This document shows positions 1 through 64,000 of a stretch of DNA of 64,000 bases, one piece after another (positions within the stretch are counted from its first letter, which is position 1; each line of letters begins with the position of its first letter). Origin of the DNA: a virus; the IMG/VR virus record IMGVR_UViG_3300045988_125079, positions 32,001 through 96,000 of that record; one strand, given 5' to 3'. The notes under the pieces were generated by a model. It was not told where the DNA came from. It saw only the letters and a list, made by a program, of their open reading frames with translations, and searched no databases. The position numbers and the translations under genes are program-made.

Positions 1-19
1 TCAGCTCCTTTTGTTTTCT

Positions 20-95
20 TGGCACGCCTGTTTCGATTCGAACGAAAATCCACTGGGTTTAGAGCCCATTCCTTTACCAATTAAGGTACAGACGC
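20..95 (-). tRNA. tRNA-Sup(CUA), amber suppressor (possibly Gln-derived)
   Basis: 76-nt minus-strand cloverleaf. Acceptor GCGTCTG/CAGGCGT with G1-U72 and U4-G69 wobbles. D arm CCTT-AATTGGTA-AAGG. Anticodon loop C-U-CUA-A-A. T arm TTTCG-TTCGAAT-CGAAA. G73 and CCA are encoded. Confidence 0.8.
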
Positions 96-264
96 TCATA
101 TAGCTGTCTTTCCAGCCGCCATCGGTTTATGTTTTTGTTCCGCAGAACTACTAACAATACCATCACATCAGCCGCACGCGCTAATGCTGGCTACAATAGT
201 TGCAACTCGAAAACTACTTACCGCGTGGTGCAACCGGCGGGTTACGATCAGATTAGATTAGTAC

Positions 265-798
265 CTAATCTTCATTTGAGATAAGTTTAATATCCATGAC
301 TCTGCATGGCAAATTATAAAACTTGCACCATTTCTTTACTGAGTTTCCAGTAACATTAAACATTCTTCCGATTTGATCAAATGGAGTGTCTCTAATTAAT
401 TTTTTCAGATTTTCTCTTGTTGGCCAACAACTATGAAGTTTATTTTTATGACAGGAAACACAGAGCTTTGCTTTTCTGTCGATAATCACTCCACATACTT
501 GACATCGATTTATTTTTTCTTCACACCAATATGAACCATCTTCATATTGATGACACATACCAAAGTCTTCGTGCAGCATGTGGAAACGAGTATGGTCGCT
601 TTGGGTTGCAAATACTATAAGATTTTCTGGACGATTATCGTTTCGGATATGGTTTATATGATGAACCACTTCTTCACGTTTCAACGGCCTCCCTATTTTT
701 TGCTCTGCAACCAAAACATGTTCATACACCATTCCACTGGTATTTGCATGTAAATGATTTGGGCACCAAACTAATATGTAACCATTTGCTATTGCCAT
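265..798 (-). CDS. HNH homing endonuclease (paralog of 1433-1987)
   Basis: ORF 265-1026 trimmed to Met77 (MAIANGY), which aligns with MGYANGY of the paralog; the upstream part overlaps tRNA-Lys. HNH core EVVHHINHIRNDNRPENL. CxxC...CxxC zinc ribbon. C-terminal NSVKKWCKFYNLP. Ends in TAG, with TAA 4 codons later. Confidence 0.8.
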   Translation of the reverse strand: MAIANGYILVWCPNHLHANTSGMVYEHVLVAEQKIGRPLKREEVVHHINHIRNDNRPENLIVFATQSDHTRFHMLHEDFGMCHQYEDGSYWCEEKINRCQVCGVIIDRKAKLCVSCHKNKLHSCWPTRENLKKLIRDTPFDQIGRMFNVTGNSVKKWCKFYNLPCRVMDIKLISNED

Positions 799-821
799 AT
801 GATAAACCTCCCGCCAGTAAC

Positions 822-900
822 TGGTGTGATCGATGGGGCTCGAACCCACGAAAACCCTCTGATTAAAAGTCAGATGCTCTACCAACTGAGCTACGATCAC
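822..900 (-). tRNA. tRNA-Lys(UUU)
   Basis: Acceptor GTGATCG/CGATCAC. D arm GCTC-AGTTGGTA-GAGC. Anticodon loop CTTTTAA. T arm GTGGG-TTCGAGC-CCCAT. A73 and CCA are encoded. Variable region is 8 nt. Confidence 0.85.
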
Positions 901-1352
901 ATATACAAACCACAGAGGGATGTCACCTGTGGTCTTTTGTCCTGGCTTTAACGGGTCAGGCGTCCGGCATTTACCGTTACTCTTCAGAGCACTATTGGCG
1001 ATATGCTTATCCACTGCGGTTCTCAAACTCGATCATCCTTTTTGGTCAAGCCTCTTCCGGGTTATAGCCGCGCTACATAAGGTTTTCAATGTTATTCCTT
1101 CATTACTGTTTTCGAGCTGGTGAGACTTACGCACAGTTGCGCTCGGAATGCGGATCTTACATCGTCAGGGCACGCAGTTTGACCAAGCTTGCTACATCGG
1201 TCCCTGATCAGGAGTGTGACTGCCTCGCTAATCCTGTTGCAAACATCATCGATAATATCATTTGGGTCTGTGGATTTATCTCAGACGGAAAACGCATTAT
1301 CAATCGGAGGGAATTATGAACTCAAATTCAATTATCAAATCAACTTGCACAT

Positions 1353-1427
1353 TGGTGGTCCCGGCCTGAATTGAACAGGCGCACACGGAGCTTCAATCCG
1401 CTGCTCTACCAACTGAGCTACAGAACC
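1353..1427 (-). tRNA. tRNA-Phe(GAA)
   Basis: Acceptor GGTTCTG/CGGGACC with two G-U pairs. D arm GCTC-AGTTGGTA-GAGC. Anticodon loop TTGAAGC. T arm GCCTG-TTCAATT-CAGGC. CCA is encoded. Confidence 0.85.
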
Positions 1428-1432
1428 GTAAT

Positions 1433-1987
1433 TTATATCGTCAACCATTCTTCATTTGTATAATTTTTTATATCGCTAGATTTAAATGGCAAATTATAAT
1501 ACTTGCACCAGTTCTTTATGCAATTTCCAGTTACATTGAACTGTCTCCCTATTTGTTCAAAAGGAAATGATCTTATCAGATTTTTCAAAGTTTCTCTTTT
1601 AGGGCGTCCGTCTCGTCCTTCCTCCCTGTAACATTCTCGGCACAGAGTAGCTCCAGGATATATAACACAACCGCAACGCACACAATGATTGATTTTTAAT
1701 GGGTTGCTTTTACACGAAACCGTTCCATCAATATCAAATGTACATAAAGTAAAATCTTCTTCATTCATATGGAAAATCGAATGATCCTTTTTGGTCTTAA
1801 AAATCATTAAGTTGTCTGGATTATTATTGGACCGATTATGATCAATATGATGCACTACTTCTTCAGCAGTTAGATATCTTCCAAGTTTCTTTTCTGCAAC
1901 TAAAACATGTTCATATACCATTCCACTAATATTCGCATGTGGATGATTAGGCATATAAATTCGAACATATCCGTTAGCATATCCCAT
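1433..1987 (-). CDS. HNH homing endonuclease
   Basis: HNH core EVVHHIDHNRSNNNPDNL. Zinc ribbon CVRCG...CRECY. C-terminal GNCIKNWCKYYNLP. Clear paralog of 265-798. Wedged between tRNA genes. Confidence 0.85.
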   Translation of the reverse strand: MGYANGYVRIYMPNHPHANISGMVYEHVLVAEKKLGRYLTAEEVVHHIDHNRSNNNPDNLMIFKTKKDHSIFHMNEEDFTLCTFDIDGTVSCKSNPLKINHCVRCGCVIYPGATLCRECYREEGRDGRPKRETLKNLIRSFPFEQIGRQFNVTGNCIKNWCKYYNLPFKSSDIKNYTNEEWLTI

Positions 1988-2009
1988 GATTTTATCCTCC
2001 TAATTTATT

Positions 2010-2076
2010 TGAAGAAGTAGGATTCGAACCTACACTCGGGCTTTCGACCCAGCTCTACCAGTTAAGCTATTCTCCC
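2010..2076 (-). ncRNA. degenerate tRNA-like RNA (truncated anticodon arm)
   Basis: Acceptor GGGAGAA/TTCTTC with G3-U70. Normal D arm (GCTT-AACTGGTA-GAGC) and T arm (GTAGG-TTCGAAT-CCTAC). Only about 17 nt occupy the position of the anticodon arm plus variable loop. Loop TCGAAAG lacks U33. No CCA. The 5' end is preceded by the AUAU leader seen at other tRNAs here. Confidence 0.45.
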
Positions 2077-2189
2077 ATATAAACGGCAGGTTTTGTTACG
2101 CCCCTGCCTTGGCGCTCACCATTTATCAGCCATGCGGTAAACGACGGGGCTTATGTAATCGACCCACGAACCTACGCCCATGGATTTTA

Positions 2190-2290
2190 AAGACCTTTGA
2201 CCTGTATTCGTTATTATTTGACCGTTGATAAAAGTTTAACCTTTGAACTTTCAACCTTTAATCTTTAAATAAATAAACTTTAACCTTTCC
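2190..2290. repeat. array of AACCTTT-like heptamers (AAAGGTT on the minus strand)
   Basis: gaccttt, aaccttt, gaacttt, aaccttt, aatcttt, aaacttt and aaccttt are spaced about 8-15 nt apart in a non-coding spacer between tRNA-like genes. Confidence 0.5.
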
Positions 2291-2350
2291 GAAGAATTTG
2301 AGTCAATTACGTGTTGGCCCTCAGGACAACTCCTCCTCTTGACTCGATGT

Positions 2351-2420
2351 TTTTGAATATCGGAATCGAACCGACAAGACAGATTTTATGTCTGCGCCTT
2401 AACCATTTGGCTAATTCAAA
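2351..2420 (-). ncRNA. non-canonical tRNA-like RNA (anticodon undetermined)
   Basis: AU-rich acceptor TTTGAAT/ATTCAAA. D arm GCC-AAATGGTTAA-GGC. T arm GTCGG-TTCGATT-CCGAT. The anticodon stem is either AGACA/TGTCT with loop TAAAATC or GCAGA/TCTGT with loop CATAAAA; both lack U33. The variable region is too short. Confidence 0.45.
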
Positions 2421-2598
2421 ACCCAAGTATTGTTAGAATATATTTATACTTGATCTTCATATAGGCTTATCAGGCCGCTTTTATATGTGACTATTTGCTT
2501 CTTTATTTATTTGATTTCACTCTAGCGCCGCCGTCATTGGCAAAGAGCGAACAATTACAGTTTGTCGTTTTCAATAAACAGTGAATATGTATCAATGA

Positions 2599-3240
2599 TT
2601 AGTATTCGATTGTGATTTCGGTAGTTGCATTAGATTCAGATAAAACCGCGTCAACCTCAGCTTTGAAACTATTGATTTCGTCGGCCAGATTTTCCTTAGT
2701 TTTTTTAATGTTAATACCGTCAATCAGAATCATAGTTTCGCGCTCAATGTAACCATCTCGCATATCGCGAATTGCATCAGGAGACATCCCGTCTTTGTCG
2801 GCGGGGTTATTGCTTCGAATGACAAAATCATCCGCACGATCACTCAGGCGAGAATTCGTAGTTTCAATTACACTGACTGCATTGGAATACTGTCGCTCCA
2901 TCTGATTAAGCAGATCACTCAAGAAGTCGATTCCGTGCTGATTCATCCAAATAATTTGAGCGATAGTGTAGTCCTTACCGCATACAGTGCGATGGGTAAC
3001 AGCGTTAGACTCGGAGATAGCGCGCTTAATAGCATTCAGGCGAGCAATTAGGTCTTTGATTTTATCCAGTGAACTCTGACCATTTGCCTTATACTCTTCA
3101 ATGGTGACACCACCAAGCTTCTTCATGCTCTGCTTAGCAGCTCCGCAGAAAACAGCTTCACGAGTCAGCTTAGAAATCCGGTCTTCCAAAACGTTAATTT
3201 CAGCCAGTGCACGATGAATTGTCATAGTTTCAGTAGTCAT
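2599..3240 (-). CDS. hypothetical protein (213 aa, helical/coiled-coil character)
   Basis: ORF track. ATG start. Fits the minus-strand gene array. Confidence 0.65.
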   Translation of the reverse strand: MTTETMTIHRALAEINVLEDRISKLTREAVFCGAAKQSMKKLGGVTIEEYKANGQSSLDKIKDLIARLNAIKRAISESNAVTHRTVCGKDYTIAQIIWMNQHGIDFLSDLLNQMERQYSNAVSVIETTNSRLSDRADDFVIRSNNPADKDGMSPDAIRDMRDGYIERETMILIDGINIKKTKENLADEINSFKAEVDAVLSESNATTEITIEY

Positions 3241-3292
3241 AGTCGTTCTCCTTTAAAATATATAATCTTTAATGCGGTAGCCCGCTATTCAA

Positions 3293-3368
3293 TGGTGCTG
3301 GGGGTGGGGCACGATCCCACAACCTGAAAATTACAAATTTCCTGCGCTACCAATTACGCCACTCCAGC
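3293..3368 (-). tRNA. tRNA-Thr(UGU)
   Basis: Acceptor GCTGGAG/CCCCAGC with an A6-C67 mismatch. D arm GCGT-AATTGGTA-GCGC. Anticodon loop TTTGTAA. T arm GTGGG-ATCGTGC-CCCAC. CCA is encoded. Confidence 0.8.
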
Positions 3369-3998
3369 TTATGATGTGAGCATGTCTGCCCACATATTTA
3401 AAATGGATTCGATTGGATCTTTCGTAACAAACCCATTCAATTTTGATTCTTGCGATTGAACCGCCAAGTGATTTTTATATGTATCAAAGTACCTAAGCAC
3501 CTGTTGATGAATGCTATTTGTTGTCCTTCCGTCCTTTAAGTACCGACGGTACTTCCCTGCTCCAATTTGATATCGAAGCAATGCTGACGAATCGTTTTCT
3601 GTGAACTGTTTATGATATGCAAGGAGCGCTACTCCGCACCGAATTCCAATCTCGTCATCCAACAATTCCCTCATTGAATTGATACCAAGCGTCCGATGTA
3701 AAAAATCAAAGTTAACTTCATTAACCTGCATCAAACCGTAGTCAATCGTACCGTTAGAATTTTTATGTGTCAGTCCACTTTGAAAACGACTTTCATTATA
3801 TATAACAGCAACAGTCAAACTGTAATCAACGTCATATTCGTTACATATCTCCGCTGTATATCTTTTTAAGTCAGGAGACCAGTTTTCATATTCTTCAATT
3901 GGATTTTCCGCATTAGCAGCCGTTGAAACGACGGCAACGCAAAACAACATAACTATTACCGCACAAATCCATTTTGTAATTGTAATTCTGTACTTCAT
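3369..3998 (-). CDS. lytic transglycosylase (SLT domain) with N-terminal signal/TM segment
   Basis: AVIYNESRFQ...DYGLMQVNE matches the SLT catalytic Glu and GLMQ motifs. The N-terminus is hydrophobic. Confidence 0.8.
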   Translation of the reverse strand: MKYRITITKWICAVIVMLFCVAVVSTAANAENPIEEYENWSPDLKRYTAEICNEYDVDYSLTVAVIYNESRFQSGLTHKNSNGTIDYGLMQVNEVNFDFLHRTLGINSMRELLDDEIGIRCGVALLAYHKQFTENDSSALLRYQIGAGKYRRYLKDGRTTNSIHQQVLRYFDTYKNHLAVQSQESKLNGFVTKDPIESILNMWADMLTS

Positions 3999-4000
3999 GC

Positions 4001-4019
4001 CAACTGTTATTATCTACCC
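4001..4019 (-). promoter_or_regulatory. conserved 19-nt motif, copy 1 (minus-sense GGGTAGATAATAACAGTTG)
   Basis: Plus-strand text CAACTGTTATTATCTACCC is identical at 33469 and 40384, and matches 18/19 at 54630. This copy ends 2 nt upstream of the ATG of 3369-3998. Confidence 0.5.
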
Positions 4020-4037
4020 TATACATTTTTTAAGAGA

Positions 4038-4055
4038 AAGAGCCTCTCGGCTCTT
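4038..4055 (-). terminator. hairpin after 4066-5100 (weak terminator candidate)
   Basis: AAGAGCC-GAGA-GGCTCTT lies directly downstream of the stop codon. The trailing run TCTCTT is a poor U-tract. Confidence 0.35.
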
Positions 4056-4065
4056 AGTCTTATCA

Positions 4066-5100
4066 TTAAATTTTTTTAGCTTTAGATGCCATCATACAAT
4101 AATCTGCGTAAGTCATCTCACTGCCGTATGATTTCATATGGCTTATTACATAATCAGATCCGTAAGTCAATTGATCCAGTCTCATCTGGTGAAAACTTTT
4201 TAATTTTCGAATCACGGAACTTCTTATATAAATATCTTTATACGGAGAATTATCTGGCAAAAGCATCGAAGCTTCTTTTTCGAAACTTATTAATTTGTGT
4301 GCGTAATGTACACTTATCTGATCCTGAACCATATTTCTTCTAACGACATTACGCACTAGATATGGACTATCTACATATTCAACTATTCGTGTTGTTTGTT
4401 TATCGCCAAGGTTTACAATTGCTTCATATCCAGTGCTAATGACTGAATTCCAAATTGTACGAAACGCAAAATCATTATCGATTGTAACAGTTTTAACTGA
4501 ATGATCTTCTTTATTTACATCTGTTTTTAAAAGATCTCTTATACTGTCAAAGTCAAATTGGTAATATAACAAAATAACAACCGTAGCTGTCATTGCGTAT
4601 CGTCCACCGTAAAATAAGTTTTGAACATAATTCATAAAGGATTCTTCGTCTTCAAAAATGAAATCGCTTTCATATTTATCATTTTTCTGAATCGCTTCAA
4701 CTTGTTTTGCGGTTATTTCTGATTTCGTACCAAAAGCATTCTTTTTAGGACTTGTCCTATTAACCATAACTCCATGGGTTTTATATGTTCGTGCATTAAT
4801 ATATTGATTTTCATAGCACCATAACACATAACTTTTCATTACGGCTGCAAGCCTTCTTTGTGTTCCGGAACATAAACTATTAAACCATAAAAGATATACA
4901 TCGTCCATTTCTGGAGAACCCAACGAAAATTCGCAAAAATCCTTGTTGTACCTTTTTTCAATAGGCCCAGTATGTCTGAAAACAGACAATACCGTATTCT
5001 CCCTGGATTTTTGTGTCTTGCCTGTTTCGCCCTGACCAACGTAAAAATCAATGAATTCGGCCTTTCTATCACGATTATAGATTTTATCATCTACATTCAT
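4066..5100 (-). CDS. hypothetical protein (344 aa)
   Basis: Long ORF with ATG start in the minus-strand array. No motif recognised. Confidence 0.7.
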   Translation of the reverse strand: MNVDDKIYNRDRKAEFIDFYVGQGETGKTQKSRENTVLSVFRHTGPIEKRYNKDFCEFSLGSPEMDDVYLLWFNSLCSGTQRRLAAVMKSYVLWCYENQYINARTYKTHGVMVNRTSPKKNAFGTKSEITAKQVEAIQKNDKYESDFIFEDEESFMNYVQNLFYGGRYAMTATVVILLYYQFDFDSIRDLLKTDVNKEDHSVKTVTIDNDFAFRTIWNSVISTGYEAIVNLGDKQTTRIVEYVDSPYLVRNVVRRNMVQDQISVHYAHKLISFEKEASMLLPDNSPYKDIYIRSSVIRKLKSFHQMRLDQLTYGSDYVISHMKSYGSEMTYADYCMMASKAKKI

Positions 5101-5192
5101 TTCAGTTACTCCTCACACAGTGCGGTTTGTGTATTATTTATATTTTACACTATGTAAGAAGGTTTTGCAATGAAAAGATTTAAAATCTACGG

Positions 5193-5609
5193 TTATGCGA
5201 TAGCTTTTGGGTTGGTAGTTTGAGCCACCACATTCAGAAGCGGACATTGAATCATCATGGCGTTCACAGCCTTTGCCCAGTTTGCTTCAGTAAAAATGCC
5301 AATCGGCTCACTAAGCTGCAAATTGCGAATCGTATCTCTGCCCTCAACGACAAGAGTAGAGTCTTTCTTTAACCCTTCAACTTCGCCAGCCTTATAATCA
5401 ACATGAACAGGATTGCGACTGGCGGTTCGTTTTGTTGTAAACGGAATGACCTCGCATTGTCCAGATTTTTTGTTGTAAATATTGTTGGATACGATTAGAT
5501 ATGGATGAATTCCAATATACTTATGTACACTGGTTTTCGCTTCGCTTTCAGCTACATAGCCAAACCTAATCTCTCCGATCTTTGGGACGCTCTTGCCAGC
5601 CATGAACAT
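5193..5609 (-). CDS. MazF/PemK-family toxin-like endoribonuclease
   Basis: GEIRF...HPYLIVSNNIYNKKSGQCEVIPFTTK...GLKKDSTLVVEGRDTI follows the PemK/MazF pattern (RPxlIVS..N....viPiTs...S.v). Start moved to Met13, which has AAGGAGG 8 nt upstream. Confidence 0.6.
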   Translation of the reverse strand: MFMAGKSVPKIGEIRFGYVAESEAKTSVHKYIGIHPYLIVSNNIYNKKSGQCEVIPFTTKRTASRNPVHVDYKAGEVEGLKKDSTLVVEGRDTIRNLQLSEPIGIFTEANWAKAVNAMMIQCPLLNVVAQTTNPKAIA

Positions 5610-5651
5610 ATTTATGACCTCCTTGTTTATGGCTTGTCTTTTCATGGTCCC

Positions 5652-5680
5652 ATTATATCACTCTAAAGGGTAGTTGTCAA
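5652..5680 (-). promoter_or_regulatory. consensus sigma70-type promoter (TTGACA-17-TATAAT)
   Basis: Minus-sense TTGACA (5680-5675), a 17-nt spacer, then TATAAT (5657-5652). Lies just upstream of the MazF-like gene. Confidence 0.6.
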
Positions 5681-5704
5681 CCGTTTGTGACTATTTGTGA
5701 TGAT

Positions 5705-6037
5705 TTATTTAAATCTACCTTTTAGAAGTTCAAACCTTATAGATTCTTTTGAAAGATCGGATTTTGTAATAACCTCAGTTTTTCTCCCATTTTCAAAGAT
5801 CTCGCATTGGAATTTATTTCCAGTTATAACAAATCCAGCCTCTTCTTGTAACTCAGGGTTAACATTATAAAGTGTCCCCCAAATCGCGTAGCTTTTCTTT
5901 CTTTTTATCAATTCAAGATTTTGGGACCGTATTCTAACATAAAGACCATTATCTTCATCACCTCCTCCCCATATAAATATATTTGAAAATGACATAAGAT
6001 AATTAAAAAACTCTTCCGCAGTAAAAGTCTTTATCAT
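5705..6037 (-). CDS. hypothetical protein (110 aa)
   Basis: ORF track. ATG with AAAGGGGAAA upstream. Confidence 0.6.
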   Translation of the reverse strand: MIKTFTAEEFFNYLMSFSNIFIWGGGDEDNGLYVRIRSQNLELIKRKKSYAIWGTLYNVNPELQEEAGFVITGNKFQCEIFENGRKTEVITKSDLSKESIRFELLKGRFK

Positions 6038-6148
6038 TTTTTTGTTTCCCCTTTAAACAACCGCATTTTGTTAATTCTCTGCGGACTTCTCTTTTCGGTT
6101 GTTATTTTACCATATTATAGTTGTAAAATCAATAGAATTAGTTGTTCT

Positions 6149-6547
6149 TTATCTCAGCTTCTGCATCCACTTCCGCGAAATCTCGTTCTGATGTAGATAA
6201 TAAGTAACTCCCGTCACGTCATTCACAACCACATCATCATACGGGATACCCTTTTCATTAAGGTGAGCGATGAACCAACGCTTGGTCAGATAACACATCG
6301 GAGTTTTCCAAGGGTCGCCATAATCCAGTTTGCATTTTTTACAAGCATTATAATGGTTGCCGCACATATCCCACCACTCTTTACGAACACGCTCTCGCAT
6401 CCGCAGCACGTCTGGTGTGCCGACATATCCCATCTCTTCAACAGCTTTATGTACGGCTTTCTTCTGTTTGATGGATTGACCGGCATTGATGCCCGCACTG
6501 GCACCCAAACCCAACAGACCTAAAACGAACGAAGCAGCTCCACTCAT
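6149..6547 (-). CDS. hypothetical protein with N-terminal TM/glycine-zipper segment
   Basis: ORF track. AAGGAGG upstream. N-terminus SFVLGLLGLGASAGINAG. Confidence 0.6.
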   Translation of the reverse strand: MSGAASFVLGLLGLGASAGINAGQSIKQKKAVHKAVEEMGYVGTPDVLRMRERVRKEWWDMCGNHYNACKKCKLDYGDPWKTPMCYLTKRWFIAHLNEKGIPYDDVVVNDVTGVTYYLHQNEISRKWMQKLR

Positions 6548-6564
6548 GATGTTTTCCTCCTTGA

Positions 6565-6870
6565 TTATTCCATTGCAGTTTCAAGATCAAAAGTCGCACT
6601 CTCGAAGTCTCCATCAAGAGCATAAAGTATATTTTCAATATGATTAGATGCGCTAGAAAGATAATCACAGGCTCGGTCTGCTTTATCATATCTTTCACCA
6701 TCCTGAAGATTTTCTGGGATATTGTCTCGATAATTTTCTTCTTCATCCAAAATGTTATCGATTGTATCCTTTGTATTTTCTAAATCTTGCAATAAGTCAT
6801 TCATCTTTTGCTCAAGCTCATTTAGATGGTTAATAGTACCTTGAATTGCTTTTCTACGTTCTTTATTCAT
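6565..6870 (-). CDS. hypothetical acidic coiled-coil protein (101 aa)
   Basis: ORF track. ATG with AAGGAA upstream. Confidence 0.6.
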   Translation of the reverse strand: MNKERRKAIQGTINHLNELEQKMNDLLQDLENTKDTIDNILDEEENYRDNIPENLQDGERYDKADRACDYLSSASNHIENILYALDGDFESATFDLETAME

Positions 6871-6879
6871 TATTATTCC

Positions 6880-7506
6880 TTATTCAAACAGATCATTACG
6901 AATCCTTGGACGATATACACGATTTTCAGACCAGTCAATTGCTTTTTGGACCTTCCCTGTTCCCCAATCTCTTAAGGTGAAATAAGCAATACCTTCTAAA
7001 AGCTCTTTGATATCTTTACAATCACGTCGTTTCATTCTAGCTTTTTTCAACTCATTCTCAAGATAGCATCGTCTTACTGCGTTCGAATTTTGGAGTTCTA
7101 TTGCATGTTCAATGTCTGTGATCTCCAAACATGCCTCTTTTAATTCTTTACAGATGTCATTATATGTATCATTCAATCGCCCCAGAGTATCGTCAACGGC
7201 TAAAAGTCCTGCTTTTACTCCAGCCAATCTTTCTGAGTCCGGAACTTTTGTACGCACTCCTTCGACATGTTCGAACTCGTTATCTTCAATTTCGCAGGGT
7301 GGAACTGTTCCGCCATTTTCTGCGATCTCTTTCTTAGTAACAGCCCGATATCCTTTTCCTCGAAAAATATTAGGAAAACAATTTAACTGCTTTTTTACCC
7401 TGTCTTCATCGTAAACACAGGCTTCACTCAGTTTTGGAGTTTCAACTAGAACATTATCCTTGGTTCTCTTTAAAAACGTGGTCCCATTTGTGATAACATA
7501 ATCCAA
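6880..7506 (-). CDS. hypothetical protein (208 aa)
   Basis: ORF track. TTG start 10 nt after AGGAGG. Confidence 0.6.
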   Translation of the reverse strand: MDYVITNGTTFLKRTKDNVLVETPKLSEACVYDEDRVKKQLNCFPNIFRGKGYRAVTKKEIAENGGTVPPCEIEDNEFEHVEGVRTKVPDSERLAGVKAGLLAVDDTLGRLNDTYNDICKELKEACLEITDIEHAIELQNSNAVRRCYLENELKKARMKRRDCKDIKELLEGIAYFTLRDWGTGKVQKAIDWSENRVYRPRIRNDLFE

Positions 7507-7548
7507 AAATTATCATCCTCCTACCTTATTATAATAGAGGTCTACAAA

Positions 7549-8157
7549 TTAATGTTCCTTTAACACTACTGACTGTCCTTTTTCAAGTGCCCAACAATTT
7601 TTGCCTGCATAAGCGCAATCTTCACAATGACCAGAACATTCACACGCATCTGTAGGAGCTTCACATATACCATTCTTGAATGAAATGTATGCAACTGGAA
7701 GATTGTAGGGATTATTCATATTATAATTGGGCCAAAAAGAAAACAGAATATGTAAATTATTGGGTATTTTATTATCTGTAGCCAAATACTCGTTGATAAG
7801 ATCATATTTTTTAGTGAATGCCAAAAACTGGGTGCGAGGCAACTTAATTGCAATTCGACACATCATTTCAAAATAGCGCCTGTCCACGATGTCGCCACTT
7901 ACATGCCATCTAAAATAAAAAGACCCATAGGCGGCCGCAGTTGCTTGAACTTCAAAGCCGTCAGGGTCTGATAACCACAAATTCAAATTGTTGTCATAAG
8001 CGTTCCGCACAACACCTCTCCAGTCGAAATGACGGACATAACATGTCTTTGCGCATGGAACGCCCGGAGCACACGTTGCAATACGAGGCATCGAAATTGA
8101 TTTGATACTCCCCATTTTGCTGTTTGCGTTCGACACTGACAGCTTTAACATATTCAA
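7549..8157 (-). CDS. Cys-rich phage protein (reminiscent of the mycobacteriophage Gp88-type family; unverified)
   Basis: N-terminal SKMGSIKSISMPRIATCAPGVPCAKTCY and C-terminal CECSGHCEDC cysteine clusters. Confidence 0.55.
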   Translation of the reverse strand: MNMLKLSVSNANSKMGSIKSISMPRIATCAPGVPCAKTCYVRHFDWRGVVRNAYDNNLNLWLSDPDGFEVQATAAAYGSFYFRWHVSGDIVDRRYFEMMCRIAIKLPRTQFLAFTKKYDLINEYLATDNKIPNNLHILFSFWPNYNMNNPYNLPVAYISFKNGICEAPTDACECSGHCEDCAYAGKNCWALEKGQSVVLKEH

Positions 8158-8225
8158 TTCTTCACGGCCTCTCTCCGAAGCCGCACTCCTTCCTTATTAT
8201 AATAGCACTGTATTAGTCCAATAAT

Positions 8226-8372
8226 TTAGATATCTAGAACCGGTTCATCAGGCACCAAAGGATCGAATCTCGCTTCCACGTCCAAATCGTAATGATATGG
8301 GATGCCAAGACGATCTAGTTCTTCCTTGAAAATTTCAGCCAATTCATCCGGTGTATAGTCTTCGATTTTCAT
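8226..8372 (-). CDS. small hypothetical protein (48 aa)
   Basis: Hand-translated MKIEDYTPDELAEIF...VLDI. The ATG lies 1 nt after the stop of the upstream gene. Below the ORF-track length cutoff. Confidence 0.4.
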   Translation of the reverse strand: MKIEDYTPDELAEIFKEELDRLGIPYHYDLDVEARFDPLVPDEPVLDI

Positions 8373-8373
8373 T

Positions 8374-9159
8374 TCACACTACCTTTAATGCCATTCGATT
8401 GATAGTAACAACTAACTCGTTGACACGGTTTCTATCGATGGTGTCCGGCAAAGCAGTGTTCGCCTTATCGTACTGCAGGCGTTTTTCATATTCTTTGTGG
8501 AAATCTTTTACATCATGCTTGATATAACCGTTTGTAGCCTGGAATTCACCGTTTCGAGCCATCATCAATAGGTCGTGGTTTTCCGCTCGATTCGTAATGA
8601 TTTCACCCTTTTCCAAGATGTCAAATACCGTGAGATAAAGACGAATCATATTCATGATGGTTTTGTTCATTCGCTTCTTGGTGATCTGATCTTCTGGGTG
8701 TTGATTACACCATTCGCCCAAAGTGACTGCCTTCTTGAACAATTTATCTGCAAAGCCACCAAACGAATACACGACCTGTCTGGACAGGAACAACTTCTTA
8801 TTATCTATCAAAAGCTTTGTGGCCGGATGATAGCTTATAACGAGATCATCAACATTTCCAAGCTGCTCCAGCATGTTCGGATTGCCGCTACACATGAGCT
8901 TAACTGCTTTATTGAAGCTAAATACCGTTGTATCAGTGGTTTCATCGACCCAGTGATCGAACGTGTCCATGCCAAGCAGCTCATATTCTGTATTAAGCGC
9001 GACACCACGGATATCCACATCAGATCCTGCTACATTCGTTCCATAAGCATGGCTACCGCCAATAGTCAGAAACATCAAATGCTTGCTTAGGTGTGGATCA
9101 GTACGTAGAAAATCATACGGTTTGCTATCAATAATACGTTGTAATTCTTCTCGTGTCAT
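8374..9159 (-). CDS. Pol-beta-superfamily nucleotidyltransferase (RlaP-like)
   Basis: GGSHAYGTNVAGSDVDIRGV is the GS...DxD nucleotidyltransferase signature. Start trimmed to MTREELQ, which has AAGAGGTGG upstream. Confidence 0.65.
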   Translation of the reverse strand: MTREELQRIIDSKPYDFLRTDPHLSKHLMFLTIGGSHAYGTNVAGSDVDIRGVALNTEYELLGMDTFDHWVDETTDTTVFSFNKAVKLMCSGNPNMLEQLGNVDDLVISYHPATKLLIDNKKLFLSRQVVYSFGGFADKLFKKAVTLGEWCNQHPEDQITKKRMNKTIMNMIRLYLTVFDILEKGEIITNRAENHDLLMMARNGEFQATNGYIKHDVKDFHKEYEKRLQYDKANTALPDTIDRNRVNELVVTINRMALKVV

Positions 9160-9292
9160 TTTTACCACCTCTTTACGTTTTAGATTATTAACATCACAGC
9201 AATAAAACAAAATGCCCACATCGGAACAATTAACCATACCCAATCAAGGCAAAAATCAATAAATTGAGATAATAATCTCAAAATAAAGTTCA

Positions 9293-10132
9293 TCATAACC
9301 CTGTTTGCACCGTATCAAATTCGATCGTCTCTCCTGTTTCTTTATTGACACCATACCCTACCACATGAACGATATAAGCCGGCCAGCGCTCTTTGTTTTC
9401 ATCAATGGCGATACGAACAGTACCTTTGAAATTTTTGATCCAAGTTACACACCAAGGCTTTTCAAGATGATCATTGTATTTTGGATTAAACTTTAAGACG
9501 GAGACCAAATCAGCCACACATACCATACCGGCATCTGCGCAGAATTCGCCCAGTTTAACCTTCGTTTCTGGCACGAATGTAGTACAACCCCAATCACCGT
9601 AGTAAGTATTGGACTCTATTCCAATGATGCCATGGCTGCTGATATCGCAACATTCAAATTTTCTCCGCTCGTCATTTGACATATTATGAGACAGATAACA
9701 TGGATCTGTAATGATAATATCCCCATCAAACTCCATAATACCATCTTCTGCTTCAAGATAACGATCTTTATATTCTAAGAATTCTTCATATTTTTCTGCC
9801 ATATCTCGCAGTTTTTCAAATTCCTTCGAGATTTTCTTCAGCGTTTCATCGGGATCTGCACCCCTTTCGATATCATGCTTAATATACCATTTCACAAAAA
9901 AAGAGCCACTATCCGTTTCTGTAACCAATCTATGTACATCGAAACTGTCTGGTTCCTCGTTAAGCTTTGCAAGCGCCTCAAACAGTTTTATCTCGACATC
10001 AACAACACGACGATCAATAGTGCTCTTAACCCATTCAGGAATTCGATTCCATTCATCTACCAATGCCTGTGGATAATCTTTAAACTGTTCATGATATTCT
10101 TTATTCTTCTGTTCTACCCATTCATGTGTCAT
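9293..10132 (-). CDS. hypothetical protein (279 aa)
   Basis: ORF track trimmed to MTHEWVEQ, which has AGGAGA upstream and abuts the stop of 10135-10650. Confidence 0.6.
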   Translation of the reverse strand: MTHEWVEQKNKEYHEQFKDYPQALVDEWNRIPEWVKSTIDRRVVDVEIKLFEALAKLNEEPDSFDVHRLVTETDSGSFFVKWYIKHDIERGADPDETLKKISKEFEKLRDMAEKYEEFLEYKDRYLEAEDGIMEFDGDIIITDPCYLSHNMSNDERRKFECCDISSHGIIGIESNTYYGDWGCTTFVPETKVKLGEFCADAGMVCVADLVSVLKFNPKYNDHLEKPWCVTWIKNFKGTVRIAIDENKERWPAYIVHVVGYGVNKETGETIEFDTVQTGL

Positions 10133-10134
10133 AT

Positions 10135-10650
10135 TTATTCTCCTATCAGATTCGGATTCGTTGAATTCCAAATTTCTTGAGACGTATTTTCGCCATCATC
10201 CGACAGTTTATCGACCCAAGCATTGAGCACCTCACGGTACACTGTCATATTTGGACAAAAATGACTGTTGGTGAATACCGGCATATCGTCATTGCACAGA
10301 ATTCTCATGATAGCAGCACACACAGCGGCGGATCTCGATACACCAGCAGCACAATTCACGCAGAACCAATCGGTCTTATCTGCTTCGTGGTTATCCAAGA
10401 CAAAATTTACAATATTCCTAGCTTGAACATTCGTAATACATGTACCTTCCAGATTGGTGGTACAATCATCAAACTTCAGTGGTAAGAACGTAATGTTGCC
10501 TTCGCACTTCTGAAAATTGATATGATAACCATTCGCCTCAGTAATAGAGATAAACCGAATTCGTTCAAAATGCGATTCTTGAATAAACTTTTCTGCTTCG
10601 TCGGCGCTCATAACGGAGAACTTCCATTTGCCACGATACATGGTAATCAT
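10135..10650 (-). CDS. Cys-based (dual-specificity/PTP-like) phosphatase
   Basis: VNCAAGVSRSAAV matches the CX5R(S/T) active-site loop. Start at MITMYRG, which has GGAGGG upstream. Confidence 0.6.
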   Translation of the reverse strand: MITMYRGKWKFSVMSADEAEKFIQESHFERIRFISITEANGYHINFQKCEGNITFLPLKFDDCTTNLEGTCITNVQARNIVNFVLDNHEADKTDWFCVNCAAGVSRSAAVCAAIMRILCNDDMPVFTNSHFCPNMTVYREVLNAWVDKLSDDGENTSQEIWNSTNPNLIGE

Positions 10651-10651
10651 T

Positions 10652-11230
10652 TTATCCCTCCTCGATACCGAATAGTTCTTCGCCAAATAAGAAAAACTCT
10701 CCGCCAGTCAGTTCGTCATTCACGTCATTTAATTGATCAAACCTAAAATGAGACGGATCAATATTGATATGTTTGAAACCGGCCTCTGGCATATCCAAGT
10801 CATCACCATAACTGGAAATATAATCATCCAGACATTCGTAATACTGATAGCAACTGTTATAAATCTCCTGTTCATCATAATCAATCGTCATTTCTCCACA
10901 AGCAAAATGCAACTGATCATTCATTCCAAACTCGGAAATAGCAATCAAGCCGTCACTACCATTTACATTGTCCTTTTTAATGACTCCATTTGGATACACA
11001 TCTTCAAAATAAGACCAATCAGATGAATCAACGCCACCACCGTTCTGTTCGATATGATGCTTCAACTTGAGAATTAGGTCATCTTTTGTTGTGCAGCTCC
11101 CCCAGTTAACGAATTGTATGAGTTCATCTGCAATTGTTAAAGACGGCCATGTGTATGCACCCCAACGATAATGAATCGTAGCGATATCTTCGCCAAAAGC
11201 GTGAATCTTAACAACTAACGGTTGACTCAT
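10652..11230 (-). CDS. hypothetical protein (192 aa)
   Basis: ORF track. Its ATG overlaps the stop of the next gene. Confidence 0.6.
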   Translation of the reverse strand: MSQPLVVKIHAFGEDIATIHYRWGAYTWPSLTIADELIQFVNWGSCTTKDDLILKLKHHIEQNGGGVDSSDWSYFEDVYPNGVIKKDNVNGSDGLIAISEFGMNDQLHFACGEMTIDYDEQEIYNSCYQYYECLDDYISSYGDDLDMPEAGFKHINIDPSHFRFDQLNDVNDELTGGEFFLFGEELFGIEEG

Positions 11231-11544
11231 TATTTCAATTTCCCTTCTTGATATAATCTTCTTTTATATTCTCGAACTTTTCGAATCGTCTTTGCCCGTT
11301 CTTCTCGATCTTGCTTATAATTCATCCAATGATTTTTTATGTACTCATCGTTTTTTGCTTTTGATTCTTCATTTACAATCAACAAAATAGTTTTATGAGA
11401 TACATTATACTCTCGTGCAAGTTTTCGAAGTGAATATGTACCAGTTTGATATTTACGAAGTATTTCTGTCTTTTTTTCGGAAGTTAATTTTACACGCCGA
11501 TCTTGTTGCTCAGACAAGCGAATATTCTGCCACTTACTCGCCAT
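11230..11544 (-). CDS. small HTH DNA-binding protein
   Basis: YSLRKLAREYNVSHKTILLI is helix-turn-helix-like. Start trimmed to MASKWQN; the longer ORF-track N-terminus overlaps 11534-11866. Confidence 0.55.
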   Translation of the reverse strand: MASKWQNIRLSEQQDRRVKLTSEKKTEILRKYQTGTYSLRKLAREYNVSHKTILLIVNEESKAKNDEYIKNHWMNYKQDREERAKTIRKVREYKRRLYQEGKLK

Positions 11545-11866
11545 CTTCCTCAACCACCGGTCCAAAGTATTCGCCAAGCACTTCATCCCAAATTTCGTTT
11601 TCAGGGACATTGCAATCAAACTCATCCATAAAACGACTGGCGAGATAGTCAATATCTTCAATTGCATCATCGTAAGATACACCGTATTCCTTTTCAAACG
11701 CGTTCTTATCGCCGTCAAGCCATTCTAGGCGCTCATCAATAAATCGCTTTGCATCCATTTCACGATAGTGTGCTTCCTGATACCGATACGCCGCTTCAAT
11801 CTGATCTTCATTCATGACATAAGATGCTCCAGTAACACTGCTTACAACCACGATGTCTTTATCCAT
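11534..11866 (-). CDS. hypothetical acidic protein (110 aa)
   Basis: ORF track. ATG start in the operon array. Confidence 0.6.
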   Translation of the reverse strand: MDKDIVVVSSVTGASYVMNEDQIEAAYRYQEAHYREMDAKRFIDERLEWLDGDKNAFEKEYGVSYDDAIEDIDYLASRFMDEFDCNVPENEIWDEVLGEYFGPVVEEDGE

Positions 11867-11868
11867 AA

Positions 11869-12036
11869 TTATCCCTTTACTGCCTCAATACACACTAACT
11901 CATCTTCATAGTCGTTCATTTCGTTTTCATCGTACATAATCTTAGCAATTTTTTCAGCTTCTTCTTTTGAGTTTGCTTCAACAACGGTTTCATAATATCT
12001 AATTGCTGAAGCATAAACCGTATATTTATATTTCAT
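11869..12036 (-). CDS. small hypothetical protein (55 aa)
   Basis: Hand-translated MKYKYTVYASAIRYYE...CIEAVKG. ATG overlaps the upstream TAA (TAATG). Below the ORF-track cutoff. Confidence 0.45.
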   Translation of the reverse strand: MKYKYTVYASAIRYYETVVEANSKEEAEKIAKIMYDENEMNDYEDELVCIEAVKG

Positions 12037-12227
12037 TAAAAATACTCCTTCAGTGTTTCCTCCAAATATTCAAATCCGTTATAATCTTCAATGATTTCAT
12101 AATGCCCTGGTTCTACCCATCCACCACAGCACAAACACAAAACTCGATCGTCATTAAAAATAATGCCAAAGTGAATATCATCCGGTTCATCGAGATCCTT
12201 AAATTTAATCAGGCTCCTTGCTTCCAT
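12036..12227 (-). CDS. hypothetical protein (CCGG/zinc-like motif)
   Basis: ORF track 12036-12299 begins with GTG inside the HD gene. Trimmed to the first ATG (MEARSLIKF). Confidence 0.5.
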   Translation of the reverse strand: MEARSLIKFKDLDEPDDIHFGIIFNDDRVLCLCCGGWVEPGHYEIIEDYNGFEYLEETLKEYF

Positions 12228-12250
12228 CTTTACACCGTCCAACAATTGTC

Positions 12251-12811
12251 TTATACTCCAGCAATATGACTTGCCATCATGTCCGCTGTGTGTGTCCACA
12301 ACACATTCTGAAATTGACCAATGGCTCGATTATAATACTTCCATTCGTTTGTATCTGTCTCATAGGCACCCATATGCCATCGAATGCATGCAACTTCTTC
12401 CTCTGTCAGGGTGATAACACTCGCCAGCATACAGATGGATTTTTCGCCATGATGACTGAAAATAGAATCGTTCAGATACTCATATGTTCCTTTATCCGGA
12501 ATAAAAAGATACTGATCTGTTTTGCAAACATCATGCAACAGCCCAATTAGATACGGAGAGCGTGGATTTCCCCATTTCAGTCCTAACTTATCTGTCAGCG
12601 AAACAAGAGCCTTAACAACAGCGATGCTATGCTCTGCCAAACCACATGGATGAGAACCATGATATTTTGCAGATGCAGGAGCTACCCAAAAATTATGATG
12701 ATTTAGCCACTGAGTGAGTTTCATATAATCATCCCATGTTAAATACTTTTTCAAATCTTCATAAATTTCGTTTTTGAGTTCAACTTGCTTCTTTTCAATT
12801 TCTTCGTTCAT
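12251..12811 (-). CDS. HD-domain phosphohydrolase
   Basis: AEHSIAV...LIGLLHDVCK gives the H...HD metal-binding motifs. Confidence 0.75.
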   Translation of the reverse strand: MNEEIEKKQVELKNEIYEDLKKYLTWDDYMKLTQWLNHHNFWVAPASAKYHGSHPCGLAEHSIAVVKALVSLTDKLGLKWGNPRSPYLIGLLHDVCKTDQYLFIPDKGTYEYLNDSIFSHHGEKSICMLASVITLTEEEVACIRWHMGAYETDTNEWKYYNRAIGQFQNVLWTHTADMMASHIAGV

Positions 12812-12813
12812 TT

Positions 12814-13029
12814 TTATTCTCCTTTGCTTTTTAAAATATCTTTACGTACCCAACTTTCAAAACTCTCTACTACTTCATCGTCAAGCTCGTATTGATAATA
12901 AAAATCAACTTCACCATGAACATCAATACGATACATAGCCATAACGAAACCGTATTTTTCATTTGAAGCGTTAACATATCCGATTGTGCAATATCCTTTA
13001 TGTTGCTCGCATTGATCAAGTTTCCACAT
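12814..13029 (-). CDS. hypothetical protein (71 aa)
   Basis: ORF track. Tight spacing with neighbours. Confidence 0.55.
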   Translation of the reverse strand: MWKLDQCEQHKGYCTIGYVNASNEKYGFVMAMYRIDVHGEVDFYYQYELDDEVVESFESWVRKDILKSKGE

Positions 13030-13038
13030 ATAAACCTC

Positions 13039-13302
13039 TTAATCCTGACAAATATCTCCGTCCTCAAATCGAACCGAGGCTACATAGTTTTCATCATTCT
13101 TTTTATATCCAACAGTTTGAATATTGCCAAATGTTGAATTATATTCCGTTATTGATACCAAATTATTCCAGTCTACATTCACACCATCTTCAGAAAAGAA
13201 GATGCCGATACCAGGATAATCTTCTGTTTCACCAGTTGGACGGCACACAAGGTATCCACCGGGAATCTTGATTTTCATATCTATTTCATTAATAGGGATC
13301 AT
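13039..13302 (-). CDS. hypothetical protein (87 aa)
   Basis: ORF track. GGAGAT upstream of the ATG. Confidence 0.55.
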   Translation of the reverse strand: MIPINEIDMKIKIPGGYLVCRPTGETEDYPGIGIFFSEDGVNVDWNNLVSITEYNSTFGNIQTVGYKKNDENYVASVRFEDGDICQD

Positions 13303-13332
13303 ATTATCATCTCCAACAAAAGCATGATTCCA

Positions 13333-13536
13333 TTACTCAACATCTTCGAACTCACAATTTTCTTCATCTAGCTCATCACTGTCGGTAATGTATTCAAGAG
13401 TTCCAAGGGGAATTTTAGTGATATGTTCTTTCGCATATTTAATAGCTTCATCAATATTCATACTATCAGGAACATCAATAAAACTATTATAAACGGCCAT
13501 ACAATTTACAGTTACAGCCAATCTTTTCATACTCAT
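13333..13536 (-). CDS. hypothetical acidic protein (67 aa)
   Basis: ORF track. AAGGAG upstream. Confidence 0.55.
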   Translation of the reverse strand: MSMKRLAVTVNCMAVYNSFIDVPDSMNIDEAIKYAKEHITKIPLGTLEYITDSDELDEENCEFEDVE

Positions 13537-13619
13537 CTGCTCCTTTATTATGTTTTATTGTTTTGTATTGGCAGCGGTTATGCCTGCCCCAGTACCGCCA
13601 ATCACCTGGCATACGATTT

Positions 13620-13820
13620 TTACTTTAGCATCCCTTCGATCTTGTCAACCAAGGTCCAATACTCCATACCATAGAGACACGCTTCGTTATCGCCCTCATG
13701 TCGTTCAGCTTGCTCGTTAGAATCTTCGCACGGAACTTCAATCCCCTTCTGATACAGAAGGTCATCAAAGAGATCGACAATTCGTGCAGCAAGTTCTCTT
13801 TTCTTGTCCATCTGATTCAC
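13620..13820 (-). CDS. hypothetical protein (66 aa)
   Basis: ORF track. GTG start 8 nt after GAGGAG. Confidence 0.5.
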   Translation of the reverse strand: MNQMDKKRELAARIVDLFDDLLYQKGIEVPCEDSNEQAERHEGDNEACLYGMEYWTLVDKIEGMLK

Positions 13821-13825
13821 TCATT

Positions 13826-14014
13826 TTACTCCTCAAAGTCAATATCAAAAGAAGTAGTTCCGTCTTCGTTTTCCCGATAATTCATTTCAGCGAGAGAGTC
13901 CATACACTCCTTTAACTTCTTTTGCGTGTTCTCTACATCCGGATGGCTTAGAAGATACTGGAGTCGTTTTGCTCCATCAGCACTCAAAATAATATCTCCA
14001 TTAACGTAGTGCAT
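13826..14014 (-). CDS. hypothetical protein (62 aa)
   Basis: ORF track. ATG start. Abuts pncA. Confidence 0.55.
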   Translation of the reverse strand: MHYVNGDIILSADGAKRLQYLLSHPDVENTQKKLKECMDSLAEMNYRENEDGTTSFDIDFEE

Positions 14015-14015
14015 T

Positions 14016-14582
14016 TTATTCCTCGTTTACAATTTCGATTTGACACATCTTCATGGCGGCAAGTGCATTCTTGTGAGACTCAGGAGTAACGCCGGCACAG
14101 CAGCTTGCATCCACAATGATAGGTACCGACGGTAGAGCAGCTTTGAGCAGCATTGCATTAGAGATCACGCAGATATCAGTACAGAGACCAACCAGAGTAA
14201 TAGAAGTGATGTCCGCACTGGTGCACCAAAAAACATCTTTCAGATCACTTGCCAACCGGAATGATCCAAATGTGAATTTATCGTAAACCGGATTATTTTC
14301 ACACCAGTCTTCATCGGGGATCGTTGCATCGACCTCATCGACAAGCTGCCAGCCTCGTGTACCGCGCAGACAATGTTTAACAGGAAGGCGCTTGCCCTCT
14401 TGGGTTTCGAGATAATTGTTATGGTGAGTATCCCGGGTATACAGGACCTTACCTTTCCAACTCTTGATCTTCTCCACAACCTTCGGCACAATTGCCTGAG
14501 CTTCTGGAGTGCCAAGAGCGCCGGTCACAAAATCGTTCTGCATATCCACAACAATCAGAATATCAGCCTTTGTCTTTTCCAT
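14016..14582 (-). CDS. pncA: nicotinamidase / isochorismatase-family hydrolase
   Basis: ILIVVDMQNDF and TLVGLCTDICV provide the Asp, Lys and Cys catalytic pattern of PncA-type enzymes. Confidence 0.75.
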   Translation of the reverse strand: MEKTKADILIVVDMQNDFVTGALGTPEAQAIVPKVVEKIKSWKGKVLYTRDTHHNNYLETQEGKRLPVKHCLRGTRGWQLVDEVDATIPDEDWCENNPVYDKFTFGSFRLASDLKDVFWCTSADITSITLVGLCTDICVISNAMLLKAALPSVPIIVDASCCAGVTPESHKNALAAMKMCQIEIVNEE

Positions 14583-14594
14583 AAGAACTCTCCC

Positions 14595-15794
14595 TTAATT
14601 GTATTTCCAAATATATCCACCTGCTGATTTTTGTTTTCCTTTACAGCAGTTATAAATATTCGAGTGTTTGATGTTGTAATAGTTCGCAGCATCCGTCATA
14701 CTGCCCCATTCTTTAATTAAATTTCCAGTTTTATCATATTGGAGTACCTTTCGCTTTCCGCCGATATGCTCTTCTTTGCTTTTCGCAAACGCCACAACGT
14801 CATCAACGTCAAGTCCGTCCTCGTCATAAGCCCAAGCGTATCCTTTTGCCATATAAGCTTTCCGGTTACAGCACTCAGAAATTGCTCCATCACTTCCATT
14901 TACGGCTATAGCAGCTTCTGTTATTGTGTCATACCGCGCAACAATTTCTTTAGAATTCACATCTATTTGACAGACTTTTGCCCGATATCGTTTGTGTTTA
15001 TGAACACGCATTTCTTTTTCATGATATTCGTATTTATCAATACATTCTTCATTGAGCATTTGTTGGTAGAATTTTTGAAATATTTCTTCGATACGATTAA
15101 AATGAGTGTATTTAATATAAAGGATTGGAATTTTATGTTCTTCGCAATAATCGGATTTTATTTTGTCCAATCGTTTTCGTTCTTCAAGATTCTTTTCTTT
15201 TTGCTCTTTACATTCACCATTGAATGTAAATGGGTAATAATGCTGTTCGCCTTGTAATTCTACAAGAAACAGTAACTTTTTACTCTCATGGTGAAATATC
15301 GCGAAGTCAAAAGGTAAAGCTCTTGTATCTATACAATCAGCAAATTTATATTGCTGAATATATAAGATATTATTTTCAGACAGATATTGTTGCAGAATAT
15401 ATTCTGCTTTTGAAGAAACACAGCCGCATGATATTGTTTGCCCTGTAGTTAAAGCAGATATTGATACATAAGCGTATCTCCCACAGTCACATTCACATGT
15501 CCATATGGTTCTTTTTCCCGGTTTTCGTACAGGGCATAAAGCCACTAATTTACCAAAACGCTGACCAGTAACATCAACAAACTTAATCTTTGATGTGTTC
15601 TCACTTTGAAAACATCCACATGATCGTGTATGTCCAGATTTTAAATGTGTGCCGGCAACGACAACTTCGTTTCCACAATCGCATTTACAAATCCAATGTG
15701 GTTTATGTTGACCAGACGGTGTTATTCTGTCTTCTGCAGGTCCTATAACTGTTAATCGACCAAATTTTTGACCTGTTAAATCCTCCCTACTCAT
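14595..15794 (-). CDS. homing-endonuclease-like protein (Zn-ribbon repeats + Vsr/PD-(D/E)xK-like core + NUMOD1-type repeats)
   Basis: Two N-terminal repeats GQ(K/R)FG(R/K)L.V..W.C.CDCG...SCGC. Central LPFDFAIF...LVELQGEQHY. Two C-terminal repeats ending GY(A/I)W(A/K)Y. Confidence 0.65.
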   Translation of the reverse strand: MSREDLTGQKFGRLTVIGPAEDRITPSGQHKPHWICKCDCGNEVVVAGTHLKSGHTRSCGCFQSENTSKIKFVDVTGQRFGKLVALCPVRKPGKRTIWTCECDCGRYAYVSISALTTGQTISCGCVSSKAEYILQQYLSENNILYIQQYKFADCIDTRALPFDFAIFHHESKKLLFLVELQGEQHYYPFTFNGECKEQKEKNLEERKRLDKIKSDYCEEHKIPILYIKYTHFNRIEEIFQKFYQQMLNEECIDKYEYHEKEMRVHKHKRYRAKVCQIDVNSKEIVARYDTITEAAIAVNGSDGAISECCNRKAYMAKGYAWAYDEDGLDVDDVVAFAKSKEEHIGGKRKVLQYDKTGNLIKEWGSMTDAANYYNIKHSNIYNCCKGKQKSAGGYIWKYN

Positions 15795-15828
15795 AAATCA
15801 CTCACTTTCTATTGTAATTTTTTACAAT

Positions 15829-16581
15829 TTACTTGACCCAGTTTCTCATAAAGGTAGGCATTGGAAGCATTTTAAACATATTTGCATTGTGAAGCCTATC
15901 GATTTTTGCTGCCGTTTCAGTATCCCCACCAAAGTCTCCAGTACGAATATACTTATCCAGAAATTCGTATGTGAATCCAAGATTGTCTTCGTCCGTTTTA
16001 CCACTCAACCCATCCTGCGGAATTTTGTTGATAAACTTATCAGGCAAGCCAAGCAAAGTTCCAACCGCCTTAACTTCGGTTACTGTTAAATCGCCCAATG
16101 GACTAAATTGACCAACAGTGTCACCAAAAACACTTCCATACCCGGTGTACCGCTCACTATAGTTCGAATTATTGCTCACCCGCCCATTCCTGCTCTGTGC
16201 CACCATGAACAGAGTTGCCATACGGATGCGAGCCGGCAAATTCACACGAGCCTGCTTGGTATCCACGATCCCACCAGTACGGCCAGATTCCAGCAGTGTA
16301 TTCACCGTGCCCGCGATATTGATCTCATGTGAGTCGATGTCGAGGTACTTCACTACCTCACGCGCCACATCAATATCGCTCTGAACACCCTGCGGCATCA
16401 GAACACCAATGACGCGATCCTTGCCAATGGCCTCACAGCACAGAGCCGCCACAATAGTAGAATCCTTGCCACCAGAGATTCCGACGACTGCGTTGCACTC
16501 AGGGCCGTTCTTACGGAAGTAGTTGCGAATCCAGTTGATCAATTCTTCCTTAGTTTTCTTTGCATCGAATGTATAATTCAT
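15829..16581 (-). CDS. nadE: NH3-dependent NAD+ synthetase
   Basis: GISGGKDSTIVAAL is the PP-loop motif (SGGxDS). Length of about 250 aa fits NadE. Confidence 0.8.
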   Translation of the reverse strand: MNYTFDAKKTKEELINWIRNYFRKNGPECNAVVGISGGKDSTIVAALCCEAIGKDRVIGVLMPQGVQSDIDVAREVVKYLDIDSHEINIAGTVNTLLESGRTGGIVDTKQARVNLPARIRMATLFMVAQSRNGRVSNNSNYSERYTGYGSVFGDTVGQFSPLGDLTVTEVKAVGTLLGLPDKFINKIPQDGLSGKTDEDNLGFTYEFLDKYIRTGDFGGDTETAAKIDRLHNANMFKMLPMPTFMRNWVK

Positions 16582-16594
16582 AATTCATTCCTCC

Positions 16595-17059
16595 TTACAG
16601 TTTCCACAGCTCCACATCAACACCCTGGAATGCAGCATCAATATTCTTTTTGACCGTATCCCAGTTTGCACCGCCACGGACACAGCCGATCTTATACGGC
16701 ATTGCTACCTTGAGGTTTCCAGCACGAGCGATATCTGCAACGGTACTGAGCGCTTTTGTCAGAGCATCGATAGAGGTGTACTGCTTCCCGTTATAACCGA
16801 AATCTTCCTGACCGAAACAGTTAGCGATCCAGCGGCTCCCCTCTTCATTCACAGGAACTAGCTGTGCTACACCGAGATTCTGAGCAGGATCATTCATACA
16901 GCGCTCACATAGATCACGATACTGTTCGTATACGGCTGGATACCGTTCACGAACTTCTTTAGCAACACCGGACCCCATAACACCCTGACAATTGACCTGA
17001 TGACAGATAATGTCAGCATCAGAATCAAATACGTTGCCCTCTTTGATCACAACAGCCAT
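16595..17059 (-). CDS. macro-domain protein (ADP-ribose binding/hydrolase)
   Basis: ICHQVNCQGVMGSGVAKEV is a typical macro-domain glycine-rich loop. Start set at the Met 9 nt after GGAGG. Confidence 0.7.
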   Translation of the reverse strand: MAVVIKEGNVFDSDADIICHQVNCQGVMGSGVAKEVRERYPAVYEQYRDLCERCMNDPAQNLGVAQLVPVNEEGSRWIANCFGQEDFGYNGKQYTSIDALTKALSTVADIARAGNLKVAMPYKIGCVRGGANWDTVKKNIDAAFQGVDVELWKL

Positions 17060-17065
17060 CAGCAT

Positions 17066-17278
17066 TCACCTCCGATTCAACTCTTTGATTCCAAAATATT
17101 GCGCTCCTCGTTGACTACGCAAATTAAACTGCTCAAGCTCTGGGGTCCATACAACCACATCCATCTCATCAAAAGCCCCTGCATGAATTAACTTCAGAGC
17201 TTCTTTTCTATCGCATTTGCGAATAACTTTTCCATCGTACCAAAAGCGAATTAAGTTATCAGTGGGTTTATAAATCAT
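17066..17278 (-). CDS. hypothetical protein (70 aa)
   Basis: ORF track trimmed to the ATG (MIYKPTDN), which overlaps the NAMPT stop (TGATG). Confidence 0.5.
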   Translation of the reverse strand: MIYKPTDNLIRFWYDGKVIRKCDRKEALKLIHAGAFDEMDVVVWTPELEQFNLRSQRGAQYFGIKELNRR

Positions 17279-18756
17279 CAAAACTTTCCTTCCCACAGTC
17301 GATCGCGAACTTCTTTCAGACTGTACTCTTTTACCATCTCGCCATTACGGAATACAGTCTGCAACAGGTTGCCGTCGGAATGAGCAGCGTGATCCATCAA
17401 GCCATCTGTATAGGTCAGTTTTCCAGAATCATCCTTGGTGACATAGCACATACCCTTCAGACTCTTCTTAAAGTGATCAGTGTCGGTTTTGGGGTCTTTG
17501 AAGATTTGAATCTCCTTGCCATTGACCACTCCATAAGTTGCCTTAACTGCCATGCCAAAAGTATCGCGGGTAAACGGCTTCAACTGACCATTCTGCTCGA
17601 TGCACTGCATGGAAAAAGAACCAACACCGAGACTGACATTATTGCAGGCGAAGCCGTGTGCTTTGAGTTCGGCATAAATCTTTTCACAGCGCTGCACAGT
17701 AATCGAATCCCCGTATAGTGCCTTCACATGCGGGTCGAGCACCTTGTAGCCCTTACTGTTGACTGTGCCACCGAAGATATCCCACAGATGGTAAACAGTC
17801 TGCGTGACGATTTCTACCGGATCACCAGAGTCGCCACGAATCAGCAGCGTGCCATTGTGCGCCATAATCTCGTCTTTGAGCTGGGGTAGGATATTATCGA
17901 CCAGATTCCAATAGTCGTAGGAATCAGATACCATACTGAAGCTCATATTGGGATACAGCTCAGTCAGCGCCCGGCGGATGAAAGTGATCTCGTCTCCATC
18001 GACAGCGAAGTTAGAACACATCACACTATGCTCGGTGCTAATAGCGCCAAACGCAACGGGCTCCTTAGTGCAATCACAGCGATACATTTCTTCCAGATAC
18101 GGAATCGCAGGAACAGTGGCCGTATTCAAAAAGCTCAGACACCACCCAGCGCTGGATTTGACAGCAGACTGCATACACTCCTGACCACGGAAACTGAAAT
18201 CGCCCAGAGCACGAGCATGAGGCACGCCATCCTCCACGGTTTCATCGTAATATTTGTCCACGATATCGCGGTACAGGGTGCCGACCGTTGCAGAAATCAT
18301 CGGATGCCACAGCTCAGAGCTCATAAAGGATTCGAGGAACTGCGGAACCCATGCGAAATCAGGATGCGTATTGCTCATCTCAAGGAACGGCACATGAATC
18401 GGGCAGCGAGTGCCCTCGGGCAGTGCTTTGATCTCGACAGGAAGATAGCCCAGGTCATGCAGGGCAGCAATCTTATCGATATCATAAGCGTCTTTGCCAA
18501 TGGTTGCGTCCAGGACACGCTGATAATTTGAGACAACCCACTCCTTTGGGAAATCAAAAAACCAACGTTTAAAATAATTCTGCAGATAATTCTTGCAGAA
18601 CGCCTGAACACCAAACACGACGACTTCATCCACGCCATCCAGACGGCTCATACGAGGAGTAAAGTAACTGACCAGCTTGGTAGTGCCAGCCGGGAACTGC
18701 TTACTGTGAGTTGTCTTGTAGAAGTCACACAACAGCATCGGGTTAATATTGATCAT
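17278..18756 (-). CDS. nadV: nicotinamide phosphoribosyltransferase family (NAMPT/NadV; may instead be the NARP1 Namat type)
   Basis: 492 aa. N-terminal LLCDFYKTTH. Overall NAPRTase/NAMPT-like layout, including ALYGDSIT. Confidence 0.75.
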   Translation of the reverse strand: MININPMLLCDFYKTTHSKQFPAGTTKLVSYFTPRMSRLDGVDEVVVFGVQAFCKNYLQNYFKRWFFDFPKEWVVSNYQRVLDATIGKDAYDIDKIAALHDLGYLPVEIKALPEGTRCPIHVPFLEMSNTHPDFAWVPQFLESFMSSELWHPMISATVGTLYRDIVDKYYDETVEDGVPHARALGDFSFRGQECMQSAVKSSAGWCLSFLNTATVPAIPYLEEMYRCDCTKEPVAFGAISTEHSVMCSNFAVDGDEITFIRRALTELYPNMSFSMVSDSYDYWNLVDNILPQLKDEIMAHNGTLLIRGDSGDPVEIVTQTVYHLWDIFGGTVNSKGYKVLDPHVKALYGDSITVQRCEKIYAELKAHGFACNNVSLGVGSFSMQCIEQNGQLKPFTRDTFGMAVKATYGVVNGKEIQIFKDPKTDTDHFKKSLKGMCYVTKDDSGKLTYTDGLMDHAAHSDGNLLQTVFRNGEMVKEYSLKEVRDRLWEGKF

Positions 18757-18775
18757 TTCAAATCCTCCTTAAATC

Positions 18776-18940
18776 TCAGCTTTTATCGGCATTCACAAGC
18801 GTTCTTAATGCAACAATCCCCATTGAACACGCTTCATACTTCTGTACATCTTTTTCGTCAAAGCAGTTAAATCCAGCTCTCATATCAGAAAGTGTATGAA
18901 TCGCATTCCAAACTTCTTCTTCGGTGTATTTATATGCCAT
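18776..18940 (-). CDS. small hypothetical protein (54 aa)
   Basis: Hand-translated MAYKYTEEEVWNAIH...NADKS. Fills the gap between 18756 and 18964. Below the ORF-track cutoff. Confidence 0.4.
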   Translation of the reverse strand: MAYKYTEEEVWNAIHTLSDMRAGFNCFDEKDVQKYEACSMGIVALRTLVNADKS

Positions 18941-18963
18941 ATCTATTCAACCCATTTTAGAAC

Positions 18964-19245
18964 TTAACTTTTATCGTTAATCCTCCAGTCCAATTTTTGA
19001 CCACATTGTCTGCAGTAGTGATCATATTGACCAATTAACGTTGTATTGCACTTTGGGCATCTGTAGCTTTCATATTTTGGATCGACTACGACTTTCTTGC
19101 TCTCAATCCGATTGAAGTAATCACTCAAAACATCACTTATCATTGCTTTTTCAGACCAGTATGCATCTCCGTATTTGATACTTTTCGTTAAGCGCTGATA
19201 TGCACTAAGGATTTCACCTTTTGCATACTTCATATCAGTCCTCAT
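18964..19245 (-). CDS. zinc-ribbon protein (93 aa)
   Basis: CPKCN...CRQCG. An alternative ATG lies at 19233. Confidence 0.55.
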   Translation of the reverse strand: MRTDMKYAKGEILSAYQRLTKSIKYGDAYWSEKAMISDVLSDYFNRIESKKVVVDPKYESYRCPKCNTTLIGQYDHYCRQCGQKLDWRINDKS

Positions 19246-20062
19246 CCCAACGATGCTCCAATACAGTAATTTTGTCGTGCTTTCCAGTGAAGATACTGTC
19301 CGTAGTGTAAACCCCGTGAATCAGTTCCGGATCGTCAAACAGATGGCCGCGTTCCTTATCCAGGATACTGTTCTCGCAGTGGCTGACATACATATCGATA
19401 TTACCAGCACCCAGTTCCTTCAGCTTCTTGGCCGAATAGAACATGGTACCGCCGTAAGAGCAAATATCGTCAATCATCAGAACCTTTTCGCCAGGCTTCA
19501 CTTCGCCAACGACATCCAGACCGAGAATCTTACCAGTCGCCCAATCGCGCTTTTTATCGCCATGGATAATATAGGCACTGCACTTTGCTCGATCCAGTGC
19601 CCAGTGAACAGTTTCCTCGTATCGTTTCATTGCCCCTGCATCTGGGAAGTAGATCACATCCGGCTTGCTCTCCTCGATTACCTGACAAATCTCACGAATC
19701 GGAGTGTGTACTTCACACCGATCGATCAGAGCGGGAGCCACGTCGCTATGAGGATCAAATACAACAACGCGGCTGAATTCACATCGATTGATCTCCTCTG
19801 CGAACCACTTGAGAGTGAATACATCATCGTCACTATGAACGCGATCCATACGGGCGTTCGGAATATACGGCATAAACAGCTCGACTTCTCCCCCGTTATC
19901 TTTTACATCCTTTGCAATCATAACGACGGCGGGAAGTTCAGCCATAGATTCAAATGTCCAGACGATGCTGATCACATTCAGATAATTGATAGCTCTATAC
20001 TTCTTGATCAGCGGAGTGCCGTCAGGGAAAGAATCGATTTTATAATAATTTGCTTTAACCAT
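19235..20062 (-). CDS. prs: ribose-phosphate pyrophosphokinase family (Prs; may instead be the NARP1 Adps type)
   Basis: LFMPYIPNARMDR, VVVFDPHS and VLMIDDICSYGGT parallel the Prs motifs IPYFGYARQDR, VDLHA and VDDMIDTGGT. Confidence 0.75.
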   Translation of the reverse strand: MVKANYYKIDSFPDGTPLIKKYRAINYLNVISIVWTFESMAELPAVVMIAKDVKDNGGEVELFMPYIPNARMDRVHSDDDVFTLKWFAEEINRCEFSRVVVFDPHSDVAPALIDRCEVHTPIREICQVIEESKPDVIYFPDAGAMKRYEETVHWALDRAKCSAYIIHGDKKRDWATGKILGLDVVGEVKPGEKVLMIDDICSYGGTMFYSAKKLKELGAGNIDMYVSHCENSILDKERGHLFDDPELIHGVYTTDSIFTGKHDKITVLEHRWDED

Positions 20063-20073
20063 ATCGAACCTCC

Positions 20074-21177
20074 TTAAACTGCGTAATGCAGGCTACGCCC
20101 ACCACGACGTTCAAACATAATATACTTAACCGTTTCCTTTTCAAATGCAGCGTAGTCTGCCTTTTCCCACTCATAATCTCGGTCATAGGGATTTTCGACT
20201 CTGAGATTCTCACCAGAAATCTTACACTTACCAGTCTGCTGATCGAATTCAATATTATCCGTATTGAACCGAATCAAGTAGCTGTCCTTGCCCACAATCG
20301 GGGTGAAGTAATCAGAATAATCATGACCGCCATTAAACAAATCATAACTACCATGGCTAATAGACTTTTTACCGCTTTCAGTTACTGCCGTGACAGTATA
20401 GGCCATGTCGTCCAGATTGATGATGTTCAGATCCATGATGGCATCCTTAAATGGGGTACCGAGATTCAGCTCGAAAGCGATGGACCGCAGACAATCGTAA
20501 TTCAGAGTGACACGAGAAGAGAACTGAATAACAGATTCAATTTCGCCATAATACTTTGGATCAAGCTTGTCCTGCAGATAAGTACGAATCTCTTCAGCCT
20601 GCGGATAATCGAAGCGAAAATGATAATGGAAACGACCCGGACGGTTTACCAGATAATCATTCAGACTTCGCAGTTCATTGCACGTGACCACAAACAATTT
20701 CTTGCCTGCGGTAGTGCCGTCGAATAGACTCAGCATAGTATCCTGTGGCGTATTGTCATCTGTTTTGCGGAATGTTTTATCAAACTCGTCAAACAGAACC
20801 ATAACTTCCTGCGTGATTGATTCAATAAAACTTGCAATACCGGGGACGTATTCACTTACCAAAATGACAGGATAGCCCTCATCAATAGCGGCCTTAGCGA
20901 TCATTTTAGCAGTCATAGACTTACCGATACCCTTATCACCGCTGAGAATCACACCAAGATTTCGAGTAAACACTTTAAACGTACTCATTACCTTGGCTGC
21001 CTTTTCACTGGCGACACCATACACCTTTTCATCAACAACCATATCAGGACGACGAACCAGATAAAAACCGGTCATTTTGGAGAAACAGATGTCATATGTG
21101 CCTGCTGGAATTTGGTCATAAGCCTGCATGTCATCGCCGTACAGATGTAAACGGCCAGAGCTTTCAACAATTTTCAT
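20074..21177 (-). CDS. AAA+ ATPase
   Basis: Walker A GDKGIGKS. Walker B VLFDEFD. Confidence 0.75.
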   Translation of the reverse strand: MKIVESSGRLHLYGDDMQAYDQIPAGTYDICFSKMTGFYLVRRPDMVVDEKVYGVASEKAAKVMSTFKVFTRNLGVILSGDKGIGKSMTAKMIAKAAIDEGYPVILVSEYVPGIASFIESITQEVMVLFDEFDKTFRKTDDNTPQDTMLSLFDGTTAGKKLFVVTCNELRSLNDYLVNRPGRFHYHFRFDYPQAEEIRTYLQDKLDPKYYGEIESVIQFSSRVTLNYDCLRSIAFELNLGTPFKDAIMDLNIINLDDMAYTVTAVTESGKKSISHGSYDLFNGGHDYSDYFTPIVGKDSYLIRFNTDNIEFDQQTGKCKISGENLRVENPYDRDYEWEKADYAAFEKETVKYIMFERRGGRSLHYAV

Positions 21178-21188
21178 ATTGGCACTCC

Positions 21189-21575
21189 TTAGTTCAGCTC
21201 TTCCAGCTTCTTCATTAGGTCGTCGATGCCCATATCTTCCAACTCTTTATCCTTCTTCTTAGCTACGATCTTCATAATTTTATCGCGCTGTGCCTTCTTC
21301 TCGGCTGCGCTCGCACGAGCCTCGGACTCGGCCAGCTTGACGGATACGATATACTTGACCAGCTCAATCTTGTTTGCCAGTTCGGTATCCTCGGCGCTCT
21401 TAGCCGCCAGCAAAGAGTCTTCGTCGGCGGTTTTCTTCTGGCGGTTCAAAGCTTTAAAGATCGCATCCAGAGCCTCAACGTTCAGATCCCACAGATCTTC
21501 AACAGTCATAACACCCTTATAGGTGAAGCGATAGCGGTTACGAGTTGCGATCTCAAATAAATTCTTCTCCATCAT
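21189..21575 (-). CDS. hypothetical coiled-coil protein (128 aa)
   Basis: ORF track. Ala/Lys/Glu-rich helical sequence. Confidence 0.6.
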   Translation of the reverse strand: MMEKNLFEIATRNRYRFTYKGVMTVEDLWDLNVEALDAIFKALNRQKKTADEDSLLAAKSAEDTELANKIELVKYIVSVKLAESEARASAAEKKAQRDKIMKIVAKKKDKELEDMGIDDLMKKLEELN

Positions 21576-21585
21576 AATTCTCCTT

Positions 21586-21849
21586 TTACAATAACGAGTG
21601 ACAAGTTAGCCGCTTAGAATTCTCAAACATATCATCAGACCACAGCCAATTCATAGTATCTTCTTTAAGCTGATATCGGTCTTCTCTATATCCACCAATT
21701 GTCACAATTTTCCCGCAGAATTTTTTCATGTCTGAAACAAATCCAACTTTAATATCAGGGCATGGCCCAGATCGCATGCTATATATTTTCAGTTGTTCTA
21801 AATTCTGTTTTACACGCACCCTATCCCCAGGTTTGTAGCGATATTCCAT
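21586..21849 (-). CDS. small beta-barrel-like protein with CxSLL-COOH tail (LTCHSLL)
   Basis: MEYRYKPGDRVRV...WLWSDDMF...LTCHSLL. Start trimmed to the ATG aligned with paralogs. Confidence 0.7.
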   Translation of the reverse strand: MEYRYKPGDRVRVKQNLEQLKIYSMRSGPCPDIKVGFVSDMKKFCGKIVTIGGYREDRYQLKEDTMNWLWSDDMFENSKRLTCHSLL

Positions 21850-22022
21850 TATGATTCCCCATTCGTCATGTTCCTTCCACAATGAGGGCAGAACCGAGAT
21901 AAATGTTCATAATAATGTTGTGCTAAAATGTTATAGCGACAATCAGCGTCGTATCCACATTTTTCACAAAAATGCCATCCGTTTTCATCTTCCACCCATG
22001 TAGAAATATCGTTCTCGTTCAT
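21849..22022 (-). CDS. small zinc-ribbon protein (57 aa)
   Basis: Hand-translated MNENDISTWVED...CEKCG...CPHCG. Its stop overlaps the next ATG (TAATG). Confidence 0.45.
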   Translation of the reverse strand: MNENDISTWVEDENGWHFCEKCGYDADCRYNILAQHYYEHLSRFCPHCGRNMTNGES

Positions 22023-22031
22023 AGAATCTCC

Positions 22032-22298
22032 TTATAATAATGATTTGCAAGATAACAGATTTGCTAAGCCTAAAAACATCTCATCTGTCCATAGGATATT
22101 GTTTTGAGCTTCTTCTATGACATATCGATTTAAAACATACCCCATGACCGTCACAGTTTTCCCCTCAAAAGGTTTTCTTGCTTTAAAAGATCTTTTTACG
22201 ACAACTCCAAAATCTTGGGATAACATCTTATAATTATGACCTTCTTCGAAGCAATCTATCACGCGAACATGGTCTCCGGGTTTATATTGATATCCCAT
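22032..22298 (-). CDS. small beta-barrel-like protein with CxSLL-COOH tail (LSCKSLL)
   Basis: MGYQYKPGDHVRV...ILWTDEMF...LSCKSLL. AAAGGAGAG upstream. Confidence 0.7.
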   Translation of the reverse strand: MGYQYKPGDHVRVIDCFEEGHNYKMLSQDFGVVVKRSFKARKPFEGKTVTVMGYVLNRYVIEEAQNNILWTDEMFLGLANLLSCKSLL

Positions 22299-22308
22299 AA
22301 TCTCTCCT

Positions 22309-22575
22309 TTACAGCAGTGACCGACACGTAAAAGGATTAGCCAGACCGACAAACATATCATCAGACCAAATAGTGTCTTTATTTGACTCTTCGATCATGT
22401 ATCCGCCCAGTCTATATCCGGAAATCGTTACAACTTTCCCAGCAAGACGTTTTCTTGTCGGCAACGACACTCCGATTGTCAGAATGCTTTTACCAGAAGA
22501 CATATAATGGTTTTTCCCTGGTTCAAATTTATCTATCACGCGAACTCTATCCCCAAGCTTATATTTGTAATCCAA
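22309..22575 (-). CDS. small beta-barrel-like protein with CxSLL-COOH tail (FTCRSLL)
   Basis: (TTG)DYKYKLGDRVRV...TIWSDDMF...FTCRSLL. Confidence 0.65.
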   Translation of the reverse strand: MDYKYKLGDRVRVIDKFEPGKNHYMSSGKSILTIGVSLPTRKRLAGKVVTISGYRLGGYMIEESNKDTIWSDDMFVGLANPFTCRSLL

Positions 22576-24645
22576 TTAAATCACCACTTTCAGAACTCGC
22601 TCAGTAGCTCCCTGCACCTTGACAATGAAGGAGTCATGCTTTGTCTCAGAGAAACCAACGCCAGACAGCTGGTCATCGACAGACTGGACCGCCATCTGAG
22701 AACCGAGAGCTTCAAACACCCGCTTATGCTGCAGAAGTTCTGCTTTCAGAAATTCGTTGTAGAATCCGTTCGGCTTTTCAGGGTTGACACAATCCTTCAG
22801 CATAAAGAAGTAGTGACGGTTGCCGTTTCCGGTCTGCTCGTCCCAGTAGTTTGGAGAGTACATGGCCACAGAAACAGGAACGAACTGGTTGGAATTCACA
22901 CTCCAGATTTCGCGGGTGCTGGTAGAACTGGGCAGCTGCTCCTTGATAGAGAACTTGCCATCCTTCAGCGTGACCTTTGCCACGGCGACATTCTGACCCT
23001 GATGCAGCGGCTTATCGTAGTTAAACGAGTAGATGTTGCCATCGAACTCGATCTCAGCACGGAAACCGGTTTTTCCGCCACGACCAGCGAAACAATGAAC
23101 ATAGAAACTGTATTCGCCCTCCTTCATCTTTTTGATATCAGGCCAGGTGATGTTCTCGACTGCGACACGATTACGACCAGGCTGCATGATGTCAACATCC
23201 AGAACACCGCCCGTAGTGTAATTACGTTTTGCGCCAAAATAGATGTGGTTCTTATCGGGTTCAATGCAATGAGCATCCTCATCGTTTTCGTCCCACTCGC
23301 ACGACATATCATTCCACTGAATAGAGAAACGCAGAACGCCGTCGATTTTACCGCCAGCATTTTTGACGTTCTCCCGGATCTGGCTGTCAGTCACGTTACC
23401 CGTATATGCCCAACTAAAACCGTTCGCCCACTTGAACATAGATGGCGCAGCCTTATCCTGCGGCGCAATCAGAGACACCATATTCTTCTCGAAACGATTC
23501 TCCATGAACAGTTCCAGCCCAGTCGCAGTCGGAAGCACGTCCTTGATGAACTTGTCGATGCCGATTTCCTCTGCACGACCAAACTTCTTAGGATCAATCG
23601 CAACAGTCTTAGCCATTGCTTCAAACGGATTTGTAGCACCAGCAATACGAGGAGCAGCGTCACGATTACAGAACAGGATATTGTTGGCAGTGATATCGTC
23701 CAGAGTAGCAAACCGACGACCCAGACTGTTCATATAACCCAGCTCAGTGACGGTTTTCTGTGCATCCTCCAGCATCTTCTTGGTGAAAATCGCCTTGGGA
23801 CGCTTATAGTTAGCTGGTGCAACCACCTTTTCAAAAGCAGTCACAGCAGAATCCACATCCATACCTTCACTCAGATTAATAAGCAGAGTACCGATTGCAG
23901 TGTTACGAATACGAAGCTGTCCCATATCGCCCCATGCCGGTGCCAGCCAAACATAAGCGGCCTTGTTCTCAGCCGGAGTATTGTCATATTCAATCTTGTT
24001 AGTCTTAAATACCTTGACGGCGTTTTCAAATTCCTTACCGCGATACAAACTATTCTGTGCAATCAGCTCCAGAACAGTATCAACAGCATCCATGGTCAGT
24101 TCTTCCAGAGAACGCTTGTATACGTTTGCGGAATCACGCCACTGAGCCATCTTGGTAGCCACATCATCAGGCCGCACAACGAAACGCTGCGGAATCTTGA
24201 CTGCGAAATGATCCCAAGTACGCACATCCTTGTGGTTTTCATCGTACTCATAGTTCATCTCGGTGCCGAACATATTACCAGAACCGATCATATTGCGACT
24301 GACAAAGTACGGATTCACAATAGTGCGGCTCTTCACATAAGCATCCAGAGCGTCCACAACAGGCTGATACTTGGCAGACTTTGCATCGAAATTCCACACA
24401 GTAATCATTTTTCCATCATCAAACGCCACCAGCTTGCCGATATTCTTCACAAAACGGCGGCAGCAGGAACAATCATACTCACGGCGCTTACGGAACAGCT
24501 CATTCATACCGGCCGGGAAGCTGTCAAGATACAGATTGTACAGTTCATCCTCGTCTGCATCGGTGATAAACAGTGGATTCTCACCCTTCACCATCTCATT
24601 GAAGTGGTCCTGCAGAAGTGCGCGAAATTCCTTAAAATCAGACAT
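22576..24645 (-). CDS. large conserved hypothetical protein (689 aa)
   Basis: Long ORF with balanced composition. N-terminal REYDCSCCRRF cysteine motif. The 723-aa plus-strand ORF opposite it is judged a shadow. Confidence 0.75.
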   Translation of the reverse strand: MSDFKEFRALLQDHFNEMVKGENPLFITDADEDELYNLYLDSFPAGMNELFRKRREYDCSCCRRFVKNIGKLVAFDDGKMITVWNFDAKSAKYQPVVDALDAYVKSRTIVNPYFVSRNMIGSGNMFGTEMNYEYDENHKDVRTWDHFAVKIPQRFVVRPDDVATKMAQWRDSANVYKRSLEELTMDAVDTVLELIAQNSLYRGKEFENAVKVFKTNKIEYDNTPAENKAAYVWLAPAWGDMGQLRIRNTAIGTLLINLSEGMDVDSAVTAFEKVVAPANYKRPKAIFTKKMLEDAQKTVTELGYMNSLGRRFATLDDITANNILFCNRDAAPRIAGATNPFEAMAKTVAIDPKKFGRAEEIGIDKFIKDVLPTATGLELFMENRFEKNMVSLIAPQDKAAPSMFKWANGFSWAYTGNVTDSQIRENVKNAGGKIDGVLRFSIQWNDMSCEWDENDEDAHCIEPDKNHIYFGAKRNYTTGGVLDVDIMQPGRNRVAVENITWPDIKKMKEGEYSFYVHCFAGRGGKTGFRAEIEFDGNIYSFNYDKPLHQGQNVAVAKVTLKDGKFSIKEQLPSSTSTREIWSVNSNQFVPVSVAMYSPNYWDEQTGNGNRHYFFMLKDCVNPEKPNGFYNEFLKAELLQHKRVFEALGSQMAVQSVDDQLSGVGFSETKHDSFIVKVQGATERVLKVVI

Positions 24646-24934
24646 TGTTATTCTCCTTTGCTTTCATATAATTTTTGAGAAAAATACTCAAAAGTTCATC
24701 GGTGACTTCAAATCCTTGCCAGATTCGAGAGCTCTTATCTGTTCCAACTTGAGCATATAAATTTGTATTGCAATCAACCTCAATTGTAGAATCCGGATAT
24801 TTTTCAATCTCGTCATACTCATCAATTGCACTATTATTTATATAAAGATCAGCCTCATTTCTGCTATCAAAAAAACGAGGGAATTCGCACGATCCTTCAG
24901 AATCATATTCAAAAACACACCAGATCTTGTTCAT
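24638..24934 (-). CDS. hypothetical acidic protein (98 aa)
   Basis: ORF track. ATG start. Confidence 0.55.
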   Translation of the reverse strand: MNKIWCVFEYDSEGSCEFPRFFDSRNEADLYINNSAIDEYDEIEKYPDSTIEVDCNTNLYAQVGTDKSSRIWQGFEVTDELLSIFLKNYMKAKENNNV

Positions 24935-24943
24935 ATAACCACC

Positions 24944-25210
24944 TCATAATAATGACTTGCATCTAAACTGATGAGTTATTTTTTCAAACATTTCATCGCA
25001 CCAGAGCCAATTACACTCTTTTATTTTATACGATCCAAAAGATGAAATATGGTCAATATGAACTAATTTCCCACGCATTGCCATCATCTCTTCAATAACA
25101 TAATCGCTTTCCTGTTCAGCATATGGCCCAGATTTCATACAATAAAGATGACCCATACTTAAATCTTTACGGACACGAACTGTATCTCCAGGCTTATATA
25201 GATAATCCAT
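24944..25210 (-). CDS. small beta-barrel-like protein with CxSLL-COOH tail (FRCKSLL)
   Basis: MDYLYKPGDTVRV...WLWCDEMF...FRCKSLL. GAGGAG upstream. Confidence 0.7.
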   Translation of the reverse strand: MDYLYKPGDTVRVRKDLSMGHLYCMKSGPYAEQESDYVIEEMMAMRGKLVHIDHISSFGSYKIKECNWLWCDEMFEKITHQFRCKSLL

Positions 25211-25221
25211 ATTTTCACTCC

Positions 25222-25482
25222 TCACAAGAGAGACTTACATACAATTCGACCCTCCGGTTCAAACATTTCATCTGTCCAATGCCAATTAATTTCGTTTAAG
25301 AGATATTGACCGCATGAAAATCCCTTGATATGGACAAACTGACCACGGAATTTCATCATATCGTCATTGGTGCTATTTGAACCATACTTGTAATCAGGGC
25401 CAGATTTCATACGGTACGATTGTTTGGTACTCAAATCGGCTCGAACCCGAACTCTCTGTCCAACTTTATATTTGTAATCCAT
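25222..25482 (-). CDS. small beta-barrel-like protein with CxSLL-COOH tail (IVCKSLL)
   Basis: MDYKYKVGQRVRV...WHWTDEMF...IVCKSLL. Confidence 0.7.
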   Translation of the reverse strand: MDYKYKVGQRVRVRADLSTKQSYRMKSGPDYKYGSNSTNDDMMKFRGQFVHIKGFSCGQYLLNEINWHWTDEMFEPEGRIVCKSLL

Positions 25483-25490
25483 ATTTCACC

Positions 25491-25763
25491 TCAAAGAAGA
25501 GACTTGCATGTAAGTGGCGTTAACGGTTCAAACATTTCATCGACGAAATAATTGCACTTACCATCTTCGATGATCTTGTACTTTCCATTTGCTTTATGAG
25601 AAATATGAACTATCTTTCCTGCCCAATTTGTTCTAATGCTGTATGTAGCGTAAGTGCTTGCATATCCTGGACCAGACTGCATTTGATATACATGTCCACC
25701 TTCAAGATGCTGCTTTACTTTAACAGCCTGTCCATTCCTGTATTTATATTTACTTTTCGACAT
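25491..25763 (-). CDS. small beta-barrel-like protein with CxSLL-COOH tail (LTCKSLL)
   Basis: MSKSKYKYRNGQAVKV...YFVDEMF...LTCKSLL. Confidence 0.7.
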   Translation of the reverse strand: MSKSKYKYRNGQAVKVKQHLEGGHVYQMQSGPGYASTYATYSIRTNWAGKIVHISHKANGKYKIIEDGKCNYFVDEMFEPLTPLTCKSLL

Positions 25764-25783
25764 TTTCTTTTACCTCCCAAAAT

Positions 25784-25876
25784 TTACAAAAGACTCGTAC
25801 AGTAAATAAATTTTGCAGGCACGAGCATTCCATCACGTACTTGTACCGCATCGCCAACTTTATACATACACGCCAT
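25784..25876 (-). CDS. 30-aa mini-protein with CxSLL-COOH tail (IYCTSLL)
   Basis: Hand-translated MACMYKVGDAVQVRDGMLVPAKFIYCTSLL. Lies between the integrase stop and 25763. Below the ORF-track cutoff. Confidence 0.5.
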   Translation of the reverse strand: MACMYKVGDAVQVRDGMLVPAKFIYCTSLL

Positions 25877-25879
25877 TTT

Positions 25880-26686
25880 TCATTCTCCATCAAACCAATC
25901 AGAAACTCGATCCGACATCCTGTCCATCTTTTCCTGTGCAGCCTTACAATACCTCATTGTGATTCTTTCATCGCTATGATTCAATTTCATCTGGAGAAGC
26001 TGCAGAGTATTTCCTTCGTCTTGAGTCCCCTCTGCACTCTTTAGCGCTGCCATTGCATATGTTTTTCGCATTGTATGTGTAGACAATTCAATATCAAGGC
26101 CGCACATTTTACCGGCATTTTTCAGGATACCATATATCGATCGAACATTAAGCGAACCGCCCTTCTGGCTCTGGAATAAAAACACATCTCGTGAGACTTC
26201 AAAATGCTGCTCGTCGTAATATTCTTTCAAAACTTCGGCAGCCATTTTAGGAATTTTACAGATATTTCGCTTTCCTGTTTTCTGCTCAAAAACATCAAGA
26301 TGGCTCTTTACTTTACCATTTAGTGTATAAACATCTTCCGTCTTTAGTTTTACAAGATCGCTGCAACGAAGACCGACAGAACAACCAAGAATGAACAGCG
26401 TTTTATTCCTGATTCTATATCCGACCTTACCGTTTTTACCAAGATAATCTACTACTTTTTTGAACTCCTCTTTAGATTGAATCGGACTAGCCGGAGTCGG
26501 CTTCTTTCGTCCATCGCAAGTGTAAAGACTTGTTGTTTTCGTCTTCTTTTGTTTTTTTCGAGCAGCTGTTACGGCGTCACGAATCATCTGCTGCAATTCA
26601 TCTTCAGATAACGTAATATGAGCTTCGTCAGAAGAATTAGGAAATATAATCAGCTTATCTTTTTCTTTTACCGCTGCTTCTGCCAT
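25880..26686 (-). CDS. tyrosine recombinase / phage integrase family
   Basis: GLRCSDL (Arg I), HTMRKTY (HxxR) and LNHSDERITMRYC (His and catalytic Tyr). Confidence 0.8.
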   Translation of the reverse strand: MAEAAVKEKDKLIIFPNSSDEAHITLSEDELQQMIRDAVTAARKKQKKTKTTSLYTCDGRKKPTPASPIQSKEEFKKVVDYLGKNGKVGYRIRNKTLFILGCSVGLRCSDLVKLKTEDVYTLNGKVKSHLDVFEQKTGKRNICKIPKMAAEVLKEYYDEQHFEVSRDVFLFQSQKGGSLNVRSIYGILKNAGKMCGLDIELSTHTMRKTYAMAALKSAEGTQDEGNTLQLLQMKLNHSDERITMRYCKAAQEKMDRMSDRVSDWFDGE

Positions 26687-26713
26687 ATTGTAGCCTCCTT
26701 ATATGTGTTACAT

Positions 26714-26968
26714 TTACAGCAAACTTCGACACGAAAACGGTGCAGCACCTTCAAGCATTCCGTCCGACCAGAGATAGTTTCCATCATCTATATCGAGAAT
26801 ATAAAATCCACTTTTGTATCCTACGATTTTAGTAGTCATCCCTTCATAACTCGACATATGTAAACCAAGTCCGCAGTAATTCCCAGGACACGGTCCAGAT
26901 ACCATTGGAAGATTTTTTACCGGAGATTCTATTTTGACTTTTTGTCCAATTTTATATTTGTAATTCAT
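26714..26968 (-). CDS. small beta-barrel-like protein with CxSLL-COOH tail (FSCRSLL)
   Basis: MNYKYKIGQKVKI...YLWSDGML...FSCRSLL. Start trimmed to the ATG aligned with paralogs. Confidence 0.7.
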   Translation of the reverse strand: MNYKYKIGQKVKIESPVKNLPMVSGPCPGNYCGLGLHMSSYEGMTTKIVGYKSGFYILDIDDGNYLWSDGMLEGAAPFSCRSLL

Positions 26969-27034
26969 ACTATACCTTTCTTTCACACTCTCTTCTAATT
27001 GGTTGGAGGCCAGAGAGGAGTTCAAAGCGAGAGG

Positions 27035-27282
27035 ATTTAATTTGATTGGCGAAGCGATAAATTAAATACGAACGATTTGAATCCGCGCGTCCGCCGAAGG
27101 ATCAAGGGCGACTCCAGCTTCGCTGGGTCGCCTGCGATCCGCAGGTCGGACCTGGCTGAATGCCAATGCGGGTGGAAGATCCCCGATGCGCTCCTCCCGG
27201 AGGGCGAGCGAGGGGATCGACATGCCTTACCATTATCTCAACAGTTGGAATCTCCAGCTGCCTAAATTTCATTTAGTATTCA
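27035..27282 (+). ncRNA. GC-rich structured element, copy A (unclassified family)
   Basis: Nested perfect helices: ATTTAATTT/AAATTAAAT, GGCGAC/GTCGCC, CCTGCG/CGCAGG, GATCCCC/GGGGATC. The 3' module has hairpin CAGTTGG-AATCT-CCAGCTG, hairpin CTAAAT-TTC-ATTTAG, then TATTCA. The G-U pair forms only in plus sense. Strand and RNA-versus-DNA nature are uncertain. Confidence 0.4.
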
Positions 27283-27299
27283 AGAGAGATCAAACAGTT

Positions 27300-27662
27300 T
27301 TACTTTTCAACAATAGAATCCGAATCATCTATTTCTTCTGACTCTTCATCGAGAGCGTCATCTAGTTCCAATAAATACTGATTCAAGGCGTCTCGGCCAG
27401 CCTCAAGCATTGCTCGATGGATTTCAGGTTCTGCATCCTTTAAAAGATCCCCACAAAGTGCAAGATCCTCAGCTTCAAACCCCGTAGATTCCATATCCTT
27501 GATGGCATCCGCGACATCTGAAGGGGCCCAAAATACCATAGCACGATGTTCGTCTTCATCGAGGACTTCAACATCGTCATTTACCACTGCTCTCACATAA
27601 TCAGCGACATTTTCAAGCAGCTCAGGTGGCACAGAACCGTCACGACACATAATTTCAATCAT
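27300..27662 (-). CDS. highly acidic small protein (120 aa; DNA-mimic/anti-defence candidate)
   Basis: Asp/Glu-rich throughout (for example LDDALDEESEEIDDSDS). Start at MIEIMCRDG with GGAGGA upstream. Immediately downstream of the RT. Confidence 0.6.
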   Translation of the reverse strand: MIEIMCRDGSVPPELLENVADYVRAVVNDDVEVLDEDEHRAMVFWAPSDVADAIKDMESTGFEAEDLALCGDLLKDAEPEIHRAMLEAGRDALNQYLLELDDALDEESEEIDDSDSIVEK

Positions 27663-27675
27663 AAATCCTCCTTTG

Positions 27676-28908
27676 TTATGCGGCATCTTTTGGACGAAGA
27701 TCGTCTTTAATCATAGCCATCACATCAACATGGTATTTGTTGTTGGCTTTTGAAATCAACGCTTTGATTTTGTCTTTTTCTACCATTTTATAATAGCTGA
27801 TAAGACCATTAAGCTCCTGAACGTCTTCAATTGTCCAAGGAGCATTTTCCTTTTTACAGCGGATATAGTTGGACATCATAATCTTGAATGTCTTGATGTT
27901 ACGCCATCCAACCGTGATTTCATTGTTCTGATTCCACATCAAGCCGAGCACCCAGTTTTTACTCGAATGACGATTGCCGTAATGAGTTTTTTCTTCATTC
28001 AGAGTAAATGGAGCATGGATATACGCCAGAATATTTTTGATTACATCCTGCATCTCCATATAGTCAAAACTCAAATAACAACTAATCGTGATATCATCCG
28101 CATATCTTGTATAAGTAAAATCACGAGTAATGCCATCTTTCATTTTGAAACCATGACGAATTTTTCGACTCAGCAAATGATCAAATGGAATCATCATGAC
28201 ATTCGTAAGCCAAGGACTCAAGGGGCTTCCCTGCGGTAATCCATTGCGAAGAAAAGCAATCTTTAATGCATCACTCAACGCTTCATGGCCGCCGAATGGA
28301 TCTTGCATGATAAGAGCGAACGGATAAATCACACTCAACATTCCCATAACAAACTCTGGATTAGAGCTGGGGAAAAATCCGTGAAAGTCGAATTTTACAG
28401 ACCAGTTATTTTCATAAATAACCTGCTCTTTTTCTCCTGTTGTCGGGTTCGTTTTAGTCCGCACATGCCCTTCCTGATGTTTTTTCACAGCAGTCAAAGT
28501 AGACCGATGCGGAACATAAGCATGTGCCGCAGTATGATAGTCTGCAAGCATAAAGCTTTTTAACAACGTTTGCAGTTCGTTCAATGCGTCACTAAGGATT
28601 TTGTCTGGAGCATCAATTGGCCGCATGCCACCTGTTTTTTTGGGAATTTCATAGTGAGTATAGTGAACAGACATATCCGGTTCAGATTCGAGCTGTTCGT
28701 ATTTCTTATTAAACGCTTCGAGTTCTCGAATCATTCGGTTAATATCTGTCATGGCTCTCAAACGTGGGGTAAGTTCGTCTCTACAAACAGTCACAGTCGA
28801 AGTAACATCTTCTCGATATTTCAATTTCTCAGACTCGATAATGCCTGCAAGAATCTCATCGATTGTGATCTGTCTCGTTTTAGGGGCTGCTTTGTATGTA
28901 ATATACAT
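27676..28908 (-). CDS. reverse transcriptase (retron/Abi/DRT-like, stand-alone RT domain)
   Basis: RT motifs KKTGGMRPIDAP (1), HAYVPHRS (2a), KFDFHGFFPS (3), GLPQGSPLSPWLTN (4), YTRYADDITIS (5) and KNWVLGL (7). No endonuclease, maturase or Cas domains. Confidence 0.85.
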   Translation of the reverse strand: MYITYKAAPKTRQITIDEILAGIIESEKLKYREDVTSTVTVCRDELTPRLRAMTDINRMIRELEAFNKKYEQLESEPDMSVHYTHYEIPKKTGGMRPIDAPDKILSDALNELQTLLKSFMLADYHTAAHAYVPHRSTLTAVKKHQEGHVRTKTNPTTGEKEQVIYENNWSVKFDFHGFFPSSNPEFVMGMLSVIYPFALIMQDPFGGHEALSDALKIAFLRNGLPQGSPLSPWLTNVMMIPFDHLLSRKIRHGFKMKDGITRDFTYTRYADDITISCYLSFDYMEMQDVIKNILAYIHAPFTLNEEKTHYGNRHSSKNWVLGLMWNQNNEITVGWRNIKTFKIMMSNYIRCKKENAPWTIEDVQELNGLISYYKMVEKDKIKALISKANNKYHVDVMAMIKDDLRPKDAA

Positions 28909-28929
28909 ATTATCTTCCTCTTATCGTGA

Positions 28930-29165
28930 TCTAAATAGGTCTCAGCTCATTCCAAGCCTGATCGCAGTGCGGATCTTGACTATGTTGTTGAGCGATACAT
29001 CGTAAAATTTCACCCTGCAGTGACGCTGATGACGTCGACTACCTGGAGGATGGCCGTTGCCTCCGCGGTACCTCCATGGCCATCGGCGGCTCGCGGGGCA
29101 CCTCCCTCGTTCTACCTTTGCGAACCAATCGGATCTCCGGTTGGACTGTGGTTAACAGTAATTCA
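28930..29165 (+). ncRNA. GC-rich structured element, copy B (same family as A and C)
   Basis: Helices GATGGCC/GGCCATC and CCGCG/CGCGG. The 3' module is CTACCTTTGCGAA, hairpin CCAATCGG-ATCT-CCGGTTGG, hairpin CTGT-GGTTA-ACAG, then TAATTCA. Confidence 0.4.
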
Positions 29166-29185
29166 TCACGATTTTATTTCAAATT

Positions 29186-29860
29186 TTAACTTGCAATAAC
29201 ACTATGCTGATAAGGATCAACAACAATCATCTTGTTGACTTTATTCTTCCCCATAGCAAATCCGATGAAATTCGTAACAGCCTGACAGCAGATTTCACGA
29301 ACTGTCGGAGCAAGTCCCTGAACAACGCCACATGCAGAAACGGGCGTACTTGCCGTGGCTTCTTCGTGAGTGAAATCCATAGAATTTTTGAGATTTTCCT
29401 TCATGGATTCATCCATCCAATCAGCCGCCCAACACTGAGCGTCGTAAAGACCGGTTCGGATATCAAACACGCCCTTAATATTGGGATTATATTTGTTCTT
29501 CTCCATGAAATCTTTTCGAATTTCAATGTTGTCAACAGCCAGGAAAACATATCCCTGAACCTGTTCACCATGCCAACCATTGGGTTTGATGATGATATCG
29601 TCCTTCGCGTCAGGATTAATCATGCAGATGAGATTTGCAACAGCTTCAACCTTCGGATGACCAATATCCTGCTGGAAAAACATTTGGTTCACGATATTCT
29701 TCGATTCAACGATGTCCATATCCCAAAGCGTAAAATTAGTGAGGCCGTATCGAGCCAACAGCTCAGCCACAGTCGAACCAACAGAACCACAGCCAATGAT
29801 ATGCACCTGGCCACGAATTTCTTTAGGATTGAAAATCATCTCAATCTTGCTCAGATTCAT
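29186..29860 (-). CDS. ThiF/MoeB/E1-like adenylyltransferase (short, no obvious catalytic-Cys domain)
   Basis: HIIGCGSVGSTVAELLARYGL is a Rossmann GxGxxG motif at the N-terminus. 224 aa. Confidence 0.75.
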   Translation of the reverse strand: MNLSKIEMIFNPKEIRGQVHIIGCGSVGSTVAELLARYGLTNFTLWDMDIVESKNIVNQMFFQQDIGHPKVEAVANLICMINPDAKDDIIIKPNGWHGEQVQGYVFLAVDNIEIRKDFMEKNKYNPNIKGVFDIRTGLYDAQCWAADWMDESMKENLKNSMDFTHEEATASTPVSACGVVQGLAPTVREICCQAVTNFIGFAMGKNKVNKMIVVDPYQHSVIAS

Positions 29861-29877
29861 TTGTTTATCCTTTCTTT

Positions 29878-30840
29878 TTAATCCTGAAATGCATCAATGT
29901 CGTTATAATACGGCCAGCAACTCGAATTACCGACTGCTTCCAATTCTTCAGGATGCTCTTCGTAATACTTGGCGAGATTGCTTTTTGCCGGCACTTTCGG
30001 AGCGGCGCTGCCAGTTACCGTCTTCTTCGACTCTTCTTTTTTTGTCCCGACCAACGGGGTTTTCGGGTACGTAACGGTGGAGCCGTATACCTTACTTGCA
30101 CCCGCGCCTCCTGCAGAATATCCTCCATTGCTTCCAATTGCGTTTGCGCTGTAATTGGTATTTCCGGTCCAATTCCCTGTCGCGCCATATACAGGTGTTG
30201 TGGCAATTTTGTTCTTAACAATCTGGTCTGCGTTTTCGAGAAATCGAGAAGAATCAAAATCACCAACGGTGACATTCACATCCTCTCCTTCATAGATAAC
30301 GTTTGCCTTCAGATCAATAACCCGAACATTATACTCACGCCGCTTGTTCCAAATCATAAAGATTTCATAGCTATCCATCGGCATAGTATCAACGAAACGC
30401 CACTGGTCTTCCATATCTGTAGCACTCGGGGTGACTCCCATATTGACATGAGAATGACCTTGAAAATGCAGACTGTTAAAATCCTCATCGGGCAGCTTCG
30501 CGTACCACATAGAATACTCTCCCCAATCGGTATTCACGGTCGCTCCCGTGACAGTCTGGGGATAAAGCAGAATCTTAGTAATCTGAAAGTGAGTATCATC
30601 GATTCGATTCACCGTGCCACACCACGCGACTTCGGACGAGAAGTGGTTAATCAGAGCGAACATCTGATGATATGCTTCGTAGGTGAAATTCACTGTGATT
30701 GCATTCTTCTGCTTTACTGCAGGAAATTCTGCGCTATATGTAAACTTATCACTGCGGATATAATTCATAGCCATCAGCTGTTCATAAAGCTTCTGTGCTG
30801 CGTTCTTTGCGTACTCCTGTGAAATCTTAATCGGCTTCAT
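29878..30840 (-). CDS. JAB/MPN (JAMM) metallopeptidase with Gly/Ser-rich C-terminal extension
   Basis: HFQGHSHVNMGVTPSATD matches HxH-x7-S-xx-D. A low-complexity tail follows. Confidence 0.75.
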   Translation of the reverse strand: MKPIKISQEYAKNAAQKLYEQLMAMNYIRSDKFTYSAEFPAVKQKNAITVNFTYEAYHQMFALINHFSSEVAWCGTVNRIDDTHFQITKILLYPQTVTGATVNTDWGEYSMWYAKLPDEDFNSLHFQGHSHVNMGVTPSATDMEDQWRFVDTMPMDSYEIFMIWNKRREYNVRVIDLKANVIYEGEDVNVTVGDFDSSRFLENADQIVKNKIATTPVYGATGNWTGNTNYSANAIGSNGGYSAGGAGASKVYGSTVTYPKTPLVGTKKEESKKTVTGSAAPKVPAKSNLAKYYEEHPEELEAVGNSSCWPYYNDIDAFQD

Positions 30841-30854
30841 TTATATCTCCCCTT

Positions 30855-32327
30855 TCAAGCAGCCGCCGTTTCCTTTTCTTTCTTTAAGATTTCGAACACC
30901 TCTGCGACTGTATAAAGATTACCAGCATCGTCCTCAAGATATTTCTTGGTAGAAATGGTTCGTTCATTGAACAGATCATGCATCAATTCGGAAACCACCG
31001 TAGAATCACCCCAGTTCAGGTAAGAACTGGAGCAGATAATAGTAGTAAGAGTCCCAATGAAATCATGATTCTGAGATAACGATTCAAAGGTCGCTTCATA
31101 GCCACCGTAGCAAGCATGGCGATCAATGTGCGGCTGACGGATACGATTTTCCATCATCTCCGGATGATCTTCCATATCACACTGAGTGACAACACGAACA
31201 CGATCATCAGAATTCACGCGCCATTCACAATATGTGCGGATCTTAAAGCGATGTTCTTTCCAAATAGCGCAGAAGAATTCTTTCGTTTCCTCAAAAGAGT
31301 ACGGGCTCTTCTGATAGATGTAGTTTCGTGCATCCCGTTTGTTCTCGACACTGTGCCGGAAAGCGCCTTCATCACAGTCATTCAAAAAGCCGGTGTAACC
31401 AACATACAGGTTGTCATCGCTCTTTCGGAGAAAGCTCAGAACTTTATTCGCTTTCAGATAATTTACAATAGCTGCCTCGTCTTCGTCTGTACAGCAAGCA
31501 CGATTACGAATTGCTTCAAGACGAATCTGCGCATCGTCCAGCTTGCTCCGATACTGGCGAATCTGATCGAAAGTATCCGTGATCCGACGTTCATAGCTGC
31601 GGATTTCTTCTTCTCCGCGACTAATAATCGAGTCATAATTGGCACTGCAGAATCCCTTCAGGCTTGCAGCCAATTTCTTTCCATAGAAATCGCCAGCGTC
31701 ATAGATCTTCTGCATGGCATCGCAGAACTTGGCATCCTCTTGATTGTATAAAAACTGGATAATGGCCTTTTCTTCTTCTGTAATCGGCACTTTCTTAAAG
31801 CACCAAGGAGTCAGACGGGGAAAACAACTCGCCGCCATATGCATAGCCTGCATAATTTTTTGACGGCCAACAAAGATGATAGTTCCCTTCTTTTTCTCAT
31901 TCTGGTAAACCGTTACATCACCAGCCTTATCAATGTACTGTGAGACATCATCAAGTTTCTTCCAGCCGAGCTTCTTATAATCCTCGTTATATTCTTCGCT
32001 CTTTTTCATGATTTCTGTAGCATTATCGGTATCGAGGATATTAACCAGAACACCATAACGGAAAGTCTTAAAAGGACTGTCTTCGTGAACAAACGTCTCT
32101 TTCGTCAGTTCGCTCTCCTCAGAGCTAAAATAACTCGTGATAACCTGCAACTGAATGCGGCCGCCGATCTCATTCATCGCCTTCAAACGTTCCTCGTTCA
32201 GAAACATTCTCATAACAGCCAGCAGCGTGTTGTCTTTCACTTCGGTATCGTTCTGAGAAAGGATATTCTGATAAGCATCGTCACACTCATTTGTGCCAAG
32301 CTTAACAATAATCGGGTTGAAAGCCAT
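30855..32327 (-). CDS. hypothetical protein (490 aa) in the ThiF-JAB cassette
   Basis: Long ORF. AGGAGGAAAAATT precedes the ATG. The segment QPHIDRHACYGG might be an E2-like His...Cys site, but this cannot be judged by eye. Confidence 0.7.
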   Translation of the reverse strand: MAFNPIIVKLGTNECDDAYQNILSQNDTEVKDNTLLAVMRMFLNEERLKAMNEIGGRIQLQVITSYFSSEESELTKETFVHEDSPFKTFRYGVLVNILDTDNATEIMKKSEEYNEDYKKLGWKKLDDVSQYIDKAGDVTVYQNEKKKGTIIFVGRQKIMQAMHMAASCFPRLTPWCFKKVPITEEEKAIIQFLYNQEDAKFCDAMQKIYDAGDFYGKKLAASLKGFCSANYDSIISRGEEEIRSYERRITDTFDQIRQYRSKLDDAQIRLEAIRNRACCTDEDEAAIVNYLKANKVLSFLRKSDDNLYVGYTGFLNDCDEGAFRHSVENKRDARNYIYQKSPYSFEETKEFFCAIWKEHRFKIRTYCEWRVNSDDRVRVVTQCDMEDHPEMMENRIRQPHIDRHACYGGYEATFESLSQNHDFIGTLTTIICSSSYLNWGDSTVVSELMHDLFNERTISTKKYLEDDAGNLYTVAEVFEILKKEKETAAA

Positions 32328-32378
32328 AATTTTTCCTCCTATATGTAATTTTTATTTCAGGAGCCCAGATACTGGACA

Positions 32379-32408
32379 TATATAAGGCAGACTTTAACCG
32401 GCCTGCCA
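32379..32408 (-). terminator. rho-independent terminator candidate after the 76-aa gene
   Basis: Minus-sense GGCAG-gccggttaaagt-CTGCC followed by TTATATAT. Confidence 0.45.
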
Positions 32409-32483
32409 GCGGCTGCAATGCTTAGAATATCGTTGTAACCAATAACGATTTACTTTTTATTTGCGATTCTTTTCGTTAATCGT

Positions 32484-32714
32484 TTAACGGGCGTTATCAT
32501 GCTTCGCGACGACCGTGATATAGCATGCATCACCGACGCCCAGAGCAGTCAGAGACATGTTCAGCTTGTCGGGGGTCAGGATCGTACCATCCAGAGTAGC
32601 CTGAGCAGCGCTGAAATCAACGCCATTCTCAGTCAGGATCTCACGGGGAGTCTTAGTAGAAGCAGCGGGAACGGTGTTACGGTTGCCATTGGTAACGAGA
32701 GTAACGAAAGTCAT
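32484..32714 (-). CDS. ThiS/MoaD-like beta-grasp (ubiquitin-like) protein lacking a Gly-Gly end
   Basis: VTLVTNGNRNTV...TPREIL...GVD...ATLDGTIL...LGVGDACYITVVAKHDNAR parallels the ThiS/MoaD pattern (vNGe..v...tv.eLl....vavNg.iv....L.dGD.veiv). GC-rich codons. Confidence 0.55.
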   Translation of the reverse strand: MTFVTLVTNGNRNTVPAASTKTPREILTENGVDFSAAQATLDGTILTPDKLNMSLTALGVGDACYITVVAKHDNAR

Positions 32715-32834
32715 AATATGTACCTCTTTCTAATTTGAAAAATATTTTGAAACGCCAATCAGCGAATCATCTTAATGAATGCCGGACGTATTGCGCTGGA
32801 ACATCCGGCGTGGAACCAATGCTCTGCTTAGCTC

Positions 32835-33272
32835 TTACTCAGCGTCAGCAGTGTGCTCAGGCTCGACCTCGTCATCGATGTTGATAGCTGCATTCATAGC
32901 GGCCTCATCAGCAGCGATGCTCTCCATTGCCGCATCAATCTGAGCCTCGATCTTCTCGCAGTTGACAATGGTCAGACCCAGATAGTCGCGAACCCATGCC
33001 TTGATGGCATCAGGAGTCTTCAGGTCGGCGGGCACCGGACGGCTCAGAACTGCAACCTTCTCACCGGTAACAGAATCGTTTGCAAACACGACACCGTTCT
33101 TGGAGATATCGTCCTTAGAATCGACCATCATGGCGCACACCGGAGTCTTGTCCTTGCCTTCGCCCTTGTACAGAACCAGAGCATCAGGACGGAACTTGGT
33201 GACCTTCTTCAGAGTCTCAACATTGAACTTGGAAGCGACGAACAGGGAATTGAACTTAACAGTTGCCTTCAT
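32835..33272 (-). CDS. hypothetical protein (145 aa, acidic C-terminus)
   Basis: ORF track. ATG start. GC-rich codon usage like the 76-aa gene. Confidence 0.65.
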   Translation of the reverse strand: MKATVKFNSLFVASKFNVETLKKVTKFRPDALVLYKGEGKDKTPVCAMMVDSKDDISKNGVVFANDSVTGEKVAVLSRPVPADLKTPDAIKAWVRDYLGLTIVNCEKIEAQIDAAMESIAADEAAMNAAINIDDEVEPEHTADAE

Positions 33273-33468
33273 AGTGTTTTCTCCTTTTTAATAAGAAAGT
33301 TTTTATGTAAACGAGCAATCACCCGTTTTACCTTGTTTGTAACAGCTCCTTCATATCATCCAGAGCCTCATCCCATGTGTCAGCAGATTGAATAAACTGG
33401 CCATTATCCGCTGACACGAGTTCATAATGGCCGTCAACATACTTGATATACATACTTTCCTCCTTATC

Positions 33469-33487
33469 AACTGTTATTATCTACCCT
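33469..33487 (-). promoter_or_regulatory. conserved 19-nt motif, copy 2
   Basis: CAACTGTTATTATCTACCC is identical to copy 1. Followed in plus-strand text by the inverted repeat TACCC-tttaaat-GGGTA. Confidence 0.5.
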
Positions 33488-33502
33488 TTAAATGGGTAAA
33501 AA

Positions 33503-33730
33503 TTATAATAGCGACTTGCAACAAATCTGATCGGAACATGGTTCCCATAGCCAATTAGGACACCATGAAATATGTATTTCACCATGTGAAAATGGATCGA
33601 TCATATCAACAATAATCTGTCCTTCTTCGTCAACAGCCACAATTTTCCCTCGCTTATGATAGTTGGTATCAGTGGCCGAGCATTCATTTCCAATTCTTAC
33701 CATCTGTCCGATACGAAATTTATATTCCAT
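33503..33730 (-). CDS. small protein with CxSLL-COOH tail (ICCKSLL)
   Basis: MEYKFRIGQMVRI...WLWEPCSDQICCKSLL. Confidence 0.7.
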   Translation of the reverse strand: MEYKFRIGQMVRIGNECSATDTNYHKRGKIVAVDEEGQIIVDMIDPFSHGEIHISWCPNWLWEPCSDQICCKSLL

Positions 33731-33739
33731 ATTTCCCCC

Positions 33740-33985
33740 TCATAGCAAAGACTTACATTCAAACGAAGGGCAGCGATCAAAATAGTCTGGTGATTTTCGC
33801 CATCGATACCCTTTCTTTAGCGGCGGATAACCAACAAGTGACACTTCATCTTCTAAAAGTTCCACAGTGAGTGTTCCATTAGGTGCAATGTCGACTACTT
33901 TGCCAAGTTTTCTTTGTGCCTCATCGCACCACATGTCATCAATATCAGTCGTTCTGACAAGATCCCCAATTTTAAATTTAGTCAT
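33740..33985 (-). CDS. small protein with CxSLL-COOH tail (FECKSLL)
   Basis: MTKFKIGDLVRT...DRCPSFECKSLL. Confidence 0.7.
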   Translation of the reverse strand: MTKFKIGDLVRTTDIDDMWCDEAQRKLGKVVDIAPNGTLTVELLEDEVSLVGYPPLKKGYRWRKSPDYFDRCPSFECKSLL

Positions 33986-33997
33986 CAGCTAATCCTC

Positions 33998-34234
33998 TCA
34001 CAACAACGATTTACAAACAAATGGCTTTGTTTTTACCTTCACCCAATTATCAGCAGTGAGCCACCATTCATAACCAGCCCCTACGTCTTCTCCGCTGCCG
34101 ATATCGGGCATTGCCTCAAGCATTTCAACAACGATATAGTCAACGTCTACTGCCTTCACGATTCCTTTCTTCCCGACATTCCCAGGAGCCCACATATGGG
34201 GAGCCGAAGCGACAATATCACCAACCTTAACCAT
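33998..34234 (-). CDS. small protein with CxSLL-COOH tail (FVCKSLL)
   Basis: MVKVGDIVAS...VKTKPFVCKSLL. Confidence 0.7.
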   Translation of the reverse strand: MVKVGDIVASAPHMWAPGNVGKKGIVKAVDVDYIVVEMLEAMPDIGSGEDVGAGYEWWLTADNWVKVKTKPFVCKSLL

Positions 34235-34243
34235 TTTTTCACC

Positions 34244-34468
34244 TTACTTGAGTTTCTTCAAGATATTCTCCTTCATGACTTTGCACAAAGACTCAACGTA
34301 TGCCTCCTTCATTTTCTTGGACATTTTCTCATTATTAAGATAATCTGCAGTGGTTTCAATCATAGAATTGCCTACGATCTCCATCACATCACCCTTATCT
34401 TCGCCTTTATCCAAAGTAATGTCAGTCAACACGCCGTTGAAGGGAGTAGTGCTAATAATCAGTTTCAT
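34244..34468 (-). CDS. hypothetical protein (74 aa)
   Basis: ORF track. ATG start. First CDS after the tRNA array. Confidence 0.55.
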   Translation of the reverse strand: MKLIISTTPFNGVLTDITLDKGEDKGDVMEIVGNSMIETTADYLNNEKMSKKMKEAYVESLCKVMKENILKKLK

Positions 34469-34508
34469 AATACTTTGTCCTTTCGCTTTTATTATTAATA
34501 TTCGAACA

Positions 34509-34589
34509 TGGTGCGGCTAGAGGGACTTGAACCCTCACCCGAAGACCAGATCCTAAATCTAGCGTGTCTGCCGATTCCACCATAGCCGC
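34509..34589 (-). tRNA. tRNA-Leu(UAG)
   Basis: Acceptor GCGGCTA/TAGCCGC. Anticodon loop TTTAGGA. Long variable arm. T arm GAGGG-TTCAAGT-CCCTC. CCA is encoded. Confidence 0.85.
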
Positions 34590-34728
34590 ATATAAATTAG
34601 GTACACCTGCACTCCCGATTCTCCAAGCAGGACAACTTCCATTTCGGACCACTACATCCGAAACATTAGGGCGCAACAAGGAAGTCGTGGCTATTTTATT
34701 GATCGTACTTTTACCACTATGTACCTAT

Positions 34729-34851
34729 TGGTGCCGCAGAGCTGAGTCGAACAGCTACTGTGCTCACATCATCATCCTCTACCCTATCCTTGTCATGACT
34801 AAGAATTCGCTGTAAAGGAATCACCATGATTATTGCATTACCTCTTGCGGC
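34729..34851 (-). ncRNA. expanded tRNA-like RNA (123 nt) with acceptor stem, T arm and CCA
   Basis: 5' GCCGCAA pairs with 3' CTGCGGC-A-CCA. T arm AGCTG-TTCGACT-CAGCT. The interior is about 47 nt too long for a tRNA; it holds stem ATTCTT/AAGGAT with loop AGTCATGAC. The AUAU leader precedes the 5' end as at genuine tRNAs. Confidence 0.4.
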
Positions 34852-35061
34852 ATATAAAATGTTCAGGCCGGATCATCTTGCTGTTTAACCACTGTTTCGT
34901 ATTCCCGCTATCGTTCATGAACTCTCATCATCGATTGCTTCGTGGCACCTGAACCCCCATTTTGTTAGAGACCTAATGGGCAAAGCTGTCTACCTACACC
35001 GGTTGTGAACGGACATACCCGGCTGGATTCAGACACTGGAGTCTCAAACCGTTTCGTGTCG

Positions 35062-35135
35062 TGGAGCAGTCAACGAGAATCGAACTCGCCCATCCTGCTT
35101 GGAAGGCAGGCGTACCACCACTATACGATGACTGC
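35062..35135 (-). tRNA. tRNA-Gly(UCC)
   Basis: Acceptor GCAGTCA/TGACTGC. Anticodon stem CCTGC/GCAGG with loop CTTCCAA. T arm GCGAG-TTCGATT-CTCGT. CCA is encoded. Confidence 0.85.
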
Positions 35136-35354
35136 ATATAATTCCCAGCTCAACTTTCATTGGCTGGGCTCGGCTTAACTTTGGCCTATTGCATTCGATA
35201 CAACACGTTCGCAAGATTATATCAAAAGAGCCGAGAATAATAGACTTCCTCTGCAGAAAGGTAATAGACAGAGGCTTTCGTTAACCCCTTTCGGGGTGGT
35301 ATCCCGCACAGGCGCGGCCGGATCTGACCGCTAAAGACCCTACCCATACGAGAT

Positions 35355-35440
35355 TGGTGCTACCGACCCGACTTGAACGGGCACGTCGTTACCGACAAGA
35401 GATTTTAAGTCTCCGGTGTCTGCCATTCCACCACGGTAGC
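35355..35440 (-). tRNA. tRNA-Leu(UAA)
   Basis: Acceptor GCTACCG/CGGTAGC. Anticodon loop CTTAAAA. Long variable arm TGTCGGTAACGACGT. T arm GCCCG-TTCAAGT-CGGGT. CCA is encoded. Confidence 0.85.
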
Positions 35441-35527
35441 ATATCAAAGCTGTCTGTCCAGCAGTCAACCGTCTTTCCGATTTGCCAAACCGTTTTACCC
35501 AATAGACTCCCGACTCGATCGAGCCGG

Positions 35528-35610
35528 TGGTGTTTCGGATGGGACTTGAACCCACATGCTTGCGCAGAAGTTTTTGAGACTCCCCTGTCTGCCGATTCCA
35601 GCACCGAAAC
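35528..35610 (-). tRNA. tRNA-Leu(CAA)
   Basis: Acceptor GTTTCGG/CCGAAAC. Anticodon loop CTCAAAA. Long variable arm. T arm GTGGG-TTCAAGT-CCCAT. CCA is encoded. Confidence 0.8.
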
Positions 35611-35650
35611 ATATATGCTCGTCTTTCCGAGCCGCCACTGCTTGCGCAGG

Positions 35651-36562
35651 TTACTTCATATCATTCAGTACAGGGATGCTGGTATCACCGCCGACATAAG
35701 TAGGAAGCTTACCATCCCACTTTTCATACATCTGCTGCTGAATCAGCCGGTCAGTCAGAGACTCAGAGATGATTTTATTCGCCTCGGCTTCTGCGTTCGC
35801 CTTGGAAATCTTGGTCTGATTCTCAATCTCCTGCGCCTCGTCATTGCGCTCGGCCACAAAAGACTTGTTAATAGCAGCCTGAACAGACGCATCGTCGTAC
35901 TCGATGCCATCCTTCATACCAAGAACAGTAATCGTGATACCGCGCTCTGCAAAATACTCAGTCACATCCTTGCGGACATAATCCATAATCTCGGCCTTCT
36001 TCTCAAGGATCTCATTCATGGTGTACTTAGCGCACATTTCAACAAAGTCAGCTTCAACACGAGCACGGATTTCAGTATCCATAATCTCGGAGAGCTGCTT
36101 GTTATTGTAGGAATACAGGAACTTGACTGCATCGTTTTCAGTGTAGATCTGAGCAGAGCAGTTCATACCGACGGAGAAGCCAATAGACTCTTTGCTTTCG
36201 GCAGAGATGGACTGGTTGACAGTGCTGGTGCCACTATCCTTGCCCTCGGACCATTCACGAGTAACAGGAGTTCTATTGACGACGACTAACATATTATCCG
36301 GAACCCAAGTACCAATAATGTCAGTCGGCGACAGATGTCGCTTCGAGTAAGTAATGTACACCTGCTTGGCTGCCACCTTTGCCTCGGCGAGCATTGCCTC
36401 ACTCTCAAAGGACGCCTGATTTTCCCCACCCTCTGAAAGTGAAATCAGAAATGCAGTTTCATGAGGTTCGATTGTATGCACCTCTTTCTTAGTGCACCCC
36501 GTAAATGTCATCGCCATCACGATTGCACATGAAACTACGAAAATCTTTTTGAATTTCTTCAT
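35651..36562 (-). CDS. SPFH/band-7 (stomatin/prohibitin-like) lipoprotein
   Basis: Signal peptide with lipobox MTFTG-C. SPFH-like core followed by an Ala/Glu-rich helix (KANAEAEANKII). Confidence 0.7.
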   Translation of the reverse strand: MKKFKKIFVVSCAIVMAMTFTGCTKKEVHTIEPHETAFLISLSEGGENQASFESEAMLAEAKVAAKQVYITYSKRHLSPTDIIGTWVPDNMLVVVNRTPVTREWSEGKDSGTSTVNQSISAESKESIGFSVGMNCSAQIYTENDAVKFLYSYNNKQLSEIMDTEIRARVEADFVEMCAKYTMNEILEKKAEIMDYVRKDVTEYFAERGITITVLGMKDGIEYDDASVQAAINKSFVAERNDEAQEIENQTKISKANAEAEANKIISESLTDRLIQQQMYEKWDGKLPTYVGGDTSIPVLNDMK

Positions 36563-36574
36563 TCGTTCCTCCTT

Positions 36575-36799
36575 TTAATTTTTGAATAGAATATATACCA
36601 CAGCTCCAATCGCAAGCGACAGAGCTACAGACACCGAAAAAGCCAACTCGCTAATACGGCCGTAAAGAGAACTTATGCTTCCTGTTGCCATTTGAACAAG
36701 CGAGATGTGCCGCAGGAGCTTTTCGAAAATATCATCGAGACTCAAAAACGAAACAACCGATGCGCAGGCTGCCAGCAATAAATCTTTATGTTTTTTCAT
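36575..36799 (-). CDS. small membrane protein (74 aa)
   Basis: Two hydrophobic segments. Immediately upstream of the SPFH gene, in an NfeD-like position. Confidence 0.55.
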   Translation of the reverse strand: MKKHKDLLLAACASVVSFLSLDDIFEKLLRHISLVQMATGSISSLYGRISELAFSVSVALSLAIGAVVYILFKN

Positions 36800-36872
36800 A
36801 GCTTACCACCTCAGAATCCGGTCTCAGCTTTGCCATAAATTGGGTCATGATGACAAAACTCACACATTTGAA

Positions 36873-37544
36873 TTACTCCTTATCAAAGATATCCGTGTAC
36901 TTCGTGTACAGTTTACCGTTGTGGAAGTAAGTATTGTAATCGCACTGTTCAATATACCACCAGCGTTTCTGATGACCGGCCTTCAGGAAGTCATGCAGAT
37001 GATAAGTTGACTCGTAGTTCTCGTCCACACGCTGCCGGAACGAAAGCTCGTCAATCTCATCTGACGTTTCGACGTAATCAGCGATTCCATTGATTTCGTC
37101 CTCAGTCATATCGTCATCCACAACAAAGACCACTCGAACGATTTCGTTACCTCGACGACAAACATTCTCAATCTCATCTGTCGTATGCAGGTGATATACA
37201 ACACGGTCGAACTTATCAAACGGAAACAACATAATCTCGTGATTGTTTTCTGCATCAAAGTAACTGGTATGCAGCTCAATCTTGCGAAAAGAACGCCAAC
37301 ACGTCTCGAAAAAGCCACGCCACCATGCCTGATGCTCCCACCAGTGGAAAAGTGGATCGCCTCCTCCAGAAACAGACACCCAGTTGCAATCGTTGCATTC
37401 GTTATGAAGAACTTGCCACAGCTGAGCATAAGAAGAATACTCCCCTGTCGGTGTCATCTTGAGCTTGTTATTACGGACGATACACTCAGGGCAGCTGTAA
37501 TGGCAGCCGAAGTTCGTGATAATACTGAGATACTTGTCAGTCAT
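36873..37544 (-). CDS. small radical-SAM enzyme (activase/QueE-like size)
   Basis: FGCHYSCPEC matches CX3CX2C. SGGGDPLF is a glycine-rich SAM-binding motif. 223 aa. Confidence 0.7.
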   Translation of the reverse strand: MTDKYLSIITNFGCHYSCPECIVRNNKLKMTPTGEYSSYAQLWQVLHNECNDCNWVSVSGGGDPLFHWWEHQAWWRGFFETCWRSFRKIELHTSYFDAENNHEIMLFPFDKFDRVVYHLHTTDEIENVCRRGNEIVRVVFVVDDDMTEDEINGIADYVETSDEIDELSFRQRVDENYESTYHLHDFLKAGHQKRWWYIEQCDYNTYFHNGKLYTKYTDIFDKE

Positions 37545-37566
37545 CTTGATTTACTCCTTTTTTAAA

Positions 37567-37824
37567 TTATGCATACCACTTGGGTTGTTCCATATAAATT
37601 TTTGCTCCTTTGGTAAATCCAAGTCCCATAAGAAGATCAGCGATTACTGCATCCATATCTTCATGGACTCCGTCATAAGGAGGATACGGCCAATGAAGCT
37701 CGTCCATCAGTTTGTCGAACTCGTCGATAATTTCTTGAGGAATCTGAATTTGCCCTTTGAATTTATCAGCCCATGCTCCATATTCGGACTCTGGTTTAAG
37801 CTGTTTCTCATTGTCGTAAAACAT
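37567..37824 (-). CDS. hypothetical protein (85 aa)
   Basis: ORF track. ATG start. Confidence 0.55.
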   Translation of the reverse strand: MFYDNEKQLKPESEYGAWADKFKGQIQIPQEIIDEFDKLMDELHWPYPPYDGVHEDMDAVIADLLMGLGFTKGAKIYMEQPKWYA

Positions 37825-37870
37825 TTCATTTTACCTCATTTGTTTAAATTGTTTCGTTCGTACATTATTA

Positions 37871-37948
37871 TGGGACGTGTCGGATTCGAACCGTGATACA
37901 TAGACCCAGTTATGAGCTGGGCTCTCTAACCAATTGAGATAACGTCCC
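37871..37948 (-). tRNA. tRNA-Met/Ile2(CAU), with a weak T stem
   Basis: Acceptor GGGACGT/ACGTCCC. D arm TCTC-AATTGGTTA-GAGA. Anticodon stem CCCAG/CTGGG with loop CTCATAA. T loop TTCGAAT with only 3 clean stem pairs. No CCA encoded. Confidence 0.7.
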
Positions 37949-38353
37949 ACAGAGAGGAGGATTTAACCATGTACACCATCAGCGAGGAGCAAGCGGCTTA
38001 CCAATGCGCAATACTCGGTCGCGTCAGTAGATACAACACATAAGCGATTAGGTCTCTTATGGTGTCCATCCTCAAAGGCTGCCCTTTTCAAATTCACTCT
38101 CCGATACTCTGGGCACCGAGCATCTATGCCACTTTCGCAGGCAGTGCCAAATTCGCCTACTCATAATAGAGCCATGCACATCCACTGTGGCGGGTAGCTA
38201 CTCCCGTTGCATCATGGTTATTATTTTCGGTCAGAGCGTTATGGGTGTGTCAGAGGGGGAGTATGATCACCCACGGTGGAATTGCGCCACCCCAGCGACC
38301 GCGCACTACACTACGCTGCCGCATCGAACCTAGCTTTGCGGCTTGCACCGCTA

Positions 38354-38737
38354 TGGACCCGGTGGGATTCGAACCCACGTCCAAAACTAATACTCGATTA
38401 CAATTTTCTTACGCAATAGCCAGCATTTAGAATTTTGAAAAGGAATTCATGCCGCCGACACAGCAACCTTAGGGACGTAACGGTTGTTACATCACTCCAC
38501 CACTCGGTTTTGACGTCCGAGAACGCTAGTGTTTCTTACCGTTTACATCGGGTTCCGGGATTTATTCTTTGAACCGTCAAGCATTTACCTGCCTATCAGG
38601 ATGCTGTTTTGGGCACGGCATCAAGCCGCGCAACGATAACTGTTGTTGTTAGCGTTTATTTGTTTTTTGCCTCGTAAGGTGATGGCCGACCTGCGAATTG
38701 TAATTTTTCTTAGCCCTGTCGAAAACCTTTCGGGCCC
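38354..38737 (-). ncRNA. ~384-nt structured RNA closed by a tRNA-like acceptor stem and T arm
   Basis: 5' GGGCCCG pairs with 3' CGGGTCC, giving a G3-U70 pair. T arm GTGGG-TTCGAAT-CCCAC. A long-range 9-bp helix joins ATTACAATT and AATTGTAAT. Internal helices include GGACGT/ACGTCC and GTAAC/GTTAC. The 5' end follows the AUAU leader. Confidence 0.35.
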
Positions 38738-38743
38738 ATATAG

Positions 38744-38785
38744 AGAGGTCTCCAGGAATCAAACCCAGAAGTAATCATTGACCTC
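38744..38785 (-). ncRNA. tRNA minihelix-like RNA (acceptor + T-arm only)
   Basis: GAGGTCA...CTGGG-TTTGATT-CCTGG-AGACCTC. The AUAU leader lies 5' of it. It is directly followed by the leader of the next unit. Confidence 0.3.
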
Positions 38786-38929
38786 ATATAAAAGCAGGAT
38801 TATCGTACCTGCACAGCAATTTCAGCTACGGCAATTCAATCAAAAAGAAATTTGCAAAACATACGAAGCAAATGAAAAGGAGGTAATTGAATTGCTTTAT
38901 ACACAGGGGAATGCCGAAACCCTGCGCAA

Positions 38930-39005
38930 TGGTCCAAGTGACAGGTTACGATCCTGCTGCCTCATGCTCCCAAAGCACGCGCTCTGCCAATTGAGCTACA
39001 CCTGG
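38930..39005 (-). tRNA. tRNA-Pro(UGG)
   Basis: Acceptor CCAGGTG/CACTTGG. D arm GCTC-AATTGGCA-GAGC. Anticodon loop TTTGGGA. T arm GCAGG-ATCGTAA-CCTGT. CCA is encoded. Confidence 0.85.
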
Positions 39006-39071
39006 ATATATGCCGGTCTTTCCCGGCCGTCAGCCCCGCGCAGGGCAATGGAGGATGAGAAAATGTCTTAG

Positions 39072-40364
39072 TTAGGAAACCGCATCCAACGCTTTCGCAG
39101 CTTCCTTGAAGATTTTCATGTTCTTCTCCGATTCTGCGAAGATATCGGTTTTGGACTTTGGTGGACGGTTATGAGCACGAACATATGCTTTTGTTAAGCG
39201 ATTCATCTTTGCAACGCCCACAATGTCATAAATCTTCTGATAGGTTACCCAGTATCCAACTGTCTTGTCACCACGTTTTTCAGCGATTGGTTTAATAATC
39301 GGAAGCGTGATGCTCGCTTTATAGTATTTCTTTTTCTTAGATTCAGCAACAATCGAAACCGGCTCTTCGGATTCAACCACGCGACATTCAGCTTCAACGA
39401 CAGGTTCGGGTTCAGCAGCACGTCTCTTCGGAATTGCATCAGCCGGAATGATAGGAGGCGTCTTTGTAAGCACCCCCTTAATTCCCTTCTTGACTTCGGC
39501 ATTGTGCTTTTCGTTTTCACAGCGGTCTTTCATAATCGACATGAAGATCGATTTATACATCTCACTTGCCTCGATTACATCCAAACCGCTGATGTTTTTG
39601 AGACTTCCCTTATAATCAGTTTGTCTCACGAATTCTTTACGTGCATCCTCAAAGAACCAACCATAGTTGCGCCCCAGATAATCGTACCCCTGATGCAATA
39701 CGCAATTCAGAGTCAAACCTGTCAGGCTGACGATTTTGTTAGCCAGATCGTAAACTTCAGTCCGCCATTCACTACGCCCTTTCGGTGTCTGCCTCGGAGT
39801 GTAGGACCCAGGCTGTGTGCTTTGAAGTTTTCTTTCGAGCTGTTTGCAAACGAATAAGACATTATCAATGGCCTGTCTGTCCTGTTTGCGGGCAGTCTCG
39901 AATGCATCAAGCTTGGCCATCATCTCGTTTTGAATTTTCTGAACCGCAAGGACTTCTTGGTTCATCAACTCGAACCTTTGCTGACCCGTTGTTTTGACTG
40001 TGTAAGAGCCAGTCTTTCGAATCGCAGGAAGCACTTCACTGGTAACCCAGCGTTTAAAACGCTTGGCGGAATCAAGCTTACTTCCGAAAATCAAAGCATA
40101 CAGACCGGACTCGTTAATGACCGTCATAAGCCTGTTTTGGCCTGACCCGTTAAAACGACGGGTCAGCCTATCTTCCGTATCAACGTGCTTTCTTAACGCC
40201 TGGTCTGTATCTCCATACCCAAGCGCAGCTGCCACGTCTTTCCCTACAAACCAAGGATCAGAGTCGATCATAATAGAACGAATACTGCCAAACTCCTCGC
40301 TCGCAAACGCCCTGAGTACAGGCGGTTCACACTGTTTAACACTCTCTACCTTTTCTGCATTCAT
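39072..40364 (-). CDS. BRO-N domain protein (antirepressor-like)
   Basis: N-terminal FGSIRSIMIDSDPWFVGKDVAAALGYGDTDQALRKHV is typical of Bro-N. 430 aa. Confidence 0.7.
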   Translation of the reverse strand: MNAEKVESVKQCEPPVLRAFASEEFGSIRSIMIDSDPWFVGKDVAAALGYGDTDQALRKHVDTEDRLTRRFNGSGQNRLMTVINESGLYALIFGSKLDSAKRFKRWVTSEVLPAIRKTGSYTVKTTGQQRFELMNQEVLAVQKIQNEMMAKLDAFETARKQDRQAIDNVLFVCKQLERKLQSTQPGSYTPRQTPKGRSEWRTEVYDLANKIVSLTGLTLNCVLHQGYDYLGRNYGWFFEDARKEFVRQTDYKGSLKNISGLDVIEASEMYKSIFMSIMKDRCENEKHNAEVKKGIKGVLTKTPPIIPADAIPKRRAAEPEPVVEAECRVVESEEPVSIVAESKKKKYYKASITLPIIKPIAEKRGDKTVGYWVTYQKIYDIVGVAKMNRLTKAYVRAHNRPPKSKTDIFAESEKNMKIFKEAAKALDAVS

Positions 40365-40383
40365 TGTCCTAACCTTTCTTTTG

Positions 40384-40402
40384 CAACTGTTATTATCTAC
40401 CC
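40384..40402 (-). promoter_or_regulatory. conserved 19-nt motif, copy 3
   Basis: CAACTGTTATTATCTACCC is identical to copies 1 and 2. Lies about 20 nt upstream of the ATG of 39072-40364. Confidence 0.5.
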
Positions 40403-40550
40403 TCTACGAGAACAGAATACCACGTTGTCCTCTACATGTCAACTGTCATTTCGAACAGTAGATCATAATTGTTTTTGTGTGTTTTATGTTATTTGTTCCA
40501 TTTTTATAAAAAGTTTTCAACATCATCCTTCCATGTATTTTTGTTTCATC

Positions 40551-40841
40551 GAGATCTGATGAGTGCTGAGCGGTCTTCAGGCTGCCTGAGGCTGCAGGAG
40601 GTTAACGATGATTGGATGTCTTACCTGCGGACTGCCGGTATTTGGATTATTTCCTTGGCCAGGAAAATGCTGCTAGGTCGGACATTGGTACGTTTGGCCT
40701 GTCTAACAGGTGCCCTGAAGAAGTGAGTACCTGCGTGGGTCGACGTCGTCGCCTGGAAGGCGACATCTCGGTGCGGGCCTACCTCGTCCTACCTTTGCGA
40801 AACAGTTGGATATCCAGCTGCACTACTTTCGTAGTTATTCA
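40551..40841 (+). ncRNA. GC-rich structured element, copy C (same family as A and B)
   Basis: Helices GTCGCC-tggaa-GGCGAC and CCTGC/GCGGG, the latter with a G-U pair in plus sense only. The 3' module is CTACCTTTGCGAA, hairpin CAGTTGG-ATAT-CCAGCTG, hairpin ACTAC-TTTC-GTAGT, then TATTCA. Confidence 0.4.
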
Positions 40842-41061
40842 TCTCGATGTCCTTGATCAGCTTGCGTTTATTGTCTATGCGGAGCTATCAAAATCGACCA
40901 TTAAAATCACCTCTTTTCAAGTATGCCTTTTTGTTCCAATAATTATGCAGGCAAAACAGGGACAACGTGCACCAGTAGAGTAACTTCATTACTGAACCCC
41001 GTTATGTTATTTTACCCCTTGTTTATCTTAGACTTTTCAGGCTAAAAATTGATTCTGGCTT

Positions 41062-41406
41062 TTATTCAGCAGCCGCAGTTGCTTCTCTATACCGTTTAAA
41101 CCGTTCCGTGACCTTAGCTTTCTGCTCTTCAGTCATAACACGTTTAGGCTTAAACCCAACCAGCTTCTTCGGTACCGAGTACCAACGAGTCAAAACTTCG
41201 CCAGCAGATGTCTTGTACTCTCTGACGAGCTTATAGCTTTCAGGATCACGCTCGCACATCTTGTCAAGCCGCCTCCAAAAAACGGGATCAGTCGAACAGA
41301 TCTCAGCCTGTTTACTGGTCGCGCCGATCGTAATAATAGTCTCCTGCTCTTCGCGGGTAATACCAGGACCACCCTTTGGAGTAGTATTCACAGTCATATT
41401 TTCCAC
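41062..41406 (-). CDS. hypothetical protein (114 aa)
   Basis: ORF track. GTG start, or ATG at 41397. Confidence 0.55.
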   Translation of the reverse strand: MENMTVNTTPKGGPGITREEQETIITIGATSKQAEICSTDPVFWRRLDKMCERDPESYKLVREYKTSAGEVLTRWYSVPKKLVGFKPKRVMTEEQKAKVTERFKRYREATAAAE

Positions 41407-41435
41407 GCATTATCGTTCCTTTCTTACCGTGACGA

Positions 41436-41702
41436 TTATTCGTACCACGAAATCACAATAACATTGTCGAGTCCAGTATCATACGTCACACCGTCAATCT
41501 CAATCGAGGCATAGCCATAGTGCCGCCCCGATCGTGCTTTTGAGCACTCGCCTTCAACCAGCAATGTACCATCAGGATTGTAGACCTTGGCATATTTTAC
41601 TCGCGTACTCTTTTCAGCATCTGGGTTCGAGTTTTTGACGCAACCGGTCAACAACAGAACAGTAGCCAGTACGATCGCCGCGAGCAGCTTATGAAATCGC
41701 AT
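41436..41702 (-). CDS. small lipoprotein
   Basis: MRFHKLLAAIVLATVLLLTG-C gives a signal peptide plus lipobox. Confidence 0.65.
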   Translation of the reverse strand: MRFHKLLAAIVLATVLLLTGCVKNSNPDAEKSTRVKYAKVYNPDGTLLVEGECSKARSGRHYGYASIEIDGVTYDTGLDNVIVISWYE

Positions 41703-41707
41703 AAAAG

Positions 41708-41787
41708 GGTTCTCCTTTCTTTCCTTTCTCTTCTTTCGCTCTTTCTCCTTGATGGTTCCTCTTCTTTTCCTTCTTCTTCTTCCCCCT
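41708..41787 (-). repeat. ~80-nt polypurine tract (minus sense) in the 5' leader of the lipoprotein gene
   Basis: The plus-strand text is almost pure C/T (ttctcctttctttcctttctcttctttcgctctttctcc...cttcttcttcttccccc). Confidence 0.6.
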
Positions 41788-42066
41788 TACAATCCCCTAA
41801 TAATAATAACTATAATAACATCTCCTTAATTCTCTATTACACAATCATCACAATCTAATTAATCTGTTCCTAAAATTATTTCTCGCCACACTTCGCTCGT
41901 CGCTTGTTTGGCTTCGAATCAGAGTCGCTTCGCGCTTGGACTTCGCCCAAACCCGTTTTGTTTTTGTTTGATTGAATTCGAGTAGTGATTTCGTTAGGAA
42001 ATTGCATGTATTTTTGTTGTGTTATGATTTATGTTTTTAATGCTTTCAACAGAGTTTTCAACATTG

Positions 42067-42321
42067 TTACAGAAGCGACTTGCAATAAAGCGGCTCTTTA
42101 TGACGTAGAAATTCGTATTGTTCACTATATAAACAATCTTCAATATATCCGTCTTTAAATTTCATATGTGGACACCGATCGTTATAATCCTCATCCAAAT
42201 CATATTTGTCCCAGCCAAGAAATTCACATTCTTGTTCATTATAATAATCAAGATTTCTACAATGAAGTCTGAATATTGAACCTGGAATCCAAATTTCTTC
42301 TTGCGCCGTTACTTTCGTCAT
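42067..42321 (-). CDS. small protein with CxSLL-COOH tail (LYCKSLL)
   Basis: MTKVTAQEEIW...RHKEPLYCKSLL. The body is unlike the YKxGD family. Confidence 0.65.
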   Translation of the reverse strand: MTKVTAQEEIWIPGSIFRLHCRNLDYYNEQECEFLGWDKYDLDEDYNDRCPHMKFKDGYIEDCLYSEQYEFLRHKEPLYCKSLL

Positions 42322-42417
42322 TTGCTGGACCTCGTTTCAAGTAAAATTAGGAACAGAAGATTCGTATTTAACGATAATACGTTTCATGGTTTGACTCTTT
42401 AATTAACTTTTGCATAC

Positions 42418-42445
42418 ATTATACAACCGTTAGGCGTATTGTCAA
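42418..42445 (-). promoter_or_regulatory. near-consensus sigma70 promoter (TTGACA-16-TGTATAAT)
   Basis: Minus-sense TTGACA (42445-42440), a 16-nt spacer whose last 2 nt are the TG extension, then TATAAT (42423-42418). Confidence 0.55.
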
Positions 42446-42508
42446 CCCCTTTTTGATGTAATTTTGAGGTAGCAGAACAACTTTTAAGAGTTAAGAACGT
42501 TCCAAATT

Positions 42509-42721
42509 TCAGTAGCTTCGCTCATATATAGTGCCATCTTCTCTAATGATTGTTACGTTCTCTAGGCCAAAATTATAAGCAGCGATGTGCTTTGCTTTAA
42601 CATAATCGCGACTCAGATGTAGAATTTTGTTACAGTCACGGACTCGCCGCTCGTAGTTGGATCGTGCAGTGATCTTCCAGCCACTCTTCTCGCAGTACAT
42701 GACGAACTCACGCATTGACAT
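42509..42721 (-). CDS. hypothetical protein (70 aa)
   Basis: ORF track trimmed from the TTG start to the ATG preceded by AGGAGG. Confidence 0.5.
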   Translation of the reverse strand: MSMREFVMYCEKSGWKITARSNYERRVRDCNKILHLSRDYVKAKHIAAYNFGLENVTIIREDGTIYERSY

Positions 42722-42807
42722 TGGCCTCCTGTAACTCAACGATCTTAGTTGATTTGTTTGAAGATTTTACAACTGTATGGAGTGAATTAAGTAACACTTA
42801 AAGAAGT

Positions 42808-43224
42808 TTAGCTAATGCGAATCAGCCCTGCTCCAACGCCCATCTTCACACCGATTGCGCCAAACTCACTGAATTCCGGTGCATTGTAGTTGACCGCATA
42901 AACACAAGGACACATATTTTCAATGTCGCCCCAATCCCACGGCCATTCATCTTTCTCGTCGCTGACATAAAGCAGATTGTCAATGACGCCGAGCTCCTTA
43001 TGGAATGACCGGATCACACTGTAAACAAGTCCGCCGTACTCTTCTTCAAATTCGTGGACAGCTGCTTTCTGTTGGTCGTCTAGAGCGTAAAAAGCGCCCC
43101 AAGGCGGCTCACTGGATAGCGGTGTACCGTCTGCCTCGAACAGTTCAATTGCTTCATGAAAGAATCCAAACGCTTTCATCCGCTTGATAGCTTCGGCGCG
43201 CTTCTCTTCGATTGATACCTTCAT
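42808..43224 (-). CDS. hypothetical protein (138 aa)
   Basis: ORF track. ATG overlaps the upstream stop. Confidence 0.6.
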   Translation of the reverse strand: MKVSIEEKRAEAIKRMKAFGFFHEAIELFEADGTPLSSEPPWGAFYALDDQQKAAVHEFEEEYGGLVYSVIRSFHKELGVIDNLLYVSDEKDEWPWDWGDIENMCPCVYAVNYNAPEFSEFGAIGVKMGVGAGLIRIS

Positions 43225-43502
43225 TAGTTATCGCCTCCTTCAGGAATCACTTCGATCGTCTTGATTGAACCCGGCGAAAAACTCCGCCCACGAAGATCTT
43301 CCAACTTCGACAGGAAATCGAGAAGCGTATGCCAGCTAGTTGGCTTGTACTTCTGTTTTGCTCCCGCACTCAGGGTTGCTTGAAGTTCGCCAACGATATA
43401 GTCATCAAGGAAGTCCAGTCGAGCACCCGCCTCGCCGTCTTCCCAGCGACCTGTTTCGCTATTCCACTTAGCGACGTCATATGTAACCAGAATCGATTTC
43501 AT
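43224..43502 (-). CDS. hypothetical protein (92 aa)
   Basis: ORF track. ATG overlaps the upstream stop. Confidence 0.6.
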   Translation of the reverse strand: MKSILVTYDVAKWNSETGRWEDGEAGARLDFLDDYIVGELQATLSAGAKQKYKPTSWHTLLDFLSKLEDLRGRSFSPGSIKTIEVIPEGGDN

Positions 43503-43870
43503 TATACTTCGCCCCTTTCAATCAGCATTCTCGCCGCTTCTTTCAGGATACAGACACCCTGTGCACAACTCGCCACATCGATATTATGCTGTCTGTAAAG
43601 CATCCAGATCCCGCCAAAGAAACATACCGGGTCGCCAGCGGTATAACCAGCTGCATTCTGCCACAAACCCAGACCGGTATTGTTGAACAGCTTGTCCTTC
43701 TTATAGGCCCGCCGCAGCCCTTCCGGTGAAATAGGAATGTACTGTTTGACCTTATCTAGACCGCCAAAATAGTCGATATAACGAGCATAAATTTCACGAT
43801 GATCGAGTTCCATGCCCGTTCGCTTATCGATAGTGTTGCAAATGATACCGCATGCCTGATCAAGTGTCAC
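43502..43870 (-). CDS. hypothetical protein (122 aa)
   Basis: ORF track. GTG start 8 nt after AAGGAGGG. Confidence 0.6.
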   Translation of the reverse strand: MTLDQACGIICNTIDKRTGMELDHREIYARYIDYFGGLDKVKQYIPISPEGLRRAYKKDKLFNNTGLGLWQNAAGYTAGDPVCFFGGIWMLYRQHNIDVASCAQGVCILKEAARMLIERGEV

Positions 43871-43884
43871 AACTGCGTCCCTCC

Positions 43885-44172
43885 TTATTTATTGGATTTG
43901 CATTGATATTTTCGCTCAACTAATTCAGCTTCAGCACAAGTCATGCCATATCGCCATCGGATATCAACAACGGATTCGACCCAGTTTCCAGTCTTACGAT
44001 TCTTTATGACACGAACCTCTTCAACATCTTTGTGAATCTGTGTGCCGGGTTTCGGGAGATAAGTCAAAACGGTTTCCTCAGAATGTTCCAGATCATATGA
44101 GCCAACAAATGTACAATCACGTTTGATCAGATCAAAAATTTTCTTACGGTTCTGTTTGGACAAGTTTCGCAC
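43885..44172 (-). CDS. hypothetical protein (95 aa)
   Basis: ORF track. GTG start 10 nt after AAGGAGG. Confidence 0.55.
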   Translation of the reverse strand: MRNLSKQNRKKIFDLIKRDCTFVGSYDLEHSEETVLTYLPKPGTQIHKDVEEVRVIKNRKTGNWVESVVDIRWRYGMTCAEAELVERKYQCKSNK

Positions 44173-44190
44173 AGCTGCGCCGCCTCCTTA

Positions 44191-44457
44191 CTATTCTTCG
44201 AGTGTGATATCATCGTGACCAGCATCTTCAAGTGGTTCATCTGTTGCAAGCGCAATGATCTCGTCAATGTTGTTTTCGATTAGATATTTGACATCTTCCA
44301 GTCGCTGATCCAGAATTTCTTTCATCTGGGTTCTGACTGCTGTTTCACCGATATATGCGTAATTGCACTTCAGAGCCAGAATCAGGTCGTCAAACGTAAC
44401 GGGATCGAGAATCGTATCGCTGGTGAGCATGTCTTTGCCGAGTTTCCATTCAGACAT
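44191..44457 (-). CDS. hypothetical acidic protein (88 aa); ends TAG-TAA
   Basis: ORF track trimmed to MSEWKLGK, which has AAAGGAGA upstream. The TAG terminator is immediately followed by in-frame TAA. Confidence 0.55.
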   Translation of the reverse strand: MSEWKLGKDMLTSDTILDPVTFDDLILALKCNYAYIGETAVRTQMKEILDQRLEDVKYLIENNIDEIIALATDEPLEDAGHDDITLEE

Positions 44458-44488
44458 CTTGCGGGTCTCCTTTCTGCGACAGTCGTGC

Positions 44489-44803
44489 TTAAAATCTCCT
44501 GAACTGTACAAACTTGCCGTTAGCGTAGCAGGGAGAGTAGCACTGAATTCTTGTACCGTATCGCTCAAGGAATGCGTTTACAAAAACAGGTTCGCCCTGA
44601 AGAATTACAGCTTCCGGTTTCATGGTCATAACTGTATCAGCCGTATCCCATGCGAGAACTCGGACTCGGACAGAGGAATCAGTCGGCACAATAGTAGGTA
44701 GCGCCCAATCATGAAGAGTGCCATCTGTGCACATCTTTCGTGCTGCATCGAGCTGAGCGTTGGACCATTGGGCGATAGAAAGTTCCGTCATATTGAGAAC
44801 CAT
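44489..44803 (-). CDS. hypothetical protein (104 aa)
   Basis: ORF track. AAGGAGG upstream. Confidence 0.6.
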   Translation of the reverse strand: MVLNMTELSIAQWSNAQLDAARKMCTDGTLHDWALPTIVPTDSSVRVRVLAWDTADTVMTMKPEAVILQGEPVFVNAFLERYGTRIQCYSPCYANGKFVQFRRF

Positions 44804-44819
44804 TGCTACGTTTGCCTCC

Positions 44820-45164
44820 TTATTCTTTTACGGATAGTTCTTTTGCCATAATTCTTTCGCGCATCTCAGCTCCAGTTGAGGAAAAGTAATCGCGAGTAAG
44901 AACCCATGCATCTTCTTCGCCGCAGATTTCGGAAGGCTCTTTGAACAAACGAATTGCTTCGTCTGGCTTTTTACCACCAAAGATTTCCTTCTTAGCCGCA
45001 TCTGTGATACAAGGATCATTGTAGAGATTATGCCACCATTTTTCTTGTTCTTTAAGATACTCAAGTGCTTGTTCTTCAGTAACAAAAAGATCGTAATGAA
45101 ACTTGTCGTCGTGAATAGTTTCGTCACGGTCTTCATGGGACATAAAAATTCCCCAAACAAACAT
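44820..45164 (-). CDS. hypothetical protein (114 aa)
   Basis: ORF track trimmed to the ATG 9 nt after AAGGAGG. Confidence 0.55.
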   Translation of the reverse strand: MFVWGIFMSHEDRDETIHDDKFHYDLFVTEEQALEYLKEQEKWWHNLYNDPCITDAAKKEIFGGKKPDEAIRLFKEPSEICGEEDAWVLTRDYFSSTGAEMRERIMAKELSVKE

Positions 45165-45180
45165 ACTGCGCCGCCTCCTT

Positions 45181-45387
45181 TCATCCCATTTCGATCGTGA
45201 CACTGTTATATTCAGGGGTTCGATACATCACATCAGTTTCCCACTTCTTGGCACAATCGTAACTGGCGAATGCACGGCGGACCACCTTGAGCGGGATTTT
45301 GCCATTGTTGTCGGCGTAGAATGTAATCTTGTAATGCTGGAGCCGATAGCTAGCGTCTGCATAATCACCCATGCTGTGAACCCTCAC
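45181..45387 (-). CDS. hypothetical protein (68 aa)
   Basis: ORF track. GTG overlaps the upstream TGA. An alternative ATG lies at 45372. Confidence 0.5.
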   Translation of the reverse strand: MRVHSMGDYADASYRLQHYKITFYADNNGKIPLKVVRRAFASYDCAKKWETDVMYRTPEYNSVTIEMG

Positions 45388-45653
45388 TTCACTTCTCTTG
45401 ATTCGATCTGGACAAAACGCTCAAGCTCGTCGCCGTCTCCGTTCTTCCAACAATAACTAAGATTGCGTCCATCAGTATCGAACACAACGTCATAGCACTC
45501 CGGGTCTGCACTCACCGATTTTGCCATATCGGTCAACATTTTCATAGCACAATCGAGACTGCTATAGACATCCCCATTGTAATGATTGAACATCACCCAC
45601 GACTGGCCTTTGACTCGCTTGGAATAGGAATTATCTAAAATATGTACCATCAT
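45384..45653 (-). CDS. hypothetical protein (89 aa)
   Basis: ORF track. Confidence 0.55.
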   Translation of the reverse strand: MMVHILDNSYSKRVKGQSWVMFNHYNGDVYSSLDCAMKMLTDMAKSVSADPECYDVVFDTDGRNLSYCWKNGDGDELERFVQIESREVK

Positions 45654-45711
45654 TGTTACAACTTCCTTCTTTTTATCCGCTGCATTCTCTGTGGATTATA
45701 TATAGCGACGC

Positions 45712-45948
45712 TCATACCATATAGAAGTAAGAATACTTGATTTCTGGAGCGTATTTGTACTGGGTGACACACTCCAGCCCAATGATATGTTTGTTGCCTT
45801 GTAGGAGCGCCTTCTGACCTGGCGATAAAGTACAGTCAAGCAGCACCCGCATTGCCGGCTGACCACCCTTCAAGAGAACATTCTGATACTCGATCACATG
45901 GCTTTTGATCCTTGGCGGAAGGGATTCAATCCGTTTCGCGGTGTTCAT
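45712..45948 (-). CDS. hypothetical protein (78 aa)
   Basis: ORF track. GAGGAAA upstream. Confidence 0.55.
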   Translation of the reverse strand: MNTAKRIESLPPRIKSHVIEYQNVLLKGGQPAMRVLLDCTLSPGQKALLQGNKHIIGLECVTQYKYAPEIKYSYFYMV

Positions 45949-46263
45949 GTTGATTTCCTCTTTTCTTTTTGTGTGTGCTATTGTATTGGATGTGGTTACG
46001 TCTGCCTCGGTACCACCAGTCGCCCGACATTAACTCACCATTCTGCGTTTTGTATCCCATATTTCAGGCGAGGAACATGGTCGGTGACACCAGATAACTT
46101 TTTACAGCAATTATCAATACTGTACACAGAAAAGACCTTGTACTCCAATAGACATGGTCACATATCTATGTAAGAATGCGATTGATTGACTTGCCATTTA
46201 TTAACGCCCTTATACAGGTCTTACATAATCATTAATGACTACCGTCAATCAATTTTGCAGCGA

Positions 46264-46295
46264 TCATAAAAGAGGCCGCTGACTTTTGGCCTCTT
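46264..46295 (-). terminator. rho-independent terminator
   Basis: Minus-sense AAGAGGCC-aaaagtcagc-GGCCTCTT followed by TTATGAT. Confidence 0.55.
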
Positions 46296-46354
46296 GAACG
46301 GTGTCCAGAGGGGCACCGAAAGTCTATTCGTTTCATCAAGTATATTGTTAGGCG

Positions 46355-46462
46355 TCAAAACAGTTTGTATCGCCATGCCATGAAAACTTTCTCATTGGAT
46401 TCAGACGCGACCTTGCACCAATGGCAATACCCTATCGGCTTGCTATTCATGTCTAAAAACAT
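46355..46462 (-). CDS. 35-aa peptide (CxxC)
   Basis: ORF track 46355-46573 (GTG start) trimmed to MFLDMNSK, which has AAAGGAGG 10 nt upstream. Confidence 0.4.
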   Translation of the reverse strand: MFLDMNSKPIGYCHWCKVASESNEKVFMAWRYKLF

Positions 46463-46742
46463 GTAATTTGAACCTCCTTTCTGATGTGTTCGTTCGCTTA
46501 CACGACCTTTAAGATACTTACGAAATTCAATTTTGAATCCGTGCACTGACTCGCGATCGAAAAACGTTTTCACCCTCGGGCGGAACGCTTGCTCTTACTG
46601 CTACGCTTTTTCAACGTGCTTTTAAAACTGGGCTTGGAACCAGCACGGTTCTGCAGAACTCGTGGCCGCATTACACTCCGGCACTATTGCACCGGAGCGT
46701 CCTCTGCGTTATTCATCGCAACAATCGAAATAAACGTCATAA

Positions 46743-46751
46743 ATTATATCA
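46743..46751 (-). promoter_or_regulatory. extended -10 element (TGATATAAT)
   Basis: Minus-sense TG-A-TATAAT, about 280 nt upstream of the 35-aa ORF. No clear -35. Confidence 0.35.
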
Positions 46752-46823
46752 CCAATAACATCTTCGATTGAGCGATTGGAAATCATTGTATGTAGTAAAC
46801 TTTTGGCAACGGTGTACCGCTGG

Positions 46824-47195
46824 TCAGGACCGCACCACTTTCAACTCGCCGCGCTTACGGTTAGGTTTCGTGCCAGGCATGTAAATTGGCCTTGCAGTAG
46901 CCACCTTTGTGACCTGCTCTTCGACTGCAGGACTCAGCGGCTTAACATCCTTCGTGCTCCGTGCCGGCGTAATACTTGCATCGTCATTCGGCAGACGGTA
47001 TGGGCCAGCAAAATGAGTCTTGCGCAAATTCACGTCAACCGCTTCCAGGTCGTCCAGACTGAGGCCACGCTTGGCGACCTCGTTCGGAGTAAACAATTCT
47101 CCAGCAACAATAGCTGACCAGTATTCGATACCGCCGCGCCTCCTGACCAGGTAAGGCTTACCATCAGACGTTAATTTGACACGATAAAACAGCAT
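46824..47195 (-). CDS. hypothetical protein (123 aa)
   Basis: ORF track. GAGAGGTAAA upstream. Confidence 0.6.
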   Translation of the reverse strand: MLFYRVKLTSDGKPYLVRRRGGIEYWSAIVAGELFTPNEVAKRGLSLDDLEAVDVNLRKTHFAGPYRLPNDDASITPARSTKDVKPLSPAVEEQVTKVATARPIYMPGTKPNRKRGELKVVRS

Positions 47196-47211
47196 TTTTA
47201 TTTACCTCTCT

Positions 47212-47457
47212 TCAAATTTTGTATATTGCAATCATGAGCACCGCAGCGATCATGGTTACATACAAAGTAGCTACAATCGGCTCTTCGTGAAATATTTCCA
47301 CAACTTCATACCAGCATTTTTGGCAAACCTTGCAAAGCCGATTGTATGTTTTAAAACAGCCCAGATAGTAAAATCCTCGGCCGATCTGAATACCTGCCGT
47401 TGAGATTACAAGAACTCCGATTGTTCCGAGAATCCATTCAAACACGAATCGCGCCAC
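47212..47457 (-). CDS. small membrane protein (81 aa)
   Basis: Two hydrophobic helices and a CxxC motif. GTG start is uncertain. Confidence 0.5.
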   Translation of the reverse strand: MARFVFEWILGTIGVLVISTAGIQIGRGFYYLGCFKTYNRLCKVCQKCWYEVVEIFHEEPIVATLYVTMIAAVLMIAIYKI

Positions 47458-47460
47458 CTT

Positions 47461-47703
47461 TCAGATTTTAATAAACTGATCCAGATATAAACGAAGGCCG
47501 AGCATTTTGAAAAACGCCCGACCTGTTGTTGTATATGAGATTTTACGATAGCCGCAATCCCGTCGACTTTCACCGTTATTGATTGCTACACGGACGCGTT
47601 CTTCACCAGCTACACAATCGTAACGAAGGATTTCATATCCGCCATGATTACAGACCGGATACACAGCGATCGCCCGTGACAGTTCGACTGTAGCGCTTTT
47701 CAT
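47461..47703 (-). CDS. hypothetical protein (80 aa)
   Basis: ORF track trimmed to MKSATVEL. Overlaps the 3' end of 47648-48022. Confidence 0.45.
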   Translation of the reverse strand: MKSATVELSRAIAVYPVCNHGGYEILRYDCVAGEERVRVAINNGESRRDCGYRKISYTTTGRAFFKMLGLRLYLDQFIKI

Positions 47704-48022
47704 AAACCATTCTCGCCTTCTTTCCAAACATGTTTCGTCCACGTTTAGTCATCTGTCCATCGTCATGAACAATAAACCCATTATGATCTGTAATAGTCGC
47801 AATCAGCTTGCCGCCCCGTTCAATTTGCTCCCAGACAAGATGTTTTGGAATGTTAGATTTATAGCTTGCAAGCTCTTTGAATCCATTTCGTGCCTGCTCA
47901 AAAAATTGCGGACTGAGATACGTGTCATTGAGTTTGACGATTTTCAGGATTTCCAAATTCTCATTGATAACGACGCCAAACATTTCTTCAGCGACGTTTT
48001 CATAAATCTCGCTGATTATCAT
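47648..48022 (-). CDS. hypothetical protein (124 aa)
   Basis: ORF track trimmed to MIISEIY, directly after the stop of 48024-48746. Confidence 0.5.
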   Translation of the reverse strand: MIISEIYENVAEEMFGVVINENLEILKIVKLNDTYLSPQFFEQARNGFKELASYKSNIPKHLVWEQIERGGKLIATITDHNGFIVHDDGQMTKRGRNMFGKKARMVYEKRYSRTVTGDRCVSGL

Positions 48023-48023
48023 T

Positions 48024-48746
48024 TTAGAAATCATCCCCTTCTTCGTCTTCGCCAATGTAACACATCTCTTGTTTCAAGCCGACTTCTGGAATCACCTTAA
48101 CAATGGAAGCCCGGCGGATTCGCCCGACTTTCAATTCGTATTTGAGCAGCTCAAACGTGGATCTTGCCGCTGCTTGAATTGGAAATCGCAATATTTGTTC
48201 TTCGCCAGTCAGGTGGATGATGCGAACTTGATATAACCCCTGCGGCTTAGGCTCTGTCGTGTAATCTTTAGGAAGAGACCGTGCCAGGACTTTATATTTG
48301 CCGTCTCCAGTCTTTTCGCAAAGGCACACCGAGTAGCAATTCATATTTTCATTGGCTGTTTTCCAACCAAGAAACTCCTTATTCGCTTCTTCAAGTGTAG
48401 AATAGAATTTCTTACTGATACCAGAACCTCTTTTAGAGCCTTTTATAAGTTCGAGCTGAACCATATACTCAGGCGGGGATTTTTTGGTTTGTTGCTGTGT
48501 TGCCCTGAGTTCTTGTACTTCGCCATCTTTTAGATTCAGAGCAAAGAACACAGCGGTTTCAGTGGCAGGATTCGAACTAGTGATATAGTTCTCTTTTTTG
48601 TCGAGCTCGTCGCAAATTTTTCTGATTTCTTCGAGTTGTTTTAAAGCATTTTCTGCCAGAGAACAGTTACGATATTGGATAGTATTTTCGTATTTGTGTA
48701 ATGCTCCAAACCATGCAAGTTCAAAGATCTGTTTCACAGTCAGCAT
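48024..48746 (-). CDS. hypothetical protein (240 aa)
   Basis: ORF track. ATG start. Confidence 0.65.
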   Translation of the reverse strand: MLTVKQIFELAWFGALHKYENTIQYRNCSLAENALKQLEEIRKICDELDKKENYITSSNPATETAVFFALNLKDGEVQELRATQQQTKKSPPEYMVQLELIKGSKRGSGISKKFYSTLEEANKEFLGWKTANENMNCYSVCLCEKTGDGKYKVLARSLPKDYTTEPKPQGLYQVRIIHLTGEEQILRFPIQAAARSTFELLKYELKVGRIRRASIVKVIPEVGLKQEMCYIGEDEEGDDF

Positions 48747-48800
48747 TCGATTTTATTCCCCTTTTTCTGCTGCTACCTTGCAGTGTTCTTACTCGTCGGT

Positions 48801-49283
48801 TTACACATCGCCTCGCACAATGCCCATCACGGGAACACGCTGGCCTTCGCCCTGTTCAAACACATGAGCCTCGGTAGCGCGACCACCATAAACTTCACGC
48901 TTAGCCAGCTCAAAGTTTTCTTCAGCTTCCTTGTAGCTTCTGCACGGGTATTCAATTTGACCAAGACAAACCCATTTGATAGCAATAACATAAGGGGCTT
49001 CAGCAATCACCTGCTTATATGATTCCCGTCCACGATTCATGGAATCATTGCGCTCTTTAACTGCTTCTTCAGCCAGCTTGATTGCCATATCGGCACTGGT
49101 CGGGTGCTGCTTATGTTTTTCTTTCAGATAGACAGCTTCGATTGCATTCAAAGTCCCTTCACAGTCTTTTACAAGAGCTGCCGTTTTAGCACAGGGAATC
49201 GAATCATAAATAGCGCGTGCCGATTCGTATTCGTTCATTGCGCCCTTACGTGCATACTTGAGAATAGTCAGATTATCCAGCAT
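48801..49283 (-). CDS. hypothetical protein (160 aa)
   Basis: ORF track. AGAGAGGTAAATAAAA upstream. Confidence 0.65.
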   Translation of the reverse strand: MLDNLTILKYARKGAMNEYESARAIYDSIPCAKTAALVKDCEGTLNAIEAVYLKEKHKQHPTSADMAIKLAEEAVKERNDSMNRGRESYKQVIAEAPYVIAIKWVCLGQIEYPCRSYKEAEENFELAKREVYGGRATEAHVFEQGEGQRVPVMGIVRGDV

Positions 49284-49314
49284 TTTTATTTACCTCTCTT
49301 TGCTTATATATATA

Positions 49315-49881
49315 TCAGTCTGCTTTAGTGCAGTCAGACCACAGAACATCTTCCACGAAATCGTCAGAAAAATCCGGAGTTCCATTTGAATTGATAACGA
49401 GTGTCGCACTTTCACCGCGCTGCAGTGGGCAGAACCCGTAAAAGAACCAGTCTTCACCGTACTGGTCAGAAAACCAGACGCATTCACTTTGATTGTAGAT
49501 GCCGAAGACAGTTCCCTTCAAAATATAACGGCCAAGCGGTCCAACGGCCACATTGGCATAGGAACTTTGAATCGGATTTACCGCTACAACTTCGTCGTCG
49601 TAGATATACTCGGGTGTACCAGCGTCGCTCATTACGAGCTCGACTTCTTGCCCAACGATAAAATCAGGGTCGGCATTAAAAGCCCAAAGCTGGCCACGTT
49701 CATCCAGCGCAGTAAATTCACCGTCGATTTCGCTCCAGATTGTTCCGGCTTTGGTGTATGTCTGCTGAGGCATGGTGCCGGCAGCGTTTGCACTAGGAAC
49801 AGGAATTGCGAATATTGTAGTGATGAGGATAACGGCTGCGATGATAACAGTCATTCCTCGAAGCGAACGCATTGTTTTCAT
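49315..49881 (-). CDS. secreted protein (signal peptide)
   Basis: MKTMRSLRGMTVIIAAVILITTIFAIPVPSANA-AG. Confidence 0.65.
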   Translation of the reverse strand: MKTMRSLRGMTVIIAAVILITTIFAIPVPSANAAGTMPQQTYTKAGTIWSEIDGEFTALDERGQLWAFNADPDFIVGQEVELVMSDAGTPEYIYDDEVVAVNPIQSSYANVAVGPLGRYILKGTVFGIYNQSECVWFSDQYGEDWFFYGFCPLQRGESATLVINSNGTPDFSDDFVEDVLWSDCTKAD

Positions 49882-49929
49882 AATGATTTACCTTTCTTTA
49901 ATTCAAATGGATTCGTAACAGTGGCACTT

Positions 49930-50139
49930 TTAACGGCGGTGCTTCTCTCGCGCTTCGGCTGCAAAGCCCAGCTGCATGAAGAAAATTGCCAGCAGGATCA
50001 GCACCATAGCCGTAATAAACGCACCGTCCGAAACGATGCCGCCGGTCTGACAGGTGCCCTCAAGGCCCATGCTGTACAGCAGGCCCACGCAAAAGCTGCT
50101 CATCGCCAGCAAGTACCAAACGCCAGATTTGATTCTCAT
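49930..50139 (-). CDS. small membrane protein (69 aa)
   Basis: Two hydrophobic helices. AAGAAAGGAAAA upstream. Confidence 0.55.
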   Translation of the reverse strand: MRIKSGVWYLLAMSSFCVGLLYSMGLEGTCQTGGIVSDGAFITAMVLILLAIFFMQLGFAAEAREKHRR

Positions 50140-50154
50140 GTGGATTTTCCTTTC

Positions 50155-50292
50155 TTATTCTATCCAGCTTTTTGCGGAGCTTACATAATCAACACCCGCA
50201 TTCTGCAATGCTTCACGATATACAGTGGCCAGTTCGGTGTCGCCAAACATAATCGCTAAATCATAGGCGGATTCAATTGCGATAATGGACAT
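50155..50292 (-). CDS. small hypothetical protein (45 aa)
   Basis: Hand-translated MSIIAIESAYDLAIMF...SWIE. GAGGTG upstream. Below the ORF-track cutoff. Confidence 0.4.
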   Translation of the reverse strand: MSIIAIESAYDLAIMFGDTELATVYREALQNAGVDYVSSAKSWIE

Positions 50293-50305
50293 GACATCAC
50301 ACCTC

Positions 50306-50599
50306 TTATGCTTTGTAATTGCGGCACTTCACACCGTTCTGACGGCGAGAACAAGTCATACGCTTACAACCTTCACAACCGCCACAAGCTGCAACTGAAA
50401 TCAAATCATACACAGGATGAGCGACAATCAGGTCGTAACAGCCGGGTGTACTAGGAGTGTGCCAGCGATTTGGCTCGATTTCGATTGCATTTTCTGGCAG
50501 AGAGTCAATCTGAGTGGACAAACCCTCTTCGTCATAGCGAATCAAAGTGTATCCAGTCAGCCTATAACCGGGTTTAGCCGGAAATTCAAACGATTTCAT
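50306..50599 (-). CDS. hypothetical Cys-rich protein (97 aa)
   Basis: ORF track trimmed to MKSFEFPAK, which has AAGGAGA upstream. C-terminal ACGGCEGCKRMTC. Confidence 0.55.
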   Translation of the reverse strand: MKSFEFPAKPGYRLTGYTLIRYDEEGLSTQIDSLPENAIEIEPNRWHTPSTPGCYDLIVAHPVYDLISVAACGGCEGCKRMTCSRRQNGVKCRNYKA

Positions 50600-50771
50600 A
50601 ACGGATTCTCCTTTGCTTTTGCATGGGTAAAATGCCTGCTGGGGCGTACTGGGGCGGTATACTATCTTCCCCGTGACCGCCAATCGCACGGCATAAGAAA
50701 AGAGGTAAAAGAAAACGCCAGCACTTGTGTCTTGCGGACGCACTTGCTGACGTTGGGGTTGGTTATTAAAT

Positions 50772-50799
50772 TTGGGCGGTTTTATGTCATGCCCGGGAC
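50772..50799 (-). promoter_or_regulatory. conserved 27-nt post-stop motif, copy 1 (GTCCCGGGCATGAC core)
   Basis: 22/27 identical to 51746-51772. Lies 8 nt downstream of the stop of 50808-50993. Confidence 0.4.
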
Positions 50800-50807
50800 G
50801 TGCAGGG

Positions 50808-50993
50808 TCAGAGTTCGTTGATTTCTACTCTTATAACGGTTTGGTTTTCACCGTAATTCAGCTTCATAGCATACAAAGTCAAATCACGAAACTCTTCTGC
50901 TTCTTTCTTCGTAGCAAAATTAGTTGTCGTTAAGACTTTCGGTTCGTCTCTAAGGCAACTGATAGTTTTAACTACGAATTTATTTTCAGCCAT
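50808..50993 (-). CDS. hypothetical protein (61 aa)
   Basis: ORF track. GGAGGTAAATTT upstream. Confidence 0.55.
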   Translation of the reverse strand: MAENKFVVKTISCLRDEPKVLTTTNFATKKEAEEFRDLTLYAMKLNYGENQTVIRVEINEL

Positions 50994-51071
50994 AAATTTA
51001 CCTCCTGCGCTGGAATGGGATTAAACTAATCGCATTATAACGAACAGCGGAAGTAAATTCAAGGCGAAAAT

Positions 51072-51665
51072 TCAACGTTTACCAGATTTTACAGGAAACT
51101 GAGGATTAAGAGGACGGTAACCGTCGGTCGTATTGCCGTCCATATACTGGGCCATCTTATTATCCATAAAACGAATTCGACCATTCACATCAATCTGGCC
51201 ACCGTAGATTTCTTGGCTCGCAATCTGATACTCTTTCGAGAGGACAATTGGTGAATTACCGGCACTACGACCGATACCTTTGCCTTTAAACCGACGAATA
51301 CAAGATTTGCAATTGTCAGAAAACGCACGGTTATACATTGCATTTTCACAACGCCTTACAGAATCGGTTTGTTTTTCAGATTTGGATTTGATTTTCCAAA
51401 CCTGAATACGATGCTGGTGGACTGCTTCAAGAAGGAACGCGCTGATTTTAGTGGGACAAATTCGTACCCACTTAGAACCATTGTTCAGGATCACCATAGA
51501 AGGATATACACCAACTGCTGTCGCATATGGCTTAGTGATGAAATGAACACCACCGAACGAACCATAAAGTTCATTCAAGTTTACAACGTTACCACAGAAC
51601 AGCGTGGGCGTTTTTGCTTGAATAACCCATGCCTTCTGCGCATTGTCTCTGTAATTCGTTTTCAT
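51072..51665 (-). CDS. hypothetical protein (197 aa)
   Basis: ORF track. AGAGGTAAA upstream. Confidence 0.65.
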   Translation of the reverse strand: MKTNYRDNAQKAWVIQAKTPTLFCGNVVNLNELYGSFGGVHFITKPYATAVGVYPSMVILNNGSKWVRICPTKISAFLLEAVHQHRIQVWKIKSKSEKQTDSVRRCENAMYNRAFSDNCKSCIRRFKGKGIGRSAGNSPIVLSKEYQIASQEIYGGQIDVNGRIRFMDNKMAQYMDGNTTDGYRPLNPQFPVKSGKR

Positions 51666-51745
51666 TGCGCATTTACCTCTCTTTTCTATCAGAATCTTAG
51701 TTTAAAGCCCCCGCGCCACGTCAAGGCGTTCTGAATTTGCGGGAG

Positions 51746-51772
51746 TGAGCAGTTTAACGTCATGCCCGGGAC
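51746..51772 (-). promoter_or_regulatory. conserved 27-nt post-stop motif, copy 2
   Basis: Lies 7 nt downstream of the stop of 51780-52418. See copy 1. Confidence 0.4.
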
Positions 51773-51779
51773 AGCGCTA

Positions 51780-52418
51780 TTAAACAGCAGGAATAACAGA
51801 CTTGAGTTCGTCTACATCAAGAAGTTCTTTTTCGCTGATGAGCCCTCGATTGTACAGTTTGAAATGATGGTCACACTGCTCTTTTGCGAGGGTCAAAATA
51901 ATATCAGTTAAACCGTATTTGATGCAGGCTTTTTCTGCATAAGCTAATTTTTTTGCAGAATAAGAATTTGCGTACAATTTATCTGCAAGGTACGCTTTTT
52001 TATACTCAGATTCACACTTTCTTACAAATGCACGTTCACACAATTTGATTTTGCGCTGGTGCTCTTCTACAGACAGCATACACCACAGCAGCTGCCCCAA
52101 CAAAATTTCTTTCGTATCGGCGTTGACGACAGGCTTATTCTCAGGCCGTGTATACATGATATACCCATCCCTTGCGTTCTCAACGTACTTGACAGGCATA
52201 CCAGCACTCAGCATCTTGAACACCGTGTCGTCATTCACATTGGAAAGCCTCTCTCCGCCTTCCATGACGACATTGTATGCAGGACGAGCGACGATCTCGA
52301 CATCTGCGCTTGCAAAGTCGTGGGTCAGGTCATAAACCATCTCGTCAAGCTGGTAATAACCATGCTCACGAACATGGCCAAAACCGATGTTTTCACGAAT
52401 GATGTAAGGGCAGGACAT
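51780..52418 (-). CDS. hypothetical protein (212 aa)
   Basis: ORF track trimmed to MSCPYIIRE, which has AAGAGG upstream. The longer N-terminus is Pro/Arg-rich and spans a terminator. Confidence 0.6.
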   Translation of the reverse strand: MSCPYIIRENIGFGHVREHGYYQLDEMVYDLTHDFASADVEIVARPAYNVVMEGGERLSNVNDDTVFKMLSAGMPVKYVENARDGYIMYTRPENKPVVNADTKEILLGQLLWCMLSVEEHQRKIKLCERAFVRKCESEYKKAYLADKLYANSYSAKKLAYAEKACIKYGLTDIILTLAKEQCDHHFKLYNRGLISEKELLDVDELKSVIPAV

Positions 52419-52481
52419 AACGACAACCTCTTTTCTGAGTGTACAAAATGCGCCACACTCTAAGACGCTACGCATACTGCG

Positions 52482-52514
52482 TTGGAAAGGGGCCGCTTTG
52501 AACGGTGCGACCCC
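52482..52514 (-). terminator. rho-independent terminator
   Basis: Minus-sense GGGGTCGC-accgttcaaa-GCGGCCCC, with a G-U pair in minus sense, followed by TTTCC. Confidence 0.5.
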
Positions 52515-52539
52515 GAAAGGGTATCCGTGAGCTGCGTGG

Positions 52540-53355
52540 TTACTGCTTATCTTCGGCGGCTTTGGTCTCTTCGGCCTTCTTGGTGCGACCGTACAGAGCG
52601 TCCAGAATGGCCTGCTTCTCTTCCTGAGTCGCATGGCTCTTATTGACGAGGGTCACGACTGCCACAATGTCGATACTGTGGGCTTCGTAGTCGGCCACCT
52701 TCTTCTCCAGCTGCGCAATCTTGTCGTCTTTTTCCTTGGCTTCTTCTGCGGCCTTCTGCTCTTCTGCAGCTTTATCAGCGGCTTTTTTCTCGTTAGCGGC
52801 TTTGGTGTCTGCAGCCTTCTTTGCCTTTGCATCGTTGGCGGCCTTGCGTGCTTTCTTGAAGTCTGCCGCGCTGATACGGGCAAGAGGTTGACCGTTCAGA
52901 ATGCGGGCGGTCTCAAAGATGAGGTAGTTCAAGAAGCAGTCAGAAATTTTGCTTGCATCACCCGCGGCATCCGCTCTTGCATCTGCGGACACTTCGCCCA
53001 TCAGCACAAGGTCAGGCACGGTTACGCTATACAGAGGACGCCGCTTCCCGTCTGCCTTGTTAGGGTCGCGACTGCCCAGACCGTAAAACCACATTGCCAT
53101 AGACTTGCGTGCCTTTTCTTCTGCGGCCTTCAGCGCGGGGAGATCTTCTTCGGCAGTGCCCTTGCTTTCGCGGAGCATCACCATTGCCGCGATATCAGCA
53201 TACACTGCATCCGACACTTTCTTGATGCCCTCGACCGTGCCAACGACACGGAAGTCCTCAAGGGACTTTTTGGTGATAGCGGACACTTCCTGCTCAGGGT
53301 CAGCAATTGCCATGACCAGAGTAGCCAGTTCAGTCAGTTTTACGTTCTTTGCCAT
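52540..53355 (-). CDS. hypothetical protein with Lys/Ala-rich (histone-H1-like) C-terminal half
   Basis: KKARKAANDAKAKKAADTKAANEKKAADKAAEEQKAAEEAK. First gene of the minus-strand block. GAGAGGTAAAG upstream. Confidence 0.65.
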   Translation of the reverse strand: MAKNVKLTELATLVMAIADPEQEVSAITKKSLEDFRVVGTVEGIKKVSDAVYADIAAMVMLRESKGTAEEDLPALKAAEEKARKSMAMWFYGLGSRDPNKADGKRRPLYSVTVPDLVLMGEVSADARADAAGDASKISDCFLNYLIFETARILNGQPLARISAADFKKARKAANDAKAKKAADTKAANEKKAADKAAEEQKAAEEAKEKDDKIAQLEKKVADYEAHSIDIVAVVTLVNKSHATQEEKQAILDALYGRTKKAEETKAAEDKQ

Positions 53356-54592
53356 AATTCTTTACCTCTCTTTTGCGATTGTGTACAGTGCTATCCGTAT
53401 GATAACACTTGACGCGGTGCAAACTTGCGCTTGCGCCGTCTCAAGTGCCCGCCATGCTTTTACACATGACGAACACTGAAAAACTGTTATTTTTGTACGC
53501 TAAAGTGGTAGTTTTAAGCCTTGCTTTAGCGTAAAAGTGACTGCACAAATTGCGCTTGTATTCATGCAAGGCATTCCAGCTTTTGACATTTTGCAAGCTT
53601 GCGATTGCACGTCCACCACTAAAGAGTATAGTTAGGACTTGTGCAACGGCTACTTTTGTGCGTGCCAGCGCTTTTCCGACACTTATCGGGCGGTATCTGG
53701 CACATCATCACAGTGCACCCTATTAAGGCGCACCTATAGCTTATTTATCCAGTCGGCTATAGTCGGCAAGGTATATGCTATCCCCACGGAAGGCGTTTGA
53801 AATGGGACGCAAGACGAATACACACAAGTTGCAACGTCCGGCATAGTTCCCGCGCCAAAGCGTGGTCGTTCTACCTGTTTAAATTTTCAAAGTGCAACTG
53901 CTCCCCGGAAGCGGGTGCCGTTCCGGTGTTTCCCGTTCCCTCTGGAGTGACTACAGTATAGCCTAAATAATTTTTTTGTGCAACATGTCTACATGCCAGT
54001 TATCAGAACGCCAGTATAAAGAATGGCCGTGCCAGCCTATATATAAATAGGTATAAATTCCGTTCTGCCAGCAAAGTAAATAGCACCTTTTAACGGTAGG
54101 TACGATTTTCCGAAAAGCCGCATGATTCCTAGAGAAAATGGACATTCGGCGCGGCACGTGGCGGGGGTGGTTAAAAATCGAGAAATGGGGTGTGCCAGCC
54201 CTAAAGGGCTAAGTTGTTTCATCTCCCCATCACCAAATTATCTCTTCGGTTCCACCTTTAGTGTGCGTCATTTGTACATTAGCTTCGTGCTTCAATTCCT
54301 GTCCACGCATCACAACTTTGCTCATTTTATTCAATTAATCCGCTTAACAGCCCGCTTTCCTAAATCGCCACAAACTATATCCGAAGCTCCATCCGGAAAT
54401 CATCGTGTCATCGTTATATTTTATTATGTATTATTTTGTATATTTTCTGCCATTTGTTGCCATTTATTGTATTTTATCGCTGTTAAAAACGCATTAAATC
54501 GCTATATTTTCATCGTATTTTCGCTATTTTTTCGCCATTTATTGAATATTTTATTAAATTTCGCCTCATTCCGGAAATATTCATAATTTTAC

Positions 54593-54621
54593 TTGATATT
54601 TTGCATATTTAGGGGTATAAT
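54593..54621 (+). promoter_or_regulatory. sigma70-type promoter (TTGATA-17-TATAAT) for the plus-strand block
   Basis: TTGATA at 54593-54598, a 17-nt spacer, TATAAT at 54616-54621. Confidence 0.55.
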
Positions 54622-54629
54622 TATAAAAA

Positions 54630-54647
54630 CAACTGTTATTATCTACC
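54630..54647 (-). promoter_or_regulatory. conserved 19-nt motif, copy 4 (18/19 match)
   Basis: CAACTGTTATTATCTACC(g) is in the same plus-strand-text orientation as copies 1-3. Lies just downstream of the plus-strand -10. Followed by the inverted repeat CTACC-gtatagaat-GGTAG. Confidence 0.45.
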
Positions 54648-54698
54648 GTATAGAATGGTAGAGTAACATTTATTATAAGAAAGGACTGAATATCTGTT

Positions 54699-56027
54699 AT
54701 GAAATTTTATGACACTTCCGCCCTACTCGATCTCGGTGCTGCAGCATTCACAAGTCAGTTCTTGATTGCAGACATGACTTTGCACGAGTTAGAAGATATT
54801 AAAACAAGTGGTAAAAAGAACGAAGAAACTCGTTAGAAGGCACGTACCGTAACCCGCCTGCTTGCTGAACACCGCGACGATGGTAGCTTCCGAGTAGTAG
54901 CCGTTCCCATGTCTTCCCTATTCTACATCTTGGATGGCAAGCCAATCAGTGACAATAATGACGCGACGATCATGGCAACCGCCTATTGGTATCTGGATGA
55001 GCTGTGTCACAATTTGAATGACGCGATTGAAGCCGGTCTCACAGACGCACAGCGACAGATCCAAGCTGATATCGATTCTTTTAAATTTGTCACCAGCGAC
55101 TTAAGTTGTGCCAATATCGCCAGCGGTATTCTTGATCTACCGACTGAGTTCACTTTTCCTAACGCAACAGCTGCGAAAAACGACTATAAAGGATGGATAG
55201 AGGTCGCCCTAGAAGATGGCGGCGAAGAAGCGTTGGCTATGGCCTACTCTAAAGATGTCGAGCAGAAGAACTTGTTTGATACGCCCACTAACGGTTATGT
55301 CTTAATCCCAAATGCAGACGCTGATGGTAACACGGCTGGACTTCGCTGGGATGGCTCGCGCTATGTACCTATTAAGTATAAAAAAATCAGCAACCGCTTC
55401 ACTGGGGACATTCGCCCTCTCAACAATCAGCAGAAACTCGCCTTTGATATGCTGCAGAACGACAACATCACCGTCAAGATGCTTGCTGGAACATTCGGCA
55501 GTGGTAAAACGATGCTCATGGTGTCATCCGCTATTGATATGATCGAGAAACATAAAATTGACAAACTGATCTGGATTCGCAACAACATCGAAGTCAAGAA
55601 CACAAAAGAACTGGGAGCACTTCCCGGCACTCTACTAGAGAAGCTAGGAGCGGCCTCATTTGCTGGACCTCTTGCAGACCATTTGGGCGGAGAAAGCGGT
55701 TTGGAGTATTGGATCAAGAATGGGCAAGTAGAGGTGGCGCATCTCGGCTTCATTCGTGGGCGCGACTATAAGAATGCTATCTTGCTAGTATCAGAAGCAG
55801 AGAACTTGACAAAAGAACACATCCAGTTGCTGCTCGGCCGTGTAGGTGAAGGATCTATGCTGTGGCTTGACGGCGACTTGAAGCAGACGGATGAGGCGGT
55901 ATTTGAAAATAACAGTGGTATGCGCAAGGCAATCTCTGCTTTGACTGGAAATCCGCACTTTGCTTATGTGTACATGCCGAAGACAGAACGCAGCGAGACC
56001 GCACAGCTTGCCGATCTACTCGATTGA
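54699..56027 (+). CDS. phoH: PIN-domain + PhoH-like ATPase (YlaK-like), with in-frame TAG at 54834-54836
   Basis: ATG at 54699 gives MKFYDTSALLDLG...HELEDIK (PIN-like) in the same frame as ORF 54909-56027, which has Walker A GTFGSGKT. The two parts are separated by a single TAG. Confidence 0.7.
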
Positions 56028-56040
56028 GGCGTCGCGCAAG

Positions 56041-56475
56041 ATGATAGAAGTAAAAATAAGCGGCCTGAAAGTAGCGGACTACTGGTCTCCTACCGACGGA
56101 TGGAACTATGACGCCATTGATAGTCTTGCAAAAGAATTGTACGACCGCTACCGAGAAGCCGAAGCCGAACAGACAGTGGAGTTATTCAAGAACTACATAG
56201 AAAAAATGAGTATACTACATGAAATCGATCCATTCTCTATTGACTATATCCGCGATCAGATTGAGTGGATGATTCGTCCTTTGATGCATCGTGGAATGAC
56301 GATGAAAAAACGGTTGCAGATAAACGCATTGACCTATGAGATCGTAGAAAAGTTGCTTCCCTCTTATCTTGATAATATGGCTATGCTACATCAGTTACAA
56401 AAAGAATTAGAAAATGCGGCTTTGCATCGATATTTGATTACGCCATTTGGCAAAAGGACAGCTGTATGGAAATAA
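56041..56475 (+). CDS. hypothetical protein (144 aa)
   Basis: ORF track trimmed to MIEVKISG. Confidence 0.55.
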   Translation: MIEVKISGLKVADYWSPTDGWNYDAIDSLAKELYDRYREAEAEQTVELFKNYIEKMSILHEIDPFSIDYIRDQIEWMIRPLMHRGMTMKKRLQINALTYEIVEKLLPSYLDNMAMLHQLQKELENAALHRYLITPFGKRTAVWK

Positions 56476-56714
56476 TGAATGAAGCTAATTTGAATATGTT
56501 CTGGGCGATTGATGAGTATTTGACTTATAAGATGTCGCGATACTTTAATGCGTATATTCTTCTGATTGGTTTAAAAGACGATTCTGGTTTCTTTATGAAT
56601 TTTGAAGGTGGCAAAGGTGGAGTCGAAGGTCATTTATATAAAGAAAAAGGTCCAGCGGTATTCGCATTTATTGGCGACAATTACAAGATTCTACGAAATG
56701 ACGATGCAAAGTAG
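56466..56714 (+). CDS. hypothetical protein (82 aa); ends in TAG (would extend to 56771 if TAG is sense)
   Basis: ORF track. The next in-frame stop after the TAG is TGA at 56769-56771. Confidence 0.5.
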   Translation: MEIMNEANLNMFWAIDEYLTYKMSRYFNAYILLIGLKDDSGFFMNFEGGKGGVEGHLYKEKGPAVFAFIGDNYKILRNDDAK

Positions 56715-56790
56715 ATTGTAGATTTAGCATTAAAACTATGCAGTCAATACGAAGATCAATTATTTAATTGAATAGGAGGTTCCACAGGGT

Positions 56791-57264
56791 ATGTATAAAA
56801 TATTCGCTCCACGCGGCGGTGGCCGCACCTATCAAATATGTAAATACGCGATTGAAAACGACTGCGACATTATTGTGCCCGCTCTGAATTCTATCCAACA
56901 CATTATAACGATCATAATGCAAATCTGCTATGATTCTAATGGTGAATATGAATATATTGATGACAATAACAATTTGCGTGATATCAAAATTAAAACACCA
57001 AACGACACGATTGTGATCCACGTTTTTGACGCTGATAGTTTCCGACATGCACAATTTGGCCCCGCCAGAAGAAAACCCGTGGTGATCGACGATATTGATG
57101 AATGTATGAAGCGTATTATAAATTCCGACTTGATTGAAGCTATTTCTATAGCTACATATGACCCATCTGATGTCGCACTTCATCCTAAAATCACAGATGC
57201 AGATGATCCAGCTATAGGAAGACCGGCACTGCAACCGCAACTGACCTGTAGGAGTTTACTATGA
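56791..57264 (+). CDS. protein with P-loop-like N-terminus and CxSLL-COOH tail (LTCRSLL)
   Basis: APRGGGRT...VVIDDID...LTCRSLL. AGGAGG upstream. Confidence 0.65.
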   Translation: MYKIFAPRGGGRTYQICKYAIENDCDIIVPALNSIQHIITIIMQICYDSNGEYEYIDDNNNLRDIKIKTPNDTIVIHVFDADSFRHAQFGPARRKPVVIDDIDECMKRIINSDLIEAISIATYDPSDVALHPKITDADDPAIGRPALQPQLTCRSLL

Positions 57265-57605
57265 CAACAGATATTTTTGGAACGAGTAATTTTAAAAAGA
57301 ACGAAAAGGAAATACTAGACCTGGCTCGACATAAATTATATGCAGAACTTAGTGAAGAGCGTGGACGTAAAGTAGATTCAGTAACGATTTATGTTGATAT
57401 GGATCGCAGATATATACATTATGACTGGGATTTAACTTTTACTCTTAATCCGAAATATTTTATCAAAGTCGGAATTATATCTGGGTTACGGATGGAAATT
57501 ATTGAAGGCGACGCTGCAGAACTAATTTATAAGCGATATCTTGAATTGGTTAGCAAGTATACAATGCAATCTAAAAAATCGTTTGTTTGTAGGAGTTTGC
57601 TATGA
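57261..57605 (+). CDS. protein with CxSLL-COOH tail (FVCRSLL)
   Basis: The ATG sits inside the previous gene's tail codons (cTATGA), with AGGAG 7 nt upstream. Confidence 0.65.
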   Translation: MTTDIFGTSNFKKNEKEILDLARHKLYAELSEERGRKVDSVTIYVDMDRRYIHYDWDLTFTLNPKYFIKVGIISGLRMEIIEGDAAELIYKRYLELVSKYTMQSKKSFVCRSLL

Positions 57606-58021
57606 ATTACACTGTAACCGCCAGAGTCGCAATGCTGACTTCTGTAAATTATAATGCCAAAAATGGAATATACGTCCCATTAAACGATAATAACATGGTA
57701 TGGGTCATGCCATTCAAATCGTACCGTGATTTTAGAGCATGGTATTTAAGAGCAGACGATAGTTCAAAAATATTTCATCAGATATGGTTTGGACCCGGAT
57801 ATACCTATGATTCCATGAGTGATGTAGCGACACGGCTTGCAAAAGAATTTGATCAGCTTAACAATATGGATTATTACCGACTTGTTAATAACGATAGTAT
57901 TTTAGATTTGATACATCCTATCAAGCTTGACTATACGTGGACTTTCGATCATGTCGTAAAAATCACAGCGCCATGGTATGAACGAAATAAAAAGAATCTC
58001 GTATGCTACAGCCTATTGTAA
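57602..58021 (+). CDS. protein with CxSLL-COOH tail (LVCYSLL)
   Basis: Same ATGA-type coupling as 57261. Confidence 0.65.
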   Translation: MNYTVTARVAMLTSVNYNAKNGIYVPLNDNNMVWVMPFKSYRDFRAWYLRADDSSKIFHQIWFGPGYTYDSMSDVATRLAKEFDQLNNMDYYRLVNNDSILDLIHPIKLDYTWTFDHVVKITAPWYERNKKNLVCYSLL

Positions 58022-58047
58022 ACGTAGTGGGGAAGGAACTTCGTAGA

Positions 58048-58320
58048 ATGACACGAGAAGAAACTATAAAGTTAGTTGCTGAGAGCATATTTAGCGATCC
58101 AAGTATTAAGGCAACTCAACGGCAAGATGATCTTATTAAAGTAATAACATGTATGGCTGTGAATGGTGTTGACCATGTTTTGTATAAAGATAAAAAATAT
58201 AGACTTGATTGCGACGCAGGTTGGTTATTGTCTGACTTTATTATAAACGATTTTTATACATATCCGAAACCAATATACATAAATAAACAGCAGCCGCTAA
58301 TTTGCAGGAGTTTATTATGA
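58048..58320 (+). CDS. protein with CxSLL-COOH tail (LICRSLL)
   Basis: ORF track trimmed to MTREETIK, which has GGGGAAGGAA upstream. Confidence 0.6.
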   Translation: MTREETIKLVAESIFSDPSIKATQRQDDLIKVITCMAVNGVDHVLYKDKKYRLDCDAGWLLSDFIINDFYTYPKPIYINKQQPLICRSLL

Positions 58321-59075
58321 ATAGAATTGATTTTCAAAATGGATCGTAGATTCAAACGATAGAAACCAATCACGACGAATCTCAGGATGAAGTAATTAAT
58401 GTTTGGTCTGCAGATGGCAAACCAGTTAGAATCTGTCGTGAAAGCAATCCGAGCATTCAAGTGGTAAAACAATGTGCTGCAGATTATATAAAAAGATGGG
58501 CTGAAGTAAAACATTCAATTTCGACAATGCCTGAAGTATCAGACAAGTTTGACTATGAGTTTTATAACTACTCCCCTTCTCCGACTATTAATACGATTGA
58601 TTTATTTAATCGAGAATATGAAATGATAGTAAATGCAGAACGACAATCACATAAAGAAGAGGACGATATGAGAATTTTATTTGTAAGTCCAGAAAAATAC
58701 GATGCCGTATGTTCTTGGTATGATAATTTAGACACTGTACAAAAACACCGTAAAGTAATCGTAATATGCAAATCGCCGGACGAATTCCGTGAAAAGTTTG
58801 ACTATAGTAAAATGAATGCACAGTGTACTATGTTCTACTTTGATGAATATCTTGGATTGGCTAAGTCGTTTGAATATTGCAAATTATTTACTAAGTTGTA
58901 TGGAGAAGCTGATGTTAGATACATCTGTGGAAATAAAATGCGACAGATAAATATAGATGATTTAATGTGCCGCAATACATTTGATTGGTTTAAAGAGTTT
59001 TCTGTCGTGCCAGAATGCTTGGAAGATCTTATTCGAAATAGTAAGAGAGCCTTCGTTTGTAAGAGTCTATTATGA
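58317..59075 (+). CDS. protein with CxSLL-COOH tail (FVCKSLL) and in-frame TAG at 58347-58349
   Basis: The coupled ATG at 58317 (ttATGa) gives MNRIDFQNGS-TAG-IQTIETNHDES..., in frame with ORF 58461-59075. Confidence 0.55.
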
Positions 59076-59111
59076 TGTTTAATATAAAAAGCATTAAAGA
59101 GGTGAACACAT

Positions 59112-59300
59112 TTGGAACCCATCAGAGCATACGATCTCATCAACGGTTACTTTACACCAGAAATTAAAACTAATTCGTTTGTAATCGACAGAGCTAAAAA
59201 TGTACAAGATGAAATTGAAGATTTACGAAAACAGCTTATTGCTGTACAACGTGAGTTAGAAAAAATGAAGAAGCCCTTCCGTTGTGAATCGCTTCTATAA
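59112..59300 (+). CDS. coiled-coil protein with CxSLL-COOH tail (FRCESLL)
   Basis: TTG start 5 nt after AAAGAGGTGA. Confidence 0.55.
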   Translation: MEPIRAYDLINGYFTPEIKTNSFVIDRAKNVQDEIEDLRKQLIAVQRELEKMKKPFRCESLL

Positions 59301-59311
59301 GGAGGTCATTT

Positions 59312-59590
59312 ATGAAAGAAGATAATTTTTCAAAACAGGATATTTATAATATTGGATTCGCCGTAGTTGATGCGGTACGCGATTACGCAGTTACATATGA
59401 AAATATTATTGACGCAATTCAGATTTATGCTGAATGGCAAGAGTTAATTGGTGGTGCCTCGCTCCACGATACACTCTGGATGGATGATGGAACGCCAATG
59501 TCTCCTTCTTTGACGCGATATTTGTATTGTAAGCTATACGGGCTGAAAGAATATGATAACAACGACGAGGAGGATTATGGCGATGAGTGA
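59312..59590 (+). CDS. hypothetical acidic protein (92 aa)
   Basis: ORF track. AAGGAGG upstream. Confidence 0.6.
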   Translation: MKEDNFSKQDIYNIGFAVVDAVRDYAVTYENIIDAIQIYAEWQELIGGASLHDTLWMDDGTPMSPSLTRYLYCKLYGLKEYDNNDEEDYGDE

Positions 59591-59759
59591 TCGCAAGCGT
59601 AATAAGGTTTCGAAGAGTACATATATGCGCGAAGCTCGTAAACAGCGCATGATTGAAAACCAGTTTATGCACGAAGTTGAGAAGGCTCAGGAAGCCGCGC
59701 AGCCCAAACATGATAAGTGGCAGCGTAACAAACGGCGCGAATGGGATGATGAAGAGTAA
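59577..59759 (+). CDS. small basic protein (60 aa)
   Basis: ORF track trimmed to MAMSDRKRNK, which has GAGGAGG upstream. Confidence 0.5.
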   Translation: MAMSDRKRNKVSKSTYMREARKQRMIENQFMHEVEKAQEAAQPKHDKWQRNKRREWDDEE

Positions 59760-59767
59760 GGAAGGAG

Positions 59768-60139
59768 ATGTATCGCAGCATGGATAAAGAGCCTAAAAAG
59801 CCGGGCGGAGAGAATGATACAGAGCGAGACGATATTCAGGAGATCCGTGTCAACTCTATTCCGCTGATGGTGCTTATCGCTGGTGTTTTAAGTTCCGTTG
59901 ATTTTGTTGATTGGATGTTTACTATCGCAGAAATGCTGGTTGTATTCGTGCTTACATATCAGATTCTAGGGCGTGTGCTCTTTACTGCTCTGGTGGTTAC
60001 GCCCATTTTGGTTGTGTTTATCAGCAGGTGTTTGGCGGCCTACGATGAGATCACGTATAGCGACGACGATATGGGCGGCGATAGCGAAGATAACGATGAT
60101 GACCATTTTAACGACCACTGGAACAATTTGATTCATTGA
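59768..60139 (+). CDS. membrane protein (2-3 TM) with acidic C-terminus
   Basis: Hydrophobic segments IPLMVLIAGVL, MLVVFVLTYQILG and VVTPILVVFI. Confidence 0.6.
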   Translation: MYRSMDKEPKKPGGENDTERDDIQEIRVNSIPLMVLIAGVLSSVDFVDWMFTIAEMLVVFVLTYQILGRVLFTALVVTPILVVFISRCLAAYDEITYSDDDMGGDSEDNDDDHFNDHWNNLIH

Positions 60140-60152
60140 GGAGTGATATTAT

Positions 60153-62696
60153 TTGTTTAGTCCACCATTATATAGCGTACTAAAATTTAACTTGAATTAT
60201 ATCGTTTCTCATAACTATAATTTTAAACTGACACCAGAAGAGATGGAGCAGTATAAAGTCTTGCAGGGTGACGATATGCTGTTCAGACAGATTCGGCTCA
60301 TTTCCGACGACTAGAATAAATTCCAGCGCTTTATTATCTTTGTTGATGCAACAGGCGGCCAAAACCACCCTGATGCTATCGATCATTTAGTAGAGCATGG
60401 ATTCAAATTTAATGGTCAAAAATATCTGTTCTGTGAACGTAGTGCAAGTATGGTTCGTCAGAGTATGTTGAGTTTTGTTGAGCGACATATCTACCCTGAA
60501 CTCGATCGCCGTGTAAGCATGGAACTGGATTTTTCTGAGACACCAACTGTCCTGAGCAAGTATTATGCATATCGTGGTTTGATGCTGAGCAGCTGCCACT
60601 GTCTGGAGAACTGGTATCCCAAAATGATTGTTGTTCCAGATTATATGACAACGATCAAGAATCAGTGGATCGAGTACCTGGTAGACAAAACTGTGACGTT
60701 TAATGACCGCAAAACAGGCAAAGAACGTACCTGGACCCAGAAAGATATCGCCACAAAAACAGTTGACATTGATATCAACGCCTTTGATGGTGCTGGAATA
60801 TGCCACCCAAGTATCATGCGCGAATTTGAAAAGCGTATCGGTACTTCTGAACGGATGAATAGCTTGATTCTACGTGCTCCATATATCAAGGGTTGCTTAC
60901 ACGAGATTGATTACGAGCGTTTTTTTGAAGAGAACGGCGTTACAAAAATCAAGGATATCTGGGGTATGGAATATGATGTAACACCTGGCAGTGAACCAAT
61001 GATTATTATTACTGCTTCAATGTACAAGGGTCTCAAATATTTCAAGAAAACTGGTACCTATTCTGACTGGGAGAGATACTGGGAACTCTTCAAGAAGTAC
61101 GATAACTGCCTTGGTGTAGCCAAATGGAACTTTACGCTTGAACAAGAACCGCTTTCCACCCGTAGCAACTATCAGGTTATTCAAGACCTACAGCTTGACA
61201 ATGAGTCTTTTAAGCATCTAGCCGACGACAGCATTACCTGGTATCAGAATATTGTCAAAGGCGACCCGATTTATACATACTGCTTCCTTGGTTTACTTGC
61301 CGAGAACAATGACCCGATGAATCATTACATGGCTGCTGCCCTGCGTAATCCAGTGATGGTAAAAGAGCCGGCAATCAAAGATTATATTCACTCGCTGCTT
61401 GATAAATATCGCAATGAGATGAAGTGCGGTCGGCTTTGGATGAATGCTACTTTTAAGTTCTGGGCTCCTGACCTTATCGCACTATTGCAGCATATTGGTG
61501 GCCTTCCTGTGACTGGCTGCCTTGAAGACGGTGAGTTCTACAGTTTCGATCGTCGTGGTGTGATGGAAGGAGACCGCTTAATTGAGCGCAATCCCCATAT
61601 CTCTGTTGCTGAGCATGTAAAGGCCAAGGCCGTAGACAACGAATACACCCATAAATACTGCAGCCATCTTCAGAATGTTGCTATGGTGAATATCAAATCC
61701 ATCGTGGCTTCCAGACTTAATGGTTCAGATTTTGACGGCGACCTGGTTTTAATCATCGACAATCCGCTGATGATGAGTGGTGTTCCTGATAATATCCCCA
61801 TTACACTTGATGTTGAAGATAAGATCACTGCGTTAGCAGAATGTGATATTGTGAAGAACAAAGTTGCTTGCACCATTCGTGGATTGAAAAGTTCTATTGG
61901 TGAGATCTCAAACTACGCAACTGCATACCATAATAAGGTTCCGACCATGGAAAAGACCAAAAAGCTCTATCACGATAATATTTCGCTTTTGAGTATCTGC
62001 AACGGAAAAGCTATCGATTATGCCAAAACCGGTGTTCTGTATCCGATCCCGCGTAATGTAGCAGCTTATGGTCGTCCTCTACCCTACTTTATGAAGTATG
62101 CAGGTCCTTACTACGCACGTTTACATAATCTCAGCAAGGCACATAGCAACATGAACCTGCTTTGCATGAGTCTGGAGCGTTGGGAGCGCGGTGTACGGTG
62201 GCGCAAAGAGCCGGCAGGCAGCTTTGATTGGCATATCATGTACGACCCAGAGGTCTCCTATGACCAGGCAGTCTTTGATGAGATCGAAGCCATTTTCTTG
62301 GATTTCAACAAATGCCGCAAGGAACAGCTTGAGTTCGAAAAGAAATGCCGCAACTGGCAATTATATCATAAGGACATCGAGTCGCGTATTACCAAAGAAG
62401 AAGCCAAGACATATGAAACGAACTGGCAGGCGATCTACAATGTCTACCGTAACAAGTGCAAGCTGGTGTGTCCTGATGTGAGAGAGCTGGCGAATATTCT
62501 TGTAGTGCTTTGCTATGAGAAGTATCCAAATAAATTTAAGAAGTTCTTGTGGCACATGGCCGGCGCTGGTGTGGTCGAAAATATCAAGCCGGTTCTTGTT
62601 CAGTTACCAGTTCACGACCCGAACGGTGAGTATGAATATCTTGGCCAGCGATATAGTTTGGCTGAACCGAAAACTTATGAAGCGAGGGTGAAATAA
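60153..62696 (+). CDS. YonO-like single-subunit RNA polymerase (DPBB, DFDGD), with in-frame TAG at 60312-60314
   Basis: NGSDFDGDLVLII resembles the universal NADFDGD Mg-binding loop. ORF 60450-62696 extends upstream in frame through one TAG to a TTG at 60153, which lies 9 nt after GAGGAG. Confidence 0.6.
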
Positions 62697-62697
62697 T

Positions 62698-62997
62698 ATG
62701 GATAATTTGAAAGATCCGGTTACAATGGATAAACCCGAGCAAATGAATACACTTCATTGTCTATTTTGCTGCTCTACAAAAGTATATCCTGTTGTTGGAA
62801 AAGATATAAAATGTAAAAACAAATATCCGCCATATCAAGAAATTAAAATTCCAAGTATTGATGGACTATATTGCCCTGATTGTAAAACAGCTTATGCTAT
62901 AGACAAAAATCTTGACGATGTAATTCAGCAGTGTAGAAATATTTCGGGTGATTTAAATTTTTATCCATCAGAAATAAAGGAGAAAATTGATGTTTAA
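62698..62997 (+). CDS. zinc-ribbon protein (99 aa)
   Basis: CLFCC...CKNK...CPDCK. Confidence 0.55.
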   Translation: MDNLKDPVTMDKPEQMNTLHCLFCCSTKVYPVVGKDIKCKNKYPPYQEIKIPSIDGLYCPDCKTAYAIDKNLDDVIQQCRNISGDLNFYPSEIKEKIDV

Positions 62998-63250
62998 TCT
63001 ATTCAAAAAGAAGAAACCACAACAGGAAGAAGCTCCACAGCAGATGGAATGCCCCAAGTGTGGCGGAATCATGACACTGACAAATGGACTAACATATACA
63101 TTCCACTGTCGGGGGCAAGAACTCGAAGCCTCAAATGTTACCGCCATGAAATGCGCGAATTGCGGCGAAATGATGTTTAGCTGGGACGAGGCTCAACGTA
63201 TTCAAAAATTCGCTCATGAATCTGTGGGCTGGGAGGATAAAACAGAATGA
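62987..63250 (+). CDS. zinc-ribbon protein (YgiT/MqsA-N-like)
   Basis: CPKCGG...CANCGE with the typical spacing. Confidence 0.55.
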   Translation: MMFNLFKKKKPQQEEAPQQMECPKCGGIMTLTNGLTYTFHCRGQELEASNVTAMKCANCGEMMFSWDEAQRIQKFAHESVGWEDKTE

Positions 63251-63531
63251 GTTATCAGTGTTTTAAGACAACGGTTGTCACTTGTGTAATTTTGTTATGT
63301 TCACTCTTAGGTTTGGGAATCTGGGCATCCATTCCACATAAAAATGATACTGGCGACAAGTCAGTTTGCAACACAAAGACCTTATATCGTATTTCGGATA
63401 CAGAATTGATTTATGATGATAACACAAGGATCTTATATTATTGTTTATACAACGGTTTTATGTCTCCATACTACAATGCACGTGGCCAGCTTTGCCGCTA
63501 TGTTAATGGCGAAATTGTACCAATCGAGTAA
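63247..63531 (+). CDS. small membrane-anchored protein (94 aa)
   Basis: N-terminal TM segment VVTCVILLCSLLGLGIWA. Confidence 0.55.
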   Translation: MSYQCFKTTVVTCVILLCSLLGLGIWASIPHKNDTGDKSVCNTKTLYRISDTELIYDDNTRILYYCLYNGFMSPYYNARGQLCRYVNGEIVPIE

Positions 63532-63546
63532 GGAGGTTATGTAAAA

Positions 63547-63699
63547 ATGAATATGGCCGCGTTAATTGCATATTGGAGAGCTAGACCATTTTCGTTCATA
63601 GAAAAGTATTTTCATCTTCGTCTATATTGGTATCAAAAATTATATTTACGAATGATCTATGATAGGAGGTTAAATGGCATATACAACTTTCTACTGTAA
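63547..63699 (+). CDS. small hypothetical protein (50 aa)
   Basis: Hand-translated MNMAALIAYWRARPFSFIEKYF... AAGGAGG lies 10 nt upstream. Overlaps the next ORF by 26 nt. Confidence 0.4.
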   Translation: MNMAALIAYWRARPFSFIEKYFHLRLYWYQKLYLRMIYDRRLNGIYNFLL

Positions 63700-64000
63700 T
63701 GAAAATATGTTGCTTGATCATTGGCAGGACTATCACGAGTCAAATCTGATGTTGCGAAACCTGCTAAAGCGAACCTCCCTCTCCCCTATTGAATGCGCCA
63801 CGTTTTATTATGAGCGGATGAAAAATCCTGAGTCTGTCAGTTATGATCGCAGCCACTTGATTCAGATGTTCAGCAGAGGTCGTAAAAATAACGCGCCTAT
63901 ATTTGACGTACATCAAGTTGTACTTTATCAGAAAGATCTGGACTATATTACAGAGGCGCGCCGAAAATATCATATCAACTACGCACAATTACGTGTTCTG
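63674..64000 (+). CDS. hypothetical protein, 5' partial (runs off the window)
   Basis: ATG after ATAGGAGG. Open to the window end (MAYTTFYCNENMLLDHWQDYHE...). Confidence 0.5.
   Translation, partial: MAYTTFYCNENMLLDHWQDYHESNLMLRNLLKRTSLSPIECATFYYERMKNPESVSYDRSHLIQMFSRGRKNNAPIFDVHQVVLYQKDLDYITEARRKYHINYAQLRVL

What the first reader, a model, noticed from the sequence alone, without database searches (positions are those of the whole stretch)
54699..56027. In-frame TAG inside the PIN domain of the PIN-PhoH gene
The ATG at 54699 opens MKFYDTSALLDLGAAAF...LHELEDIKTSGKKNEETR, a PIN-like N-terminus as in YlaK-type PhoH proteins. This reads straight through TAG at 54834-54836 into KARTVTRLLAEH... 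and then into the track ORF at 54909, which holds the PhoH Walker A GTFGSGKT. The frame is continuous (54909-54699 = 210 nt) and there is a single stop. Under the standard code the PIN domain would be cut off from the ATPase.
Basis: partly seen in the sequence, partly recalled or inferred. Interest (0 to 1): 0.7.

Follow-up and report, generated by a model that had tools for sequence, protein, structure and literature searches.

The report
Phage amber codon read as tryptophan
The stop codon inside this gut phage's PIN-PhoH gene is real and is translated, and comparison with about 80 related phage genomes indicates that TAG here means tryptophan (through a phage tRNA-Trp whose anticodon changed to CUA) rather than the glutamine assumed for all recoded phages so far.

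Summary
ATG 54699 opens a 442-codon frame with one in-frame TAG (54834-54836, codon 46) in the PIN domain of a PIN-PhoH (YlaK-type) protein.

It is not an error. The same TAG occurs in at least 10 independent assemblies, and both flanks are under purifying selection (pN/pS 0.16 and 0.07).

It is one of several in-frame TAGs in the plus-strand operon that runs PhoH, YonO-type RNA polymerase, then SPβ-like structural genes. The window has further TAGs at 56712, 58347 and 60312. The 54-kb minus-strand block has none.

A tRNA with anticodon CUA lies at 20-95 (-).

Across 82 related loci, TAG aligns with Trp, not Gln:
- W-majority partner in 21 of 40 TAG columns (12% expected, p=5e-10), with 16 columns W-only.
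- Log-likelihood W +72, Y +28, Q -10 nats.

The CUA tRNA sits in the genomic slot that holds tRNA-Trp(CCA) in relatives. It shares that tRNA's D-arm, anticodon stem-loop and G73.

Genomes with the CUA tRNA carry 4-12 TAGs in the operon; CCA-only genomes carry 0-3.

Stop-codon recoding in phages is known. TAG→Trp was not found in the phage literature I could search. No protein-level evidence exists yet.

The parts
54699..56027 (+). PIN-PhoH (YlaK-type) gene, 442 codons including one in-frame TAG; stop TGA 56025-56027
   Evidence: full-length homologs of 440-463 aa cover 100% of the query
54834..54836 (+). In-frame TAG, codon 46, followed by A. Lies in helix 42-57 of the PIN domain. Relatives have TAT/TAC (Tyr, 37), GCT (Ala, 21) or TAG (8) here
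54699..55148 (+). PIN domain (residues 1-150). Invariant acidic residues D5, E30, E32 lie upstream of the TAG; D85, D88, D134 lie downstream
   Evidence: Pfam PIN_4 residues 5-101; invariant columns; AF2 pLDDT 80-93; Foldseek 2dok PIN domain probability 0.98
55410..55982 (+). PhoH P-loop ATPase domain (residues 238-428). Walker A G264-T271 at 55488-55511; Walker B region reads SEAEN instead of DEAQN
   Evidence: (3b85, E=7e-18)
54593..54621 (+). Sigma-70/SigA-type promoter-like site TTGATA-17-TATAAT (11 of 12 matches), about 78 nt upstream of ATG 54699
   Evidence: This is a consensus match only; the number of such sites in the region is not above the shuffled expectation
20..95 (-). tRNA with anticodon CUA (reads UAG). 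G1·U72, G73, encoded CCA, anticodon loop CUCUAAA. Homolog of the phage tRNA-Trp(CCA) found in relatives
   Evidence: (Rfam tRNA 58.6 bits)
56466..56771 (+). 101-codon gene with in-frame TAG at 56712-56714 (codon 83); L008 and L009 have TGG at this codon
58317..59075 (+). 251-aa gene with in-frame TAG at 58347-58349 (codon 11 from ATG 58317), shared with L008, L009 and L018
60153..62696 (+). YonO-type single-subunit RNA polymerase (847 codons, TTG start after a GAGGAG RBS) with in-frame TAG at 60312-60314 (codon 54). Relatives have TGC, Tyr or Asp here

Best explanation
The window is part of a roughly 105-155 kb gut Firmicutes phage. Its late gene set resembles Bacillus phage SPβ (YonO-type RNA polymerase, YonJ, YonG, terminase, YonD, YonB). 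In this phage lineage, UAG is a sense codon in a subset of genes. The TAG at codon 46 of the PIN-PhoH gene is read through to give the full 442-residue protein. That tRNA descends from the phage's own tRNA-Trp(CCA) by a C35-to-U anticodon change, plus fixed changes in the first two acceptor-stem pairs, and most likely inserts tryptophan. At this particular codon, Trp replaces the Tyr or Ala seen in relatives, in a variable position of a PIN-domain helix. What is shown here: the TAG is real; both flanks are under selection as one reading frame; the CUA tRNA is present, conserved and co-occurs with TAG use; TAG aligns with Trp. What is inferred: that a host TrpRS charges the tRNA with Trp; that UAG decoding competes with host RF1; and that confining TAGs in this genome to the PhoH/YonO/structural operon makes translation of the late RNA polymerase and late proteins depend on accumulation of the phage tRNA, acting as a translational timer in the sense of Borges et al.
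For: The TAG is real and the frame is selected. The TAG is present in at least 10 independent assemblies and several haplotypes. pN/pS among TAG-bearing alleles is 0.16 for codons 1-45 and 0.07 for codons 47-70, versus 0.26 for the rest of the gene. No start codon lies between the TAG and ATG 54909, and there is no RBS before 54909. The PIN_4 match spans the TAG, and catalytic D5/E30/E32 lie upstream of it. It is operon-wide. In-frame TAGs also occur at 56712, 58347 and 60312, and in the 270-aa, YonJ-like, YonG-like and other genes downstream. In the window, TAG:TGG is 4:43 in the plus block versus 0:176 in the minus block (Fisher p=0.0018). TAG means Trp. In 17 gene families from 82 loci, 40 TAG columns have a W-majority partner in 21 cases (12% expected from one-step mutation, p=5e-10). 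The figure is 9 of 14 for columns with at least 3 distinct TAG sequences (p=5e-6). There are 16 W-only columns versus 3 Q-only, and the Q-only ones are all singletons. 23 of 82 conserved-W columns contain TAG, versus 12 of 190 conserved-Q columns and under 1.4% for every other residue. Log-likelihoods are W +72, Y +28, Q -10 nats. Examples: PhoH col 330 TAG 36 / TGG 33; terminase col 448 27 / 27. The tRNA evidence. The CUA tRNA scores 58.6 bits in Rfam. Its cloverleaf has 12 of 19 pairs with compensatory changes. It occupies the slot Lys(UUU)-X-Ser(UGA)-Glu(UUC), which holds tRNA-Trp(CCA) in 9 relatives, and it shares that tRNA's D-arm, anticodon stem-loop and G73. It is unrelated to the phage tRNA-Gln(UUG). 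Co-occurrence. CUA contigs carry 4-12 TAGs (n=31), CCA-only contigs 0-3 (n=6), contigs with neither 1,1,1,8 (n=4); Mann-Whitney p=2e-5 for CUA versus the other two groups pooled. Context. TAG is followed by a purine in 81% of contexts versus 63% after TGG (p=6.5e-5). TAG is almost absent as a terminator.
Against: There is no protein-level evidence; everything here is comparative. From my own knowledge and as cited by Borges et al., amber suppressors derived from tRNA-Trp in E. coli are largely charged with Gln, because GlnRS reads U35. So the Trp charging step is not guaranteed, and whether the host has GlnRS was not tested. The finding's own codon aligns with Tyr/Ala, not Trp, in relatives, so this site says nothing about the inserted residue by itself. 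A few TAGs sit at conserved-Q columns. One contig (L070) has 8 TAGs but no CUA tRNA in the 20 kb examined. The sequences compared are related, so the per-sequence counts and the Mann-Whitney test are not phylogenetically independent; the column-level counts partly address this. The timer idea is weakened in three ways. Some relatives also have internal TAGs in the other gene block. Terminase, portal-like and YonD genes often lack TAG. CCA-only relatives are also depleted in TAG terminators. No TrpRS or release-factor gene was found, but only part of the genome was available.
Confidence: 0.8

Rival explanations
1. Standard 'genetic code 15': TAG is decoded as glutamine by the suppressor tRNA, as in crAss-like phages, Lak phages and phAss-1, and as database gene callers assumed for these contigs.
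For: This is the only TAG reassignment reported for phages. Database proteins P0001, P0002, P0008 and P0012 show Q at this position. U35 in a tRNA-Trp body favours GlnRS in E. coli (own knowledge). A few TAGs lie at conserved-Q columns.
Against: Those Q residues are TAG in the DNA, so they are an annotation artefact. Q-only columns are three singletons, against 16 W-only columns, many of them at high frequency. The Q log-likelihood is -10 nats versus +72 for W. The suppressor is unrelated to the phage tRNA-Gln and homologous to its tRNA-Trp.
Confidence: 0.07
2. Ambiguous or mixed decoding: the CUA tRNA is charged by more than one synthetase (for example Trp plus Gln, Lys or Tyr), or readthrough is only partial. 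In that case TAG sites give a mixture of truncated and full-length products with heterogeneous residues.
For: About a third of TAG columns sit at variable positions with Tyr, His, Ala or Met partners, including the finding's own codon. RF1 competition is expected, since no RF manipulation was found. There is E. coli precedent for dual charging of tRNA-Trp(CUA) (own knowledge).
Against: TAG occurs at strictly conserved Trp positions of essential genes at high frequency, which would not be tolerated if another residue were commonly inserted. The acceptor-stem changes fixed in all CUA alleles suggest tuning of identity.
Confidence: 0.1
3. The TAG is a genuine stop. The locus then encodes a 45-aa peptide and a separate 372-aa PhoH protein started at ATG 54909, which is the code-11 annotation.
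For: Code-11 gene callers annotate it this way in several assemblies. ATG 54909 exists in frame.
Against: Codons 47-70 lie between the TAG and that ATG and contain no start codon, yet show pN/pS of 0.07. There is no Shine-Dalgarno sequence before 54909. The 372-aa product would begin inside the PIN fold and lack D5/E30/E32. The family is uniformly 440-463 aa.
Confidence: 0.02
4. Sequencing or assembly error, or a decaying pseudogene.
For: A single-base change from TAT/TAC would create it.
Against: An identical TAG occurs in at least 10 assemblies from different samples and on diverged haplotypes. There is strong purifying selection across the gene. The same phenomenon is seen in neighbouring genes.
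Confidence: 0.01

Closest known systems
Stop-codon-recoded ('alternatively coded') gut phages: crAss-like, Lak, and the Sapphire, Agate, Jade and related clades (Ivanova 2014; Borges et al., bioRxiv 10.1101/2021.08.26.457843; Peters et al., PMC9523058)
   Same: In-frame stop codons occur in conserved genes of a large gut phage infecting a standard-code host. The phage encodes its own suppressor tRNA. The recoded stop is avoided as a terminator. Recoding is concentrated in one gene block while another block stays compatible with the standard code. Close relatives lack the recoding.
   Different: Those studies report only TAG→Gln and TGA→Trp. Here TAG aligns with Trp and the suppressor descends from tRNA-Trp. 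The density is low, at roughly 10-15% of Trp positions in one operon.
Phage phAss-1 / proposed Phassvirus (Babkin et al. 2023, PMC10607447; OQ749652)
   Same: It is a 136-kb human-gut phage of Clostridia with many tRNAs, an NAMPT module, Sup-CTA tRNAs and TAG inside a 'PhoH family ribonuclease' gene. There is weak colinear similarity to the window.
   Different: The relationship is only distant: its PhoH is 24% identical, with its TAG at a different position. It has no YonO-type polymerase match, its suppressor tRNAs are dissimilar, and its authors infer TAG=Gln from TerL alignments.
Balanophoraceae plastid code (NCBI table 32, TAG→Trp; own knowledge, and mentioned in bioRxiv 10.64898/2026.01.09.698701)
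   Same: The codon assignment is the same: UAG read as tryptophan.
   Different: That is a plant plastid genome under extreme AT bias with genome-wide reassignment. This is a virus that recodes part of its genome conditionally, using its own tRNA inside a standard-code cell.
E. coli su7/supU-type amber suppressor derived from tRNA-Trp (own knowledge)
   Same: A tRNA-Trp body with a C35→U anticodon change that reads UAG.
   Different: The laboratory suppressor is mostly glutaminylated. The phage tRNA has additional fixed acceptor-stem changes (G1·U72, C2-G71), and comparative data indicate Trp.
YlaK / PhoH2-type PIN-PhoH proteins
   Same: An N-terminal PIN domain with conserved acidic residues fused to a C-terminal PhoH P-loop ATPase. 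JGI names the homologs 'predicted ribonuclease YlaK'.
   Different: There is a roughly 90-residue poorly conserved insert between the domains. The Walker B region reads SEAEN rather than DEAQN. The gene is phage-borne and heads a late operon.
Bacillus phage SPβ late region (yonO...yonB; own knowledge of Forrest et al. 2017 for YonO function)
   Same: The gene content and order match: YonO-type RNA polymerase, YonJ, YonG, terminase, YonD, YonB.
   Different: YonO identity is only about 24%. SPβ and the cultured relative Thomasclavelia phage TR-TP1 use the standard code.

Membership tests
PIN-PhoH (YlaK/PhoH2-type) protein | N-terminal PIN domain with conserved acidic catalytic residues | tested here: met
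   Pfam PIN_4 at residues 5-101, 23.3 bits versus cutoff 21.9. D5, E30, E32, D85, D88 and D134 are invariant in homologs. The AF2 N-terminal domain has pLDDT 80-93. Foldseek hit to the 2dok PIN domain, probability 0.98.
PIN-PhoH (YlaK/PhoH2-type) protein | C-terminal PhoH P-loop ATPase domain with Walker A | tested here: met
   Pfam PhoH E=1.3e-35. PDB 3b85: E=7e-18 by sequence and 4.9e-6 by fold. GTFGSGKT is invariant.
PIN-PhoH (YlaK/PhoH2-type) protein | Canonical Walker B DEAQN | tested here: inconclusive
   The aligned motif is SEAEN (S365 E366 A367 E368 N369), invariant in this phage family, where 3b85 has DEAQN. The Glu is kept and the Asp is replaced.
PIN-PhoH (YlaK/PhoH2-type) protein | RNase and ATP-dependent RNA unwinding activity | not testable with these tools
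   This is a biochemical property.
Stop-codon-recoded phage with its own suppressor tRNA | In-frame stop codons at conserved positions of conserved genes, under purifying selection | tested here: met
Stop-codon-recoded phage with its own suppressor tRNA | Phage-encoded tRNA whose anticodon reads the recoded stop, co-occurring with recoding | tested here: met
   tRNA(CUA) at window 20-95. It is present in 44 of 64 related loci. TAG load is 4-12 with it versus 0-3 in CCA-only contigs.
Stop-codon-recoded phage with its own suppressor tRNA | The recoded stop is rarely used as a terminator | tested here: met
   2 of 65 long ORFs in the window end in TAG, each with TAA 1-4 codons later. TAG ends are at most 4% of gene ends in related loci. 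Non-recoded relatives are depleted too.
Stop-codon-recoded phage with its own suppressor tRNA | Recoding concentrated in late genes, with early genes readable under the standard code | tested here: inconclusive
   This is met in the window, with TAG:TGG of 0:176 versus 4:43. However, some relatives have internal TAGs in the other block, and expression timing is only inferred from SPβ synteny.
Genetic code 15 (TAG = Gln) | In-frame TAG aligns with Gln in homologs | tested here: not met
   The majority partner is W in 21 of 40 columns and Q in 5. Q-only columns are 3 singletons. LL is W +72 versus Q -10.
Genetic code 15 (TAG = Gln) | Suppressor tRNA with tRNA-Gln identity | tested here: not met
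   The phage tRNA-Gln(UUG) has U1-A72, A73 and loop CUUUGAC, and is 41% identical to the CUA tRNA. The CUA tRNA is homologous and syntenic to tRNA-Trp(CCA). No isotype-specific classifier was available.
TAG = Trp code (as in NCBI table 32) | In-frame TAG aligns with conserved Trp / TGG | tested here: met
   23 of 82 conserved-W columns contain TAG. There are 16 W-only TAG columns. The codons are TAG versus TGG.
TAG = Trp code (as in NCBI table 32) | A tRNA-Trp with anticodon CUA | tested here: met
   It sits in the same slot as tRNA-Trp(CCA) and shares its D-arm, anticodon stem-loop and G73.
TAG = Trp code (as in NCBI table 32) | Trp actually incorporated at UAG | not testable with these tools
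   This needs proteomics or charging assays.
tRNA-Pyl (ARAGORN's label) | Pyl-type tRNA architecture and pyl genes | tested here: not met
   ARAGORN labels any CUA anticodon as Pyl. This tRNA is a canonical cloverleaf with a GG D-loop and TTCGAAT T-loop. No pyl-like genes appear among the annotated neighbours, although no dedicated pyl search was run.
SPβ-like phage | YonO-type RNA polymerase followed by the YonJ/YonG/terminase/YonD/YonB late genes | tested here: met
   Pfam RdRP, YonJ_N, YonG_N/C, YonD_N and YonB hits in order. tblastn to SPβ yonO gives 24% identity, E=6e-15. The relationship is distant.

The most novel reading that the evidence does not exclude
A clade of roughly 100-155 kb human-gut phages with SPβ-like late genes has reassigned UAG to tryptophan, not glutamine. 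It did so by converting its own tRNA-Trp(CCA) gene into a tRNA(CUA). This is a codon assignment not previously reported for any virus or bacterium (to my knowledge it is known only from Balanophora plastids). Standard-code sister genomes that still carry the CCA allele at the same locus survive, so the code change can be followed allele by allele. Current pipelines and databases mistranslate these genomes as code 15.
Probability: 0.55. Interest if true: 0.85.

Novelty: new variant of a known kind. Interest (0 to 1): 0.72.

Why it matters
Stop-codon recoding in phages is an active topic, but the field works with two assignments only, TAG→Gln and TGA→Trp, and gene callers and NCBI's 'code 15 clade' hard-wire them. 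A third assignment, TAG→Trp, would have several consequences.

1. Proteins of this abundant gut phage group are systematically mistranslated in public databases, with Q placed where W belongs, including at conserved Trp positions of terminase, the RNA polymerase and PhoH.
2. It contradicts the proposal that only GlnRS can be co-opted for amber decoding.
3. It provides a natural tRNA-Trp(CUA) that evidently works in Firmicutes, with candidate identity-tuning changes (G1·U72, C2-G71). That is of interest for genetic-code expansion.
4. It offers a rare view of a code change in progress. Sister genomes differ by the CCA or CUA allele at one tRNA locus and by 0 versus 4-12 TAGs in the same operon.

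For the gene itself, it establishes that the phage makes an intact PIN-PhoH nuclease/ATPase whose synthesis depends on the phage tRNA.

Tried and rejected
- Megablast of 54000-58000 against annotated phages found nothing.
- A blastn search with the tRNA against phage genomes gave no informative isotype hit.
- An exact 24-nt tRNA pattern had no IMG/VR match. A degenerate pattern found 8 contigs.
- I first read the 'Q' in close homologs as evidence for Gln. I rejected this once the DNA showed TAG.
- phAss-1 was considered as the same phage group. It was rejected as only distantly related: PhoH is 24% identical and its TAG is elsewhere.
- The standard-code outgroup TR-TP1 (about 40% identity) was too divergent to call the residue. 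Partners included W, Y (three positions), F and H (two positions), among others.
- Naive TAG-as-sense ORF calling suggested 11 TAGs in the minus block. Comparison with the gene calls for L013 and L015 showed these were N-terminal over-extensions or wrong-frame ORFs.
- The prediction that only CUA-bearing genomes avoid TAG terminators was not met. CCA-only relatives avoid them too.
- Host identification gave only one 8.5-kb contig binned in an Oscillospiraceae MAG.
Its C-terminal half was poorly predicted.
- TrpRS and RF1 probes recalled from memory found nothing in 3.2 Mb of related sequence. RF2 was not probed separately.
Full report
**Observation.** ATG 54699 opens MKFYDTSALL…EETR, followed by TAG at 54834-54836 (codon 46). 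The same frame then continues through ATG 54909 to TGA 56025-56027, for 442 codons in all. No ATG, GTG or TTG lies in frame between the TAG and 54909, and 54909 has no Shine-Dalgarno sequence. On the readthrough protein, Pfam places PIN_4 on residues 5-101, spanning the TAG and scoring above the gathering cutoff. It places PhoH on residues 238-428 with E=1.3e-35. PDB entry 3b85 (PhoH2) matches by sequence and by fold. The confidently modelled N-terminal 150 residues resemble the SMG6 PIN domain, and codon 46 lies inside a helix of that domain. More than 100 homologs of 440-463 aa cover the whole readthrough protein. Residues on both sides of the TAG are invariant, including the acidic D5, E30 and E32 upstream and D85, D88 and D134 downstream.

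**Not an error, not a split gene.** The TAG is present in independent assemblies from different samples (L001-L009, L017-L019 and IMG/VR contigs), on diverged haplotypes. Among the eight distinct TAG-bearing alleles, pN/pS is 0.16 for codons 1-45 and 0.07 for codons 47-70, compared with 0.26 for the rest of the gene. The stretch between the TAG and the annotated ATG can only be translated by reading through the TAG, so readthrough is the only reading consistent with this selection. Several database homologs show 'Q' at the site, but their DNA has TAG there. The tool itself reported that the locus does not translate to the stored protein, so the Q is a product of code-15 gene calling and not evidence for Gln.

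**Context.** The window matches NCBI metagenome contig ULRV01048940.1 (105.5 kb); relatives reach about 155 kb.
- Positions 1-54.6 kb are transcribed on the minus strand. They carry accessory and early-type genes: an NAMPT/NAD salvage module, a Bro-N anti-repressor, a reverse transcriptase, HNH endonucleases, an AAA ATPase and an integrase-like gene. They also carry at least 11 tRNAs and a tmRNA.
- From 54.7 kb a plus-strand operon starts behind a near-consensus TTGATA-17-TATAAT site. It runs PIN-PhoH, several small genes, a YonO-type single-subunit RNA polymerase, and then, beyond the window, YonJ-like, YonG-like, terminase, a 506-aa gene, YonD and YonB.
- This is the order of the SPβ late region, and also of the cultured, standard-code Thomasclavelia phage TR-TP1.
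- Host evidence is weak: one contig binned in an Oscillospiraceae MAG.

**The TAG is one of many.** In the window, in-frame TAGs also interrupt three other genes.
- The 101-codon gene has one at 56712; L008 and L009 have TGG there.
- The 251-aa gene has one at 58347.
- The YonO-type polymerase has one at 60312. That gene starts at TTG 60153 behind a GAGGAG RBS.

Downstream genes in sister contigs carry more. The minus-strand block has no supported in-frame TAG, giving TAG:TGG of 0:176 versus 4:43 (Fisher p=0.0018). Only 2 of 65 long ORFs end in TAG, each backed by a TAA 1-4 codons later. A tRNA with anticodon CUA lies at 20-95 on the minus strand.

**Which amino acid?** I collected 75 IMG/VR loci around the YonO gene (66-100% identity) plus the ENA and Logan loci. 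I called ORFs with TAG as sense, kept the dominant frame, clustered the ORFs into families, and examined every alignment column containing TAG.
- In the 17 plus-strand families of at least 150 aa there are 40 such columns with a partner residue.
- The majority partner is Trp in 21 columns, Tyr in 7 and Gln in 5. Sixteen columns are W-only. The three Q-only columns are singletons in three different genomes.
- High-frequency examples include PhoH col 330 (TAG 36 / TGG 33, the W of DYKGW in the window), YonJ col 38 (40/17), YonG col 251 (32/18), terminase col 448 (27/27) and the 270-aa gene col 185 (37/16).
- Of 82 conserved-W columns, 23 contain a TAG. This compares with 12 of 190 conserved-Q columns and under 1.4% for every other residue.
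- Under a null in which TAG arises from any one-step sense codon (weighted by codon usage and 2:1 for transitions), W would account for 12% of columns. The excess has p=5e-10, or p=5e-6 using only columns with at least 3 distinct TAG sequences.
- A BLOSUM-based likelihood summed over columns gives W +72, Y +28, F +11 and Q -10 nats.
- The finding's own codon belongs to the minority class of variable positions. Relatives have TAT/TAC (37), GCT (21) or TAG (8) there.

**The tRNA.** The CUA tRNA is a good tRNA (58.6 bits in Rfam). It is conserved in relatives with G1·U72, G73, the anticodon loop CUCUAAA and an encoded CCA end. Twelve of its 19 cloverleaf pairs show compensatory changes. It is unrelated to the phage's tRNA-Gln(UUG). 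In 64 loci around the neighbouring SLT gene, the slot Lys(UUU)-X-Ser(UGA)-Glu(UUC) holds the CUA tRNA in 44 loci. It holds a tRNA-Trp(CCA) in nine of the eleven CCA-only loci. The other two CCA-only loci, and the one locus that has both a CCA and the CUA tRNA (L171), carry a second tRNA-Trp(CCA) type that sits before tRNA-Lys. The slot's CCA and CUA tRNAs share acceptor pairs 3-7, the D-arm TAGCTTAATTG·TAAAG, the anticodon stem-loop GTCTC(C/T)AAAAC and G73. They differ at the anticodon (C35 versus U35), at the first two acceptor pairs and in the T-arm. On contigs where both regions are available, the TAG load in the operon is as follows:

| tRNA type on contig | n | In-frame TAGs in operon locus |
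|---|---|---|
| CUA | 31 | 4-12 |
| CCA only | 6 | 0-3 |
| neither found | 4 | 1, 1, 1, 8 |

The Mann-Whitney p is 2e-5 for CUA versus the other two groups pooled, not corrected for phylogeny.

**Further features.** TAG is followed by a purine in 81% of distinct contexts, versus 63% after TGG (p=6.5e-5). All four TAGs in the window are TAG-A. From my own knowledge, this is the context that favours amber suppression. TAGs tend to lie early in genes, with a median relative position of 0.23. TAG terminators are rare across the whole clade, including the CCA-only genomes. My prediction that only CUA genomes avoid them therefore failed, and some relatives also have internal TAGs in the other gene block. 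No TrpRS or RF1-like gene was detected in 3.2 Mb of held sequence, using probes recalled from memory.

**Mechanism.** Shown here: the TAG is translated as part of one reading frame; a conserved phage tRNA(CUA) co-occurs with TAG use; TAG substitutes for TGG. Inferred: a host TrpRS charges the tRNA despite U35; decoding competes with RF1; and in this genome, restricting TAG to the operon that starts with PhoH and the YonO polymerase makes late-gene expression depend on the phage tRNA. That last point is the timing model of Borges et al., and I give it about 0.4. The chief biochemical objection is that E. coli tRNA-Trp(CUA) is mostly glutaminylated. Whether the host has GlnRS was not tested.

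**Comparison with what is known.** Phage stop-codon recoding with suppressor tRNAs is established. Even a PhoH-family gene with an in-frame TAG has been listed for phAss-1, which is only distantly related to this phage. Every source I could read assigns phage TAG to Gln, and Borges et al. state that only TAG→Gln and TGA→Trp were observed. Searches for TAG/UAG→Trp returned only a plant-plastid paper. To my knowledge, NCBI table 32 (Balanophora plastids) is the sole natural TAG→Trp code. This lineage may overlap the 'Sapphire' clade of sparsely TAG-recoded large phages, but I could not test that.

**Verdict.** The gene itself is an ordinary PIN-PhoH. The interesting part is the code: TAG most likely means Trp, through a tRNA-Trp-derived suppressor. 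That makes this a new variant of a known phenomenon, and proteomic confirmation is still needed.

Noticed in passing
window 38351-38737 (-): A phage-encoded tmRNA (Rfam 92.4 bits; ARAGORN tag peptide ANNNSYRCAA*) sits among the tRNA genes. A tmRNA in a phage that reads through a stop codon may bear on ribosome rescue at UAG, but this was not examined.
   Followed up: no
window 46628-46708 (-): There is a match to the type-P5 twister ribozyme (RF02684, 45.9 bits versus gathering score 37.6), in a stretch with no ORFs of 100 aa or more.
   Followed up: no
window 27676-28908 (-): A 410-aa reverse transcriptase (Pfam RVT_1, E=2.9e-16; phrog_2825 'polymerase') lies in the accessory block. Whether it is DGR, retron, group II intron or defence-related is not determined.
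   Followed up: no
window 14016-18756 (-): This is an NAD salvage module. It holds NAMPT (17278-18756), a Macro-domain protein, NAD synthase, and nicotinamidase/isochorismatase (14016-14582). An HNH/NUMOD homing-endonuclease gene (14595-15794) is inserted between them. The module is colinear with phAss-1 at 35-50% amino-acid identity.
   Followed up: partly
L109-L172 (SLT-side loci) and window-wide: TAG is nearly absent as a terminator across the whole clade. This includes relatives that carry tRNA-Trp(CCA) and almost no in-frame TAG (1 of 174 gene ends). It suggests that loss of TAG stops preceded the reassignment, or that these genomes are revertants.
   Followed up: partly
L034, L036, L069 (95% YonO identity to the window) versus L021-L039: Very close relatives differ sharply in code use, with 0-1 versus 7-8 in-frame TAGs in the same roughly 20 kb. 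L034's contig carries tRNA-Trp(CCA) and no CUA tRNA. Code use has turned over on a short evolutionary timescale.
   Followed up: partly
L070 / L118 (IMGVR_UViG_3300045988_118006): This contig has 8 in-frame TAGs in the YonO operon, yet ARAGORN found neither a CUA tRNA nor tRNA-Trp in the 20-kb tRNA-cluster locus. The suppressor may be elsewhere or may have been missed.
   Followed up: no
window 265-1026 (-) and tRNA-Lys 822-900 (-): The 253-aa HNH_3 ORF as called overlaps the tRNA-Lys gene. Its real start is probably downstream of the tRNA. It is one of only two long ORFs ending in TAG, with TAA four codons later.
   Followed up: no
window 2009-2076 (-): Rfam finds an extra tRNA-like element here (39.5 bits) that ARAGORN does not report. 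In relatives, ARAGORN reports an odd tRNA with a two-base anticodon at the equivalent position.
   Followed up: no
L018 14377-17185, L020 4546-7354 versus L017 14364-16121: The terminase gene is intact (585 aa) in L017. In L018 and L020 it is split by an inserted 275-codon DUF723-type (homing-endonuclease-like) ORF, which itself contains two in-frame TAGs.
   Followed up: no
window 22507-24678 (+) versus 22576-24645 (-): Long ORFs mirror each other on both strands. Only the minus-strand one (689 aa, DUF8224 / phrog_1735, E=1.5e-256) has homologs, so the 723-aa plus-strand ORF is a shadow ORF.
   Followed up: yes
window 55791-55805 (residues 365-369 of PIN-PhoH): The Walker B region of this phage PhoH family is invariantly SEAEN rather than the DEAQN of PhoH2 (3b85). 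The ATPase chemistry may differ.
   Followed up: partly

What the first reader, a model, noticed from the sequence alone, without database searches (positions are those of the whole stretch)
56791..59300. Plus-strand array of six CxSLL-tailed genes where the tail codons double as the next gene's RBS and start
At three junctions (57261, 57602, 58317) the tail is written TG(T/C)-AGG-AGT-TT(A/G)-(C/T)TA-TGA. The Arg-Ser codons form AGGAG, and the last Leu codon plus the stop contain ATG (cTATGA or tTATGA). The tag therefore also encodes the Shine-Dalgarno and start codon of the downstream gene.

Most minus-strand family members use AAR/CGN and TCN codons for the same positions and lack this coupling. 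The bodies in this array (P-loop-like APRGGGRT...VVIDDID, 114-aa, 139-aa, 90-aa, ~250-aa and a 62-aa coiled coil) look mutually unrelated.
Basis: seen in the sequence. Interest (0 to 1): 0.7.

Follow-up and report, generated by a model that had tools for sequence, protein, structure and literature searches.

The report
Shared C-terminal tag on phage proteins
A large gut-bacterial phage ends at least 18 small proteins of about ten unrelated kinds with the same five-residue tail (Cys-x-Ser-Leu-Leu), and in one gene array spells that tail with codons that also form the ribosome-binding site and start codon of the next gene; the tail behaves like an address label whose reader is still unknown.

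Summary
Eighteen ORFs in the window end in C-x-S-L-L, where about 0.001 are expected.

At 57261, 57602 and 58317 the tail is written TGY-AGG-AGT-TTR-YTA-TGA. This gives AGGAG, a 6-nt spacer and an ATG that overlaps the stop.

Related phage contigs keep this arrangement. All 39 distinct AGGAG-in-tail junctions have a start codon overlapping the stop.

Ser and Leu codons differ among tails within one genome, so selection acts on the peptide. The tail always sits at the very C-terminus, and in gene 1 it follows a variable, low-confidence linker.

It occurs in genome-wide "dialects":
- A (this window): basic, K-K-P-[LF]-x-C-[KRH]-S-L-L.
- B: acidic, N-E-C-x-C-[ED]-S-L-L.
- C: F-x-S-L-[LI], with no cysteine.

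Dialects agreed between two loci about 30 kb apart in 39 of 39 genomes, although genes around and between them recombine freely across dialects.

My reading is an address tag read by a co-evolving, probably phage-encoded partner. I favour a bipartite degron, but weakly. Thiol chemistry, a DNA-level repeat and a link to the neighbouring E1/JAB/ubiquitin-like block are disfavoured.

The dual-coded junction is ordinary translational coupling used opportunistically. The tag system itself appears undescribed.

The parts
56791..57264 (+). Gene 1, 157 aa. Folded domain of about 110 aa, then a disordered linker and the tail LTCRSLL.
   Evidence: ORF. AF2 gives pLDDT 86-92 for residues 11-80 and 43-51 for residues 111-157. 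Orthologues keep the tail while the linker varies in length and sequence.
57247..57264 (+). Junction 1: TGT AGG AGT TTA CTA TGA. SD AGGAG at 57250-57254; ATG of gene 2 at 57261-57263, overlapping the stop.
57261..57605 (+). Gene 2, 114 aa, tail VCRSLL.
   Evidence: The first possible start is the overlapping ATG. The N-terminus is conserved in relatives.
57588..57605 (+). Junction 2: TGT AGG AGT TTG CTA TGA. SD at 57591-57595; ATG of gene 3 at 57602-57604.
57602..58021 (+). Gene 3, 139 aa, tail VCYSLL with a TAA stop. The junction is not overlapped.
58048..58320 (+). Gene 4, 90 aa from ATG 58048 (105 aa if it starts at ATG 58003), tail ICRSLL.
   Evidence: GGAAGGAA lies about 10 nt upstream of 58048 (read from the sequence).
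58303..58320 (+). Junction 3: TGC AGG AGT TTA TTA TGA. SD at 58306-58310; ATG of gene 5 at 58317-58319.
58317..59075 (+). Gene 5, 252 codons, with an in-frame TAG at 58347-58349. Tail VCKSLL.
   Evidence: The TAG is kept in three relatives (L024, L043, L051) while the flanking codons diverge in frame. A fourth homologue, L034, has GAA at that position.
59112..59300 (+). Gene 6, 62 aa, TTG start preceded by GAGGTG 7 nt upstream. Tail RCESLL.
21586..21849 (-). SH3-like tail gene (TCHSLL).
22032..22298 (-). SH3-like tail gene (SCKSLL).
22309..22575 (-). SH3-like tail gene (TCRSLL, spelled CGG TCA).
24944..25210 (-). SH3-like tail gene (RCKSLL).
25222..25482 (-). SH3-like tail gene (VCKSLL).
   Evidence: Homologous domains elsewhere lack the tail.
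25491..25763 (-). SH3-like tail gene (PLTCKSLL).
25784..25876 (-). Mini-ORF of about 27-30 aa: an SH3-like N-terminal stub (MYKVGDAVQV) plus the tail YCTSLL.
26714..27025 (-). SH3-like tail gene (SCRSLL). The start is uncertain and is probably the internal MNYKYK.
33503..33730 (-). Tail gene (CCKSLL), weakly SH3-like, followed by a hairpin.
33740..33985 (-). Tail gene (ECKSLL).
33998..34234 (-). Tail gene (VCKSLL).
42067..42321 (-). Tail gene with an unrelated body (YCKSLL).
20..95 (-). tRNA with anticodon CUA (amber suppressor), needed to read gene 5 through its TAG.
   Evidence: ARAGORN; Rfam tRNA match at 58.6 bits.
54593..54621 (+). Best sigma-70-like promoter match (TTGATA-17-TATAAT, 11 of 12), upstream of PhoH, the array and the RNAP gene. 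This may be the start of the plus-strand operon.
   Evidence: The number of matches is not above the shuffle expectation, so this is only suggestive.

Best explanation
WHAT IT IS
The window comes from a 100-150 kb phage of gut Firmicutes that encodes a YonO-type single-subunit RNA polymerase. This phage lineage appends one short C-terminal peptide to many small accessory proteins of about ten unrelated body types. In gene 1, the case examined, the peptide follows a flexible linker. The peptide is a short linear motif anchored to the free C-terminus, in other words an address tag.

HOW THE TAG IS BUILT (inferred)
The tag has two parts.
- An invariant S-L-L-COOH end, shared by all dialects.
- A dialect-specific upstream half: basic K-K-P-[LF]-x-C-[KRH] in this window, acidic N-E-C-x-C-[ED] in sister phages, and F in place of C in a third group.

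All tails of one genome share one dialect, yet the phages exchange neighbouring genes. I therefore infer that one partner reads the tag, that it co-evolves with the tag, and that it is probably phage-encoded.

My favoured outcome (probability about 0.3-0.35) is controlled engagement or turnover of an early accessory-protein arsenal. This would work like the bipartite ssrA tag: the invariant hydrophobic end is taken by a conserved machine, and the dialect half is bound by a phage-specific adaptor.

Position x of the tag is free, and Ser and Leu have six codons each. Choosing Arg=AGG, Ser=AGY and last Leu=YTA with a TGA stop writes AGGAG-N6-ATGA inside the tag. A ribosome finishing one tagged protein would then restart on the next gene.

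This gives a compact, co-translated array. It also leaves a nearly identical 18-nt boundary at each junction, which may help cassettes shuffle between phages (inferred).
For: Protein-level selection: 18 tails, against 0.001 expected, spelled with varied codons.

Strictly terminal: 18 of the 19 C.SLL pentamers in the window are at a C-terminus.

Flexible attachment: gene-1 orthologues show linker insertions and deletions with the tail kept, and AF2 gives pLDDT 43-51 for residues 111-157.

Add-on nature:
- The SH3-like body occurs without the tail as the N-terminal domain of larger proteins in Enterococcus and Brevibacillus phages.
- Among the 150 best family representatives, 37 short ones carry a tail and 113 do not.
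- One body family carries whichever tail belongs to its genome's dialect.

Dialects:
- 39 of 39 contigs agree between the RNAP-proximal array and the locus about 30 kb away.
- The upstream half is basic in dialect A and acidic in B.
- Dialect C has no Cys in any of its six array genes.

Exchange across dialects: RNAP, the AAA ATPase, the 689-aa gene, NAMPT, integrase and terminase reach 95-99.7% identity between dialects. This implies co-infection of common hosts, and hence a reader that is not a shared host protein.

Dual coding: exact junction sequences, first possible start codon, and 39 of 39 AGGAG tails with an overlapping start codon in window and relatives.

Mosaic arrays: membership and order vary among about 25 gene families.

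Early context: the array lies between PhoH and the RNAP gene, downstream of the best sigma-70-like match. No tails were found in the sampled structural genes.
Against: No reader was identified.
- No PDZ, protease or other peptide-binding Pfam domain turned up in the roughly 50 window proteins tested.
- Only 64 kb of a 100-150 kb genome, plus flanks, was examined.

The co-segregation analysis excludes some genes but cannot separate linkage from function for the rest. Those left are the E1/JAB block, a 550-aa head-region protein and, largely, the major capsid protein.

Nothing shows degradation. The tail does not match any known degron, and the phage's own tmRNA tag (ANNNSYRCAA) is different.

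Dialect concordance could partly reflect shared descent of two deep lineages rather than co-evolution with a reader.

Translational coupling is inferred from sequence only. The promoter match is no better than chance in number.
Confidence: 0.45

Rival explanations
1. Capsid or virion cargo-loading peptide. The tail docks the tagged proteins inside the procapsid, on the HK97-fold shell, scaffold or portal, so that a varied set of effectors is injected with the DNA. This would parallel the T4 internal proteins or encapsulin cargo.
For: [quoted passage not shown] That is the same logic as a hypervariable array of unrelated proteins with one shared tag.
- Encapsulin targeting peptides are C-terminal, sit on linkers and contain a conserved G-S-L. 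The native M. xanthus peptide PLTVGSLRRGG resembles window tails such as PLTCKSLL (PMC7925596).
- The major capsid protein and a 550-aa head-region protein largely partition by dialect: 61 of 65 and 66 of 66 nearest neighbours.
Against: - The tagged genes lie in early or middle regions, upstream of the phage RNAP gene. None lies among the structural genes sampled.
- The motif is fixed at the exact C-terminus, whereas encapsulin peptides tolerate trailing residues.
- The scaffold-like 180-aa protein, the portal and the terminase are exchanged between dialects.
- The peptide resemblance is short and could be chance.
Confidence: 0.2
2. Substrate or recognition signal for the neighbouring phage E1 (ThiF) / JAB / ubiquitin-like / 490-aa block. 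For example, the tail's C-terminus might be adenylated, or tagged proteins might be the targets of Ubl conjugation.
For: - The block at 27300-33272 sits among the minus-strand tail genes.
- Its genes partition by dialect, perfectly for E1, JAB and the acidic 128-aa protein (52/52, 52/52 and 53/53 nearest neighbours) and nearly so for the others (48-51 of 51-52), while the flanking genes do not.
- The E1 resembles the Cap2 E1 domain (PADLOC 7e-19; PDB hits). From my own knowledge, Cap2 acts on the disordered C-terminal tail of a non-Ubl protein.
Against: - The same Ubl-p490-JAB-E1-RT block occurs in more distant phages whose neighbours, SH3-like proteins included, have no tails.
- Contig L148 has lost E1, JAB and RT yet keeps seven tails.
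- The block has its own Ubl, with a conserved K-x-D-N-A end, as the obvious E1 substrate.
- Physical linkage explains the co-segregation.
- No charge-swap signature appears between dialects.
Confidence: 0.07
3. Cysteine chemistry: a Cys-to-C-terminus thiolactone (as in AIP peptides, Cys plus four residues), lipidation or prenylation, metal binding, or disulfide formation.
For: - Cys at -4 is invariant in dialects A and B (188 of 188 and 294 of 294). Dialect B adds a second invariant Cys at -6.
- The C+4 spacing equals that of staphylococcal AIP rings such as CSSLF and CDFLL (own knowledge).
Against: - In dialect C every tail of the array has Phe in place of Cys, and gene-1 orthologues switch LTCRSLL to AAFRSLL.
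- A CaaX box needs Cys at -3.
- No AgrB-like enzyme or prenyltransferase was found among the proteins tested.
Confidence: 0.05
4. A nucleic-acid element (cassette boundary, recombination site or plain RBS) whose translation yields the tail only as a by-product.
For: - The overlapped junctions share a nearly identical 18-nt sequence.
- The arrays are mosaics in which one upstream gene is followed by different downstream genes at exactly this boundary.
Against: - Twelve minus-strand tails and three plus-strand tails encode the same peptide with different codons (TCN or AGY; TTR or CTN; TAA or TGA) and with no shared DNA motif.
- The peptide is always in frame and terminal.
- The dialects differ at the amino-acid level.
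Confidence: 0.04
5. Docking onto a conserved host hub through a C-terminal hydrophobic peptide, such as the beta sliding clamp or a host PDZ or tail-specific protease.
For: - S-L-L-COOH fits the class I PDZ ligand rule (S/T-x-hydrophobic-COOH).
- It partly resembles the end of the clamp-binding motif QL[SD]LF (own knowledge).
- S at -2 and L at -1 and 0 are nearly invariant in dialects A and B and predominant in the noisier dialect C set.
Against: - Phages that recombine with one another, and so share hosts, would not need opposite-charge dialects for one conserved host site.
- The Gln and Leu of the clamp motif are absent.
- Bacterial PDZ proteases are mostly extracytoplasmic, and the tagged proteins have no signal peptides (read from the sequences).
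Confidence: 0.1

Closest known systems
T4-type internal proteins with a capsid-targeting sequence (CTS) in hyperplastic loci
   Same: A variable array of unrelated small phage proteins that share only one short terminal address peptide (PMC3012670).
   Different: - The CTS is N-terminal, is cleaved by the prohead protease and acts late.
- Here the tag is at the exact C-terminus, the genes look early or middle, and no packaging is shown.
- Lineage-specific dialects and dual coding with the next gene's RBS are not known for the CTS.
Encapsulin cargo targeting peptides
   Same: A short C-terminal peptide on a flexible linker, with alternating hydrophobic residues and a conserved Ser-Leu (GSL). 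It binds an HK97-fold shell. PLTVGSLRRGG compares with PLTCKSLL (PMC7925596).
   Different: - Encapsulin peptides are followed by basic or Gly residues and are not anchored to the terminal carboxylate.
- One to a few cargo proteins use them per operon, not 18 or more.
- No encapsulin is present here.
ssrA (tmRNA) degradation tag with the SspB adaptor (own knowledge)
   Same: A bipartite C-terminal tag. The invariant hydrophobic end is read by the protease and the upstream half by an adaptor. It works on any protein it is attached to.
   Different: - The sequence is unrelated (…YALAA).
- ssrA is added co-translationally by tmRNA rather than encoded in each gene.
- The phage's own tmRNA encodes ANNNSYRCAA, not the tail.
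- Degradation is not shown here.
Translational coupling through ATGA stop/start overlaps with the Shine-Dalgarno inside the upstream gene (own knowledge; common in phage operons)
   Same: AGGAG, a 6-nt spacer and an ATG sharing TG with the TGA stop.
   Different: The overlapped sequence is also a conserved functional peptide. The same 18 nt therefore recurs at many junctions, and the free residue x is fixed as Arg wherever coupling is used.
Class I PDZ-binding motifs (own knowledge)
   Same: Ser at -2 and a hydrophobic residue at 0, with a free carboxylate. The alternating pattern suggests binding by beta-strand addition.
   Different: No PDZ protein was found. Conservation extends to -4, -6 and -8.

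Membership tests
Translationally coupled overlapping genes (ATGA type) | The start codon of the downstream gene overlaps the stop codon of the upstream gene. | tested here: met
   ATG at 57261, 57602 and 58317 shares TG with the TGA stop. At 57261 and 57602 it is the first possible start in the ORF.
Translationally coupled overlapping genes (ATGA type) | A Shine-Dalgarno sequence lies 5-10 nt upstream of the start, inside the upstream coding sequence. | tested here: met
   AGGAG with a 6-nt spacer at all three junctions. All 39 AGGAG tails in window and relatives have an overlapping start codon.
Translationally coupled overlapping genes (ATGA type) | Downstream translation depends on upstream translation. 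| not testable with these tools
   This needs reporter fusions or ribosome profiling.
ssrA-like C-terminal degron | A C-terminal tag ending in small or hydrophobic residues that is sufficient for degradation by an AAA+ protease. | not testable with these tools
   The hydrophobic LL-COOH end and the flexible linker are compatible. No degradation data exist.
ssrA-like C-terminal degron | Sequence similar to the tmRNA-encoded tag of the system. | tested here: not met
   The phage tmRNA tag is ANNNSYRCAA, whereas the tails are …C[KR]SLL.
T4 CTS / encapsulin-type cargo-loading peptide | A short terminal peptide shared by otherwise unrelated cargo proteins. | tested here: met
T4 CTS / encapsulin-type cargo-loading peptide | The cargo is found inside the capsid or shell and is co-expressed with shell genes. 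| tested here: inconclusive
   The genes lie upstream of the phage RNAP gene and outside the structural module, and no tails occur in the structural genes sampled. No virion proteome is available.
CaaX prenylation box | Cys exactly at -3 (C-a-a-X), with Cys essential. | tested here: not met
   Cys is at -4, and it is replaced by Phe throughout dialect C.
AIP-type thiolactone peptide | An essential Cys forming a ring with the C-terminus, made by AgrB from a precursor with a C-terminal extension. | tested here: not met
   There is no extension after the motif, Cys is dispensable in dialect C, and the carriers are proteins of 60-250 aa.
Beta-clamp-binding motif QL[SD]LF | Gln at position 1 and Leu at position 2, then [SD]-L-F. 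| tested here: not met
   Position 1 is C or F and position 2 is K, R, H, E or D. Only S-L-[LI] matches.
Class I PDZ ligand | [ST]-x-hydrophobic-COOH at the extreme C-terminus. | tested here: met
   S at -2 in 500 of 534 distinct tails, and L, I or V at 0.
Class I PDZ ligand | A cognate PDZ-domain reader in the same compartment. | tested here: inconclusive
   No PDZ hit in the roughly 50 window proteins scanned. The rest of the phage genome and the host were not examined.
Integron-like or attC cassette array (DNA-level boundary repeats) | A conserved DNA repeat or structure at every cassette end, independent of coding. | tested here: not met
   The tails are spelled with different codons and stops, and only the peptide is conserved.
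Substrates of an E1/JAB (Cap2/Cap3- or Bil-like) conjugation system | The tag co-occurs with the E1/JAB genes across genomes. | tested here: not met
   The block is present without tails in L248 and L250. Tails are present without E1/JAB in L148.

The most novel reading that the evidence does not exclude
A phage-encoded, orthogonal protein-addressing code. Each phage lineage uses its own dialect of a C-terminal tag: an invariant S-L-L-COOH end plus a basic, acidic or Phe-type upstream half. Through a matching phage-specified receptor, only that phage's own hypervariable set of small effector proteins would be handed to one machine, for timed destruction, for loading into the particle, or for assembly on a hub. 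On this reading the tag also acts as the cassette boundary: its codons carry the next gene's RBS and start, so new genes can be slotted in and are at once both tagged and translated.
Probability: 0.3. Interest if true: 0.85.

Novelty: new variant of a known kind. Interest (0 to 1): 0.62.

Why it matters
If the tail is an address tag with lineage-specific dialects, it marks a whole class of otherwise unannotatable phage ORFans as one functional set. That set is about 15% of the genes in this window, and 37 of the 150 best family representatives carry such a tail.

It would also give a simple handle for finding their common partner: a 7-10-residue peptide with natural positive and negative controls (dialects A, B and C).

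It would be a new example of how phages organise and exchange accessory or anti-defence genes. It could also serve as a small portable tag for directing proteins during infection of gut Firmicutes.

The dual-coding junction shows how a functional peptide, a ribosome-binding site and a start codon can share 18 nucleotides. It also shows how that constraint fixes an otherwise free residue (x = Arg).

Tried and rejected
- Near-identity search of the region against GenBank phages: no match.
- Literature searches for CxSLL, CESLL/CRSLL/CKSLL/CHSLL, phage E1/JAB terms and shared C-terminal motifs: nothing relevant to this tag.
- Pfam, PHROG and PADLOC scans of the tail proteins gave no informative hits. 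The only ones were sub-threshold SH3-like matches and two weak PHROGs of unknown function.
- Thomasclavelia phage TR-TP1, the closest cultured relative (41% RNAP identity): no tails.
- Host identification: a single 8.5-kb contig binned into an Oscillospiraceae MAG, too weak to use.
- Reader candidates by co-segregation. Exchanged between dialects, and so rejected as dialect-specific readers:
  - RNAP, the AAA ATPase, the 689-aa protein, NAMPT, PRPP synthetase, integrase, terminase, portal and the scaffold-like protein;
  - the conserved 92-aa protein 59312-59590 and the membrane protein 59768-60139.
- The E1/JAB/Ubl block was pursued as a reader and largely rejected.
- A tmRNA link was rejected. 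The tag sequence differs, and no tmRNA was detected at the syntenic site of the dialect-B contig L148.
- A charge-swap column analysis between dialects gave no signal.
- Sequence searches of p490 and the JAB-like protein against the PDB: nothing.
- Structure comparison of gene 1: only weak matches.


Full report
**1. What the window is**

The window is part of a large phage genome from human-gut metagenomes. It carries:
- a YonO-type single-subunit RNA polymerase at 60450-62696 (Pfam RdRP; 24% identical to SPbeta YonO and 41% to the RNAP of Thomasclavelia phage TR-TP1);
- a PhoH-like gene, two integrase-type recombinases and a retron-like reverse transcriptase;
- an NAD-salvage cluster;
- 12-13 tRNAs and a tmRNA.

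More than 200 related loci were recovered from IMG/VR contigs of 70-150 kb. The only host hint is one short contig binned into an Oscillospiraceae MAG.

**2.

The six plus-strand ORFs between 56791 and 59300 all end in C-x-S-L-L. Twelve further ORFs on the minus strand do the same.

Of 19 C.SLL pentamers in every six-frame ORF of 30 aa or more, 18 sit at the exact C-terminus. Composition predicts 0.001 such tails among 118 genes, and 50 shuffles gave a mean of 0.04.

Each contains AGGAG, a 6-nt spacer and an ATG that shares TG with the stop codon.

At 57261 and 57602 this ATG is the first start codon possible. The tail's own TGT-AGG creates an in-frame TAG three codons upstream.

The minus-strand tails use TCN for Ser in 10 of 12 cases and never AGG-AGY. 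Their stop codon is usually followed at once by GGAGG or GGTG and a start 6-12 nt later.

**3. The dual coding is conserved**

I pooled the window and its relatives into 385 distinct tail/junction contexts. AGGAG spanning the x-Ser codons occurs in 39 of them.
- 36 have an ATG overlapping TGA that opens at least 40 codons.
- 2 are the gene-5 type, interrupted by TAG.
- 1 has an overlapping GTG.

Fisher p is about 2e-26, with the caveat that the contexts are related by descent. The arrangement occurs at many different gene pairs and also in the cysteine-free dialect (TTT AGG AGT TTG TTA TGA).

Wherever coupling is used, the free residue x is Arg, or Glu (GAG-AGY) as a weaker variant.

**4. The tail is a peptide, not a DNA repeat**

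Within one genome the same peptide is written with TCN or AGY, with TTR or CTN, and with TAA or TGA.

In gene 1 the tail follows a linker that varies in length and sequence among orthologues while the tail is kept. AlphaFold2 gives pLDDT 86-92 for residues 11-80 and 43-51 for residues 111-157.

The six plus-strand bodies are mutually unrelated by BLASTP. Seven or eight minus-strand members are paralogues of one SH3-like family. That SH3-like domain is widespread without the tail.
- In Enterococcus and Brevibacillus phages it is the N-terminal domain of larger proteins.
- Among the 150 best representatives in a 1.8-billion-protein library, 37 short proteins carry a tail and 113 do not.

TR-TP1 has no tails. 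The tail is therefore a lineage-specific add-on.

**5. Dialects**

The tails fall into three types.
- Dialect A (this window): K-K-P-[LF]-x-C-[KRH]-S-L-L, basic.
- Dialect B: N-E-C-x-C-[ED]-S-L-L, acidic, with a second invariant Cys.
- Dialect C: F-x-S-L-[LI], with no cysteine in any of six array genes.

For 39 contigs I had both the RNAP-proximal array and a second locus about 30 kb away. The dialect was the same at both sites in all 39.

The same body family carries whichever tail belongs to its genome. Gene 1, for example, ends LTCRSLL, YVCASLL, CVCDSLL or AAFRSLL.

Genes next to and between the tagged loci are exchanged across dialects. RNAP reaches 99.7% identity between dialects, and the 689-aa gene, integrase, terminase, AAA ATPase, NAMPT and PRPP synthetase reach 95-99%. 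The window itself is a mosaic, with an A-type array beside an RNAP gene 99-100% identical to that of B-type genomes.

Three inferences follow.
- The phages meet in common hosts.
- Concordance is maintained by selection rather than by gene conversion, because the codons differ.

**6. What the tail is not**

*Cysteine chemistry.* Thiolactone formation, lipidation, metal binding and a CaaX box cannot be the general mechanism. Dialect C replaces Cys with Phe, and the Cys sits at -4.

*A DNA-level boundary element.* This is contradicted by the codon diversity.

*A link to the neighbouring E1/JAB/Ubl block.* The tail genes flank a block at 27300-33272. It holds:
- a ThiF/E1 resembling the Cap2 E1 domain;
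- a protein with an H-x-H-x7-S-x2-D motif (seen by eye, no Pfam hit);
- a 490-aa protein;
- a small protein that looks ubiquitin-like by eye (no family match) and ends K-x-D-N-A plus a variable extension;
- a retron-like RT.

The block's genes partition by dialect, perfectly for E1, JAB and the acidic 128-aa protein and nearly so for the rest. However, the same block occurs in more distant phages whose neighbours, SH3-like proteins included, have no tails. One B-dialect contig has lost E1, JAB and RT but keeps its tails. I therefore treat the block as a separate system.

*The phage tmRNA.* It encodes a different tag.

*A peptide-binding domain in the window.* No PDZ or protease domain was found in the roughly 50 window proteins scanned.

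**7. Most likely mechanism**

*Shown.* The tail is a strictly terminal, protein-level motif with genome-wide dialects on about ten unrelated protein bodies; in gene 1 it sits on a flexible linker. Three junctions, and many in relatives, embed an SD and a start codon in the tail.

*Inferred.* The tail is an address tag bound as an extended strand with its free carboxylate. Alternate positions -6, -4, -2 and 0 are the conserved ones.

The invariant S-L-L-COOH half could be taken by a conserved machine. The charged, dialect-specific half could be taken by a phage-specified adaptor, as in the ssrA/SspB arrangement (own knowledge).

I favour controlled turnover or engagement of an early accessory-protein set, at a probability of about 0.3-0.35.
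- The array lies between PhoH and the RNAP gene.
- It sits behind the best sigma-70-like match (suggestive only).
- No structural gene sampled carries the tail.

Cargo loading into the capsid is the main rival, at about 0.2.
- It is supported by the analogy with T4 internal proteins, which are diverse defence proteins sharing only a capsid-targeting sequence (PMC3012670).
- It is also supported by a resemblance to encapsulin targeting peptides: PLTVGSLRRGG against PLTCKSLL, with a conserved GSL (PMC7925596).
- It is weakened by gene position and by the strict terminal anchoring.

**8. Array architecture**

Arrays upstream of the RNAP gene are mosaics of about 25 gene families, with varying membership and order. 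Identical upstream tails are followed by different downstream genes, and the break falls exactly at the junction.

Because the junction is triply constrained (peptide, SD and start codon), it is almost identical at the DNA level wherever it is used. It could therefore serve as microhomology for cassette exchange. This is an inference and was not tested.

**9. Amber read-through**

Gene 5 (58317-59075) has an in-frame TAG at codon 11. The TAG is kept in three relatives while the surrounding codons diverge in frame, and a fourth homologue has GAA there.

Three further observations point the same way.
- The window encodes a tRNA with anticodon CUA.
- In the conserved 92-aa gene after the array, a Trp codon (TGG) is TAG in 61 of 86 copies.
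- One relative has in-frame TAGs inside its terminase and portal ORFs.

This phage group evidently reads some TAG codons. Stop-codon recoding is a known kind of phenomenon in gut phages (own knowledge). It is needed here for the fifth gene of the array to carry its tail.

**10. Verdict**

The dual-coded junction is a neat but ordinary case of translational coupling. The more interesting object is the tag itself: a phage-wide C-terminal address peptide with co-varying dialects.

I found no description of it in the literature. By analogy it belongs with the terminal targeting and degradation tags, as a new variant. Its reader and its consequence remain unknown.

Noticed in passing
window 58347-58349; tRNA at 20-95 (-); window 59312-59590; L216 8187-11524: Amber read-through in this phage group.
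- A conserved in-frame TAG sits in array gene 5.
- The phage encodes a tRNA with anticodon CUA.
- In the conserved 92-aa gene a Trp codon (TGG) is TAG in 61 of 86 copies across relatives.
- Relative L216 has in-frame TAGs in its terminase and portal ORFs.
- TAG ends only 9 of 118 called genes.
   Followed up: partly
window 27300-33272 (-): Conserved block of six to seven genes:
- an acidic 128-aa protein;
- a retron-like RT (27676-28908);
- a ThiF/E1 (29186-29860);
- a protein with a JAB-like H-x-H-x7-S-x2-D motif (29878-30840, no Pfam hit);
- a 490-aa ORFan;
- a 76-aa protein (32484-32714) that looks ubiquitin-like by eye (no family match) and ends K-x-D-N-A plus a variable extension (R, LAA, TGMN or VVM);
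- a 145-aa protein.
The same Ubl-p490-JAB-E1-RT core occurs in more distant phages (L248, L250), where the small protein ends exactly at …DNA or …KNA. This may be a phage-borne Ubl conjugation system with a non-Gly C-terminus.
   Followed up: partly
window 38351-38737 (-): Phage-encoded tmRNA (Rfam 92 bits) with an unusual tag, ANNNSYRCAA, which has Arg-Cys before the terminal Ala-Ala. No tmRNA was detected at the syntenic site of the dialect-B contig L148.
   Followed up: partly
window 46628-46708 (-): Type-P5 twister ribozyme match above the Rfam gathering score (45.9 bits against 37.6).
   Followed up: no
window 59300-60450, compared with L004 and L024: There is a recombination breakpoint between the array and the RNAP gene. 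The window's RNAP is 99-100% identical to that of dialect-B genomes. Its array and left arm match dialect-A contigs whose RNAP is only about 69% identical.
   Followed up: partly
window 14016-20062 (-): NAD-related cluster: isochorismatase/nicotinamidase-like protein, NAD synthetase, a phosphatase-like protein, NAMPT and ribose-phosphate pyrophosphokinase. It looks like an NAD-reconstitution module of the kind phages use against NAD-depleting defences (own knowledge).
   Followed up: no
window 25784-25876 (-): Mini-ORF of about 27-30 aa holding only the first strand of the SH3-like domain (MYKVGDAVQV) joined to a full tail (FIYCTSLL). It is either a decayed paralogue or a minimal tagged peptide.
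   Followed up: no
L085-L128 type loci (e.g. L085 10001-12465): A different, tail-less phage lineage shares only the 689-aa gene and the adjacent 128-aa gene with the window, at 92-94% identity. This two-gene module moves between otherwise unrelated phages. Neither protein has a Pfam match.
   Followed up: partly
window 14595-15794 (-); 265-1026 and 1433-1987 (-): A NUMOD/I-HmuI-like homing endonuclease is present in only one of the 80 loci searched around the 689-aa gene. Two paralogous ORFs lie among the tRNA genes. They look HNH-like by eye and were not scanned against any family library.
   Followed up: no
window 36873-37544 (-): A 223-aa protein with an N-terminal C-x3-C-x2-C motif (GCHYSCPEC), suggesting a radical-SAM enzyme. 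It has no Pfam hit and matches only phrog_17662, of unknown function.
   Followed up: no
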